64,000 bases of DNA from Squalus acanthias (taxonomy: Eukaryota). Below, piece after piece: positions 1 through 64,000 of the stretch; the first letter of the stretch is position 1; every line of letters begins with the position of its first letter. A program made the position numbers and the translations under genes. Location of the stretch: the NCBI GenBank assembly GCA_030390025.1, contig CM059431.1, forward strand, positions 141,176,001 to 141,240,000, read 5' to 3'. Below the pieces are notes generated by a model. The model was not told where the DNA came from. It did no database searches and was given only the letters and a program-made list of their open reading frames with translations.

Positions 1-750
1 CCATTGCGCGTCCACTGTCATACCTTTTAATATATTTTCCCAATCTGCCTTAGCCAACTCGCCCCTCATGCCTATGTAGTTTGCTTTGTTTAGATTTAAG
101 ACCCTAGTTTCGGATTTAACTATGTTCTTTCAAACTCAATATAAAATTCTGTAATATTATGGTCACTCTTCACTAAGTGCCCCTTTACTACAAGGTTATT
201 AATTAACCCTTTCACGTTGCACAATACTAGATCTAAGTTCATGTTCTCGAGTTGGTTCCTCAACATACTGGTCTAGAAAACTATCTTGCATACAGCCCCT
301 TGCTGTTTCTGAGATCCACCCAAACTAATTCTACTTCGTGATTTTCGGAGCTAAGATCCTTTCTCGCTACTGTCTGTATCCCATCCCTTATTATCAGGGC
401 TACCCCTCCTCCTTTTTCATTTTGCCTATCTCTTCTAATATTTATGTATCCTGGAATATTTAGTTCCCAACTTTGGCCACTTTGCAACCACGTCTCCGTT
501 TTGGCTATTAGATCAAACCTGTTAATTTCTATCTGCGCTATTAATTCATCTATTTTGTTGTGAATGCTTCATGCATTCAGATATTAGTCACTGATGCCTT
601 TTTACCTTTGTTACTCTCTCTGTCCCTTCCTGACCCACTCTGTTTATGTTTACCCAAAACTCTACTCTGTTCTAGTGCCTTGACATTTCACTGCATTTAA
701 ATGTAATCTTTCCTGAATCCTCCCACCCCCCGCCCCCTTCATTAGTTCAA
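1..750 (-). mobile_element. CR1 LINE fragment (ORF2 APE endonuclease region, internally deleted)
   Basis: ORF 281-487 reads GQSWELNIPGY...GGGVALII, typical of CR1 endonuclease. Closely similar to the copy at about 59600-60090. Confidence 0.85.
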
Positions 751-789
751 TTCAATTGACATTAATGGGCAGACAACGCAAGCGGCACA

Positions 790-1665
790 GAATCATAGAA
801 TCAGAAAGCACATAAGGAGACCATGCTGCCTATCGTGCCTCTTCCGGCTCTTTGAAATAGGTATCCCATTAGTCCAACTCCCCTGCACTTTCCCCAAAGC
901 CCAGCAAATCCTGCCTTTTCAAGTAAATACCCAATTCACTTTTAAAGTTACTATTTGTGAAAAGATGTCAGCAGTGGCTCTGTGGTAGCACTCTCGCCTC
1001 TGAATCAGATGGCTGTGGGCTAAAGTCCCGCTCCAGAGACTTGAACACAAAATCTAAGTTGACATTCCAATGCAGTACTGAGGGAATGCTGCACTGTCGG
1101 AGGTGCCGTCTTTCAGATGGGACGTTAAACCGAGGCCCCGACTGCACTGTCAGGAGGACGTAAAAGATCCCACAGCACTATTTGAAAGAAGAGCAGGGGA
1201 GGTCTCCACAGAGTCCTGGACAATATTCATCCCTCAACCAACATCCCTGATCATCATCTCATGGTTATTGGTGAGACCTGGCTGTGTACAATGGGGTCAC
1301 TCCTCCTACATGATAACAGTGTATACACTTGAAAAATACTTTGTTGGCTGGAAAGCGCTTAAGGATGTTTTGGATCTTGAATAGATCTGTAAACACGTAA
1401 TTTTTTTTTATTTTTGTATTTGTTTCCATGACCCTTTCAGGCAATTCATTCCGGATTATAACAGTTCGCTATGTAAACAAAATATCCTCATCTGCTCCCT
1501 GGATCATCATCCAATTGCCTGAATTACGAATCCTCTGATTACTGACCCTCCTGCCAGTGGAAACTATCTCTCCTTATTTACTCAAAACCCCTCACCATTT
1601 TGAAAATCTCTGTTAAATCTCACCTGAACATTCTCTGCTCTATGAAGAACGATCCCAGCTTCTGG
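790..1665 (-). mobile_element. Old CR1 3' fragment interrupted by a SINE
   Basis: agaatcatagaatc (reverse of the CR1 tail) at about 790. CR1-like sequence resumes after the SINE at about 1415-1665. Confidence 0.6.
966..1410 (+). mobile_element. tRNA-derived Deu-domain SINE (SacSINE1/AmnSINE-like)
   Basis: tRNA-like head (gtggctctgtggtagcactctcgcctctgaatcag), then the Deu-type core cagtactgaggg...gccgtctttcagatgggacgttaaaccgaggcccc...taaaagatccc, then a LINE-like tail. Family name is from recall. Confidence 0.8.
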
Positions 1666-2132
1666 CCATGTCGGCAGTTTTCAGGTCTTTCACCCGCTGT
1701 GGGCGAGGGCCCACCCGAGACCTCACATCTGGGTACCTCCAGTCTGACTTTGATCTCTTCCTGGCTCAGTTTAGAAGATGAATCGTTATTTTTTTCGCAT
1801 AATCAAAAATTTACAAGATTATTAATACATGTTTTCATATAAGCAACAATTTAGAATATTAATCTTTATTTTTTTCGTATTATCAACAATTTAAGGATCA
1901 CATTTTAAATATGTTAACAAATTCCCCTTTGAAAAGAATCCAATCTCTTTCTTGAACGATTTGATCGAATCTCCTTTCATTTCATTTCACTGATCAGTTT
2001 AAAAAGTTGAAAACAAAATATAATTGATATTTTATTGCTTCAAAGTGGGTCTCTCTCCGTCTATTGATTTGTTGGACTGTTACCTTCTCATCATAGCCCC
2101 GCTCTTCTGGTTCCCTTTCTTTCTGTCAGATC

Positions 2133-2587
2133 CCACTCTCTGCCAGATTCCATCCCACGGGTTCCCGCACTCTGCCAGTTCCCAGTCCCACGGGTTCCCG
2201 CACTCTGCCAGTTCCCAGTCCCACGGATTCCCGCACTCTGCCAGATCCCAGTCCCAAGGGCTCCCAAACTCTGCCAGATCCCAGTCCCACGGATTCCCGC
2301 ACTCTGCCAGTTCCCAGTCCCACGGGTTCCCGCACTCTGCCAGTTCCCCGTCCCACGGGTTCCCGCACTCTGCCAGATCCCAGTCCCACGGGTTCCCACA
2401 CTCTGCCAGATCCCAGTCCCACGGGTACCCGCACTCTGCCAGATCGCAGTCACACCGGTTCCCGCACTCTGCCAGATCCCAGTCCCACGGGTGCCCGCTC
2501 TCTGCTAGATCACAGTCCGACGGGGTTCCACACTCTGCCAAATCCCAGTCCCACGGGTTCCCGCACCATGCCAGTTCCCAATCTGCC
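2133..2587. repeat. 33-bp minisatellite, about 13 copies (TCCCAGTCCCACGGGTTCCCGCACTCTGCCAGA)
   Basis: Directly visible tandem unit; gives 11-aa periodic ORFs on both strands. Confidence 0.95.
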
Positions 2588-4439
2588 CTTTGTTCGAGAA
2601 TTGTGCCTCGAATATCAGAGGAATAGAGTTCCAATGAAATCTATTATTGTTGGCACAAGAAGTGTTGAGTTTACCTCATTTGGGCTGTGTGAGCAGTTCT
2701 GATAAGCTAAACATGGAAAGTATATTTCTGCACTTTATAGGTCACACAGCTCTGTACCAGAGATTCCAGGGATTCACAATTCCAGGTTTGAAGAAATTAG
2801 AGAAAATCCTGCTTTCCATCTTTAGAAAAGAGGAAACCCACCAGGTGGTCTCATGTTTGCTCAGCAGCTTTATTTTACCTTTTCAGTTCAAGGATAATAA
2901 ATAAATCACTAATCTTTATGCCTACTGTTTTTTCGGGATCATTAGAATTGTGGACATCAGCTCTGGGCAATGATTTTCTTAACATTAATATAAATCAAGA
3001 TGTATTTAATTCCGGCTGTGGTAAAGATTCCTTTACATTCTTCTGGCATTGAGTGGAACAAGAGACAGATTCCGATGTTAAGGACGGCCGTCAGCCTCTG
3101 GATGGAGCTCTGTAATCCTCCACTAACTGTCCACAACCACAGAACACTCTGCACTGTTATACAAACACATCCAACGCGATCATCGTGTTCCGATATGTCG
3201 ATATGCGATGGAGAACTTCGCGTGAGTTACACCACAAATTTTTAAGTCTGTCTTTCGATCCGAATATGCAATACAATTTTAATAACATTTAAATCTGTTA
3301 CTGAGTCTAAGAATTTATGAGAGACTAGGTTTCATCGACAAGAACTAAAAACTGACCCACAATCCAAATACTGGCACTGCCAAACTGACTCTGACAGTAA
3401 AGAGTCTAGAAACAATTGCTGGCGTTTTCAAAAGTGTCGGTATTTTATCAATTACTATCAGAAATAAGATACACGTCAATAATTCCGTGATTTGACTGTA
3501 GTTTCCTTTGCTTCAGTGAATTTTGTCGATTGGCAGCAGCGTATTTTACATCCACCCAATTCTCTTTTTCATTATAGACAATGAAAAAGGAAATTCGGTC
3601 GAGGTGTATGACTGGCGGACAGTTCGCTCCAGCCAGATTTCCGCCCAGGCCGAAATTGAAAATGACCTTAATTTCAGAATATTCAGATTCCACTAATCCC
3701 AAATGGACTGATAACTAGAGGCATGCAGTGGATGGAAGGCACCGCGATAAAAATACAATCCGACTGGGGAAAAGAAAATGCATGCAAGCCAATCATTTTA
3801 AAATTAATATAAACCACCAGAACCATTAATATCTGCGGCGCGCATCAATCGCTGAAGAAGTGTAAAGATCGAGCTGACACAGCGCTGCCTGTTTATATGT
3901 GTAACCCGGGATACTGAATAGAACAGCGTAAGCAGTTAGAGACAGTCCTCTGACTTTCTTACACATCCTGCAGTGTGAACAGTGGATTTACCCAGTTCGA
4001 GGAACAGCTTTTCCTCGACATCTTCCAACCTGCATCACATATACTGCAGAATAAATTGGAAAAAAGTTTCAACCGAGCCACTGAAATTAGCGGGCGGACA
4101 AAATGCTAGTTAATTGGTTCGAATCCTCATCTGAAGCCGTTACACCGAGAAACGCTCTCAAACCCAGGTCCCCAGTGATGCCGGACGGCGCTCCGAATAC
4201 ACCGCCTTGCACTGGGGGTACCCGTTCAACACCAGTTGGTAAAAGGGACGGGGTACTACAGGGCACTGTCTGTGCACCAACACACACAGCGGATTATTCC
4301 ATGTAAATATCTGAGAGTCCTGATTACTGACCCTTGCCTGAAATGCCCCGATTATAAATTCGTATTTCTTGCACTGTGTTACCAGGTTACAGGTTGGCTG
4401 ATTCACGTTAATAACACGCAGATTCACCATGATACATTT

Positions 4440-4670
4440 AGTAACAGCAAGTAACAACTTTATTTAATGTTGCTGGGCAGCCTTCAACTATTTCTCATTA
4501 ATAAAGACGTCAGAAAAAAAAGTAAAACGAGGCAACTCCAGTAAACATTCAAAAAGTGGTGAAACATCGCGACACTGTGAAGGGGACAGCGGCACCGCTC
4601 CTTATTCCCAGGAGAAGGGGTGAAGCGGCCCTTGCAGCTACAATCAGTCCAAGCAACATTTTAACCAAAC
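4440..4670 (-). other. Putative spliced 3' UTR terminal exon of GPCR copy 1
   Basis: Donor AG|GTACG at 4963, acceptor ttttttctcgcag ending 4671, AATAAA at 4459-4464. All three signals are conserved in the paralog. Confidence 0.5.
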
Positions 4671-5069
4671 CTGCGAGAAAAAAGTAAGGGAAAGGGAGTT
4701 GTAAACGACTAAATCTTTCCCTAAAACTGCTGACTGATCCGGTCAATATATGGCAGAATTAAATTACAGTCCTCGCAGAATCAGATATTAAACCCGTTGA
4801 TCAACTGTTATATTTCCCTATTAAATTTCACTTCATCATTGACATTTTTCATACTTAAGGGGGAATGACCTTGTTAGGGAGGAGACACTCGGCCAAAGAA
4901 CTGCGGAAACACACGGTCCATGTTGGTTAAATGTTACAAAGTGCCCCAAATAGAGTCGCGTACCTGTGAGTTTTTACAAGAACAATCCTTATGCAGCGGT
5001 TAGCAGAGAGAACCCCAGTCTAAGCTGGAACACGAGCTAGAACGGAATTCTAATGTCCCAACCGAAGCT

Positions 5070-5989
5070 CTAGTTCGGCTTTCTTTCATGTTTAACCAAT
5101 CTTAGAATCAGTGTCCAGGGAGTTTTCAGCACCTTCTTCAGCTCTTCTCTGAACTTCCTCTGGGTCGCTGCATAAATACACGTGTTCGGACAGGAACTCA
5201 AATGCTTCAGCATGGCTCCGGTTTCAGTGGCGACATAGGCTGGGTTTGTGCGGTCGCCTCGGTAGTAAGTGGTGTTCGACATTCTGGTAATCAAAAAACT
5301 CACGGCAGATGTCAGCCACAGCAATATAAAACTGCCCGATATAGCGAAGAGCAAAATGATGGATTTCCTTCGGCTCTCCATCTCTGGATCGCTCTGATTC
5401 TCACTGCTCTGACCCCGGAGTCCCCTGCGGGCTCTGCTGGCCATTAATATACGTTTGACGGTCAAACAATTAAACAGGGCCATTAAGGTAAAGGGAAGCC
5501 AAACGACCCATATGGTGTGAAACCAGAGATACGCTTCACCTGCAGGGGAGGAAAAAAAAGCTACACTTGACTGACAGCCCCACTGCACCTTGTTAATTAT
5601 TTGCTGAGATTCATATCCAAACAACACGGGGATGCCCTTTAAAACGACTAGAACCGTGAACGCTGTTATAACCGCAGCCGCAGTTCTCTCGGTGCAATAC
5701 TTTACTTTAAACTTCTGGCAGCAGATAACTACAAATCGGTCAAATGTGAAGGAGACGGTGAACCAAACAGACAAATCGAAGGTGGCATGATTCATGTATA
5801 GATTGGACTTACACACCGGAGTCTGGGACAGGAATGAATATGGAAAATGATAACTGAAAATATAATATACCATTACATTGAAGATCATGACCAGTAGATC
5901 TGCTGTTGCCATGGCCACCATGTAGACAGAGATACACTTGGAAAGACCGCAGTTTCCTCTGGAGAGAATCACAATTGTCACCAGGTTCG
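5070..5989 (-). CDS. gpr139-like: GPR139/GPR142-like orphan class A GPCR, coding exon 2 (end of TM1 to TM7 and stop)
   Basis: Hydrophobic TM pattern with YMVAMATADLL (TM2), FTFDRF (TM3), FILLWL (TM6) and NTCIY (TM7). Acceptor ctctctttcttacag ends at 5990. Probably a lineage-expanded paralog rather than the true ortholog. Confidence 0.9.
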
Positions 5990-6410
5990 CTGTAAGAAAG
6001 AGAGAGGAGAGAAATAATGTTCCAGTATCTGATTGAAATATATATGCAGATACCTATGGAGAGCATCTTACTCCATTCAGTGTGATTTTCAACACGTAGC
6101 AGTGTGAGAACAGGATTAGTATTGGAGCCATTACCTGGGAAACCCACACACACATTTTAATGAGCTGCTACAGCGCTCACTCTGCACGGGGGGAAAAGAC
6201 GGTCCGGAAATCCGCTAAAATCCTGGTGTTGGAACTTCAAAATCATTGTAACATCAGTAATGTTATGGTATTAAGGGGAACGTGGAAAGTGCAGACACGC
6301 GGTTCACTGTGTCATGCTGACATCTGTAAAACTGTTACCTTATCCAATATGCGACATGAACAGGGACACAGTTAACACCGATTAACAACAAGCAGGTTAC
6401 AATGGCTCAC

Positions 6411-6480
6411 CGGGGACACCGAAAGCTGCGAGAATCGGGTAGTAAATCTCTTTTATCAGCAGCATAGCTGGTCGCCCCAT
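6411..6480 (-). CDS. gpr139-like: GPR139-like GPCR coding exon 1 (MGRPAMLLIKEIYYPILAAFGVP)
   Basis: ATG at 6480. The 70-nt exon ends G|gtgagc and joins exon 2 in phase 1 to give FGVPANLVTIVILSR (TM1). Intron 421 nt; spliced protein 329 aa. Confidence 0.88.
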
Positions 6481-6555
6481 TTTCAGTGAGAATGGATGAA
6501 TTCTGTAGGAGATTAAAGACTCTGACTGGCGCACGGCTGAGACAATAGAGGGGAA

Positions 6556-6570
6556 CCTATATTTATTCAC
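6556..6570 (-). promoter_or_regulatory. TATA-like element (AATAAATATA) upstream of GPCR copy 1
   Basis: About 80 nt upstream of the ATG on the minus strand; positional evidence only. Confidence 0.35.
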
Positions 6571-9500
6571 ACATCAATCCGTCAGGGAGTTAATCAAATT
6601 AACTCATTATTGGCATTAGTTACAGTCATTTAACAAATAGACTGAGGTAAGTTGTTTTTTTTGACTGTTAATTCAGCTTAAGAGAAATTAATGAAATTGT
6701 TATTGTACAGTTTCAAAAACACACAATAAATACAAACATTCTTTACAAATGGAAACTGGAATCACCCAAAAATGGAGCTGAACCTATTCCAGCAGAACTG
6801 GTGGAAGCTGCTCCACTGGCAGTCATCGGCCTGACCCAGCCCTTCACTGACTCCTAGTGCTCCAACTCCTCTAGAACAGGCGATGAAACAAATCCTATAA
6901 TATATGAAACGGTCCTGCAGCATTAGAGATGACCTTGTTCCTCTGGTAATAGTAGCTCGCAAAACTTACAATAGACGTGAATCTGCTCCTTCACTATTAG
7001 TGATAACCTACATAGAAACATAGAAACTTAGATAAATAGGAGCAGGAGTAGGCCCTTCGGCCCTTCGAGCCTGCTCCGCCATTCAATATGATCATGGTTA
7101 ATCCTTTATCTCAATACCATATTCCCGCTCTCTCCCCATACCCCGTGAAGCCTTTTGTGTCTGCAAATCTATCGATCTCCTTCTCAAATATATTCAGTGA
7201 CTTGGCCTCCACAGCCATCTGTGGTAGAGAATTCGTCAGGTTCACCACCCTCTGAGGGAAGAAATCTCGCCTCATCGCAGTCTTAAATATCCTACCCCGA
7301 ATCCTGAGAATGTGAACAACCGTTCTAAACTTCCCAGCCAGGGGAAACATCCTCCCTGCATCCAGTCTGTCTAGCCCTGTCAGAATTTTATCAGTTTCAA
7401 TGAGATCCCCTCTCATTCTTCTAAAATCTAGTGAATACAAGTCTATTCGATATAGTCTCTCCTCATACGACAGTCCTGCAATCCCAGGAATCAGTCTGGT
7501 GAACCTTCGCTGCACTCCCTCTATGGCAATTATATCCTTTCTGAGGTAAGGAGACCAAAACGGCAAACAGTGCTCCAGGTGGGGTCTCACCAAGGCCCTG
7601 TATAACTGTAGTAAGAAATCCTTGCTCCTGTCTCTAATCCTCTTGCAATGAAGGACAACATACCATTTGCCTTCCTAACTGATTGCTGCACCTGCATGTT
7701 TGCTTTCAGTGACTGGCGTATAAGGACTGCCAGGTCCCTTTTAACATCAACATTTCCCAATCTATCACCATTTAAACAATAGTCTGCCTTTCTGTTTTTC
7801 CTACCGAAGTGGATAACTACACATTTCTCAACTTTATACTGCATCTGCCATGTATTTGCCCACTCACTGATCCCTGCGGTACCCCACTAATCACCGCCTG
7901 ACACCCTGAAAAAGACCCATTCGTTCCTACTCTCTGTTTCCTGTCTGTTAACCAATTTTCAATCCATGCCAGTATATTATCCCCAATCCGATGTGCTTTA
8001 ATTTTGCACACTAACCTCTTATGTGGGAGTTTTTCAAAGGCCCTCTGAAAATCATAATACACCACATCCACTGGCTCTCCCTTATCTATTCTACCAGTTA
8101 CATCTTCAAAAACTCCAGTGGGTTTGTCAAACACGATTTCCCTTCCATAAATCCATGATGACTTTGTCAAATCCCGTTGAAATTTTCTAAGTGTCCTGTT
8201 ACCATATCCTTAATAATAGACTCTAGCATTTTCCCTACCACTGATGTTAGGCTGTGGTTCCCTATTTTCTCCCTCGCTGATTTTTTTAATAGTGGGGTTA
8301 CATTTGCCACTCTCCAGTCTGCTTGAACTGTTCCATAATCTATAGAATTTCTGAAGATGACATCCAATGCCTCCACTATTTCCATGGCTACCTCTTTTAT
8401 TACTCTGGGATGCAGATTATCAGGCCCGGGGGATTTATCGGCTTTCAGTACCATTAATTTCTCCAATACTATTTTTTTACTGATACTAATTTCCTTTAAT
8501 TCCTCCTTCTCACTAGACCTTAGCATTTCTGGGAAGTTATTTGTGTCCTCTACCGTGAGGACAGAACCAAAGTATTTGATTAATTGCTCTGTCATTTCCT
8601 TGTTCCCCATTATACATTCTCCCATTTCTGAGTGTAAGGGACCTCCATTTGTCTTCACTAATCTTTATCTTTTTACATACTTGTAGAAGCCGCTTTTATG
8701 TTCCTTGACAGTATACTCTCATACTCTATTTTTCCCCTCTTAATCAATCTCTTGGTCCTTTTTTGCTGAATTCTAAACTGCTCCCACTCCTCAGGCTTGC
8801 TACTTTTTCTGGCAACTTTATATGACTCCTCTTTGGTTCTAATACTATCCTTAATTTGTTTTGTTAGCCATGGTTGGGCCGCTTTTCCTTTAGTGTTTTA
8901 GCGCCAGAAAGGAATGTGTAACGGTTGCAACTCATGCCTTCGTTCCTTAAAAGTTAGCCATTGCCTATCCACCTTCATGCCTTTTAATGAAGCTCCCCAA
9001 TCTATCATAGCCAACTCACTCCTCCTACCTTCGTAGTTTCCTTTGTTTAGATTTAGGACCTTGTTTCGGATTGGATTACTTCACTTTCCATCTTAATGAA
9101 GAATTCTTTCATGTTATGGTCACTCTTCCCGAAAGGACCCTGCACAACAAGATTATTAATTAACCACTTCTCATTGCACAATGCCCAATCTTTGATAGCC
9201 TGTTCACTAGATGGCCCCTCATCGTACTGGTATAAAAAAAATCTCGTACACACTCCAGGAATTCATCCTCCACAGTATAATTGCAAATTTGGTTTGGCCA
9301 GTCTATATGTAGGCTAAAGACACCCATGATTACTGCAGTACGCTTGTTACCTGCATCTCTAATTTCCTGTTTGATGCCGTCCCCTGCATTACCACTACTG
9401 TTTGGAGGCCTTTATACAACTCTCACCAACGTGTTCTGCCCCTTGGTGCTTCTTAGCTCCACGTTGTGTAATTCTACATCTTAATTTTCTGAGCCAATAT

Positions 9501-10028
9501 CCTTCCTCTATTGCTCTGATTTCATCCTTTACGACCAACGCCAACCCACCTCCTTTTCCTTTTTTGACTGTCCTTCCTAAATATGGAATATCCTTGGATA
9601 TTCAGCTCCCAGCCTTCGTCACCCTGCAGCCATGTCTCCATAATTGCAGTTATATCTATTTGCGCTACTAATTCGTCTACCTTATTACGAATACTTCGTG
9701 CATTCAGATACAGTGCCTTTAGATTTGTCTTTTTAACATTTTTAGACATTAAAATGTTTTTGGTACTTTGGCCCTATTTGTCTTCCGGTTTTTTCTTACC
9801 AGGACCCTATTTGTTAGTGCACTCTTTTGTTTCTACGCTCTGTCCCTTCCTGACACAATCTGGTTACCCTTACCCCATACCCGTTCCTGCACTGCTTCCT
9901 TGTCTTTTCTCTTCGGCATTCTAGATTTCTCTCCACCGTGACCGCCCCACCTAATTAATTTAAAGCCCTATCTACCTCCCTAGTTATTCGATTCGCTAGA
10001 ACTCTGGTCCCAGCATGGTTCATGTGTA

Positions 10029-11050
10029 ATAACAACAGAAAACGCTGGAAAACTCAGCAGGCCAGGCAGCATCCGTGGAGAGAGAAATAGAGTTAACGTT
10101 TCAGGTCGAAGACCTTTCGTCAGAACTGGAAAAAAGCAGGAAATGAAATAGATTTGAAGCAAGTATAAAGCTGGGAAAAGGGGAAGGGGATGAAAGGACA
10201 TAAGAGAGATGAAGAGACATTGAGAGACATTTAGAGATAATCAAGGCAAGAGGAGGTGTTGATGTAACAGGCTGAGGCTAAATGAAGTGTGAAATGCACT
10301 GGCAGAATGAAGGACAGCAGCCAGCTTCTGGGAGGAAAAAAAAAGGGGGGAGCCAAACAAAAGGGTGGATGAAAAAATAAAATATAAATGTGATAGGGGC
10401 CGAGGTTATGATCTAACATTTTTGAACTCGATGTTGAGTCGAGAGGGCTGTAGAGTGCCTAAACGAAGATGAGGTGCTGTTCCTCGAGCTTACGCTGCGC
10501 TTCCGTGGAACAATGTAATAGGCCAAGGACGGTGAGGTCAGAGTCGGAGTGGAGCGGAGAATTAAAGTGACAGGCCACAGGGAGCTCGGGGTCCCCCTTA
10601 CAGACTGAACGGAGGTGTTCCGCAAAGCGGTCACCCAATCTGCGTTTGGTCTCCCCAATATAGAGGAGACCACATCGTCAGCAGCGAATACAGTATACCA
10701 AATTGCAGGAACTACAATTAAATCGCTGTTTCACCTGGAAGGGGTGTTTGGGGCCCTGGACAGTGGGAGGGGGGAGATATAAGGGCATGTGTTGCATCTC
10801 CTGCGCTTGCACGGGAAGTTTTTGGGCGAAGGGGAAGTGGTGCTGGGGGTGGTAGAGGAGTGGACTCGGGTGTCGCGGATGGAGCGGTCCCTGCGGAATG
10901 CTGAAAGGGGAGGTGAGGGGAAGATGCGTTTGGTGGTGGGATCACGCTGGAGGTGGCGGAAATGGCGATGGATGATCCGTTGAATGTGGAGGCTGGTGGG
11001 GTGAAAGGTGAGGACAAGGGGAACTCTATCGTGTTTCCGGGAGGCAGGGG
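10029..11050 (-). mobile_element. 5'-truncated Penelope-like element (GIY-YIG endonuclease plus 3' pLTR) nested in CR1 ORF1
   Basis: RVPLVLTFHP...PCKRRRCNTC linker, then LVYCIRC..CGLLYIGETKRRLGDRFAEH. 14-bp TSD ATGGTTCATGTGTA at 10015-10028 and 11051-11064. Confidence 0.92.
10091..10127 (-). ncRNA. Minimal type I hammerhead ribozyme in the Penelope pLTR
   Basis: Minus strand AGTT-CTGACGA-A-AGGTC(TTC)GACCT-GAAA-C-GTT-AACT: catalytic core, stem I AGTT/AACT, stem II, and a minimal palindromic stem III. Confidence 0.8.
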
Positions 11051-12910
11051 ATGGTTCATGTGTAGTCCGTCCCAACGGAACAGCTCTCTCTTTCCCCAGT
11101 ACTGGTGCCAGTGCCCCACGAATCGAAACCCACTTCCCCACGCCAATCTTTGAGCCACGCATTCATCTCTCTGATCCTGTTGGCCCTATGCCAATTTGCT
11201 CCTGGCTCAGGTAATAATCCAGAGATTATTATCTTTGTGGTCCTGCTTTTTAATTTAGTCCCTAGCTGCTCAAAGTCTCTCCGCAGATCATCTTTCTTAG
11301 TCCTTCTTATGTCGTTGGTACATACGTGGAACATGACAACTGGATCGTCCCCCTCCCACTCGAAGTGCTTCTCCAGCACGGAGGAGATTTCCTTTACCCT
11401 GGCACCAGGTAGGCAACATAGCCGTCGGGTCAAACGCTCCTGGCTGCAGAGAACAGTTTCTATCTCCCTAAATATACTGTCGACAACAACAACTACCTTC
11501 ATTTTTACTCCGCCCCACTTGAACGGCTTCCTGTACCACGGTGCATTGGCCAGTTTGCGCGTCCTCCCTGAGGTCCCCGCACTGTTCCACAAGAGTTGCA
11601 AGAACCTTGAATCTATTGGACAAGTGCAGGGACTGAAGCTCAAGCAATACTACCTCCTGGATCCCAGTACTTGCCTCACTCGCAGTCATACCCTCCTGTC
11701 CCTGACCACGTGTCAATTCTAAAGTATTTAATCTAAGGGGTGTGGCTGCCTCCTGGAGCAAAAGTCCAGGTAACTTTCTCCCTCCCTGATGTCTCGCAAT
11801 GTCTACAGCTCGTAGTCCATCTCCTCAAATCGGAGACGAAGTTCCTCGAGCCGCAGACACTTACCACAGAGGTAGTCGCCCTGGACTAAAATATCCACAA
11901 GCTCCCACATATTGCAGCAGCAACACATCTCCTGTTCTCCCATTATTTTATTTATTTAATTCAATAGTTTAGAGGTAATCAAAGTATTATCCTCGCTTAA
12001 TTTATTAGATTAGTTAAATTAAGCTTCGTTTTTAAAATTTAGTTATATGTTATATGTTAACTTAAACGTTAGCCCACAGTTACAACCAATCACTTACCTG
12101 CCTTTGCTGTGACGTCACACTGCCGTTTTCTCTTGCAGTTGCAGGCCTGCTGCTGCTTTTACCCCGCTCTCGGGCCTCGGTCTGCTCCCGCTCAGGTCCG
12201 CCGCCACTCTGCGGGAGAAGTTAGGAAAAGCAAGGCAAAGCAACACCTCCCTCCACCACTTCACCTAACTCCCACACTTACCGAACTCCCAATATGTTCA
12301 CTTTATGTCAAGGTGCACTCCGTGACAAACTGCACACGAACCTCGCTGTTTATACTACTCAAATTTATGAGTCAGTTCTCTGGCAGTTCTTAAACTTACA
12401 CTAGACGATACCGTGCTCCTCCACTACTAGTGAAAACCTACACTTACACTCTAGTTGACCGTGCTCCTCCTATACTATTTAGATTCTAGATCTTCAGTAG
12501 AGATGACCGTCCTCATACAGTACTATTAATATCCTACACCTACAGTAGAGATGTCAGTGCTGCTCCTGTACTATTTATATTCTACACCTACAGTAGAGTT
12601 TACCGTGCTCCTCCTGTACTATTTATAACCTACACCTACAGTAGAGATCACCGTGCTCCTCCTGTGCTATTTACACCCTATACCTACAGTAGAGATGACC
12701 GTGCTCCTCTTGTACTATTTATATCCTACACCTACAGTAGAGATGACCTTCCTCCACAGGTACTATTTATATCCTACACTGACAGTAGAGATCACCGTGC
12801 TCCTCCTGTACTATTTATATCCTACACCTACAGTAGAGATGACCGTGCTCCTCTTGTACTATTTATATCCTACACCTACAGTACAGATGACCGTGCTCCT
12901 CCAGTACTCT

Positions 12911-13910
12911 GTATATTGATGACCTAGACGAGGGAAGTAGATGTAATATCTCCAAGTTTGCAGACGACACAAAGCTGGGTGGGCGTGTGTGCTGTCAGGA
13001 GGATGCAGAGAAACTTCAGTATGATCTGTACAGGTTGGGTGTGAGGGCAGATGAATGGCACATGCAGTATAATGTGTATAAATGTGAGGTTATCCACTTT
13101 GGTGGCAAAAACAGGAAGTCAGATTATTATCTGAACGGCAATAGAAAGGGAGAAGGGGAAGTGCAACGAGACCAGGGTGTCCTTGTGCACCAGTCGCTGA
13201 AGGTAAGCATGCAGGTGCAGCAGGCGGTTAAGAATTCAAATGGTATTTATAACCTGGTATGTTGGCCTTCATAGCGAGAGGATTCAAGTACAGCAGCAAG
13301 GATGTCTTGCTGCAGTTGTACAGGGCCTTGGTGAGACCACACCTTGAGTATTGTGTGCAGTTTTGGTCGCCTTATCTGAGGAACGATGTTCTTGCCATGG
13401 AGGGAGTGCAGCGAAGATTCACCAGACTGATACCTGGGATGGCAGGAATGACTTATGAATAGAGATTGGGTCGATTAGGCTTATATTCGCTAGAGTTCAG
13501 AAGAATGAGAAGGATCTCATTGAAACTTATAAAATTCTAACAGGACTAGACAGATTAGATGCAGGAAGTATGTTCCCGATGGTGGGGGAGTACAGAACTA
13601 GGGGTCACAGTCTAAGGATAAGGGGTAAGCCATTTAGAACTGAGATGAGGAGGAATTTCTTCACCCAGAGAGTGGTGAACCTGTGAAATTCTCTACCACG
13701 GAAGGCAGTTGAGGCCAATTCATTAAATATATTCAAGAAGGAGTTAGATATATTTCTTAAGGCTAAATGGATCAAGGGATATGGGGAGAAAGCAGGGACA
13801 GGGTACTGAATTTGGATGATCAGCCATGATCTCATTAAATGTCGGAGCAGGCTCGAGGGGCCGAATGGCCTACGCCTGCTCCTATCTTCTATGTTTCTAT
13901 GTTTCTATGT
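12911..13910 (+). mobile_element. 5'-truncated CR1 (RT C-terminus plus 3' UTR)
   Basis: [26 protein letters not shown] and a (TTTCTATG)n tail. Confidence 0.95.
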
Positions 13911-14364
13911 ACTATTTATAGCCTACACCTACAGTAGTGATAACCATGCTCCTCCTGTACTATTTATATCCTACACCTACAGTGGAGATCACCATGCTCC
14001 TCCTGTACTATTTATACCCTACACCTACAGTAGAGATGACCGTGCTCCTCCTGTACTTGTGATAGCGTATATTTACACGAGAGGTGAGCGCACTCCTTCG
14101 GTACTAGAGGTTTGCTAAACATACAGAGGAGTAGAACATGCTCCTCCACCACTAGGGTTACTTCTACACTTAAACTAGCGGTGTCAGTGCTACTGCGGTA
14201 CGAGTATTACCCTACACTTACATTGTATGTGAGCATGCTACTCCGCTACTATTGGTATCCTACACTTATAATAGAACTGACCGTTCTCATCCAATATTAG
14301 TGGCAACCTATAATTACACTGGAGTTAAACATCCTCCTCTGGAACTAGAAGTACCAGTTGTGTC

Positions 14365-14780
14365 TATTTTCCTTGGAACAGAGGAGGCTGAGGGGAGACC
14401 TTATTGAGGTGTATAAAATTATGAGGGCACAGATAAAGTGGGTAGAAAGCACTTATTTCCCTTAGCAGATGGTTCAAAACCAGGGCGCACAGAGGTAAAG
14501 TAATTGGTGGAAGGTTTAGAGGGGTTTTGAGGGGACGTTTCTTCACCCAGAGGTTTGTGCGGGTCTGTAACTCACTGCCTGAAAGGGTGGTAGAGGCAGG
14601 AAAACTAACCAATTTTAAAAAGTACTTGGATGTGGACTTGGGATGCTCTAACCTTGGGATGCTACGGACCAAGAGCTGGGAAGTGGAATTAGGCTGGATA
14701 GCTCTTTGTTGGCCGGCGCGGAGAAGATGGGCTGAAATGGCCTCCTTCCGTGCTGTAACGTACTATGATTCTATGATTCT
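14365..14780 (+). mobile_element. CR1 3' fragment
   Basis: [12 protein letters not shown] and FFTQR motifs; tatgattctatgattct tail. Confidence 0.85.
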
Positions 14781-14869
14781 TTGAAGTACCACTACAATTA
14801 CACTGTGGTTCAGAGGCTAGACTCTGATTTTCATATTATAAAAAGGAATTGGAAGCACTGAAATAGGTA

Positions 14870-15350
14870 AAGAAGATATTTAAAGGTTTTATGCCAGAAA
14901 TTAGAGATTATACCTTTCAGGAAAGTTTGAACAATCCACGGCTCTTTTCTCTGGACAAGAGAGTGCTGACGGGTGACATGATCGAAGTCTTTTAAATTAT
15001 GAATGGGTTTGATAGGGTAAACGAAGAGAAGACATTCCCTCTTGTGAGGAGAATTAAACTAGGGGCATGAGTATAAGATTGTCACTAATACAGCCAACAG
15101 GGAGTCCAGGAGAAACGTATTCAACAAGAGACTGGTTAGAATGTGGAATTCGCTACTACAAAGATTAGTTGGGGCAAGTGACCTAGATACATTCAAGGGG
15201 AAGCTAGGTAAGTACATAAGAAAGAAAGGAACAGAAGGATATGCTGATAAATTTAGTTGAGTGAGGTGGGAGGAGGCTCGTGTGGAGCATAAACACCGAC
15301 ATGGACCAGTTGGATCGTGTGGTCTGTTCCTGTGCTGTACATTCGATATC
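14870..15350 (+). mobile_element. Old CR1 3' fragment
   Basis: Degenerate RT C-terminus and 3' UTR (gtggagcataaacaccg...ctgtgctgta). Confidence 0.7.
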
Positions 15351-15639
15351 AATCTATATAAACAATATCATAAACAATCTTTGGAACAGGCTCCCTAGAA
15401 AGACCATGGAAGCAGTTAGAAATAAATAACTCAAATGAAAATTAGAGAGATTTCTTTCAGAATCTTATTATGAATTCTGTTTCCATCATCATGTAAGGCA
15501 TTCCAGGTACTAACAGATCTCATCCTAAAATAAACATCTTTTAGTTTCTAAGTTATTTTTTGCTGGCGAGATTAAATTTTAGTTGCCAAATAACCTTGTG
15601 AATTTTTCAACACGTCTTTCCGAATTTCACTTAACGTTC

Positions 15640-16650
15640 TTGGTTCACTTTGCCTTCTTTCTACTCATAACTAAAACCTTTCATCCCTGGTATGATGTTA
15701 GTGAATTTATTTTGACCGTTTCCATGGCCTTCACATCCTTCCCAATGTAGGGCGCCCAGAAATGGTCACAGCAGCTGAGGTTTTGCACTGCTGTGCAATT
15801 TTCCTACGTGTGTTTCCACGCACTGTGAGCTCAGAGACAGAACATTTCTCCTTAAATTTCAACCAACATTTTAACAGCAAATCTGCGGATCTGACTATGT
15901 CCTATTTTATTTGCATAGAAACGGAGGAACATGATTAGGTCATTCAGCAGCTCGAGTCTGTTCCAGCATTCAATCACATCATGGCTTATCTGTTTCTTAA
16001 ATCCACTTAGACGCCTTTATTCCATGTCCGCTGATATCCTTACCTAAATAAATGTATTTCTATTTAATTCTTCACAATTATATTGTCCAGCATCCACAGC
16101 CTTTTGAAGAGGCGAATTCCAGATTTCCAATAACCTTTGTGTGAAATAGTGCTTCCGGATCTCATTCCTAAGTGGCCCAGCTCTAATTTAAAGATGATGC
16201 CCACTTATTCTGCATTTCCCCATTAGAGGAAATAGTTTGTCTGTATCTACCCTATGGACTTCCTTTATGAATTTAAATATTTCGATATGATCAACCCTCA
16301 AGCGTTTAAACTTAAGGAAATACAAACCAGGTTTATGCAACCTGTCCTCATATTTAAATCTGCAAACACTGGTATAATTCTGGTGAATATGCACTGTACC
16401 TGCTATAAGGTTAATTTATATTTCCTGAATTCGGTTCCCAAATCTGAAAGTAATGCTCGAGATGGTGTCTGAGCAAGGTTATGTATAAAGGAAGCATCGA
16501 GTCCTCATTTTTGAATTCAAACGCTTTGAGAAAATGGGCAGCATTCCATTGGCTGTTTTGATCATTTTTTGTACCTGTGCACTAGCTTTTACTTATTTGT
16601 GTACACGGAGGCTCAAATCCATTTTCTCCTCCACATCAACGCCTCTGTCA
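15640..16650 (-). mobile_element. Old CR1 fragments
   Basis: ORF 16188-16394 (YEDRLHKPGLYFLKFKRLR); reverse 3' UTR at about 15925-15990. Confidence 0.7.
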
Positions 16651-16957
16651 CCATTAATATTACGTCAGTGAATATTTTGTCTGAGAACTGACCGGTCCTG
16701 TTAAATTTAAGAAAAGTTGCACCAGATTCCTGGTGTCAGAAGCAATGACTATTTTAAAACAGACTCCTGTGTGTGAAATGAAATGTGGGTCACAGTTCAT
16801 CACAGAAAAAATATTGATGTATCGACTCTTGGTTAGTCAGCATTTCTTTAATTCTGCAAAAGAAGGTCATTAGTTCATTAATGGTGATTAAAACAATTCT
16901 TTTTTCGCATTAAATATTGGAAGTCATTTAATTAGAAGCTGCTTTTTCACCTCTTAA

Positions 16958-17029
16958 TTCCCTGACCGGGAATCAAACGCAGGCCACGGCGGTGAAAGCA
17001 TCGAATCCTAACCACTAAACCACCAGGGA
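16958..17029 (-). tRNA. tRNA-Glu (TTC), probably a pseudogene
   Basis: Minus strand TCCCTGGTGGTTTAGTGGTTAGGATTCGATGCTTTCACCGCCGTGGCCTGCGTTTGATTCCCGGTCAGGGAA matches the vertebrate tRNA-Glu body. T-loop reads GTTTGA and the anticodon stem has mismatches. Confidence 0.85.
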
Positions 17030-17504
17030 AAACAGAGTCAAACCATTGCTATAATGTTAAATATAATTGAGAACTCTCCATGTTGGATACCGATTTAGTT
17101 TTGACTTGTTTTACATGTAAATGTATTTCATGACTCTGTTGCTTACAAATATATTTACATATATCTGTAAAATTTATTCATTTTTTGGAGGTCATCTGTC
17201 TTCATTCCAAATGTGTTATGTAATATTTATTTCTCAATGTGGTTCTTTTAAATTACACACAAATACATGTATACATAATACAGACACACACAAATACAAT
17301 GACAAATAAAACACAAATATATTTATAACTGGGACACAAATACACCCAAGTGCATTTAGAAGTATCACAGATACAATTATTTATATTTATATTTTTATGT
17401 AGTGTGTGTCATATTATAATAAAAAACTATGAATTGACACACATATAAAGCTTCGCACTCATCACATAAACACGAACTTTATAGATAAACATCACACCCA
17501 CACA

Positions 17505-18308
17505 GGATGCTTCTTAAGAAGATGGAAGCCCATGGAATTAAGGGAAAAGTGATGGTATGGATACGGAATTGGCTCAGTGACAGGAAGCAAAGGGTGTTGT
17601 TGGACGGTGGTTTGCAGTGGTGTTCCTAAGGTCAGTTTTGGATTCATTAATCTTTGCAATATTTATAAACGATCTAGACTCGGATGTAGGGAGCAGCATT
17701 CTACAGTTTGCAGATGATACGAAACTTGGCAACATAATAGATAGTGATGAGGATAGTTGTAGATTTCAGGATGACATAGGCAGGATAGTGAAACGGGCAG
17801 AAGCATGGCAGTTGGAGTACAATGTGTGAAGTGATGCACTTTCGTAGGACTAATATGGAAAGACAGTGTATTATAAATGGTACGATTTTGAAAAGTGCAG
17901 ATGAGCAGAGAGGCCTGGGTGTCATATACACAAATCATTAATGGTGGCAGGGCAAGTTGATAAAGTGATTAATCAAGCATATGGGTTACTAGTTATAAAG
18001 TAGATAGAGAAACAACTATTCCCTCGGGCGAGTTGGTCAATAACCTGAGGTCATAGACTTAAAATCATTGGCCAAAGATCGAGAGGGAGATGAGAAGATT
18101 TATTTTCACTCAGTGAGTTGTCGGGGTCTGTAACGCTCTACCTCACAAGGTGGTGGAAGCTGATTCCATCAATAATTTTAAAGGGCGTTTCACAGGTACT
18201 TGAGGATGAGGAACTTACAGGGTTAGGGACAAAAAGCGGGGCTGTGGGACTGAGCACGGCTGCTCTTTCTAAACCAGCTCCTGTGCTGTGAGTTTCTTTG
18301 ATTCTATA
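17505..18308 (+). mobile_element. Old CR1 RT and 3' fragment with internal deletion
   Basis: IFINDLD...QFADDTKLG; 3' UTR ends at about 18308. Confidence 0.8.
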
Positions 18309-18524
18309 TACACACCCACAGTTTATATTTTCACACGGCCTTGTTTGCAGTTCTAACTAATGTCTGGACGCCAAAAGTTTCATTGTTTTTCAGAAGCTGC
18401 TCGACCTGTTGTGTATTTTGAACAGTTTCCTAGTTTATTTTCCTGTGATGTGCTGATTCTGGGTAAGAAATAAACGGTGTTTGAGAAACATGTATATAAC
18501 CATTCCTGCGCTGTTGTAAACGTA

Positions 18525-18596
18525 GAATTCGTGGCGCAACGGTAGAGCGTCTCATTCCCGATCAGAAGGCTGCGTGTTCAAATCACGTCGGGGACA
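18525..18596 (+). tRNA. tRNA-Trp-derived pseudogene (anticodon CCA changed to CCC)
   Basis: GAATTCGTGGCGCAACGGTAGAGCGTCTCATTCCCGATCAGAAGGCTGCGTGTTCAAATCACGTCGGGGACA matches vertebrate tRNA-Trp. Acceptor stem and anticodon arm are disrupted. Confidence 0.85.
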
Positions 18597-19011
18597 CAGC
18601 TCAGTCTATCGTTGATCGGAGTATTGATCATTACAGAAACAGACCCTTGCTATAAAATCTGTCTCACTAGTTCCCCAGTGTCAGGGAGAAAAGCGCCAGA
18701 TGCCCTCATTAATGTAACAAACAGACACAAACACACGTGTTTAGTAAAGTGTTCCACACAGCTTGATAAACCCTGGGCTCCTCGTCACTTGTAGGGGGTC
18801 TCCCAATGCGCTTCATAGAGGAGTGATCAAAAAAATGGAAGCCCAATCCAAAGAAGGATCCATTAAGACGTGTGACCAAAAGACTCCTCAAAGCTTACGG
18901 TTATAAGAGGGTCTTAAAGGAGGAGACGGAAGGGTTAGGGAAGGACATTCCCGGCAGCGAGGCGCAGACTATTTGTAGCGTGAAGAGAAAGGGGAATGCA
19001 CAAGAGGCCGG

Positions 19012-20690
19012 ATTCATAGAATCATTGAATCTTAGGATCATAGAATCTTACAGCACAGAATGAGGCCTTTCGGCCCGTCCTGCCTGTGCCAGCTCTTTGA
19101 AAGAACTATCCAATTTAGTCCCACGCCCAAGCATTTAACCCATAACCCTGCTATTAGTTCTCTTCAAATACATGTACAATTGCCGTTTGAATGTTTCTAT
19201 GGAATCTGATTCCAGCACCCTTTCAGGTAATGTGTTACTGATCTTAACAACCCTCTGGGTGAAAATAAATTTCTTAAAGCCGCCTCGAGTTCTTTAGCCA
19301 ATTATTTATAATCTATGACCTCTGGTTTTCGATCAACTCGGCAAGAAAACAATTTCTCCCTACTTGCTCAATCAAAAGACCTCATAATTTTGAATATCCC
19401 TTTTAGGTCTCCCCTAAACCTTCTCTGCTCTCGGGAAAACAATGTCAGGGTTAGTTTTCTGATGGAATAATAGAATCAAAGAATCATAGAATTATAGAAA
19501 GTTACAGCAAGGAAGGAGGCCATTTCGGCCCATCATGTCCGCGCCGGCCAACAAAGAGCTATCCAGCCTAATCCCACTTCCCAGCTCTTGGTCCGTAGCA
19601 CTGCAGGTTAGAGCATCCCAAGTGCACATCCAAATACTTTTTAAATGTGGTTACGGTTCCTGCCTCTAAAACCCTTTCAGGCAGTGAGATCTAGACACCC
19701 ACAACCCTCTGGGTGAAGAAATTTCACCTCAAATCCCCACCAATTACTTTAAATCTGTGCCCCCTGGTTCTGACCCCTCTGCTAAGGGAAATAGGACCTT
19801 TCTATACACTTTATTTTTGCCTCTCATAATTTAAATACACCTCAATAAGGTCTCCCCTCAACCTCCTCTGTTCCAAGGAAAACAAACCCAGCCTATCCAA
19901 TCTTTCCTCATAGCTAAGACTCTCTACTCCCGGCAACATCCTTGTAAATCTCCTCTGTACCCTCTCTAGTGCAATCACAACACTCCTGTAATGTGGTGAC
20001 CATAACTGTACGCAGTACTCTAGCTGAGGCCTAACTAGTGTTTTATACAGTTGAAGCATAACCCCCCTGCTATTGTATTCTATGACATGACTAATAAAGG
20101 CACGCATTTCGTATGCCTTCCTAACCACCTAATCTACCTGGACTGCTACCTTCAGGGATCTGTGGACTTGCATTCCAAGGTCCCTTTGTTCCTCTACACT
20201 ACTCAGTGTCCTACCATTGAATGTGTATTCCCTTTCCTTGTTAGCCCTCCCCAAATGCATTACCTCACAATTCTCCGGATTGAATTCCATTTGCCACTGT
20301 CCTGCCCAACTGACCAATTTATTGATATCTTCCTGCAGTCTACAGCTTCCTTCTTCAGTATCAACCATATAGCCGATTTTTGTATCATCTGCAAACTTCT
20401 TAATCCTACCCCGTATATTGAAGTCTAGATCATTGATATATACCACAAAAAGCAAGGGACCAAGTACTGAGCCCTGCGGAATCCCACTGGAAACAGCCAT
20501 CAACCATTACACTGTGCTTTCTGTCTCCGAGCCAGTTTTGAATCCAACTTGACACTTTGCCCTGGATCCCATGGGCTCTTAACTTCGTGAACAGTCTGCC
20601 ATGTGGAACCTTATCAAAAGCCTTGCTAAAGTCCATATACACTACATCAAACGCACTACCCTCATCTGCCTCCTTGTTACCTCCTCAAAA
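19012..20690 (-). mobile_element. Two adjacent CR1 3' fragments (about 19012-19450 and 19470-20690)
   Basis: Two reverse tails; ORFs contain YMDFSKAFDKVPH, GIPQGSVLGP, KFADDTK and LVRPQLEYC. Confidence 0.9.
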
Positions 20691-20768
20691 ATAGGAAGAA
20701 AGTGTCGAAGAAGCAGTTGCAGCTAATTCCATAAAATCCAATTGCACAGAGGAGTGAAAAGACCGGCA

Positions 20769-20851
20769 TGTCTGGAGTGGGATTCATACCCACGCTCCCA
20801 GAGGAGACTGTGACCTGAACGCAGCACCATAGTCCGCTCGGCCATCTGTGC
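20769..20851 (-). tRNA. tRNA-Leu (CAG) pseudogene
   Basis: Reverse complement matches the vertebrate Leu-CAG body (ATGGCCGAGCGG...GCTGCGTTCAGGTC.CAGTCTCC...GCGTGGGT...AATCCCACTCC.GACA) with B-box and acceptor-stem mutations. Confidence 0.8.
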
Positions 20852-21302
20852 TCAAGGAGAAACCTTTCAATAGGCCTGAATTTCCCAGAGAAGCCCCAGA
20901 GAAAGTTCCACTCATTCTGGTCCCCCGTAAATGCTGCTGGAAGGCTCAGTGACCAAAAACAACATCACTTCTGTCCCAGAATAAAAACTCTCAATCCTTC
21001 TCCTCCGTTGCCTTTTACAGACATTTCACTGATCGAAACCACACTCGTCACACAGGAAATTGATTGTTAAGTGATTAATGCTCTGAAGGAGATCTCTAAT
21101 TGTCCTCCCCAATCTCCTGAATCAGATAATTCTCGCCGGGTTCCTTTGAGAAGAATCATAGAATTATTTAATTATACAGCACGGAGTCATTCTGCCCATC
21201 ATGCCTGTGCCGGATCTTTGGTAGAGCTAACCAATTAATCTCAGTCCCCTGATATGTAATCATAGCCTGTAATGTTTTTCCTTCAAGTATTTATCCAGTT
21301 CT

Positions 21303-24300
21303 CCAGGGGTTTGGGAACCTGTGCAGGGAGACAGAGGAAAGGGAAGCAAGGATAGAAGCAAAAGACAGAAAGGAGAAAAGCAAAAGTGGAAGGCAGAGAA
21401 ATCAAGGGGGTAAATCAAACAGGGCCACAGTAAATAATAATTCTAAAAGGACTAATAATGTTAAAAAACAAGCCTGAAGGCTTTGTGTCTTAATGCGAGG
21501 AGCATTCGTAATAAGGTGGATGAATTAGCTGCACAAAGGGATGTAAACGGATATGATATAATTGGGATTACGGAGACATGGCTCCAGGGTGACCAACGCT
21601 GGGAATTCAACATCCACGGGTATTCAATATTCAGGAAGGACAGGCAAAAAGGAAAAGGAGGTGGGGTAGCATTGCTGGTGAAAGAGGAGATAAACACAAT
21701 AGTAAGGAAGGATATTAGCTCTGATGATGTGGTATCTGTATGGGTAGAGCTGAGAAATACCAAGGGGCAGAAAACATTATGGGGTGTTGTATACAGACCG
21801 CCAAACAGTAATGCGGAGGTTGGGGACGGCATTAAACGGAAAATTAAAGACGCGTGCAATAAGGGCACAGAAGTCATCATTGGTGACTTCAATCTACATA
21901 TAGATTGGACTAACCAAGTTAGTAACAATACTGTGGAGGAGGAATTCCTAGAGTGTATACGGGATGGTTTCCTGGACCAATATGTCGAGGAACCAACTAG
22001 AGATCAGGACATCTTAGACTGAGTATTATGTAATGAGAAAGGATTAATTAGCAATCTTGTTGTGCGAGGCCCCTTGGGGAGGAGCGATCATAATATGATA
22101 GAATTCTTCATTAAGACGGAGAGTGAAGTAGTTGACTCAGAATCTACGGTCCTGGATTGAAATAAAGGGATCATTGATGATATAAGGCGCGAGTTCGCTA
22201 GGATGGATTGAGGAACGTTACTTAAAGGATTGACGGGGGATAGGCAATGGCAAACATTTAAAGATCGCATGGCTTAACTACAGAATTTGTTCATCCCTGT
22301 TTGGCATAAAATTTAAACAAAATAGGTGACTCAACCGTGGCTAACAAGGGAAATTAGGGATAGCATAAGATCCAAGGAGAGGACATATAAATTGGCCAGA
22401 AAAAGCAGCACACCTGAGGATTGGGAGCAGTTTAGGATTCATCAAATGAGGTCAAAGTGATTAATTAAGAGGGGGAAAATAGAATATGAGAGTAAGCGTT
22501 CAGGGAACATAAAAAATGACTGTAAAAGCTTCTATAGATATGTGAAGAGAAAAAGATTGGTGAAGTCAAGCGTAGGTCCCTTGCAGTCAGAATCAAGCGA
22601 ATTTATAATGGGTAACAAAGAAATAGCAGAACAATTAAATTCATACTTTGGTTCTGTCTTCACAAAGGACGATACAAATAACCTCCCTGAGATGTCGGGG
22701 AACATAGGTTCTAATGAGAGGGAGAAACTGAATGAAATCAGTATTTGTAGGGAAATGGTGATAGGGAAATTGACGGGATTGAAGGCCGATAAATCCCCAG
22801 GGCCTGATAATCTACATCCTAGGGTACTTAATGACGTGGCCCTAGAAATTGTAGATGCATTGCTGGTCATCTTCCAAAATTCTATAGACTCTGGAACAGT
22901 CTCCATGAATTAGAGGGTAGCTAATGTAACCCCACTATTTAAAAAAGGTGGTAGAGAGAAAACGCGGAATTATAGACCGGTAAACCTAACATCGGTAGTG
23001 GGAAAAATGCTAGAGTCCATTATAAAAGATGTAATAGCAGAGCACTTGGAAAACAGTGACAGGATCGGACAAAGTCAACATGGATTTACAAAAGGTAAAT
23101 CATGCTTGAATAATCTACTGGAATTTTTTGAGGATGTAACTGGTAGAATAGATAAGGGAGAACCAGTGGAATTGGTGTATTTGGACTTTCAGAAGGCTTT
23201 CGATAAGGTCTCGCATAAGAGATTGGCGTGCAAAGTTAAAGCACATGGGATTGGGGGTAAAGTACTGACTTGGATAGCGAACTGGTTGGCAGACAGGAAG
23301 CAAAGAGTTGGAATAAACGGGTCTTTTTCCGAGTGACAGGCAGTGACTAGTGGGGTACCGCAGGAATCGGTGCTAGGAACCCAGTTATTCACAACATATA
23401 TTAATGATCTAGACGAGGAAACTAAATGTAAAATCTCCAAGTTTGCAGACGACACAAAGCTGGGGTGGGCGTGTGTGCTGTGAGGAGGATGCAGAGAAAC
23501 TCCAGTAAGATTTGGACAGGTAGGGTGATTGGGCAGATGCATGGCAGATGCAGAATAAAGTGGAAAAATGCGAGGTTATCCACTTTGGTGTCAAAAACAG
23601 GAAGGCAGATTATTATCTGAACGGCAATAGATTGGGAAAAGGGGAAGGGCAACGAGACCTGGGTGTCCTTGTGCACCAGTCTCTGAAGATAAGCATGCAG
23701 GTGCAGCAGGCGGTTAAGAAGGCAAATGGTATGTTGGCCTTCATAGCGAGAGGATTCGAGTACAGGAGCAAGGATGTCTTGCTGCAGTTGTACAGGGCCT
23801 CGGTGAGAACACACCTTGAGTATTGTGTGCAGTTTTGGTCACCTTATCTGAGGAACGATGTTCTTGCCACGGAGGAAGTGCAGCGAAGATTCACCAGACT
23901 GATACCTGGGATGGCAGGAATGACGTATGAAGAGAGATTGGGACGATTGGGCATGTATTCGCTACAGTTTAGAAGAATGAGAGGGGATCTCATTGAAACT
24001 TATAAAATTCTAACAGGACTAGACAGACTCGATGCTGGAAGGATGTTCCCGATGGCGGGTGAGTCCAGAACCAGGGGTCATAGTGTAAGGATAAGGGGTA
24101 AGCCATTTAGAACTGAGATGAGGAGGAATTTCTTCACCTAGTGAGTGGTGAACCTGTGGAATTCTCTACCACAGAAGGTAGTTGAGGCCAGTTCATTAAA
24201 TATATTCATGAAGGAGTTAGATATATTTCTTAAGTTTAAAGGGATCAAGGGATATGGGGAGAAAGCAGGGACAGGGTACTGAATTTGGATGATCACCCAT

Positions 24301-24374
24301 GATCTCATTAAATGGCGAACAGGATCGAGGGGCAGAATGGCCTACTCCTGCTCCTATCTTCTATGTTTCTATGT
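21303..24374 (+). mobile_element. CR1 LINE with complete but stop-interrupted ORF2 (APE plus RT) and 3' UTR
   Basis: CLNARSIRNK, GDFN, KSPGPD, YLDFQKAFDKV, FADDTK and the ttctatgtttctatgt tail. Confidence 0.95.
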
Positions 24375-24670
24375 AGGGGCAACAATAGTACAGGAGGATC
24401 CCGATCACCACTAGTGTACGTATAAGGGCACCACCAGTACAGGAGGATCACGGTCACTTCTAGTGTAAGTATAGGGCTGCCACTAGTACAGTAGGAGCCG
24501 TGTCACCTCTAGTGTAAGTGTCGGGGCACCACTGGTACCGGAGTAGCCCATTCACCTCTCGTTTATGTGTAGGGTTACCACTAGTACAGGAGGAGCCCGG
24601 TCACCTCTAGTCTAAGTGTAGGGGTAGCTCTAGTTCCAGAGGAGCACGTACCGAAGGAGTCCGGTCAGAT
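24375..24670. repeat. Inverted, degenerate copy of the 48-bp minisatellite
   Basis: Units such as tagtacaggaggagcccggtcacctctagtctaagtgtagggg are the reverse complement of the 12.4-14.3 kb unit. Confidence 0.8.
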
Positions 24671-24751
24671 CTAGTGCTGCCAGATTGTGTTCATCACCAG
24701 TATTGCAAGATGTGTTTCACTGCCTCTTCTGGAGAAGTTGGGGCACAAGGA

Positions 24752-26217
24752 TGTAAGGGTTTTGACCCGTGTGGCTCTGTGCTCAGCCTGGGTGCTAGTG
24801 CGAGGTTAGGCCTTGTTGCCTGTTCTGGTCTCCAGCCAGTCTGGGAGCACTAGACACCTGTGAGTGGTTCGACCCACTCGCCCTTACGGTTCTGACACTG
24901 GACTTAGATGCGAGAGCAATAATGGAGAGAAAACTCAGGTAGACCCGGTTGAATAGTGCGAAATGGAAAATCTTTATTGCATATTATTCAAGATTACGAA
25001 ATACATGTCATAAGCACAGATTAATGACAGTACAATCTTACACGCAGTTATGTAACTGACTTTAGGGAAACGAGGAACGAACGACACATCGTAAATGGGG
25101 GCACACATTACAATTATCCTTAAACTTAAACCCTCCCCTATCAATACCTGCTCTAAACTAGATTTGTAGGATCGAGACTCATGCTCACCACTCGTGATAA
25201 CTCGGAGAATTCCGAAAACTTTGCTCGGATGTTTTTACCGCAGCACCTGATCACCCAAGTGTTGATCAGGGGTCTCTGTACCCCACTTGTTTACTCGTTT
25301 CTGCTCCGGCTAGCAGGCTGGACCGTCTGCTGTCATGAAGATCTGTGTTGTCTTCGGAGTTCCGACACTGCTCAAAGAAGAGTCTTCCTGTGCCCTCGCC
25401 CTGATGCGATAAAATTCGAAGAATAGTCTTCCGATGCCAGTTCTGTAAAACTCAAAAGATAGTCTTCCTGGGCAAGGAAAGTGTCTATTCGACCTACAGG
25501 CGCGGTCGGGGCTTACTGACCGTGGCGATACGTATGGTCGTCTTCTTCTATTCTCATCTCATCTCATCTCATCTCATCTCGGGCCTTCGGTTCCAACACC
25601 GTTTACCGACTTCTCGGGATGGTGTGCCCATTTCAAGGCTTCACAGCCCGGTTCCACACAGATCTTCGTGGCAAGCCACGAGGCTGAGCTCGGCGGATCA
25701 GAAAGTTCGATAGTCTTTAAAAGCTGCAAGCGGCAGAGACACGATGCAAGCGGCAAGAGGCAGGAGAATAAGAGAGATGGACGGTTGTAGGTTTTCAGTT
25801 ATAGTGCTCCAACTCTTCTTTTCCCGCCCAACCTTAATGTCTTTTCTTTTGTTAGGGTTTTGGCGCTCAAATTTCTTGTATAGGGTGATCTCCGTTTTAA
25901 TGGGTTTCGGGGATACTCGTAACTGTCTGAGTACCTGTTAATACTTTTCCCAATGTGTAACCGGTCGGTATTATCCCTGGAGGGGTTTTGGGGCTTCCAA
26001 ATGTTTCTGTAACTACCCGCAAACGGCTCTCTCATCGTAGAGTCGTGGGGATTTTGCATATTAATGTCTTTGGATGGGTTCTTGATTGCTTGGTAGAATA
26101 GCCGTTATTCGCACCTGGGAGACCCATTCCAGTACTTATGTGTATACTGCAAACCCATAATGTCTCGTGTATTATCTCAAATGTGCTGAGTCTTGATCGA
26201 TCTCGCACAAATGTACA
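24752..26217 (-). mobile_element. Solo LTR (1466 bp) with 4-bp TSD
   Basis: Termini TGTA...TACA; AGGA duplicated at 24748-24751 and 26218-26221. The paralogous site at about 6850 is empty. Strand inferred only from a minus-strand AATAAA near 24975. Confidence 0.8.
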
Positions 26218-26476
26218 AGGAGTGTATCATGGGCATGGTCAAGACGATTATTCCCTGGTGAGCTGCCTTCCCCAGTGCTGTAGGAATAGGGTCAGCACTG
26301 TTACTGGGATATTTCACTTTCCACTTGTGAACAATGCTTTAGTTTTTGAAACTGTCCCAGAACAATTTCAGCTGTTTCTCTTAATCTGACGAATCAGACA
26401 AATAAACAACTTTTCTGATTCTATTTGTTAAATGACTGTAACTAATTCTAATTAAGAGTAAAACTGATTGACTCCC

Positions 26477-27366
26477 GAGGAAACTGCGGCCTTTACAAGT
26501 GCATCTCTGTCTACATGGTGGGCATGGCAACAGCAGATCTACTGGTCATGAACTTCAATGTAATGGTGTATCATATTTTCATTTATCACTTTCCACTATC
26601 ATTCCTGTCCCACACTCCCGTCTGTAAGTTCATTCTATACATCACTGCTGTCAGCCTCGAATTGTCTGTTTGGTTCACCGTCTCCTTCACATTTGACCGA
26701 TGTGTAGTTATCTGCTGCCAGAAGTTTAAAACAAAGTATTGGACCGCGAGAACTGCGGTCGCAGTTATAACAACGTTCTCGGTTCTGATCTTGTTAAATA
26801 ACACCCCATTGATGTTTGCATATGAACCTCAGCAAATAATTAACAAGGTGCAGTGGGGCTGCCGGTCAAGTGTGGTCTTCTTTACCTCATCTCCAGGTGC
26901 AGCGTACTTCTGCTTTCACACAGTCTGGCTAGTTTGGCTTCCTTTTACTTTAATCACCTTGTGTAATTCTTTGACAATCAGACGTATTTTAGTGGCCAGC
27001 AGAGCCCGCAGGGGACTCCGTACTCAGAGGAGTGAGAATCAACGTGATCCAGAGATGGAGAACCGAAGGAAATTCATCATTTTACTCTTCACTATATCGG
27101 GCAGTTTTGTACTGTTGTGGCTGACAGCTGTAGTGAGTTTTGTAACTACCGGACTGACAAACATCAATTATTACCGAGGTGACCGCACAGACCCTGGATG
27201 TATCGCCACTGAAACCGGAGCCATGCTGAAGCTTTTGAGTTCCTGTATAAACCCGTGTATTTATGCAGCGACCCAGAGGAAATTCAGAGAAGAGCTGAAG
27301 AATGTGATGAAATCTCCCTGGACACTGATTCTAAGATTGGTTAAAAATAAAAGAAATACGAGCTAG
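26477..27366 (+). pseudogene. gpr139-like: GPR139-like GPCR paralog with 5' deletion (no exon 1, no TM1); residual 283-aa ORF 26515-27366 intact
   Basis: High similarity to copy 1 (FTFDRC, NPCIY). Upstream sequence matches the copy-1 promoter up to gactccc, then jumps to gaggaaactgc inside exon 2. Confidence 0.85.
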
Positions 27367-27764
27367 AGCTCCCTTTGGAACATCAGAATTCACTTTTAGC
27401 TCCTATTCTAGCTTAGACTGGGGTTCTCAATCCTTACAGCTTCACCAAGATGGTTCTTGTAAAATCTCCGAGGTACGTGACTATATCTGTGCCCCCTGTG
27501 GCATTTAACCCAACATTGACCTTGGGTTTGCACAATTCATTAACTGATGATTCCTGTCCAATAAGGACATTCCGCCTTAAGTATGAAAAGTGTCAGTGAT
27601 GAAGGAAGTTTAATTATGGAATAGAATATTTGATCAACGGGTTTAATATCTGACAGAGCGCGGACTGTAATTTTACTCTACCGTGTAATTGATAGGAATA
27701 TCCGCCAGATTTAGGATAAGATTCGATGGTTTAGAACTCCTGGTGACCTTACTTTTTCTCGCAG

Positions 27765-28000
27765 GGTTGCTGAAAGTGTTGCTTGGACTGATTGAAGCTG
27801 CACCGACCGCCTCATCCCGTCTCCTGGGAATAAGGAGCGGTGCCGCTGGCTCCTTCACAGTGTCGCGATGTTTCACCATTTTATGAATGTTAACTGAAGT
27901 TGCCTCGTTTTACCCGTTTTTTTTCTGATGTCTCTATTACTGAGAAATAATCGAAGGTTGTCCAGCAACACTAAAATAAAGCTTTTATTTGTTTTTACGA
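27765..28000 (+). other. Putative spliced 3' UTR terminal exon of GPCR copy 2
   Basis: Donor AG|GTACG at 27473, acceptor tttttctcgcag ending 27764, AATAAA at 27975-27980. Confidence 0.5.
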
Positions 28001-29154
28001 AATTTGTCACAGGGAACCTGACAGCAGTTAATCTGAATCAGCGACCTGGTTACACAACTAAAGCTGTCTAAGAATTTCTAATATCCTAAATAATAGGGGA
28101 AGTTAATTCAACGATCTGTACAATGTAATAGTCGTGTATTGAGCTGGAACAATCCTCTGCCTGTGTTTGCACACAGACAATAATACATAAAACCCCCTGC
28201 CTTTTACCAACTGTTGTTGACCGGGTATCCCCAGTGCAAGGCGGTGTATTGGGAGCTCCGTCCGGCCCCACTGCGGACCTGGGTTTGAGAGCGTTGTTTG
28301 GTGCAAAGACATCAGATGAAAACTTGTTCAAATTAATTAACATTTTTTACGCCCTCCTGTTGTGTCTCAGCTGAAACTGTTTTCCAATATAAGCAGCGGA
28401 GTTTGGGTTAGTGATTGGAAGATGTGGAGGAGAGGCTGCCCCTGCGATTGGTCAAATCCACCGTTCACACTGCAGGATGTGTAAGATCAGCAGAGGAGAT
28501 GTCGCGGACTGCTTCCACTGGTCTGATCTTCACTATACCCGGTTACACATAGAATACAACCAGAGCAGTGTCCACTCCATCTTTAGACGCTTTCTCTGAT
28601 TGATGGACATCGCATATATTGTTTAATCTGTTGGTTGAAATTTCCTTTAACATTTATTGGTTGGAATGTGTTTTATTTTTCACAGCCTTTTTTTGCGCTT
28701 TCTCTCATCTACCGACTGCCTGTAGTTCTCCTGATGACGTTGTTTTGCGCCCAGTGCGGGAATTTCCCGACCTGAACCCAAGCAGAGAGAAGGGGCGGTG
28801 ATAGTTCAGGTTAGAGCTCTTACGTTGCCTGTCTATAATGGGCTCGGGTCCACAAGTAAAACAGTAACTGAGCCCGGGGTTATGCTAAAGAGTTCCTAAT
28901 TGTTACACGAGTCGGCCTTGCATGGTATCTCTAATCTTCCGATGTTCAGGTCATTATTTATTCCTCAACAAACAGAATTACAACAGATCATTGAGGGTGC
29001 AATTGGACACGGAAAGGGGCGCAAACCAGACGAATCGCATTTGCCGACCTTTATACGACAAGCCCGATATTCAGTTCGATTGAATATCGGGCGCAGCGTA
29101 TAACAGGCGATCGATGTGATACCGATCGTTTCGTGTCCCCAGTCCATGCGCAAT

Positions 29155-29325
29155 TGTGTCTTATCTGGTCATTTATCTTATTGTTGTTTTTGGGATTTGC
29201 TGTGAGAAAATTGTCTTCTGCATTTCCTCACATTACTGCAGTGACTACACTTTAAAAGTACTTTGTTAGCTGTGAGGCGCGTTAGGGCGTCCTGAGGTTT
29301 TGAAAGGCGCTATATAAATGCAAGG
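29155..29325 (+). mobile_element. 3' part of a Deu-SINE
   Basis: Matches the tails at about 1250-1400 and 56960-57130 (...gaaaggcgctatataaatgcaag). Confidence 0.7.
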
Positions 29326-29984
29326 GGTAGAAACTCGACTTGTGCAGTAAGGCAGAATCACATCGCTTCCTGTTATAGGCACCGCCCAATATTCAGTTCC
29401 ATAGCAGCGGATAACAAGCGAGCGATGCGATGCTGTCGGTTGGGCCTCTCTTCTCAGGGCTCTGTTCAACCCAATTTCTTTATTTCCAGCCAAACCTCCA
29501 GGTCTAGTTGTTAGGATCAGCGACCCCAATTTAAACTGTTTTAAACACAATTTCTAAAGTTAGTTATCGATACATTTGGGTTTGGTGGAATCTGAATATT
29601 CTGAAACTAAAGTCATTTTCAATTTCGGACTGAGCTGAAATCTGTCTGGAGCGGACTGTCTGACAGTCATACACCCGGCCGAATGTCCCTTCCACTGACT
29701 ATAAGGAAAAAGACAATTAGGCGGGTGTAAAATATCCTACCGGCAGTTTACGCCCCATTGAAGTTTGAAAGTTCACCTGAACCTATGGCTTATTTGGCAG
29801 AATTAAATAAAGCGGAGGGAAGTTCAGTAGATACGGAGTTATTATCTTGTTCCATATATTTCGAATACTAATGATAAAGTGCCGACACTGGTGAAGTAGC
29901 CAACAATTCTTTCAAGATTCTGCTAGCAGAGTCAGCTGGGCAGTGACAGCATTTGGATTGTGGGTCAGTTTTCAGTTCCTGTAG

Positions 29985-30175
29985 CTGAGTCATGGAATAT
30001 ATTCAATGCTGAGATAAACAGATTTTTGAGCAACAGGGGAGACAAGGGTTATGGGGAGCGGGCAGGACAGTGGAGCTGAGGCCAAAATCGGATCAGCCAT
30101 GATCTCATTAAATGGCGGAGCGTGCTCGAGGGGCCGAATGGCCTACTCCTGCTCCTATTTCTTATTTTCTCATGT
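29985..30175 (+). mobile_element. Short CR1 3' end
   Basis: gatcagccatgatctcattaaatggcggagc...ctcctgctcctatttctta; absent from the left arm. Confidence 0.85.
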
Positions 30176-30974
30176 ACTTCCGTAAACCTAGTCTCTCATA
30201 AACTCTTAGACGCAGCAACAGATTTAAATGTTTGCTATACATCTATTGCATAATGAGGTAGAAAGAAAGACTGGAATAGTTGGGGTGTAACTAGCGCGAA
30301 GTTTTCCATTGTGTATCTGTAAGTCGGAACACGATGATCGCGTGGGATGTGTTTTTATAACAGTGCAGAGAGTTCTGTGGTTGTATACTGTTAGTGGAGG
30401 ATTACAGAGCTCCGTCCTGAGTCTGACGGCTGCCCTTAACATCGGAATCTGCCACTTGTTCCAATCAATGCTAGAAGAATCTAAAGGGATTCTCCTTGGC
30501 CGGAATTAAATACAATTTGCGTTAGATTAAAGATACAAAGCAATGCCCAGAGCTGATGTCCACAAATCTAATGATCGCGATAAAACAAGAAGCATATGTA
30601 TTAGCGATGTATTTGTTATCCTTGAAATACAAAAATTAAACAAAACTGCTGAACAAACAAACTGCAAGGAGTGCAAGATGGAGGAGTTCCTGAATATTAT
30701 TGGTGACACGGCACAGAGCCGGCTGAGCGCTGCACCCATTGGCTGTAAGTGTCTGAGGTATGACGACCAGATTCACCTCTGAAAGCCCCACTACGTCATC
30801 ATAAGCCCCTACACCAGGCTGTGGCGCTCTTCACGATGGGCCGCAGGAAGTGAGGCCGCGTTCATATTGACTGCAATAGAGCTGAATATCCGGTGCTGCG
30901 TATAACGGCGGCCGATCCGATACCGCCCGCATTGTGCCACCGCCCTAGTCGAATTTCCGGGACTAATTGTGCGA

Positions 30975-31320
30975 TTATAAATATATTTAATTTGAATATA
31001 TTTACCTTTAATGGCAATTGGTTGAATTACTTTCTTTAATATTAAATTGTTCTTTTCTTTCCTTGCCCCTATTTATAGGGACTGAACTCACTCACAATAT
31101 CTGCCAACTACAGCTCCGCCCACAGTAACACATCACTGATGGAGCATAACCAGGGGCGGAAGCCTGTTTCCAGGTGATATCACAAAGGAGCCAGGAGCCA
31201 ATCATACAGCAGCCAGTAACAATGTTACAAAGCTGCCGGAGCTCCGCCCAGTCGAGGTGTCACAGGGTCACATGACCATGCTCAGCTCGTTGTGTGCAGT
31301 TTCACTGGGGATGAACACAT
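30975..31320. promoter_or_regulatory. Promoter-like cassette, copy A
   Basis: GC boxes, GGCGGAAG (ETS-like), AGCCAATCA (NF-Y), GTCACATGAC (E-box) and a minus-strand donor GTGAGT. Repeated at about 32755 and 43905. Confidence 0.45.
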
Positions 31321-31734
31321 GTTGTACATTCAGCAGTGTCTCCGAACCGTTCCCATCTACTGAGACCCTAAGGCAGGGAGCGCAAACCCGCAAAACTGCC
31401 ACTTACGAATTATTCGTCCCATCCTCCAAATATGAGCACCCACTATTCAATGACCCAAACGTCCACCTTTTGATTTATACACCCCCAAAGACCCCCTCGC
31501 GTAGTATCTGGCAGTGCCTCTTCCTCATGCCTTTGCAATGAAATGCAATTTGAGATAATAGTGCTTCGATGAAGATATAACAATCACCTCTCTGTTCTAA
31601 CACCAATCTATTCCCTGTAACAGGAGGGAGCGTCAGAAGCACATTGTAGGGCTCATCAGGGGTATCAATGGGAGGGGACATACGTGCAATAATTCGAGGG
31701 GAAATCATGGGCAATAATATTTTAAACCTCCGTG

Positions 31735-32270
31735 TATAGTGTCCCATCAGACACTCGCAGTTCATAACGGCACGAGATACATGCAGAGTAAAAATACCTC
31801 TACACGATCCCATTAAACATTCCCAGCTCAGATACAGCATGGTACACATGCAGTGTAAAGCATATTTAAACTGTACATCAATCACTCCCACCTCAGGTCC
31901 AGCATTGGGTAGATACTGATTAAAGCTCCATCTACACTGTCCCATCAAACACTCCCAGAAAAAGTACAGCATGGGTCAGATACAGAGTGAATCTCGCTCG
32001 ACACTCTTCAATGAACCCTCACAGAGCAGGTACAGCACGGGTCAGATACAGAGTAGAGCTCCCTCGACACTATTCCATCAATCTCACAGGGCAGATACAG
32101 CACGGGTTAACAACAGAGTAAATCTCCCTCTACACTGTCCCATCGAAAACCCTCAGGTCAAGCAGACAGGGGTTAGATAAAATGTAAATCTCACTTTATA
32201 GTCGTTCGTCAAGCAAAGTTAATTCAGATACGGCGAGCGTTTAATGCAGCTTACACCTCCTCTGACACTA
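31735..32270. repeat. About 67-bp degenerate tandem repeat (...tacactgtcccatcaaacactcccag..aggtacagcacgggt.agatacagagtaaagctccctc)
   Basis: About 7-8 recognisable units. Confidence 0.8.
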
Positions 32271-32754
32271 CCCAATGAAGGAAACCGTCTCAAGTGAAGC
32301 ATTGTATGATTACAGGTCAGACATCCCTGTAAATGTAATCACCACGCTCTCCTAGGTGAGGTATGGGCTAGCTTCACATACCAGTGAATCCCCAGTGAAA
32401 TTACCGCATCAAATGCCGAGTCTTTTGCAAGAAATTAAACAGCTCCCAAGAGCTTGTTAGACTCTTACCTTGAAAAAACCCTGTACTGATGGGATTCTCA
32501 GTGGAGCTCGTCACGTTTCCAATTACTGATGAAGCTTCCTGTTTTATCCCGTCTTTTTCAATGGGATTGTTGGCCCCAGCAGATCTGCACTGTGAAACCA
32601 GCGACCTTTCTCCAGTCACATTTAGTGTGGTGACGGTTCGATGTCGATCTCTCTTCTTTCATGAGATAATGCTCACTCCAAGAATCTTTTAATATAAAAA
32701 TGATTCATATTATTTCCAGAATCTGTTACTCGAAAACAATAGGACTAATTTTGC

Positions 32755-33105
32755 GACTTGCGATATTTATTTTGAACATATTTACAATTAATAACATTTG
32801 GTTGGTTTACTTATTTAATACTAAATTCTTCTTTTCCATCCTAGCCCCTATTTATGGGGACTGAACTCACTCACAATATCAGCTGCCAACTCCAGCTCCG
32901 CCCACATTAACACAGCACTGATGGAGCCAAACCAGCGGCGGAAACCTGTCTCGAGGTGACATCACAAAGGAGCCAGGAGCCAATCAGACAGCTGCCAGAA
33001 ACAATGTCACAAAGCAGCCGGAGCTCCGCCCCGTGGCGGTGTCACACAGGCACATGGCCATGCTCTGCTCCTGGTGCGCAGTCTCACTGGGGATGAACGC
33101 GGGTA
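32755..33105. promoter_or_regulatory. Promoter-like cassette, copy B
   Basis: Direct repeat of copy A retaining CTCCGCCC, TGACATCA and AGCCAATCA. Confidence 0.45.
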
Positions 33106-33107
33106 AT

Positions 33108-36100
33108 TACATAAGAACATAAGAAATAAGAGCAGGAGCAGGCCATATGACCCCTCGAGCCTGCTCCGCCATTCAATGAGATCATGGTTGATCATCGACC
33201 ACAAACTCTGGGGAGAGAGTCGGAATATGTTATTGAGATAGAGGATCAGCCATGATCATATTGAATGGAGGAGCAGGCTCGTAGGGCCGAATGGTCTACT
33301 CCTACTCCTATTTTTCTATGTTTCTATGTTTCTACCTCCACTTTCCCGCCCAATCCCCATATCCCTTGATTCCCCATGAGTCCAAAAATCTGTCTATCTC
33401 AGCCTTGAATATACTCAAAGATTCAGCATTCACTGCCCTCTGGGGCAGAGAATTCCAAAGATTCGCAACCCTCTGAGTGAGTAAATTCCTCCTCATCGCA
33501 GTCTTAACTGGCCTCCCCCTTATCCTGAGAAAATGGCCCCTAGTTCCAGACACACCAGCCTGGGGAAACGACCTCTCAGCTTCAACTCTGTCAATCCCCT
33601 TCAGAATATTGTATATTTCAATGAGATCACCTCTCATTCTTCTAAACTACAGAGAATATAGGCCCAATTAAAACAATCTCTCATCATTGGGCAGCCCTCT
33701 CATCCAAGGAATCAATCTAGTGAACCTTCGTTGCACCGCCTACAAGGCAAGTATATCCTTCCTTAGATAAGGAGACCAAAACTGTGCACAGTACTCCAGG
33801 TGTGGTCTCACCAAGACCCAGTACAATTTTAGTAAGACTTCCTTACTCTTATACTCCAACCTCCTTGCAATAAAGGCAAACATGCCATTTGCATTCCTTA
33901 TTGCTTGCTGTACCTGCATGCTGGCTTTCTGTGTTTCTTGCACGATGACACTCAAATCTCTCTGAACACTAACATTTGAAATGTTCTCACCATTTAAAAT
34001 AATATTCTGTTTTTCTATTCTTCCTACTAAAGTGAATAACGTCACATTTCCCTACATTATACTCGACCTGCACCTTACTTCCCACTCACTTAGTCGGTCT
34101 ATATCCCTTTGCAGACTCTTTGTGTTCTCCTCACAGCTTACTGTCCAACCTAGCTTTGCTTCATCAGCAAACTTGGAAACAGTACACTTGGTCCCGTCAT
34201 CTAGGTCATTAATATAAATTGTAAATAGCTGAGGCCCCAACACTGATCCTTGCGGCACGCCACTAATTACAGCCTGCCAACCTGAAAAAGATCCGTTTTT
34301 CCCTACTCTCTGTTTTCTGTCCATTAACCAATACTCTGCCCATGCTACTATATTACCCACAACCCCATGAGCCGTAATCTTGTGTAATAACCTTTTATGT
34401 GGCACCTTATCGATTGCCTTTTGGAAATCCAAATATACTACCTCCACTGGTTCCCCTTTATCAACCCTGCTAATTACATCCTCAAAAAACTCCAATAAAT
34501 TTGTCAAACACGATTTCCCTTTCATAAAACCACGTTGACTCTGCCTAATCATGTTATGATTTTCGAAGTGGCCTGATACCACTACCTTAATAATGGATTC
34601 CAGCATTTTCCCGACGACTGATGTCAGGCTAACTGGCCTGGAGTTCCCTGTTTTTCTCTCTCCCTCTTTTCTTCAATAGCGGTGTTATATTTGCGACATT
34701 CCAATCCGCTGTGACCATTTCTGAATATAGGGATTTTTTGTAAGATAAAAACCAATGCATCCACTATCTCTTCAGCCACTTCTTTTAGAACCCTGAGATG
34801 TAGGACGGAACGTCCAGGGGATTTGTCTGCTTTTAGTCCCATTAGTTTGTCTAGTACTTTTTCTCTACTTATATTAATTATGTTAAGTTCCTCACCCTGA
34901 TTAGACCCTTGTTTCCCACAATTTTGGTATGCTTTTTGTGTCTTCTACTGTGAAGACAGATGCAAAATATTTGTTTAATGTTCCTGCCATTTCCTTATTC
35001 CCCATAATAATTTGTCCTGTCTCAGCCTCTAAAAGACCAACGTTTACTTTTGCTACTCTCTTCCTTTTTACATACTTGTAGAAACTCTTAAAATCTGCTT
35101 TTATATTTCTTGCTAGTTTTCTCTCATATTGTATTATTTCCCTTTTTATCAATTTTTTGGTCAACCTTTACTGGTTTCTGAATCTCTCCCAATCCTTATG
35201 CTTACTATTATTCCGTGCAACATTATAAGCTTTTTCTTTCAATCTAATGCTATCTTAACTTCTTTAGTTAGCCGCGGTTGTATCACTTTTCCCGTGGAGT
35301 TCTTGTTTCTCAATGGAAAAGATTTTTGTTGAGAATTAGGAAATATGTATTTAAATGCTAGCCATTGCTTATTTCCGCTTTACCTTTTAATCTATTTTTT
35401 CAATCTACATTAGCCAATTGACCTCATGCCTATGTAATTTGCTTTATTTATGTTTAAGACTATGGTTTCGGACTTAGGCATGTCACTTACAATGGGCCAA
35501 AAATTCGGCTGAATACGGGAGAGTACACTTAGGTTTTTTTTCAGGTTTCAACGCGAAGGTAAGTATGGAAGATTTTGCATGATGAAGAAAGGAAGCATAA
35601 GACCCCCTTTTAACAAGGTAAGCAGTTAATTAAGTATTACTTTACATTTTTTTCAACAAGTTTATATTTTTTAGACAGTTTAAAGAAAAGTAAGTTTATT
35701 TTTATAACTTTTAAAAAGAATTAAAATTTTTGTTTAAAGTGGTTAACTTATTTAACTATCGTTATTTTATTAATGTAATGGGTGTTTTAAGAAAATTATT
35801 TGAGGTTTAGCTGTTCTTTTGGGGGCAATTTGTATTCATAGTTTTGACAGTTCTCCTGTCAAATCTATGAATGCAAGATGGTGTGCTGCCATTGACTCTC
35901 CATGGCCCACGTGATCCCAGAGGTCGCATCGAACTAACTGCGCCTCTGGGACACGCACACACTGTGCGCCGGCACCAGGGAGAGGCCCGGGACCCGAAGT
36001 TCATATGGGCACGAAACACAACGGCAGGCGCGGTAGGTAAGATCGCGCGCGATCCTTACCCCCGCGGCAAGCCTCCGAGTCAAATTTCTGGGCCAATATT

Positions 36101-36940
36101 AACGTGAAATTCTATCATATTATGATCACTCTGCCCCAGAAGATCCTTTAATATGAGATTGGTAATTATCCCTGTCTTATTACACAATACAAGATCTAAA
36201 ATAGCCTGTTCTCTGTTTGGTACCATTACATATTGTTCTAGGAAACTGTCACAAATACATTCCATGAACTCGACCTCCAGACTACCTTTGTCAATTTGAT
36301 TTGTCCAGTCTATATGAAGATTGAATTCGATCAAGATTATTGCATTACCTTTGTTGAAAGCTCTTACTATTTCTTGCTTAAAATTCTGCCCAATGGTATT
36401 GCTACTGTTACGGGGCCTCTATACTACACCTACCAGTGTTTTCTGCCCCTTGTTATTCCTTATCTCCACCCATGCTGATTCTACTTCCTGATCTTCCGAG
36501 CCGAGGTTCTTTCTCGCTACTGTCCTTTTGTCATCCTTTATTATCAGGGCTACTCCCCCTCCTTTTCCATTCTACCTGTCTTTGCGAAACGTCAAGTACC
36601 CTGGAACATTTAGTTCCCATCCTTGGCCACCTTGCAACCATGTCTCTGTAATGGCTATTCGATCAAACCCATTTATCTCTATTTGTGCCACTCGCTCGTC
36701 TAACTTTTTATGAATGCTTCGTGCATTCAGATGAAGATCCTTTAATTTTTGTTTTACATTTATTCCCTGCTTTGACCTTATTTCCTGCTGCACTGCTACC
36801 ATTAAACTCTCTGTCCCTTCCTGTCACACTCTGCTTATTATTACCCAAATCGCTACACTGCTCTATTGGCCTGAACTTTCTGTTAAGATTTCTAAATCTT
36901 CCCTCACCTGACCCAGTCTCCAATCCCGCTCCCATGCACT
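33108..36940 (-). mobile_element. CR1 LINE (whole ORF2, decayed) with a nested MITE and a small opposite-strand CR1 3' end (about 33210-33333)
   Basis: HLNARSIH, YLDFQKAIDKVPH, GVPQGSVLGP and LVRPHLEYC; reverse tail acataagaacataagaa at about 33109. Confidence 0.92.
35494..36095. mobile_element. MITE-like non-autonomous DNA element (GGGCC termini)
   Basis: Interrupts the CR1. Ends gggccaaaaattcggc and caaatttctgggcc. A reverse-complement homolog lies at 41675-42398. Confidence 0.7.
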
Positions 36941-39039
36941 GAGACCCCAGGCAGGGAGCACAGATTTCCACAATTACCCCTTAGTCATTCTTCCTCCCGT
37001 CCTCAAAATGTGATGTCCCACTATTTAATTGTGTAATCGACCCCAAGTTCGCCTCTTGCTTTAAACATCCCAAACTCTCACTTCTATCTATATCAGTCAG
37101 CGTGTATTCCTTCTGTGTTGGCATTGAGAGACGGTTTGAGGTAATGATGTTAGTTTGAGGCCCGATATTACAACCTGTTCTGTGTTCTGAAACCAGTCTA
37201 TTCCCTGTAACAGAAAATGAAGCCAGAGGCAATATGTAGGGAGTATGAGGGTTAGCAAGTGTTTGAACCAACGTGGTATAATTGGACGGGCATCATGAGA
37301 AATATTTTTAAAGCTCCCTCAAAACTGTCCCCTCAAACATTTCAAATCAGGTGCAGCACTCCCAAGTGAGGAATGGGCAAGGTTTGCATATGAGCGAATC
37401 CCCAGTCAACTTGCCGAATCAAAGGTCGAGCCTTATGGCAGACGTTGAACAGCTACCAATAGCTGGTTAGACTCCCACCTCAGCAAAATCCTGCACTGCT
37501 GGATTTTCAGTAAAATTCCTCAACATTCCAATCAGTGTTGAGAGTTCCTGTTGTAAGCCGTGTTCGACACTGGGTATTGTTGGTCCCACCAGATCCGTTC
37601 TGCGAACCCAACGACCTTTCTTCAGTCCCATATAAAGTGGTGATGATTCGACTTCTCCCTCTCTCTCTCTCTCTCTCTATCTCTCCACCGTCCTGAGACA
37701 CTGCTCACTCCAGGAACATTTTAACACAAACATAGTTCACGTTAAGCTGTAATTGGAGAGGCTGTCCCGAGCAAACATATCTGCAGGAGATGTCTCCATC
37801 TCGAATCTCTCCGGCATTGAGCTTGAGTGCGAGTTGGAGACACTCCGACACATAAAGGATGGAGAGGAATTTCTGGACGGTTTTATCCAGAATATGATCA
37901 CACCCCAGATGAAAGCACGGTTTCAGGAAGGGGAGGGTGTGACTGTTAGGGAGCCGGGTAGAGGGGATTTACAAGAGGTTGAGAAGGAGGTCCCGCAGAC
38001 ACTGGTCCTGTCCAACATTAACCATGTACTCGCTACCTGTAAGGACAAGGAGAAAGACTGCAGGGAGGACAGCCACAATGCAGACCAAGGCACCGTGGCT
38101 CAGAAGGCTGTCCCGCGGGGGGCGGGGGGGGGAGCAGAATAGAAATGTGGTAGTGATAGGGGCCTCTATAATTAGGTCCATCTTGGAACAAACGACATAG
38201 GTAGGAACAGGTGGGAGGTCCTGCTGAAAGTGTAGCAGGAGTTAGCCTCTAACTTAAAAAGCAGGACCTCGAGGGTAATAATCTCTGGGTTATTGCTCCA
38301 GCCACATGCAAATTGGCATAGAGTCAGACAGATCAGGAGAATTTCCACGTGGCTTAATGGCTGGTGTGGGAAAGAGGGGTTCATTTTTGCGGGACATGGG
38401 CACCAGCTCTGAGACAGGAAGGAGCTGCACCGAGGGGAGGGGCTCCATCTGAACCGGGATGGGACCCGTGTCCTCGAGGAAAGGGTGAATAGGGAGGTGG
38501 CAAAGGCTCTAAACTGGTAAGAAGGGAGCGGGATCTACAAGAAACGTAATCAGCCTAAATATAAACAAAACAGGAAAAGTGAGGACAGGAAAGAATAATG
38601 TAAAGAAGGACATTGACGGCAAGGGAGCAAATGGAATTATACAACAGGATTCCAAAAATATGGTTAAACATAAAGTCAGAGGAAATCCTATTAAAAATGA
38701 GTTAAACTCTCTGTACAGCAATGCACACAGTGTCCGAAATAAAACAGGGGAGCTGGAGGCAATCATACGTTGCGAGCAACCAGACATAATCGCGATTACT
38801 GAGAAATCAGGACTGAGAATTAATCATTGCAGGGTATAACATATCTAGAAAAGATAGACAGGGAAAAGGAGGAGGTGGATTGCTGTACTTATTAAGGATA
38901 ACAGAATGGCAGTAGAAAAAAAGGGACTTAGATATCAACAAGACAAAAATAGAATCCATATGGATATGATAAAAGACAATAAAGGATCAATCACACTAAT
39001 AGGCGTAGTCTACAGGCCACTTAATTGTGGAAGGGAGGA

Positions 39040-40640
39040 TTTTTTTTGTTTATGGGATGTGGGCGTCGCTGGTAAGGCCAGCATTTATTGCCCACCCCTA
39101 ATTGACTTGAAAGGTGGTGGTGAGCCGCCTTCTTGAACCGCTGCAGTCCGTGTTGTGAAGGTACTCCCACAGTGCTGTTAGGTATGGATTTCCAGCATTT
39201 TGACCCAGCGACGATGAAGGATCGGCGATATACTTCCAAGTCAGGATGGTGTGTGACTTGGAGGGAAACTTGGAGGTGGTGGTCTTCCCATGGGACTGCT
39301 GCCCTTGTCCTTCTAGGTGGAAGAGGTCGCGGGTTTGGGAGTTGCTGCTGAAGAAACCTTGGCGAGTTGCTGAAGTGCATCTTGTAGGTGGTGCACACTG
39401 CAGCCTCGGTACGCTGGTGGTGGAGGGAGTGAATGTTTAAGTTGGTGGTTGACATGCCAATCAAACGGGCTGATTTGTCCTGGATGGTGTCGAGCTTCTT
39501 GAGATTTGTTGGAGCTGCACTCATCCAGGCGAGTGTAGAGTATTCAATCACACTTCTTACATGTGCCTTGTAGTTTGTGAAAAGTTTTTAGGGAGTAAGG
39601 AGGTGAGACACACGCCGCCAAATACCTAGCCTCTGACCTGCTTTTGTTGCCACAGTATCGATGTGGCTGGTCCAGTTAAGTTTCTGGTCAATGGTGACCC
39701 CCCAGGATGTTGATGGTGGGGGATTCGGCAATGGTAATGCCGTTGAATGAATGGGGGGTGGTTAGACTCTCGCTTGTTGGAGATAGTCATTGCCTGGCAC
39801 TTCCGTGGCGCGAATGTTACATGCCACTGATCTGCCCAAGCCTGATCGTCGTCCAGGTCTTTTTGCATGCGGGCATGGATTGCTTCATTATCTGAAGACT
39901 TGTGAATGGCGCTGAACACTGTGCAGTCATCAGTGAACATCCCCATTTCTGACCTTAAGTTGGAGGGAAGATCATTGATGAAGCAGCTGAAGATGGTTGT
40001 GCCTAGGACACTGCCCTGAGGAACTCCTGCAGCGATGTCCTGGTGCTGTGATGATTGACCTTCAACCACCACAACCATCTTCCTTTGTGCTAGGGATGAC
40101 TCCAACCAGTGGAGCGTTTCCCCCCCGATTCCCATTGATTTAAGTTTTACTAGAGCTCCTTGATCACACTCGGTCAAATGCTGCATGGATGTCAAGGGCA
40201 GTCACTCTCACCTCACCTCTGGAATTCAGCTCCTTTCTCCATGTTTGGACCAATGCTGTAATGAGGTCGGGAGCCGAGTGGACTTGACGGAACCCAAACT
40301 GGGCATCAGTGAGCAGGTTATTGGTGATTAAGTGCCTCTTGATAGCTGATGATTGAGAGTAGACTGATGGGGCGATAAGTGGCTGGGTTGGATTTGTTCT
40401 GCTTTTTGTGGACAGGACATACCTGGGCAGTTTTCTACATTGTTGGATGGATGCCAGTGTTGAAGCTTTACTGGAACAGCTTGACTAGAGGCGCGGCTAG
40501 TTCTGGAGCACACGTATTCAGCAGGACAGCAGGGATGTTGTCGGGGCCCATAGCTTTTGCTGTATCCAGTGCGCTCAGCCGTGTCTTGATATCACATGGA
40601 ATGAATCGAATTGGCTGAAGACGGGCTTCTGTAATGGTAG
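39040..40640 (-). mobile_element. 5'-truncated LINE of a second CR1/L2-group family
   Basis: GVPQGSVLG..FSCFINDLP...FTDD and EYSTLAWMSAAPTNLKKLDTIQ; distinct from the dominant CR1. Confidence 0.85.
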
Positions 40641-41674
40641 GGGAAGTCTATTCAAAAATATTACGGAAATGAGAAAAAACATAGAATAATAATCATGGGG
40701 GAATTTGAACTAACCCGATATTAAATGGTTCAGAAGAGTTAGGTAAAGGGGATAAGGGAATTGAGTTCCTATAATGTCTACAGGACTCCTTTCTAACCCA
40801 ATATTTAAAAAAGGCACAAAAGGGAGGATTCGCTATTGGATCTAGATATGGGGAATGAGCCAGATCAGATAAGATGAGTAAAACTAGGGGAACATAAAGG
40901 CAATAGTGACCACAATGTAATACGCTTTAAGATGACCATAGAGAAGGACATAAGAATGACAAAAAAGAAGTTAATAGATTGGGTGAAAAGCTGATTTCGA
41001 GGGGCTGAAAATAGAACTGGCAAAGATAAAATTGTCAACAATATTGCCAAACAACGATGTAGAAAGACAACGGGAAGCATTTAAAGCAGTGTTCAACAGA
41101 TTGCAGGAAAAATATATTCTGCAGAAAGGAAAGAGCAAGCTAAACACTAACGAGAATTAATGGATGAATAAAGATACAAGGAGATAATTAAGGCTAAGGA
41201 AAGAGGCATACATTAAATACATAGATAGCATGGGAATGCATGGTGAGAGAGAATGCGAAGGGATTAGAAGAAAAGTCAAAAAACAATTAGGAAGGCAAAG
41301 AGGAACTATGAAATTCAATTATCAAGGAACAATAAACAAAATAGTAACATATTTTACAGCAACATCAATTAAAAAGGAAGGTTAGGATGGGAATAGAGTA
41401 ATTAAAGGATGGACAGGACAGTGCCACAGGTAACGATAGGGAGATGGCAGAAATATTAACTCATTATTTTGCATAAATATTTACCAGGGAGATAGAACAG
41501 GTGGACATTACATTGGATGATGAAATAATTAATCAGATAAGTGCATTTAAAAAAAAAGGAGATATATTAAATAAACTAATCAAACTCAAAGCCCCCTGTT
41601 CCGAATGGATTGCATCCACGCCTTTTAAAATAATCTAGCGAAGAGATAGCAGAGGCATGATTACGCATATTTTA

Positions 41675-42398
41675 CGGCCCTGAAATTCGCCTCTCCAGCT
41701 TGCCACGGGGTTAAGGATCGCGTGCGCACTTACCTACCGCGCTTGCCATTGTGTTTTGGGCCCACGGGAACTTCAGCTCCTGGGCCTGCTCCAAGTGCAG
41801 GCGCGCAGTGCTTGCGTATCCCAGGGGGGCAGTTAGTGCGATGCGTCCCCTGGGATCACGTGGGCAATGGAGAGCCAATGGCAGAAGACCATCTTTCATT
41901 CATAGATTTGACAGGAAGACCTGTCAAATCTGTGAATTGAAATCGGCCCCAAAAGAACAGCTAAGCTTAAAATAAATTTAAAAAACCATCACATTTATAA
42001 AATAACTATGGTTAAATAAATTAATCACTTTAAACAAAAATTTAACTTTTTAACAGTTCTAAAATTAAACTTACATTTCTTTAAAGTATCTAAAAAGATA
42101 AACTTGTTGAAATTTTTTTTAAATTATACTTAATTAACCACTTACCTTGTTGAAAACCGCTCCTGCACCTCCTTTTCAAATGTGCAGGTTCTTCAATTCT
42201 TACCCTCCCGTGGAAAGCTGAAAAAAGACCTAAGTTTGCTGTGTGCGCGCATCCTCTACCACGCACGCGGTTCACCTCGGAACCGCCCACTTCACCAGAC
42301 CGGAAGTTCCAGTTTCCCGCGGATGCGCAGTGCATGCAGAAAACCGGCGTTTCGGGACGCACTGTGTACTCACCCGGGCAGGGCCGAATTTTTGGCCC
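41675..42398. mobile_element. MITE-like element, same family as 35494-36095, opposite orientation
   Basis: Ends ggccctgaaattcg and gccgaatttttggccc; AT-rich core; interrupts CR1 ORF2. Confidence 0.72.
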
Positions 42399-43904
42399 AA
42401 TAATTCGTTAGAAAAAGGTGCAGTGCCAAAAGACTGGTGGATAGCTGACGTAATACCGATATTTAAGAAGGGGGATAGAACATTTCCAGGGAATTATAGA
42501 CCATTCAGCTTAACATCGGTAGTAGGAAAAATAATGGAATCCCTACTAAAGAAGACAATAGGAGAACATCTAGAAACAAAATGTATAATAATGAATAGTC
42601 AGAATGGATTTCAACAGGAAATATCTTGCTTTACCAATTTTATTGAATTTTTTGAAGAGGTAACAAAGAGAGTATATAATGGTAATGCAGTAGATATAAT
42701 TTATCCTAATTTTCAAAAGGCCTTCGATAAGGTGCCCAAAAACAGACTGATGAACAAGGTCAGAGAAAGCGGATTCAGGGGACAAGTAGCAGAATGGATT
42801 GCTGGCTGGCTTCAGGACAGAAAGCAGAAAGTGGGAGTAAAGGGTAGCTATTCACAGTGGCAGAAGGTGGGTACTGGTGTTCCACTAGGATTAGTGCTGG
42901 ACCAGCTGTTCACAATTTACATTAATGGTTTAGACTTTGGAATCAAAAACACAATTTCTAACTTTTGCGGACGATAACAAAATGGGGCGATAGTCAATTC
43001 TGAGGGGGACTGCAACAAATTACAGGAGGACATCAATAAACTTGCAGAATGGGCAAATAATTGGCAAATTAAGTTCAACACAGACAGATTTGAGGTATTT
43101 CATTCAGGTAGGAAGAATAGGGAGGTCACTTATCACTTGGAGGGTGTGAGTCTAGGTGGGGTAGAGGAACAAAGTGATCTCGGAGTACAAATGCACAAAT
43201 CAGTAAAGGTTGCGCCATTGGTTAGCAGGGCGATTGAAATGCAGACCAAGCACTCGGGTTTATTTCTATAGGGATAGAATTGAAAAGTAGGGAAGTTATG
43301 CTAAACCTGTATCGAACCTTCGTTAGACCACACTTAGAGTACTGCGTACAGTTCTGGGTCCCATATTATAAAAAAGGATATAGAGACAATGGAGAGGGTG
43401 CAGAGAAGATTTACAAGGACGATACCAGAAATGTGAGGTTATACATGTCAGGGAAGGATGAACAGTCTGGGTCTCTTTTCTCTTGAAAAAAGAAGGCTGA
43501 GGGATTACCTAATAGAGGTCTATAAAATAATGAAAACTTCTGATAGATTGGATACAGAGAGAATGTTTCCACTTGTGGGGAAGAGCATTACTAGAGGTCA
43601 TCAATATTAGATAGTCACCAAGAAATCCATTAGGGAATTCAGAGGAAACTTATTTAACCAATGAGTGGTGAGAATGTGGAGCTCGATACCACAGGGAGTG
43701 GTTGAAGCGAATAGTATCGATGCATTTAAGGGGAGGCTGGTCAAACATATGAGGGAGAAGGGAATATAGGGTTATACTGATAGATTTATATAAGGAAAGA
43801 CGGGAGAAGGCTCGAGTGGAGCAAAAATACCGGCATGGACTGGTTGCGCCAAATGGCCTGCTTCTGTGTCGTATATCACATCCTATTATGTGTAATATAA
43901 TGGG

Positions 43905-44265
43905 ACAAATTTTGTGACTTTCCTTATATTTAATGTGCATATATTTACCATTCATGAAATGGCTGAATTACTTAATTTAATTGTAAATTGCTCTTTTCTT
44001 TCTAGCCACTCTGTATAGTGATTAAACTCACTCACATTGTCTGCGGCCTACTCCAGCTCTGGTTTCAATAATATTCCACTGATGGGGCATAACTAGGGGC
44101 GGAAATCTGTCTCCAGGTGACATCACTAAGGAGCCAGGAGCCAATCACACAGCAGCCGGAACTAAGTCACGAATAAGCTGGAGTCCCACCCACACGATGT
44201 ATTATAGGGTCACATGGCACGACTCTGCGCCTGATGTGCAGTCGCACTGGGCACGAACGCAGTAA
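43905..44265. promoter_or_regulatory. Promoter-like cassette, copy C
   Basis: aactcactcaca, GGGGCGGAAA, TGACATCA, AGCCAATCA and GTCACATG occur in the same order as in copies A and B. Confidence 0.42.
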
Positions 44266-44404
44266 AGACAATCGGTCCAGTCTCTGACCCCGCTCCCATG
44301 TACAGAGACATCAGACAGGGAGCATAGACTCACCAAATTAACCTTTGCATATTCTGCCTCCCATTCTTCAAATGTGTGGTCACACTTTTCAATGGCCCCA
44401 TGCA

Positions 44405-44905
44405 AAAGGACTGGTTGGGCCGAATGCTCTGTGTCTGTGCTCTGTGTCTGATCCTGGAGTGCAGCACAAACCCGGGTATGGACTGGTTGGACCGAATGCT
44501 CTGTGTCTGTGCTCTGTGTGATCCTGGAGTGCAGCATAAACGCGGGCATACAGAGCAGGAAAGGCTTATGTTCCTCCGCTGACGAGTGCACCCCCCCCCC
44601 CCCCCACACACACACACACACGCACACACACACACACAGCAGGAAAGGCCCAGGCTCCATCCCCGGATAGTGCCACACCACCTCCCACACACACACACAA
44701 AGCAGGAAAGGCTCAGACTCTATCCCCGGACTACTGCCCCCAAACACACACAGACACAGAGCAGGATAGGCCCAGACGCCTTTCCCAGACTCCATTCCCA
44801 GACTAGAGCCCCTCCCCGCCCCCACCACACACACACCAGATCAGAAAAGGCACAGGCTCCATTCCCTGAGAAAAGCCCCCACCCATACACACGCACAGAG
44901 CAGGA
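44405..44905. repeat. Two-copy CR1-3'UTR-like duplication followed by a degenerate (CA)n-containing tandem repeat of about 60 bp
   Basis: ggactggttgg.ccgaatgctctgtgtctgtgctctgtgt occurs twice; cacacagagcaggaaaggc recurs. Confidence 0.7.
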
Positions 44906-45482
44906 GTTTACAGTGATAGGGAGGGTTATAGAGCTGGAGGAGGTTACAGAGTACGGGAGGGTTGTAAGCGTTGGAGGAGGTTTCAGAGATAGTGAGTGTT
45001 TTGGGGCTGGAGGTGGTTAGAGAGTAAGGGAGGGCTGCAGGGCTGGAGGTTTTTATTGAGATAGGGAGGGTTGTAGGGCTGGAAGAAGTTACAGAGATAT
45101 GGAGGATTATTGGGCTGGAGGAGTTACAGAGATAGAGAGGGTTGTAGGGCTGGAAGAGGTTACAGAGATAGGGAGGGTTGCATGTATGGAGGAGGTTACA
45201 GAGATAGGGAGGTTTGTAGGGCTCGAGGAGGATACAGAGATAGGGAAGGTTGTAGTGCGGGAGGAGGTTAAAGAGATAGAGAGGATTGTAGGGGCTGGAG
45301 GAGGTGACAGTAATATAGACGGTTGACTGGCTGGAGGAGGTTACAGAGATAAGGAGGTTGTAGGACTGGAGGAGGCTACAGAGATATGCAGGGCTGGAAG
45401 AGGTTACAGAGATAAGGAGGGTTGTAGGGGCTGGAGCAGGTTACTGAGCTGCGGTTGGTTGTGCTGCCTGAGGTGGTTACAG
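44905..45482. repeat. 36-bp minisatellite (GGGAGGGTTGTAGGGCTGGAGGAGGTTACAGAGATA)
   Basis: About 16 units; 12-aa periodic ORF 45099-45326. Confidence 0.9.
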
Positions 45483-45499
45483 CCCAAGCCTGAACGTCG

Positions 45500-45893
45500 T
45501 CCCTCCACCACCAGCGTACGGTGGATGCAGTGTGTACCATCTACAAGATGCACTGCAGCAACTCACCAAGGATTCTCCGGCAGCACCTCCCAAACCCGCG
45601 ACCTCTTCCACCTAGAAGGATAAGGGCCGCAGGCGCATGGGAACACCACCACCTCCAAGTTCCCCTCCAAGTCACACAACATCCTGACTTAGAAATATAT
45701 CACCGATCCTTCATCATCGCTGGGTCAAAATCCAGGAACTCCCTCCCTAACCGCGCTGTGGGAGTACATTCACCACACGGACTGCAGCGGTTCAAGAAGG
45801 CGGCTCACCACCACCTTCTCGAGGGCAATTAGGGATGAGCAATAAATTCTGTCCTTGACAGGGACGCCCACATACCATGAACGAATAAAAAAA
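45500..45893 (+). mobile_element. 3' fragment of the same LINE family as 39040-40640
   Basis: AVCTIYKMHCSNSPR...FKKAAHHHLL; ends gaataaaaaaa. Confidence 0.85.
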
Positions 45894-48800
45894 TGGCTGG
45901 AGGGAAGCCTCAGACAGCCTCAGTGTCCCAGGTTGTGGAGGAGCAACGCTAGCCAGGGTACTGCTCCAGATCACAACCCAGTGTAGGTGTGTGGGGCACA
46001 GAAGAGGTCAGGAACCGGGGGGGGGGGGGGTTGATGTAATGATCCATCATTGCAGGACCTATTGGCCTTGTTGGGGTCAGCACAGAAACACCAGAATGAT
46101 ACCGTGGCTAAAAGGGTTAAATTAGGAGGGCTGGTTGCACAGACTAGGCTTGTATTCCCTCGACTCACAGTAAGTAGGTTGTGGGTTCCCCACCCACTCC
46201 TGACACTTGAGCACAAAATCTAGGCTGAATCTCCCAGTGCAGTACTGAGGGAGTGATGCACGGTCGGTAGGGCAGTACTGAGGGAGTGATGCACTGTTAG
46301 AGGGGAAGTACTGAGGGAGCGCTGCACTGTCGGAGAGGCAGCACTGAGGGAGTGATGCACGGTCGGTGGGGCAGTACTGAGGGAGCGCCACACTGTCGAG
46401 GGGCAGTATAGAGGGAGTGCCGCACTAACAGAGCGACAGTACTGAGGGAACGCTGCACTGTCGGAGGGGGAGTACTGAAGGAGCACCGCATTGTCAGAGG
46501 GGCAGTACTGACGGAACGCTGCTCTGTCATCGCGGCAGTAACGAGGGAGCGATGCATTGTTAGAGGGGCAGTACTGAGGGAGCGCCACACTGTCAGAGCG
46601 GCAGTACTGAGGGACTGCTGCACTGTCGGAGGGGCAGTACTGAGTGAGCGCCGCACGTTCAGAGGGACTATACTGTGGGAGCGCTGCACTGTCAGAGCGG
46701 CAGTACCGAGGGAGCACCGCACTGGCGGAGGGACATTACTGAGCGAGGTCTGCACTGTCGAAGGGACAGCACTGAGGGAGATCTGGACATACGGAATGGC
46801 AGTACTGAGGGAGCGCGGCATTGTCGGAGGTGCAGTACTGAGGAAGCGCTGCACTAATGAAAGAGATCTGCACTGCAGGAGGGACAGAACTGAGTGCGTG
46901 CTGCATTGTCGGAGGGTCAATACAGAGGGAGCGCTGCACTGCGTCAAAGGCAACACTGAGGGAGCGCTGCACTGACAGTGGGACAGAACTGAGGGAACGC
47001 TGCACTGTCAGAGGGGCAGTACTGAGGGAGCACTGCACTGACAGAGGGACAGAACTGAGGGAACGCTGCACTGTCAGAGGGGCAGTACTGAGGGAGCACT
47101 GCACTGAGAGAAGGGCAGTACTGAGGGAGTACTGAACTGAGAGAAGGGCAGTACTGAGGGAGCTCTGCACTGTCGGAGGGAAAGTACTGAGGGAGCACTG
47201 AACTGTCGGAGGGGTAGTACCGAGGGAGCGCTGCACTGTTGGAGGAGCAGTGCTGTGGGAATGCTGCACTGTCGGAGTGGGAGTACTGAGGGCTCGCTGC
47301 ACTGTCGAAGGGTCATATTTGAGGGAGCGCTGTCAGATGGAGGGGCAGTACAGAGGGAGCGCCGCACTGACAGAGGGTCAGTACTAAGGATCACTGCATT
47401 GTCGGAGCGGCAGTAACGAGGGATCGCTGCAATGTTAGAGGGGCAGTACTAAGGGAGCGATCCACTGTCGGGGGGGCAGTACTGAGGGAGCGCAGCACTC
47501 TCGGAGGGACAGTACTGAGGGAGCGCCGCACTGTCAGCGGGACAGTATTGAGTGTTTTCTTCACTGTCAGAGGGGCAGTACTGAGGGAGCGCAGCACTCT
47601 CGGAGGGACAGTACTGAGTTTTGTTCTGCACTGTCGGAGGAGCAGTACTGAGGGAGCGCTGCAATGTCGGAGGGGCAGTACTGAGGGATGTCTGCACTGT
47701 CGGGAGGGAGGTCAGTACTGAGGCAGCGGGGCATTGTCCGAGGCAGCAGTACTGAAGAAGTGCGGCATTGTCGGAGGGGCAGTACTGAGAGAGATCTCCA
47801 CTGCTTGAGGGACATATCTGAGGGAGCGCTGCATTGTCGGAGAGACAATACTGAGGGAGGTCTTACTCTCGGAAGGGCAGTGCTGAGGGACTGCTGCACT
47901 GGCCAAAGGACAATACTGAGGGAGCGATGCACTGTCGGAGGATCAATGCAGAGCGAGAGCTGCACTGAATCAAGTGCAGTAGTGAGGGAGCGCTGCACAG
48001 TCAGAGGGGCAGTACTGAGGGAGCGCTGCACTGTCGGAGGGACACTACTGAGGGAGCACATTACTTTCGGAGGGCCAGTTCTGAGGGTGCGCTGCACTGT
48101 CGGAGGCGCAGTACTGACGGAGCGTGCCATTGTCGGAGGTGCAACACTGAGGTATTGCAGCACTATCGGAGGGGCAGTTCTGCGGGAAAGCTGCATTTTC
48201 GGAGGAACAGTACTGAAGGAGCTCTGCACTCTCGGAAGGGCAGTGCTGAGGGACTGCTGCACTGTCCAAGGGACACTACTGAGGGAGCGCTGCACTGTCA
48301 GAGGATCATTATAGAACTAGCGCTGCACTGACTCAAGGGGAGTACTGATGGTGCGCTGCACTGTCAGAGGGGCAGAACTGAGGGAGCGATGCAATGATGG
48401 AAGGGCAGTACTGAGGGAGCGCTGCACCATCGGAAAGACAGTACAGAGGGAGTACTGCACTGACGGAAGGGCAGTACTGAGGGAGCGCTTCACTGTCGGA
48501 GAGGCAGTACTAAGGGAGCACTGCACTGTCGGAGGGGCAGTACTGAGGCAGCGCTGCACTGTCTGAGGGTCAGTACTGAGGGAGCGCTGCACTGTCGGAG
48601 GGACAGTACTGAGGGTGCGCTGCACTGTCGGAGGGGCAGTACTGGGGGAGCGCCCGCAATTTCGGAGGCCCGTACTGAGTGTGCGCTGCACTCTCGGAGG
48701 GGCAGTGCTGAGGGATTGCTGCACTGTCCAAGGGACACTACTGAGGGAGCGCTGCACTGTCAGAGGATCATTATAGAGCTAGCGCTGCACTGATGGAAGG

Positions 48801-50798
48801 GCAGTACTGAGGGAGCGCTGCAACATCGGAAAGGCAGTACAGAGGGAGTACTGCACTGACGGAAGGGCAGTACTGAGGGAGCGCTGCACTGTCGGAGAGG
48901 CAGTACTGAGGGAGCGCTGCACTGTCGGAGGGGCAGTACTGAGGGAGCGCTGCACTGTCTGAGGGTCAGTACTGAGGGAGCGCTGCACTGTCGGAGGGAC
49001 AGTACTGAGGGGGCGCTGCACTGTCGGAGGGGCAGTACTGAGGGAGCGCTGCACTGTCGGAGGGACAGTACTGAGGGTGCGCTGCACTGTCTGAGGGGCA
49101 GTACTGAGGGAGCGCTGCACTGTCGGAGGGACAGTACTGAGGGTGCGCTGCACTGTCTGAGGGTCAGTACTGAGGGAGCGCCCGCAATTTCGGAGGCCAG
49201 TACTGAGTGTGCGCTGCACTGTTGGAGGGGCAGTACTGAGGGAGTGCTGCACTGTCGGAAGGGCAGTACTGAGGGAGTGCTGCACTGTCGAAGGGACAGT
49301 ACTGAGGTTGCGCTGCACTGTCTGAGGGACAGTACTGAGGGAGCGCCGCACTTTCGGAGGCCAGTACTGAGTGTGCGCTGCACTGTTGGAGGGGCAGTAC
49401 TGAGGGAGTGCTGCACTGTCGGAAGGGCAGTACTGAGGGAGTGCTGCACTGTCGGAAGGGCAGTACTGAGGGAGCGCTGCACTGTCGGAGAGGCAGTACT
49501 GAGGGAGCGCTGCACTGTCGGAGGGGCAGTACTGAGGGAGCGCTGCACTGTCTGAGGGTCAGTACTGAGGGAGCGCTGCACTGTCGGAGGGACAGTACTG
49601 AGGGGGCGCTGCACTGTCGGAGGGGCAGTACTGAGGGAGCGCTGCACTGTCGGAGGGACAGTACTGAGGGTGCGCTGCACTGTCTGAGGGTCAGTACTGA
49701 GGGAGCGCCCGCAATTTCGGAGGCCAGTACTGAGTGTGCGCTGCACTGTTGGAGGGGCAGTACTGAGGGAGTGCTGCACTGTCGGAAGGGCAGTACTGAG
49801 GGAGTGCTGCACTGTCGAAGGGACAGTACTGAGGTTGCGCTGCACTGTCGGAGGGGCAGTCCTGAGGAAGTCCTGCACTGTCGGAGGGGCCGTACTGAGG
49901 GAGTGCTGCACTGTCGGATGGGCAGTACTGAGAGATGTCTGCACTGTCGTGTGGGCAGTACTGAGGGAGCGCGGCATTGTTGGAGGTGCAGTAGAGCAAT
50001 TGAGGCACTGTCGGAGGGTCAGTACTGAGGGAGATCTGCACTGATGGAGGGACAGAACTGAGGGAGCGCTGCATTGTCGGAGGGACAATACTGAGCGTGG
50101 TCTGCAATCTCGGAGGGGCGGTGCTGAGGGACTGCTGCACTGTCCAAGGGACAATACTGAGGGAGTGCTGCACTGTCAGAGGATCAATGCAGAGCGAGCG
50201 CTGCACTAACTCAAGGGCAGTACTGAGGGTGCGCTGCACTGTCGGAGGTGCAGTACTGAGGGAGCGCTGCACTGTCGGAGGGCAGTACTGAGGGACGTCT
50301 GCAATGTCGGAGGAGCAGTACTGAGGGAGCGCGGCATTGTAGGACATGCAGTACTGAGGAAGTGCGGCACTGTCGGAGGGGCAGTACTGAGGGAGATCTG
50401 CACTGCTGGAGGGACAGAACTGAGGGAGCGCTGCATTATCGGAGGAACAGTACTGAGGGAGGTCTGCTCTCTCAGAAGGGCCGTGCTGAGGGACTGCTGC
50501 ACTGTCCAAGTGTCAGTACTGAGGGAGCGCTGCACTGTCAGAGGGGCAGTACTGAGGGAGCGCTGCACTGATGGAACGGCAGTACTGAGGGAGCGCTGCA
50601 CTGTCAGAGGGACAGTACTGAGGGAGTGCTGCACTGACGGTAGGGCAGTACGGAGGGAGCGCTGCTCTGTCGGAGAGGCAGTACTGAGGGAGCACTGCAC
50701 TGTCGGAGGGGCAGTACTGAGGGAGTGCTGCATTGTTGGAGCGGCAATACTGAGGGTGCGCTGCACTGTCGGAGTGGCAGTACTGAGGGAGTACTGAG

Positions 50799-51780
50799 TG
50801 CGCTCACTCGAAGGTCGAACTCCAAACCTTCGTCAACACCTTCACCGAAGCATATGTGAGCATGGGCCATACACTAAATATCCGTAAGACAAAGGTCCTC
50901 TACCAACCTGACCCCGCCACACAGTAGGGCCCCTGATTATCAAAATCCACGACGAGGCCTTGGACAACATGGACCACATTCCATACATCGGGAGCCTGCT
51001 GTCAAAAAGGGCAGATGTCAATGACGAAGTCCAACACAGCCTTCAGTGTGCCAGTGCAGCCCTCGGTCGACGGAGGAAGAGAGTGTTTGAAAACCAGGTC
51101 CTCAAACCCGGCACTAAGATAATGGTCTACAGAGCAGTAGTGATACCCGCCCTGCTGTATGCCTCAGAGACATGCACCATATACATCAGGCACCTCAATT
51201 CATTGGAGAGCTACCACCAACGCTGCATCCGCAAGATCCTGCAAATCCATTAGCAGGATATGCACTCCAACGACAGTGTTCTCGCTCAGGCCAAAATCCC
51301 CTGTATCGAAGCTTTGAACACGATCGATCAGCTCCGATGGACGGGCCTCATCGTCCGCTTGCCCGATAGGAGACTCCCAAAACAAGCGCTCTACTCGGAG
51401 CTCCGACACGGCAAGAGAGGCCCAGGTGGGCAGAGGAAATGCTTCAAGGACACCCTCAAAGCCTCCTTGAAAAAGAGCAACATCCCCACTGACACCTGGG
51501 AATCCCTGGCCCAAGATCGCACAATGTGGAGAAGAAGAATCCGTGAAGGCACCGAACACCTCAAGTCTCTTTGACGGGAGCAAGCGGAAGCCAAGCGCAA
51601 ACAGCACAAGGAGCACCCGTCAACCCAAGCACCCCACCCATCCGCCCCTTCAACCACCGTCTGCTCCACCTGTGACAGAGACTGTAGGTCCCGCATTGAA
51701 CTCATCAGTCACCTGAGCACTCATTTTTAATGTGGAAGCAAGTCATCCTCGGTTCCGAGGGACTGCCTAAGAAGAAGAAG
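50799..51780 (+). mobile_element. 5'-truncated RTE LINE
   Basis: KIMVYRAVVIPALLYASET, YHQRCIRKILQIH, RLPKQALYSEL..GKR..GGQRK.FKDTLKASLK and an (AAG)n tail. Confidence 0.9.
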
Positions 51781-53430
51781 CTGATTGCGGGAGCGCTGCA
51801 CTGATGGAAGGACAGTACTCAGGAAGGGCTGCACTGTCGGACGTGCAGTACTAAGGCAGCGCGGTACTGTCGGAGGGGTAGTACCGAAGGAGCACACCAC
51901 TGACGGAGTGTCAGTAATGAGGGAGGTCTGCACTGTCGGAGGGACAGTACTGAGGGAGTGCTGCACTGTCGGAGGTCCAGTACAGAGGGAGCGCTGCATT
52001 GTTGGAAGGGCAGAACTGAGGGAGCGCTGCGCTGTTGGAGGAGCAATGCTGAGGGAATGCTGCACTGTCGAAGCGTCAGTCCAGAGGGAGCGCTGCACTG
52101 TTGGAGGTGCAGTGCTGAGGGAATGCTGCACTATTGGAGGGCAGTACTGAAGGCAAGCTGCACTGTCGAAGGGTCAGTATAGAGGGAGCGCTGTCTTTTG
52201 GAGGGGCAGGACTGAGGGAACACCGCACTGTCAGAGCGGCAGTACTGAGGGAGTGCTGCACTGTCGGAGGGGCAGTATAAAGGCAGCGCCGTACTGTTGG
52301 AGGAGCAGCACTGAGGGAGCGCTGGACTGTCGGAGGGGCAGTACCGAGGGAGCGCAGCACTGTTGGAGGGGCAGTACTGAGGTGGGTCTGCACTGTTGAA
52401 GGACCAGTACTGAGGGGGCGCTGAACTGTCGGAGTGTCAGTAATGAGGGAGCGCTGCACTTTCAGAGGGGCATTACTGAGGATGTGCTGCATTGTTGGAA
52501 GGGCAGTACTGAGGGAGCGCTGCGCTGTTGGAGGAGCAGTGCTGAGGGAGCGCTGCACTGTTGGAAGAGCAGTGCAGAGGGAGCGCTGCACTTTCGGAGG
52601 GGCAGTAATGAGGGCGCACTGCACTGTGGAAGGGTCATTATTGCGGGACCGCTGTCTGTTGGAGGGGCAGTATTGAGGGAGCGCCGCACTGTCAGGGCGG
52701 CAGTACTGAGGGACTGCTGCACTGTCGGAGGGGCAGTACTAAGGCAGCGCCGCTCTTTCGGATGGGCAGTACTGAGGGAGAGCTGCACAGTCTGAGGGGC
52801 AGTACTGAGTGAGCGCCGCATTCTTGGAGGTGCAGTTCTGAGGAAGCGCTGCACTATCGGAGGGGCAGTACTGAGGGAGATCTGAACTGTCGGAGGGACA
52901 GAACTGAGAGAGCGCTGCATTGTCGGAGATACTGTACTGCGGGAGATCTGCACTGTCGGAGGGGCTGTACTGAGGGAGCACTGCACTGTCGGAGTGTCAA
53001 TACAGATGGAGCGCTGCATTGATTCAAGGGCACTACTGAGGAACCGCTTCACTGTCAGAGTGGCAGTACTGAGGCAGCGCTGCACTGACGGAAGAGCAGT
53101 AGTGAGGGAGCGCTGCACTCTCAGAGGGGCAGTGCTGAGGGAGCGCTGCACTGATGGAAGGGCAGTACTGAGGGAGCTCAGCACTGTCAGAGGGACAGTA
53201 CTGAGGGAGCGCTGCACTGACGGAAGGACAGTACTGAGGAAGCGCCTCACTGTCGGAGGGACAGTACTGAGTGACTGCTGCACTGTCGTAGTGCCAGTAC
53301 AGAGGGAGCGCTGAACTGTCGAAGGGGCAGTACTGATGGAGCGCTGCACTGTCAGAGGGGCAGTAATGAATGAGTGCTACATTGTGGGAGGGGCAGTACT
53401 AAGGCTGCGCTGCACTTTTGGAGGAGCATT

Positions 53431-55103
53431 GAAACATAGAAACATAAAAACAAAGAAGATAGGAGCAGGAGTAGGCCATTCGGCCCCTCGAGCCAGCTCC
53501 GCCCTTCGATGAGATCATGGCTGATCATCCAAACTCAGTACCCTGTCCCTGCCTGCTCCGCATATCCCTTGATACCTTTAGCCTTAAAAATATATCTATC
53601 TCCTTCTTGAATAATTGGCCTCAACTGCCTTCTGTGGTAGAGAATTCCACAGGTTCACCACTCTCTGGGTGAAGAAATTCCTCCTCATCTCAGTCCTAAA
53701 TAGCTTACCCCTTATCTTTAGACTGTGACCTGTTGTTCTGGACTCATCCGCCATCGGGAAAGTTCTTCCTGCATTCAGTCTGTCGAGCACTGTTAAAATT
53801 TTATAAGTTTCAATGAGATCCCCACTCATTCTTCTAAACTCCAGCGAGTATAAGCTCAATCGTCCCAATCTCTCCTCGTACGTCATTTCTGCCATCCCAG
53901 GTATCAGTCTGGTGAATCTTCGGTGTACACCCTCCATGGCAAGAACATCGTTCCTCAGATAAGGAGAAGAAAACTGCACACAATACTCAAGGTGTGGTCT
54001 CACCACTGCTCTGTACAGTTGCAGCAAGACATCCTTGTTCCTGTTCTCAAACCCTTTCGCAACGAAGGTCAACATACCATTTGTCATCTTAACCGCCTGC
54101 TGTACCTGCATGCTATCCTTCAGCGACTGGTGTACAAGAACATCCAGGTCTCGTTGCACTCCCCTTCTCCCAATCTATTGCTGTTCAGCTAATAATCTGC
54201 CTTTCTGTTTTTGTCACCAAAGTGGATAACCTCGCATTTAACCACATTATACTGCATCTGCTATACTTCTGCCCAATCAACAAACCTGTCCAAATCAAAC
54301 TGGAGTTTCTCTGCATCCTCCTCACAGCACACACGCCCTCCCAGCTTTGTACCATCTGCAAACTTGGCGGTATTACATCTAGTTCCCTCGTCTAGATCAT
54401 TAATATATATTGTGAATAGCTGGGGTCCTCGGACCGATCCCTGCGGAACACCACTAGTCACTGCCTGCCACACGGAAAAAGACCCATTTATTCCAACTCG
54501 TTGCTTCCTGTCTGCAAACCAGTTCTCTATCCAAGTCAGTACCTTGCCCCCAATCCCATGTGCCTTAACTTTACACGCTAATCTCTTATGCGGGACCTTA
54601 TCGAAAGCCTTCTGAAAGTCCAAATACATCACATCCACTGGTTCTCCCTTATCTATTCTATCAGTTGCATCCTCAAAAAAATCCAGTAGATTAGTCAAGC
54701 ACTATTTACCTTTTGTAAATGCATGTTGACTTTGTCCGATCCTGTCACTGTTTTCCAAGTGCTCTGCTGTTACATCTTTTATAAAGGACTGCAGCATTTT
54801 CCCCACAACCGATGTCAGGCTTATCGATCTATAATTCACCGATTTTTCTTTACCACCTTTTTTGAACAGTGGGGTAAAATTAAGTACCCTCCAATCTATG
54901 GGAACTGTTCCAGAGTCTATAGAATTTTGGAAGATGACCAGCAATGCATCGACTATTTCTCGGGCCACTTCCTTAAGTACCCTAGGATGTAGATTATCAG
55001 GCCCTGGGGATTTATCGGCCTTTAATGCCGTCAATTTCCCTAACACCATTTCCCTACAAGTACTGATTTCATTCAGTTCCTCCCTCTCATTAGAACCTAT
55101 ATT
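53431..55103 (-). mobile_element. 5'-truncated CR1 inserted in the 33-bp array
   Basis: KSPGPD, YLDFQKAFDKVPH and VRPHLEYC; reverse tail gaaacatagaaacata. Confidence 0.95.
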
Positions 55104-57689
55104 CTGAGGGAATGGTGCACGTTTGGAGGGGCAGTACTGAGGGAGCGCTGCTCTGTCGAAGGGGCAGTACTGAGGGAGCGCTGCACTGTCGGAGGGGCAG
55201 TGCTGAGGGAGTGCTACAATGTTGGAGGGGCAGTACTGTGGGAGCGCTGCAATGTCGGAGGGGCAGTACTGAGGGAGCGCAGCACTGTCGGAGGTGCATT
55301 ACTGAGGGAGTGCTGTATTATTGAAAGGGCAGTGCTGAGGGAGTGCTGCACTGTTGGAGAGTCAGTATTGTGGGAGCGCTGCACTGTTGGAGTTGCAGTG
55401 CAGAGGTAATACTGCACTATCGGATGGACAGTACAGAGGGCGCGCTGCACTTTCAAAGGATCAGTATTGAGGGAGTGCTGTCTTTTGAAGGGGCAGTATT
55501 GAGGGAGCGCCGCACTGTCACAGCGGTAGTACTGAGGGAGTGCTGCACTGTCGCAGGGGCAGTACTAAGGCAGCGCCGCACTGTCGGAGGGGCAGCACTG
55601 AAGGAGAGCTGCACTGTCGGAGGGGCAGTACCTAGGGATCACAGCACTGTCGGAGGGGCAGTACTAAGGGTGGTCTGCACTGTCGGAGGGACAGCACTGA
55701 GTGAGGTCTGCACTATCGGAGGGACAGTATAGAGGGAGGTCTGCAATGTTGGAGGGGCAGTACTAAGTGAGCGCCACCTTGTCGGAGGTGCAGTACTGAG
55801 GAAGCGCTGCACTGTCGTAGGGGCAGTACTAAGGGAGATCTGCACTGTCGGAGGGACAGAACTGAGGGAGCGCTGCATCGTCAGACGGACTGCACTGCGG
55901 TAGGTCTGCACTGTCGTAGGAGCAGTGTTGAGGTACCGCTGCATTGTCAAACGGACAATACTGAGGGAGTGCTGCACTGTCGGAGGGGCTGTACTGATGG
56001 AGCGCTGCAATGTCGGTGTGTCAATACAGATGGAGCGCTGCACTGATTCAAGGGCAGTACTGAGAGCGCTGCACTGTCAGAGTGGCAGTACTGAGGGAGC
56101 GTTGCACAGATGGAAGGGCAGTACTGAGGGAGCGCTGCACTGTCAAAGGGGCAATACTGAGGGAGCGCTGCACTGACGGAAGGGCAGTAATGCGGAAGCG
56201 CTGCACTGTCGGAGGGACAGAAATAAGGGACTGCTTACTTTCGGAAGGCCAGTACTAAGGGAGCGCTGAACTGTTGGAGGGTCAGAAAAGAGGGAGTGCT
56301 GCACTGTCTGAGGGGCAGTACTGAGGGAGTGCTACATTTTTGTAGGGGCAGTATTGAGGGAGCGCTGCACTGTTGGAGGAGCGGTGCTGAGGGAATGATG
56401 CACATTCGGTGGGGCAGTACTGGTGCAGCGCTGTCTGTTGGAGGGGCAGTACTGAGGGAGCGCTGCACTATCAGCGGGGTCTGTACTGAGCGAGCGCTGC
56501 ACTGTCGGAGGTGCAGTACTGTGGGAGCGCTGCACTGTCGGCGGGGTCAGTACTGAGCGATGGCTGCACTGACAGAGGGGAAGTACTGAGGGAGTGCTGC
56601 ACTGTCGGAGGCGGAGTACTGAGCGAGGGCTGCACTGTTGGAGGGGCAGTACTGAGTGAAGGCTGCACTGTCGGAGGCGGAGTACTGAGGGAGCGCTGCT
56701 CTGTAGGAGGGGCTGTACTGAGGGTGCGCTGCACTGTCAGAGGGGCAGTACTGAGGGTGTCTGCACTGTCGGAGTGGCAGTACTGGGGGCGTCAGCACTG
56801 TCGGAAATGCCGTCTTTTGGATGAGATGTTAAACCGACGCCCCGGCTGCTCTCTTAGGTCAACGTAACTGTTCTCGCGGCATAATTTTGAAGAAGAGGAG
56901 GGGAGTTCTCTCAGGTGTCCTGGCCAATATTTTTCCCTCAACCAACATAACAAAAGCAGGTGATCTGGTCATTATCGCATTGCTGTTTGTGGGAGCTTGC
57001 TGTGCGCAGATTGGCTGTCGCATTTCCTACATTTACAACAGTGACTCCACTTCAAAGAAATACTTCATTGGCTGTAAAGCGGTTTGGGAAGTCCGGTGGT
57101 CTTGAAAGGCACTGCAGAAATGCAATTATTTCTTTAAGAACATAAGAAATAGGAGCAGGACAATGCCATTGACCCATCGAGCCTGCTCTGCCATTAAATA
57201 AGATCATGGCTGATCTTCTACCTCATCTCCACTTTCCTGCATTATCCCGATACCCCTTGATTCCCTTAATATTCAAAAATCTATCGATCTCTGTCTTAAA
57301 TATGCTCAACGGCTGAGCATCCACAGCCCGGTGGGGTACAGAATTTCAAAGGTTCACCGCCCTTTGAGTGAACAAATGTTACTTATCTCAGTCCTAAATG
57401 GCCGACCCCTTAATCTGAGACTGTGACCCCTCGTTCTAAACTCCCCAGCCATAGGACACATCCTCCCTTCATCTACCCTGTCAAGCCCTATAAGAATTAT
57501 ACATGTTTCAATGAGATCACCTCTTATTCTTCTAAACTCTAGAGAATATAGGCCTAGTCTGCTCAATCTCTCCTCATAGGACAATCACCCATCCCAGGAA
57601 CCAGTCTGGTGAACCTTTGTTGCACTCCCTTTATGGCAAGTATATCGTTCCTTAGGTAAGGAGACAAAAACCTGTACAAAATATTCCAG

Positions 57690-58390
57690 GCGGGGTTGGG
57701 GGGGGGGCGGACTTGCGTCGCACCCCCTTCGGGCCGCTAACTTCGCCGGGTGATTCTTTTAGTGCCCCGAAAATGTTAGAATGCCTGTGCCCGAAATTGA
57801 ATGGTAGAGCCCCAAGCAGGAGGCGGGGCGCTACTGGAAGCCCTCCCCTCCATCTTCGGGCGCTCCTATTTAATATCACGGCCTTACGTGCAGCAGTGCC
57901 AAGTGCGTCAGCACTTAGTGCCGCGTTACTGCAGGCCTCCATCCCTTGATTAAAGGAGAGGGACGTGGTGCAAAGCACACCGGGGCTCTGCTGGACCCCC
58001 AGCGAGCGGGGTGCCGGAAAAGAGCCCGGCACTCAAGAGGATGGGGCCAGAGGGGCAGGTGCCGACTGGCGGCACCAAAACAAATGGCCGCCCGGCACCT
58101 GCCCTTTAATTTGCTCCGCGCTGGCCGCACCAACGCCCCACTGACCTTGTCCGACCTAGCATAAGTGGTAGGGCAGGGGGCGCGAGCCAAGTTTGTGGCC
58201 GGGGTGCAGCACACGGTGAAGAAATCAACGTCTTAGGCGCAGTGCCGTGGAGTGCTACCGGCTGCCGGCGCCAGTAACCTCCCACTGAATTTCGCGAGAG
58301 GCGTTAGTGGCGCCCACCCCGGAAGCTCGTTGCTTTGCACCCCATCAGCGCCCTGTAATGGGAGGCGCAAAGCAGCAGAATGTTTCCCCC
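57690..58390. mobile_element. GC/CpG-rich non-autonomous DNA-transposon-like insertion
   Basis: Splits the CR1 sequence ccaggtgtggtctc with an approximately 3-bp duplication. G-run and C-run termini. Confidence 0.55.
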
Positions 58391-58510
58391 TAGGTGTGGT
58401 CTCACGACGGTCCTATATAATTGCAGGAAGACGACTTTACTCCTATACTCAAATCCAGTCCATATGTAGATTCAAGTCCCCCATGATTACTGTATTACCC
58501 TTGTTACATG

Positions 58511-59526
58511 TGTAGGGTACCGCAGGGATCGGTCCTTGGACCCCAGCTATTCACAATATATATTAATGATCTAGACAAGGGAACTAGATGTAATATCTCC
58601 AAGTTTGCAGACGGCACAAAGCTGGGTGGGCGTGTGTGCTGTGAGGAGGATGCCGAGAAACTCCAGGATGATTTGGACAGGTTGGGTGATTGTGCAGAAG
58701 GCTGGCAGATGCAATATAACGTGGATAAATGTGACGTTATCCACTTTGGTGTCAAAAACAGGAAGGCAGATTATTACCTGAATGGCAATAGTTTGGGAGA
58801 AGGGGAAGTGCAGCGAGACCTGGGTGTCCTTGTGCACCAGTCGCTAAAGGTAATCATGCAGGTGCAGCAGGCGGTTAAGACGGCATATGGTATGTTGGCC
58901 TTCGTAGCGAGAGGGTTTGAGTACAGGAACAAGGATGTCTTGCTGCAGTTGTACAGGGCCTTGGTAAGACCACATCTTGAGTATTGTGTGCAGATTTGGT
59001 CGCCTTAGCTGAGGAAGGAGGTTCTTGCGAAGATTCACTAGGCTGATACCTGGGATGGCAGGAATGAAGTATGAGGAGAGATTGGGTCGATTGGGCATAT
59101 ACTCGCTGGAGTTTAGAAGAATGAGAGGTGATCTCATTGAAACTTATAAAATTCTGAAAGGACTGGACAGACTAGCTGCAGGAAGGATGTTCCCGATGGT
59201 CGGGGAGTCCAGAACCAGGGGTCACAGTCTAAGGATATGGGGTAAGCCATTTAGGACAGAAATGAGGAGGAATTTCTTCACCCAGAGAGTGGTGAACCTG
59301 TGGAATTCTCTACCACAGAAGGCAGTAGAGGCCAATTCATTAAATATATTCAAGAAGGAGTTGCATATATTTCTGAAGGCTAAAGGGATCAAGAGATATG
59401 GGGAGAAAGCAGGGACAGAGTTTTGAATTTGGATGATCAGCCATGATCGCATTGAATGGCGGAGCAGGCTAGAAGGGCCGAATGGCCTACTCCTGCTCCT
59501 ATCTTCTATGTTTCCATGTTTCTATG
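58511..59526 (+). mobile_element. 5'-truncated CR1
   Basis: [29 protein letters not shown] and a tail; same subfamily as the copies at 12911, 21303 and 53431. Confidence 0.95.
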
Positions 59527-60544
59527 CTTCTAACTTCTTGGTTTATAATCTGCCTTACAGTACAACTACTGTTTGGGGGCCTATAAACAACTCTGATCAA
59601 TGTTTTCTGCACCATGCTGTTTCTTAGATCCACCCGAAGTGATTCTACTTCTTGATTTTCGGAGCAAAGATCGTGTCTCTTCTGTTTTTATCGCATCCTT
59701 TATTATCAGTGCTACAGCTCCTCCATTTCCATTTTGACTATTTCTTCTAAAAGTCAAGTATCCTGGAATATTTAGTTCCCAACCTTGGCCACTTTGCAAA
59801 CACGTCTCTGTTATGGCTATTAGATCAAACCTGTTAATTTCAATCTGCGCTATTAATTCATCTATTTTGTTGCGAATGCTTCGTGCATTCAGATATAGTG
59901 ACTTTAGCTTTGACTTATTTCTCTTTCCCTGATGTAAACTTAGTCACTAATGCCTTATGACCATTGTTAATCTCTCTGTCCCTTCCTGAACCACTATGTT
60001 TATTTTTACCCTAAATGCTACTCTGCTCTAGAGCCTTGACATTTCATTGATTTTAAATTCACTGAATCCTGAATCCTCCCCCTCTCCCGCACACTTCATT
60101 GGGATAAAGCCCTGTCTGCAGCCCAAATTATTAATTTCGCCATGACACTGGTCCTGGCCCGGTTTAAGTGGAGTCCGTCCCGTCTTTCTTTCTTACCGGG
60201 ATTGCATCCCTTGCAGTTCGAGCACAGTTGTGCACGATGGGAGCAGGACAACAAAAGCCTATCAATTCTCATTTTAAGCTCCCCTTCACTTGCTGTGCTC
60301 GTTTTCTCTCCCATGACTTTGTCGGCCGCCAAAATCTGCGTTGTGCTGTCTGCTGACACTGCCACAAGCTCATTTTCGATTCCACACGTTTATTATCTCA
60401 ATACGTTCTGAGCTCGACACAAGCCACAAATTTAGTTTGCACACCCTAACGGCCTTCACAATCCTTGAAAAAGTCAATCAAGACAGGAAGGAACTTTCCA
60501 CGACCGCTATTCGATGCATCAACAGAGAGTGACACATATCGGAC

Positions 60545-61565
60545 ATCTTTCAGTTCTGGTAGACAGTGGTGTAACACAAGGGTCAGTTCTGGGGCCACTG
60601 CTTTTTTGATATATGTAAATGACCTGGATATTGGAATACAGAGTAGAATTTCTAAATTTGCCTATGACACCAAACTTGGGGATGTGGCAAACAGATGATG
60701 ATACCAAACGACTGCAACAGGACATAGAAAGGCTAGCAGAATGGGCAGACAAGTGGCAGATACAATTAAATACAGAGAAATGTGAGGTGATTTTGGCAGA
60801 AGGAACAGGGATGGCAATATACAATTAATGGCACAGTTTTAAAGAGTGTGCAGGGACAGAGGGACCTGGGAGTTAATGTTCATAGTTCCCTGAATGTGGC
60901 AGGACATATTGAGAGAGTGATTAGCAAAGCATATGAGATCTTGGGCTTCATAAATAGAGGTTTTGAGCACAAAAGTAGAGAAGTTATGCTGAACCTTTAT
61001 AAAGCACTGGTGAGGCCACAACTGGAGTATTGCATCCAGTTCTGTTCACCCAACTCTAGGAAGGATGTGAAGGCTTGAGAGGGTGCAGAGGAGATTTACC
61101 AGAATGGTTCCGGGGATGCGGGATATTAGCTACAAGGACAGGTTGGGGAAGCTGGATTTGTTTTCTTTAGAACAAAGGAGATTGAGGGGTGATTTGATAG
61201 AGGTGAACAAGATTATGATGGGTTTGGATAGGCTAGACGGGGAAAAGCTGTTCGCACTAGTTGATGGCAAAAGGACCAGGGGACACAGATTTAAGATTTT
61301 GGGCAAGAGATACAGGAGGGATGTGAGGAAAAACGTTTTTACGCAGCGAGTGGTGATGACCTGGAACTCGCTGCTGATAGAAATGTTGGAAGCGGAGACA
61401 CTCAATGTTTTCAAGGGGAGACTGGATAGGCACTTGAGGGAAATAAACTTGAAGGGCTACGGGGATAGAGCGGGGGAATGGGACTGACTGGATTGCTCTA
61501 CAGAGAGCGGGCATGGAATCGATGGGGCGAATGGCCTCCTTCTGTGCGTATGACTCGATGATTTT
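60545..61565 (+). mobile_element. 5'-truncated CR1
   Basis: [32 protein letters not shown] and a 3' UTR. Confidence 0.9.
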
Positions 61566-61741
61566 AAGCACATTCCACTGACCTCAAACTGTGATTATGT
61601 CCAACGGTACGGTATGCAAAAAAGGTCATTCTCACAACAGTGTTGCCTCAACTTTACGAAATAAGTTGGTAACAGAACTTGAACTAGCAGGTGCTGTAAG
61701 AGCAGCTTTATGTTTGGTGGTTCCTTCGTGTTCTTTTATAG

Positions 61742-62064
61742 ATGTCCTGCGTCAGAGGGATGTCCTATGATGAGAGATTGTGTAGAATGTGCCGATACTC
61801 ACATGAGTTTAGAAGAATGAGAGGTGATCTCATTGAAACATACAAGACTCTGAAGGGGATTGACAGGGTAGATGCTGAGAGGTTGTTTCCCCTGACTGGA
61901 GTGTCTAGAACTAGGGGGGCAGGGTCTCAGGATAAGGGGTCGGCCATTTAGGACCAAGTTGAGGAGGAATTTCTTTACTCAGAGAAGGTTGTGAATCTTT
62001 TGGATTCTCTACCCCAGAGGGCTGTGGAGGCTCAGTCGTTGAGTGTATTCCAGGCTGAGATTGA
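61742..62064 (+). mobile_element. CR1 RT C-terminal fragment
   Basis: EFRRMRGDLIETYK. Confidence 0.85.
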
Positions 62065-62805
62065 TGTAGGTGAAGAGAACCACATTGTCTCTTTACTTGA
62101 GTAATAACCGAAATAATTGTTGCTTCAGGTCCAATGCCTTTATTTCTTCAGTCACTATGCAATTACATTTTACAAGCAGGGTAGATTACACAGATACGAG
62201 TACAGATGTGTAAACATGCACTTCACTATAACCGCACTGCACTAACTATTCGAAGCTCCAAATGTCTATTTTTTTATGATCCTTTTCTCCTTACTAAACG
62301 TGAATCTGCCTCTTCTCCCTTGATTGGATTCCTTCTGTCACCTGACTTAACAGGCTAAACCATTTAGGACAGAAATGAGGGGGAATTTCTTCACTCAGAG
62401 GGTGGTGAACCTGTGGAACTCATTGCCACAGAGGGCAGTGTACGCCAGCTCATTAAATATATTTAAGAGGGAATTAGATATATTTCTACAGGCAAAAGGG
62501 GTTAAGGGTTACGGAGAGAAGGCGGGGACGGGATACTGAATTGGAGGATCAGCCATGATCTCATTAAATGGCGGAGCAGGCTCGAAGGGCCGGATGGCCT
62601 ACTCCTGCTCCTATCTTCTATGTATCTATGTAACATGATACCTCCCCTTTATTAACCTGCCCATGTTTTCCATTTTGTACCAAGGCCCAAGCCCCATGTC
62701 ACGTAACTTCCCTTATCACGTCTGTCCTCAGAACGTTATCTGTCTCCTTTCCAGTGTGAAAAGCAGCTGAATTTTGATAACTCCTTTGTTTTTCAAATAT
62801 TTACA
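62065..62805 (-). mobile_element. Possible solo LTR interrupted by a CR1 3' end (about 62355-62631)
   Basis: TGTA...TACA ends; minus-strand CCAAT, TATA-like and AATAAA in LTR order. No TSD found. Confidence 0.4.
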
Positions 62806-62809
62806 ACCT

Positions 62810-64000
62810 CCTCGAGCCTGTTACATAGGAACAGGAGGAGGCCATTCAGTCCCTCGAGCCTGTTACACAGGAACAGGATGAGGCCATTCAGCCCCTCGAG
62901 CCTGTTAAACAGGAACAGGTGGAGGCCATTCAGCCCCTCGAGCCTGTTACACAGGAACAGGATGAGTTAATTCAGCCCCTCGATCCTGTTACACAGAAAC
63001 ACGTGGAGGCCATTCAGCCCCTCGAGCCTATTACACAGGAACAGGAGGAGTCCATTTAGCCCCTCGAGCCTGTTACACAGGAACAGGTGTAGTCCATTCA
63101 GCCCCTCGAGCCTGTTACACAGGAACAGGAGGAGTCCATTCAGCCCCCTCGAGCCTGTTACACAGGAACAGGAAGAGTCCATTCAGCCTATCGAGCCTGT
63201 TATACAGGAACAGGAGGAGTCCATTCACCCATCGAGCCTGTTATACAGGAACAGGAGGAGTCCATTCAGCCCATCGAGCCTGTTACACAGGAAAAGGAGG
63301 AGTCCATTCAGCCCCTCGATCCTGTTACACAGGAACAGGTGGGGGGCATTCAGCCCCTCGAGCGTGTTACACAGAAACAGGAGGAGGTCATTCAGCCCCT
63401 CGAGCCTGTTACACAGGAACAGGAGGAGGCCATTCAGCCCCTCGAGCCTGTTACACAGGAACAGGAGGAGGCCATTCAGCCCCTCGAGCCTGTTACAAAG
63501 GAAAAGGAAGAATCCCATTCAGCCCCTCGAGCCTGTAACACAGGAACAGGAGGAGGTCATTCAGCCCCTCGAGCCTGTTACACAGGAACAGGAGGAGACC
63601 ATTCAGCCCCTCGAGCCTGTTACACAGGAACAGAAGGAGGCCATTCAGCCCCTCGAGCCTCTTAAACAGGAACAAGAGGGGGCCATTCAGCCCCTCGAGC
63701 CTGTTAAACAGGAACAGGAGGAGGCCATTCAGCCTCTCGAGCCTGTTACACAGGAACAGGAGGAGTCCATTCATCACCTCCAGCCTGTTACACAGGAACA
63801 GGAGGAGGCCATTCAGCCCCTTTAGGGAGTTACGCAGGAACAGGAGAAGGCCATTTAGCCCCTCGAGCCTGTTACACAAGAATAGGAGGAGGCCATTCAG
63901 CCCTTCTAGCCCGTGACACAGGTGCAGGAGGAGACCATCCAGCGCCTCGAGTCTGTTACACAGGAACAGGAGGAGGCCATTCAGCCCCTCGAGCCTGTTA
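62810..64000. repeat. 42-bp minisatellite (AGGAACAGGAGGAGGCCATTCAGCCCCTCGAGCCTGTTACAC), about 28 units, runs off the window
   Basis: Direct tandem periodicity; 14-aa periodic ORFs. Confidence 0.97.

Follow-up and report, generated by a model that had tools for sequence, protein, structure and literature searches.

A 33-bp minisatellite in register between the head and tail of a shark SINE, interrupted by LINEs and likely grown from a short seed array

SVA-type retroposons carry a VNTR, and minisatellites derived from Alu were reportedly described by Jurka and Gentles in 2006. As set out by Ahmed and Liang (2012, PMC3389668), Alu-derived minisatellites consist of an internal SINE segment with flanking direct repeats, which expanded in place after insertion and at hot spots of the element; in LTR12, by the same account, the repeats pre-existed in the source element and were spread by transposition. 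Comparable to these is a VNTR family that derives from the mouse B1 element (Bois et al. 1998, as cited in PMC6947457). The squamate SINE-derived satellites sSat1-3 (Vassetzky, Kosushkin and Ryskov 2023, PMC10702118) are described with a tRNA-derived SINE's head-body region as the source of their unit and with up to 320, 950 and more than 1200 units; their terminal units reach the SINE ends, and the variant with both termini is a minor one. For the SacSINE1 and Deu-domain SINEs of cartilaginous fishes a Deu-matching span at 124-258 is given (PMC5499810, PMC4824008), and PMC5499810 reports no internal array, the word 'tandem' being absent from its main text. No report of the 33-bp repeat described here was found for sharks in the openly accessible papers searched.

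The locus lies in a 64-kb window (the whole stretch of DNA analysed), which holds no N and is rich in other minisatellites; features are on its + strand unless marked otherwise. An earlier note on this DNA had claimed that a 33-bp minisatellite arose inside one SINE. With corrections, we confirm the in-register position of the array: a SINE head truncated at its 5' end precedes it, and the body and tail of the SINE follow it complete. The comparison standard is a full-length but decayed SINE at 966-1410, which contains a single 33-bp unit (1072-1104) between TGCAGT (1071) and TGCCGT (1104), exactly 33 bp apart as the earlier note had stated. This copy had also been taken for the ancestral state; with a 14-bp gap and about 27% mismatch to the array-bearing copy, it is a decayed family member and not the parent. 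The SINE is presumably SacSINE1, with a Deu domain. Box-like motifs were recognised in 966-1410 by eye only (A-box-like at about 974-984, a second at about 1018-1030), and the SINE head gave neither an ARAGORN tRNA call nor a credible Rfam match. The family is abundant in 4/4 sequencing runs examined (by contig depth, which is not copy number), and its single-unit state (head, T, one unit) appears in run X8 as the loose end of 626 contigs.

The head at the array (46159-46238) is identical to 993-1071 at 55 of 79 positions and runs in register into unit 1; its part at 46159-46228 aligns to 993-1062 with a score of 60, where 1000 shuffles reach at most 31 and the 897 other window tiles at most 33. 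The head runs in register as the earlier note had it; about 27 bases are missing from its start, among them the A-box-like motif, a truncation that could be a later deletion. After the last unit the SINE body and 3' tail resume exactly, as had been claimed, at 56809-57136 (228/306 identical to 1105-1410; score 250, against at most 38 in 300 shuffles). In the joined-flank alignment proposed by the same note, head, first unit and tail are co-linear with 966-1410 over 440 aligned columns (322 identical), and head and tail have diverged similarly from that copy (70% and 75% identity).

Between them lie about 240 units of 33 bp, some 7,914 bp (7.9 kb) of array DNA spread over a span of 10.6 kb. The figure of 10.5 kb given earlier takes in about 2.65 kb of LINE insertions; the unit number of about 240 agrees with ours. 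TRF reports 33-bp arrays at 46239-46855, 46868-50791, 51789-53428 and 55104-56805. These correspond to three segments, of about 138 units (46239-50802), about 50 units (51781-53431, stopping at unit position 6) and about 52 units (55104-56808, starting again at unit position 7), and wrap-around decomposition gives 243 pieces, of which 238 are near-full units. Derivation of the unit from the SINE segment holds, whereas the equality with 1071-1103 once claimed for it does not: the array consensus matches the single SINE unit at 30/33 positions, the best unit at 31/33, and none of the 238 is identical to it. The units comprise 214 distinct sequences with a mean pairwise identity of 77%. Another 33-bp array in the window (2131-2580) is unrelated to the SINE-derived one (score 17, shuffle maximum 33). 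At consensus level five of the six frames of the repeat are open; a coding role for the array is ruled out, as frames shift and stop throughout.

Two LINEs sit inside the array, in agreement with the earlier note, whose names for them, RTE and CR1, we keep as presumptive, on the basis of motifs; library matches back the reverse transcriptase domain of the second only. The first is a 5'-truncated RTE-type LINE end with an AAG-repeat tail (50803-51780), between two 9-bp stretches that are probably a target duplication (50794-50802 and 51781-51789, 8/9 identical), and neither of two fragments scanned gave a Pfam match. The second is a 5'-truncated CR1-type LINE (53432-55103, - strand) between unit positions 6 and 7, without a target duplication. 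It is 88.5% identical over 1,676 bp to a copy at 22700-24374, and it carries an RT domain (Pfam RVT_1, E 2e-14, in 1 of 5 fragments scanned). The array register is exact across this insertion, and the interrupted unit pairs with the intact unit 229 in a duplicated block of 29 pairs. The CR1-type LINE entered an array that already existed, and the RTE-type LINE likely did so too.

Outside the SINE, a CR1-like LINE fragment (46061-46160), which aligns to the reverse strand of 16315-16415, breaks off where the head begins, and no continuation of it was found past the tail. The tail itself adjoins the 3' end of an older CR1-type LINE (57135-57696, - strand); the assignment of both flanking pieces to CR1 is again our presumption from motifs. 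No target duplication brackets SINE and array, the tested flanks sharing only unrelated 6-mers. The older LINE adjoining the tail hides any such duplication; a single insertion event is thus a supposition, and head and tail could stem from two copies.

The array grew largely by multi-unit blocks of 5-29 units, and not unit by unit as single-unit slippage would have it. Units 196-230 duplicate units 160-191 in 29 pairs (818 of 952 positions identical; 85.9% against a background of 77.1%), a block that spans the CR1-type insertion and scores 189 against a null maximum of 65. Segment 1 holds a block duplication of 23 pairs (units 44-69 and 112-135, 88%) and is linked to segment 2 through units 110-120 and 167-176 (43.8 vs 33.0), and to segment 3 through units 112-122 and 209-220 (64.1 vs 39.2) and units 44-54 and 209-220 (57.1 vs 38.6). 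Units 1-43 are linked to segment 2 only marginally (44.1 vs 38.8) and to segment 3 without significance (58.7, null maximum 67.8). The youngest part of the array (48834-49855) has 8-unit blocks that are 99% identical at lags of 16-18 units. A fixed higher-order period is absent from the array, with identity flat at 0.77-0.79 over lags 1-60. Decay is marked by CpG transitions (160/950, compared with 347/6874 elsewhere, p 2e-33). The three segments are supported as a single array that expanded in place within one SINE-shaped element and that two LINEs entered later.

The base at the unit junction bears on how the first duplication arose. Slippage between TGCAGT and TGCCGT, proposed earlier as microhomology that seeded the array in this copy, predicts a T at every junction. 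At unit position 33, however, G is found in 199/238 units, from the first unit on, while the bracketing SINE has T at both ends; T occurs in 16/238, near the G>T background at other G positions (1-25). Birth by slippage within this very SINE copy is therefore doubtful. Near-repeats matching at five of six bases are moreover common in the SINE (58 of 8,090 position-spacing pairs, at 25-44 bp, are equally good), so that such a repeat does not explain why this 33-mer expanded. Unit position 16 is C in 156/238 units; the SINE's T16 is commoner in the first six (4/6 vs 49/232, p 0.02), which fits local birth as well. On the junction base, we infer a better fit for a common seed that travelled with the SINE and expanded in place afterwards than for local slippage.

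Traces of the repeat elsewhere come from five protein records that are spurious translations of it in other datasets: P0021, P0052 and P0109, among 140 HMMER hits, and P0144 and P0145, among three hits of a second search. At all 16 of their junctions the residue is V, D or G, encoded by codons with G in first position, and never C; the records give DNA by inference only and were retrieved with G-bearing queries, and P0052, P0144 and P0145 look like one variant, leaving fewer than five independent cases. The count omits P0043, P0044, P0069 and P0119, read in a frame where position 33 is silent, and P0048 and P0077, which look unrelated by eye. A G junction common to unrelated records points more to a common seed than to the earlier note's suggestion that any copy of the SINE could seed an array. 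At position 16, P0021, P0109, P0043, P0044 and P0069 have T-type residues, where the array here has C. Two of these records, P0069 and P0119, are predicted zebra shark proteins with a degenerate run of 11-residue period (E 9e-6 and 3e-4). Among the 140 HMMER hits, eight have a stretch at least 7/11 identical to the unit translation and four a tandem pair; the remaining hits are unrelated periodic proteins. Word-based protein searches with the array frames returned 0/8,000 candidates, twice. Scans for the unit pattern gave nothing in viral contigs (0 and 0), prokaryote genomes or phages, and 0 and then 1 in metagenome contigs; that one locus (L001) has a 25-base match that we put down to chance, as the 601 bases examined there hold neither a second unit nor any SINE-like context.

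Contig depth peaks across the unit-unit junction in 4/4 organisms' runs, in run X1 with 19k at 56759, 926k at 56762-78, 597k at 56779-95 and 0.8k at 56794. As a hint only, this fits pieces of about 29 bp that cross the junction, and the depth gives no copy number. Among the contig pieces of four of 24 runs compared with the locus none spans it, and no orthologue was found; nor did we see a SINE that has two or three units together with both of its ends.

We consider it on balance probable, if by no wide measure, that this minisatellite of about 240 units, in register between SINE head and tail, block-duplicated and interrupted by LINEs, descends from a short seed array of a dispersed family and not from slippage newly arisen in this copy. 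In the history of sharks, a source SINE would have had 33 bp duplicated where its head joins its body, once or a few times, and the inner junction would have turned from T to G. SINEs with a few units would still have been copied, since their 3' end is intact and RNA polymerase III meets no terminating T-run in the consensus unit, and one such copy would have landed at this locus. The array then lengthened in place by the copying of blocks of 5-29 units, as the pattern shows, probably through unequal exchange or gene conversion. LINEs inserted into the existing array (evident for the CR1-type, likely for the RTE-type), and CpG transitions decayed the units, while the centre has very recent duplications. 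A wider reading, which we offer as tentative and somewhat short of an even chance, is an old dispersed shark minisatellite family that goes back to one SINE variant with a G-junction duplication; retrotransposition would have seeded many loci across shark lineages, each grown separately between fixed, datable SINE ends.

It is unlikely, though worth serious weight, that the array instead began in this copy once the SINE had inserted, through slippage or unequal crossover at TGCAGT/TGCCGT, with the T>G change arising in the first duplicate and recurring elsewhere as G-junction units are those that expand. The junction G makes a GGGCAG motif, which resembles the core of unstable GC-rich minisatellites. 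The near-repeats do lie 33 bp apart, the first units retain T16 and position 16 differs between loci, and the route is one published for Alu minisatellites, in the Haber-Louis model (PMC6947457, PMC3389668), which expects direct repeats of 5-10 bp at a spacing of one unit. Against this, the T junction stays at background and is absent from the first junctions, the 16/16 junctions in other records are of the G type, and two other SINE pieces in the window have no array at any of the 58 equally good near-repeats.

Still less probable is import or chimerism, in which a single-unit SINE gained G-junction units by ectopic gene conversion, or a crossover joined the head and tail of two array loci. 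T at the outer ends with G inside is just what import would leave, the target duplication is missing between unrelated flanks, and the first 43 units are weakly linked to the remaining array; head and tail have nevertheless diverged alike from the 966 copy, the flanks are accounted for by later LINE insertions, and 33 bp is a short stretch for ectopic homology. We regard it as very improbable that the array, or a large part of it, was produced by faulty assembly. The 24 sequencing runs are all of contigs, not long reads, none has half of the left-flank words (best 0.25), and mis-assembly could account for the 99% identical blocks at 48834-49855, but the diversity of the units, their CpG decay, the nested old block duplications, the LINE insertions with biological junctions and the N-free window all speak for a real array.

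The repeat likely belongs to a widespread family of a kind known from reptiles and mammals; because that kind is already described, the locus is a clear example of it and shows neither a new mechanism nor a function, and none is implied. Its value lies elsewhere. The origins of minisatellites are usually erased, but at this locus the source element keeps its two ends, the order of growth can be read from block duplications, and one step is dated by a LINE insertion. Should the family prove genome-wide, whether it had one origin or several, and why one 33-mer expands, could be tested directly; if seeding is true, a tRNA-type SINE would have taken an SVA-like route, and the birth, growth and interruption of minisatellites could be followed in a natural replicate experiment. 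The open frames also pose an annotation risk, and spurious proteins are already in public sets.

As in SVA, a GC-rich tandem repeat inside a non-autonomous retroposon would, under the preferred reading, be spread by it and then change in length per locus; unlike SVA, the carrier is a tRNA-type SINE that normally has one unit, and mobilisation of multi-unit copies is our supposition. A retroposon of that type would be expected to have a target duplication around the whole element, of which none was found here between flanks that are both LINE pieces, and many young copies with short arrays and shared diagnostic bases, on which the 16/16 G junctions in other records bear indirectly. The SINE resembles SacSINE1 and Deu-domain SINEs, as described, in length (about 445-460 bp, with whale shark copies up to 463 bp), in a head that by eye may be tRNA-like and in abundance (PMC5499810, PMC4824008), and the unit, at about 106-138, overlaps the start of the Deu span, in a comparison by description. 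Such a SINE would also be expected to share its 3' tail with an L2 LINE, and no partner LINE was identified in the window. With the Alu and B1 minisatellites, as far as these are described, the array shares a short internal SINE segment between short flanking direct repeats; it differs in the SINE, in a junction base that mismatches the flanking-repeat prediction and apparently in its much greater length (the examples have 15-17 units). In the terms used by PMC10702118, it is a SINE-derived satellite: its unit is a part of the SINE shorter than the SINE, its 238 near-full units compare with a minimum of four monomers in the middle, and its terminal extension is complete on the 3' side and about 27 bases short on the 5' side. 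The kind is also marked by many loci and a preference for subtelomeric sites; for many loci of the present repeat the junction depth in four runs is a hint. With sSat1-3 as described there (PMC10702118) it shares a head-body unit, hundreds of units, terminal extension to the SINE ends and multi-unit alternation, but SINE family and lineage are different, the unit is 33 bp and not about 67-290 nt, and pairwise identity is 77%, compared with 94% at a 320-unit cobra locus. By unit size and homogeneity it is thus no member of those squamate families; it works like an sSat, and is set apart from them by two dated LINE insertions and by keeping both termini at about 240 units.

A long 33-bp minisatellite lies within a SINE-shaped element of this shark-like genome. 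TRF places 33-bp arrays in four rows spanning 46239-56805, and decomposition yields 243 pieces, 238 of which are near-full units. Together with the scored flanks, these agree closely with the earlier note's minisatellite inside a SINE; the array length given there (10.5 kb) matches the span (10.6 kb), whereas array DNA itself amounts to ~7.9 kb. Unit-to-consensus identity is 86.8%, pairwise identity between units is 77.1%, and 214/238 units are distinct. The consensus is identical at 30/33 positions to 1072-1104 of the SINE copy at 966-1410, and none of the array units is identical to that segment; the unit resembles it and does not equal it as the earlier note states. The SINE is plausibly a SacSINE1 member.

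Both flanks are recognizable as SINE. The head (46159-46228) aligns to the SINE head with a score of 60 (shuffle maximum 31), and the tail (56809-57136) aligns to 966-1410 with a score of 250 (shuffle maximum 38). When joined, the head, first unit and tail are co-linear with 966-1410 (322/440 columns), as the earlier note anticipated for the joined flanks. At its 5' end the head is ~27 bases short, and a CR1-like fragment immediately precedes it. The continuation of that fragment is absent downstream of the tail; there, the tail adjoins the end of an older, minus-strand LINE. Since a flank search detected no target duplication around the SINE-array element, derivation of head, array and tail from a single insertion is likely, not proven.

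Other elements occur nearby. A GC-rich element of ~700 bp (57697-58391) splits the downstream minus-strand LINE. Upstream, a 36-bp minisatellite (44902-45482) is followed by a 390-bp element (45500-45890), which ends ~270 bp before the SINE head and has an opposite-strand counterpart (88% identity) at 39040-39428. A third SINE-family piece (29163-29323), comprising just the 3' part and 76% identical to the tail of the array-bearing SINE, is embedded in another element.

The three array segments (46239-50802, 51781-53431 and 55104-56808) are one array that was later interrupted by LINEs, whose clade names, RTE and CR1, we assign presumptively from tails and motifs. The CR1-type LINE (53432-55103, minus strand; RT domain, Pfam RVT_1) shares 88.5% identity with a copy at 22700-24374 and sits between unit positions 6 and 7, without gain or loss. 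A 29-pair duplicate links units 160-191 to units 196-230 (818/952 positions identical; score 189 versus a null maximum of 65 in 100 shuffles), and within it the interrupted unit has an intact partner, unit 229. This LINE therefore inserted after the duplication, which bears out the earlier claim that LINEs entered an existing array. The RTE-type LINE end (50803-51780, plus strand) is bracketed by a 9-bp repeat (8/9), probably a target duplication, and register is less clean there than at the CR1-type LINE. Blocks of segment 1 match segments 2 and 3 above null in three comparisons; units 0-43 are only marginally above null against segment 2 and show no match above null against segment 3.

The array has no fixed higher-order period. 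It contains nested block copies of differing ages, at 86% (29 pairs), 88% (23 pairs) and 94-97% (5-8 units), the most similar being blocks of 8 units at 99% (48834-49855). This pattern would be expected under unequal exchange or gene conversion. Transitions affect 160/950 CpG positions versus 347/6,874 elsewhere, an excess that suggests the DNA has long been in place and methylated, and that speaks against an artefact of assembly.

The origin proposed in the earlier note is supported only in part, and the junction base, unit position 33, bears on how the array began. In the SINE, the near-repeats TGCAGT and TGCCGT are indeed spaced 33 bp apart, as that note states, but equally good near-repeats occur at 58 of 8,090 position-spacing pairs in the same SINE. 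Duplication between TGCAGT and TGCCGT would leave T as the junction base, and T is what the SINE itself carries, both in the 966 copy and at the two ends of the array locus, as well as in the consensus of loose ends from 626 contigs of X8, one of four organisms' sequencing runs. Within the array, however, the junction is G in 199/238 units, beginning with the first, and T in 16 units, roughly the G>T level seen at the unit's other G positions. Birth of the array within this SINE copy appears doubtful. It also conflicts with five spurious proteins from other datasets, in which 16/16 junction residues in the informative frame imply G; this is modest evidence, because the queries that retrieved the proteins carried G and three of the five seem to represent a single variant. 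On the other side, unit position 16 differs between protein records, and the first six units tend to retain the SINE's T16 (4/6 versus 49/232 remaining units, p 0.02), as local birth would allow. We somewhat favour growth from a seed common to a family over birth in this copy, and consider import of the units into the SINE, or a chimeric locus, the least probable of these three origins. The consensus unit lacks a T-run, and the T-runs present are scattered single-unit changes; a SINE bearing a few units could thus have been transcribed and copied.

Between 34,208 and 91,068 contigs per run matched 56745-57230 in the runs of four organisms, so the SINE is abundant. In 4/4 organisms contig depth climbs at ~56761 and drops before 56794, a profile that hints at short pieces across a unit-unit junction, depth here not being copy number. 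A degenerate run of the array period is found in two zebra shark predicted proteins. Public gene models (protein records P0069, P0119, P0143 and P0021) include translations of the array repeat; two uncharacterised zebra shark loci carry repeat-derived models, and one unnamed repeat-bearing record is fused with an ordinary-looking protein start.

The window holds further minisatellites. A 42-bp array (62810-64000, 28 copies) runs to the window end, and its unit matches, in opposite orientation, the 3' end of the CR1-type LINE (32/34; score 56, shuffle maximum 24); judged by this match, it is a second retroposon-derived array. Minisatellites contain or adjoin three of four copies of the young CR1-type subfamily, which might reflect target preference or a retention bias: besides the LINE in the SINE-derived array, copies 86-88% identical to it lie inside a 48-bp array (12919-13907; region 12397-14106) and, at 22700-24374, directly beside a 49-bp array (24377-24645). 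Another 33-bp minisatellite (2131-2580, 13.7 copies) shows no sequence relationship to the SINE-derived array. ARAGORN predicts a tRNA-Glu(TTC) at 16957-17030 on the minus strand, which may be a gene or the head of a SINE.

The open literature searched, with closed papers and repeat libraries outside its scope, contains no shark report of the array repeat. The portions consulted of PMC5499810, PMC4824008, PMC10468316, PMC11481361, the zebra shark preprint 10.1101/2022.10.17.512540 and the supplement of PMC5804259 do not include it. The array reveals neither a new mechanism nor a function. PMC6947457 and PMC3389668 cover minisatellites derived from Alu and B1 as well as the flanking-repeat model. 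The shark array is a new member of a kind published by Vassetzky et al. (2023; PMC10702118), the SINE-derived satellite, which in squamates reaches ~1,200 units and likewise includes a minor variant keeping both SINE termini; restriction to squamates is called uncertain there. The shark array extends this kind to cartilaginous fishes as an unusually legible example, one in which a single origin could be tested against repeated origins.
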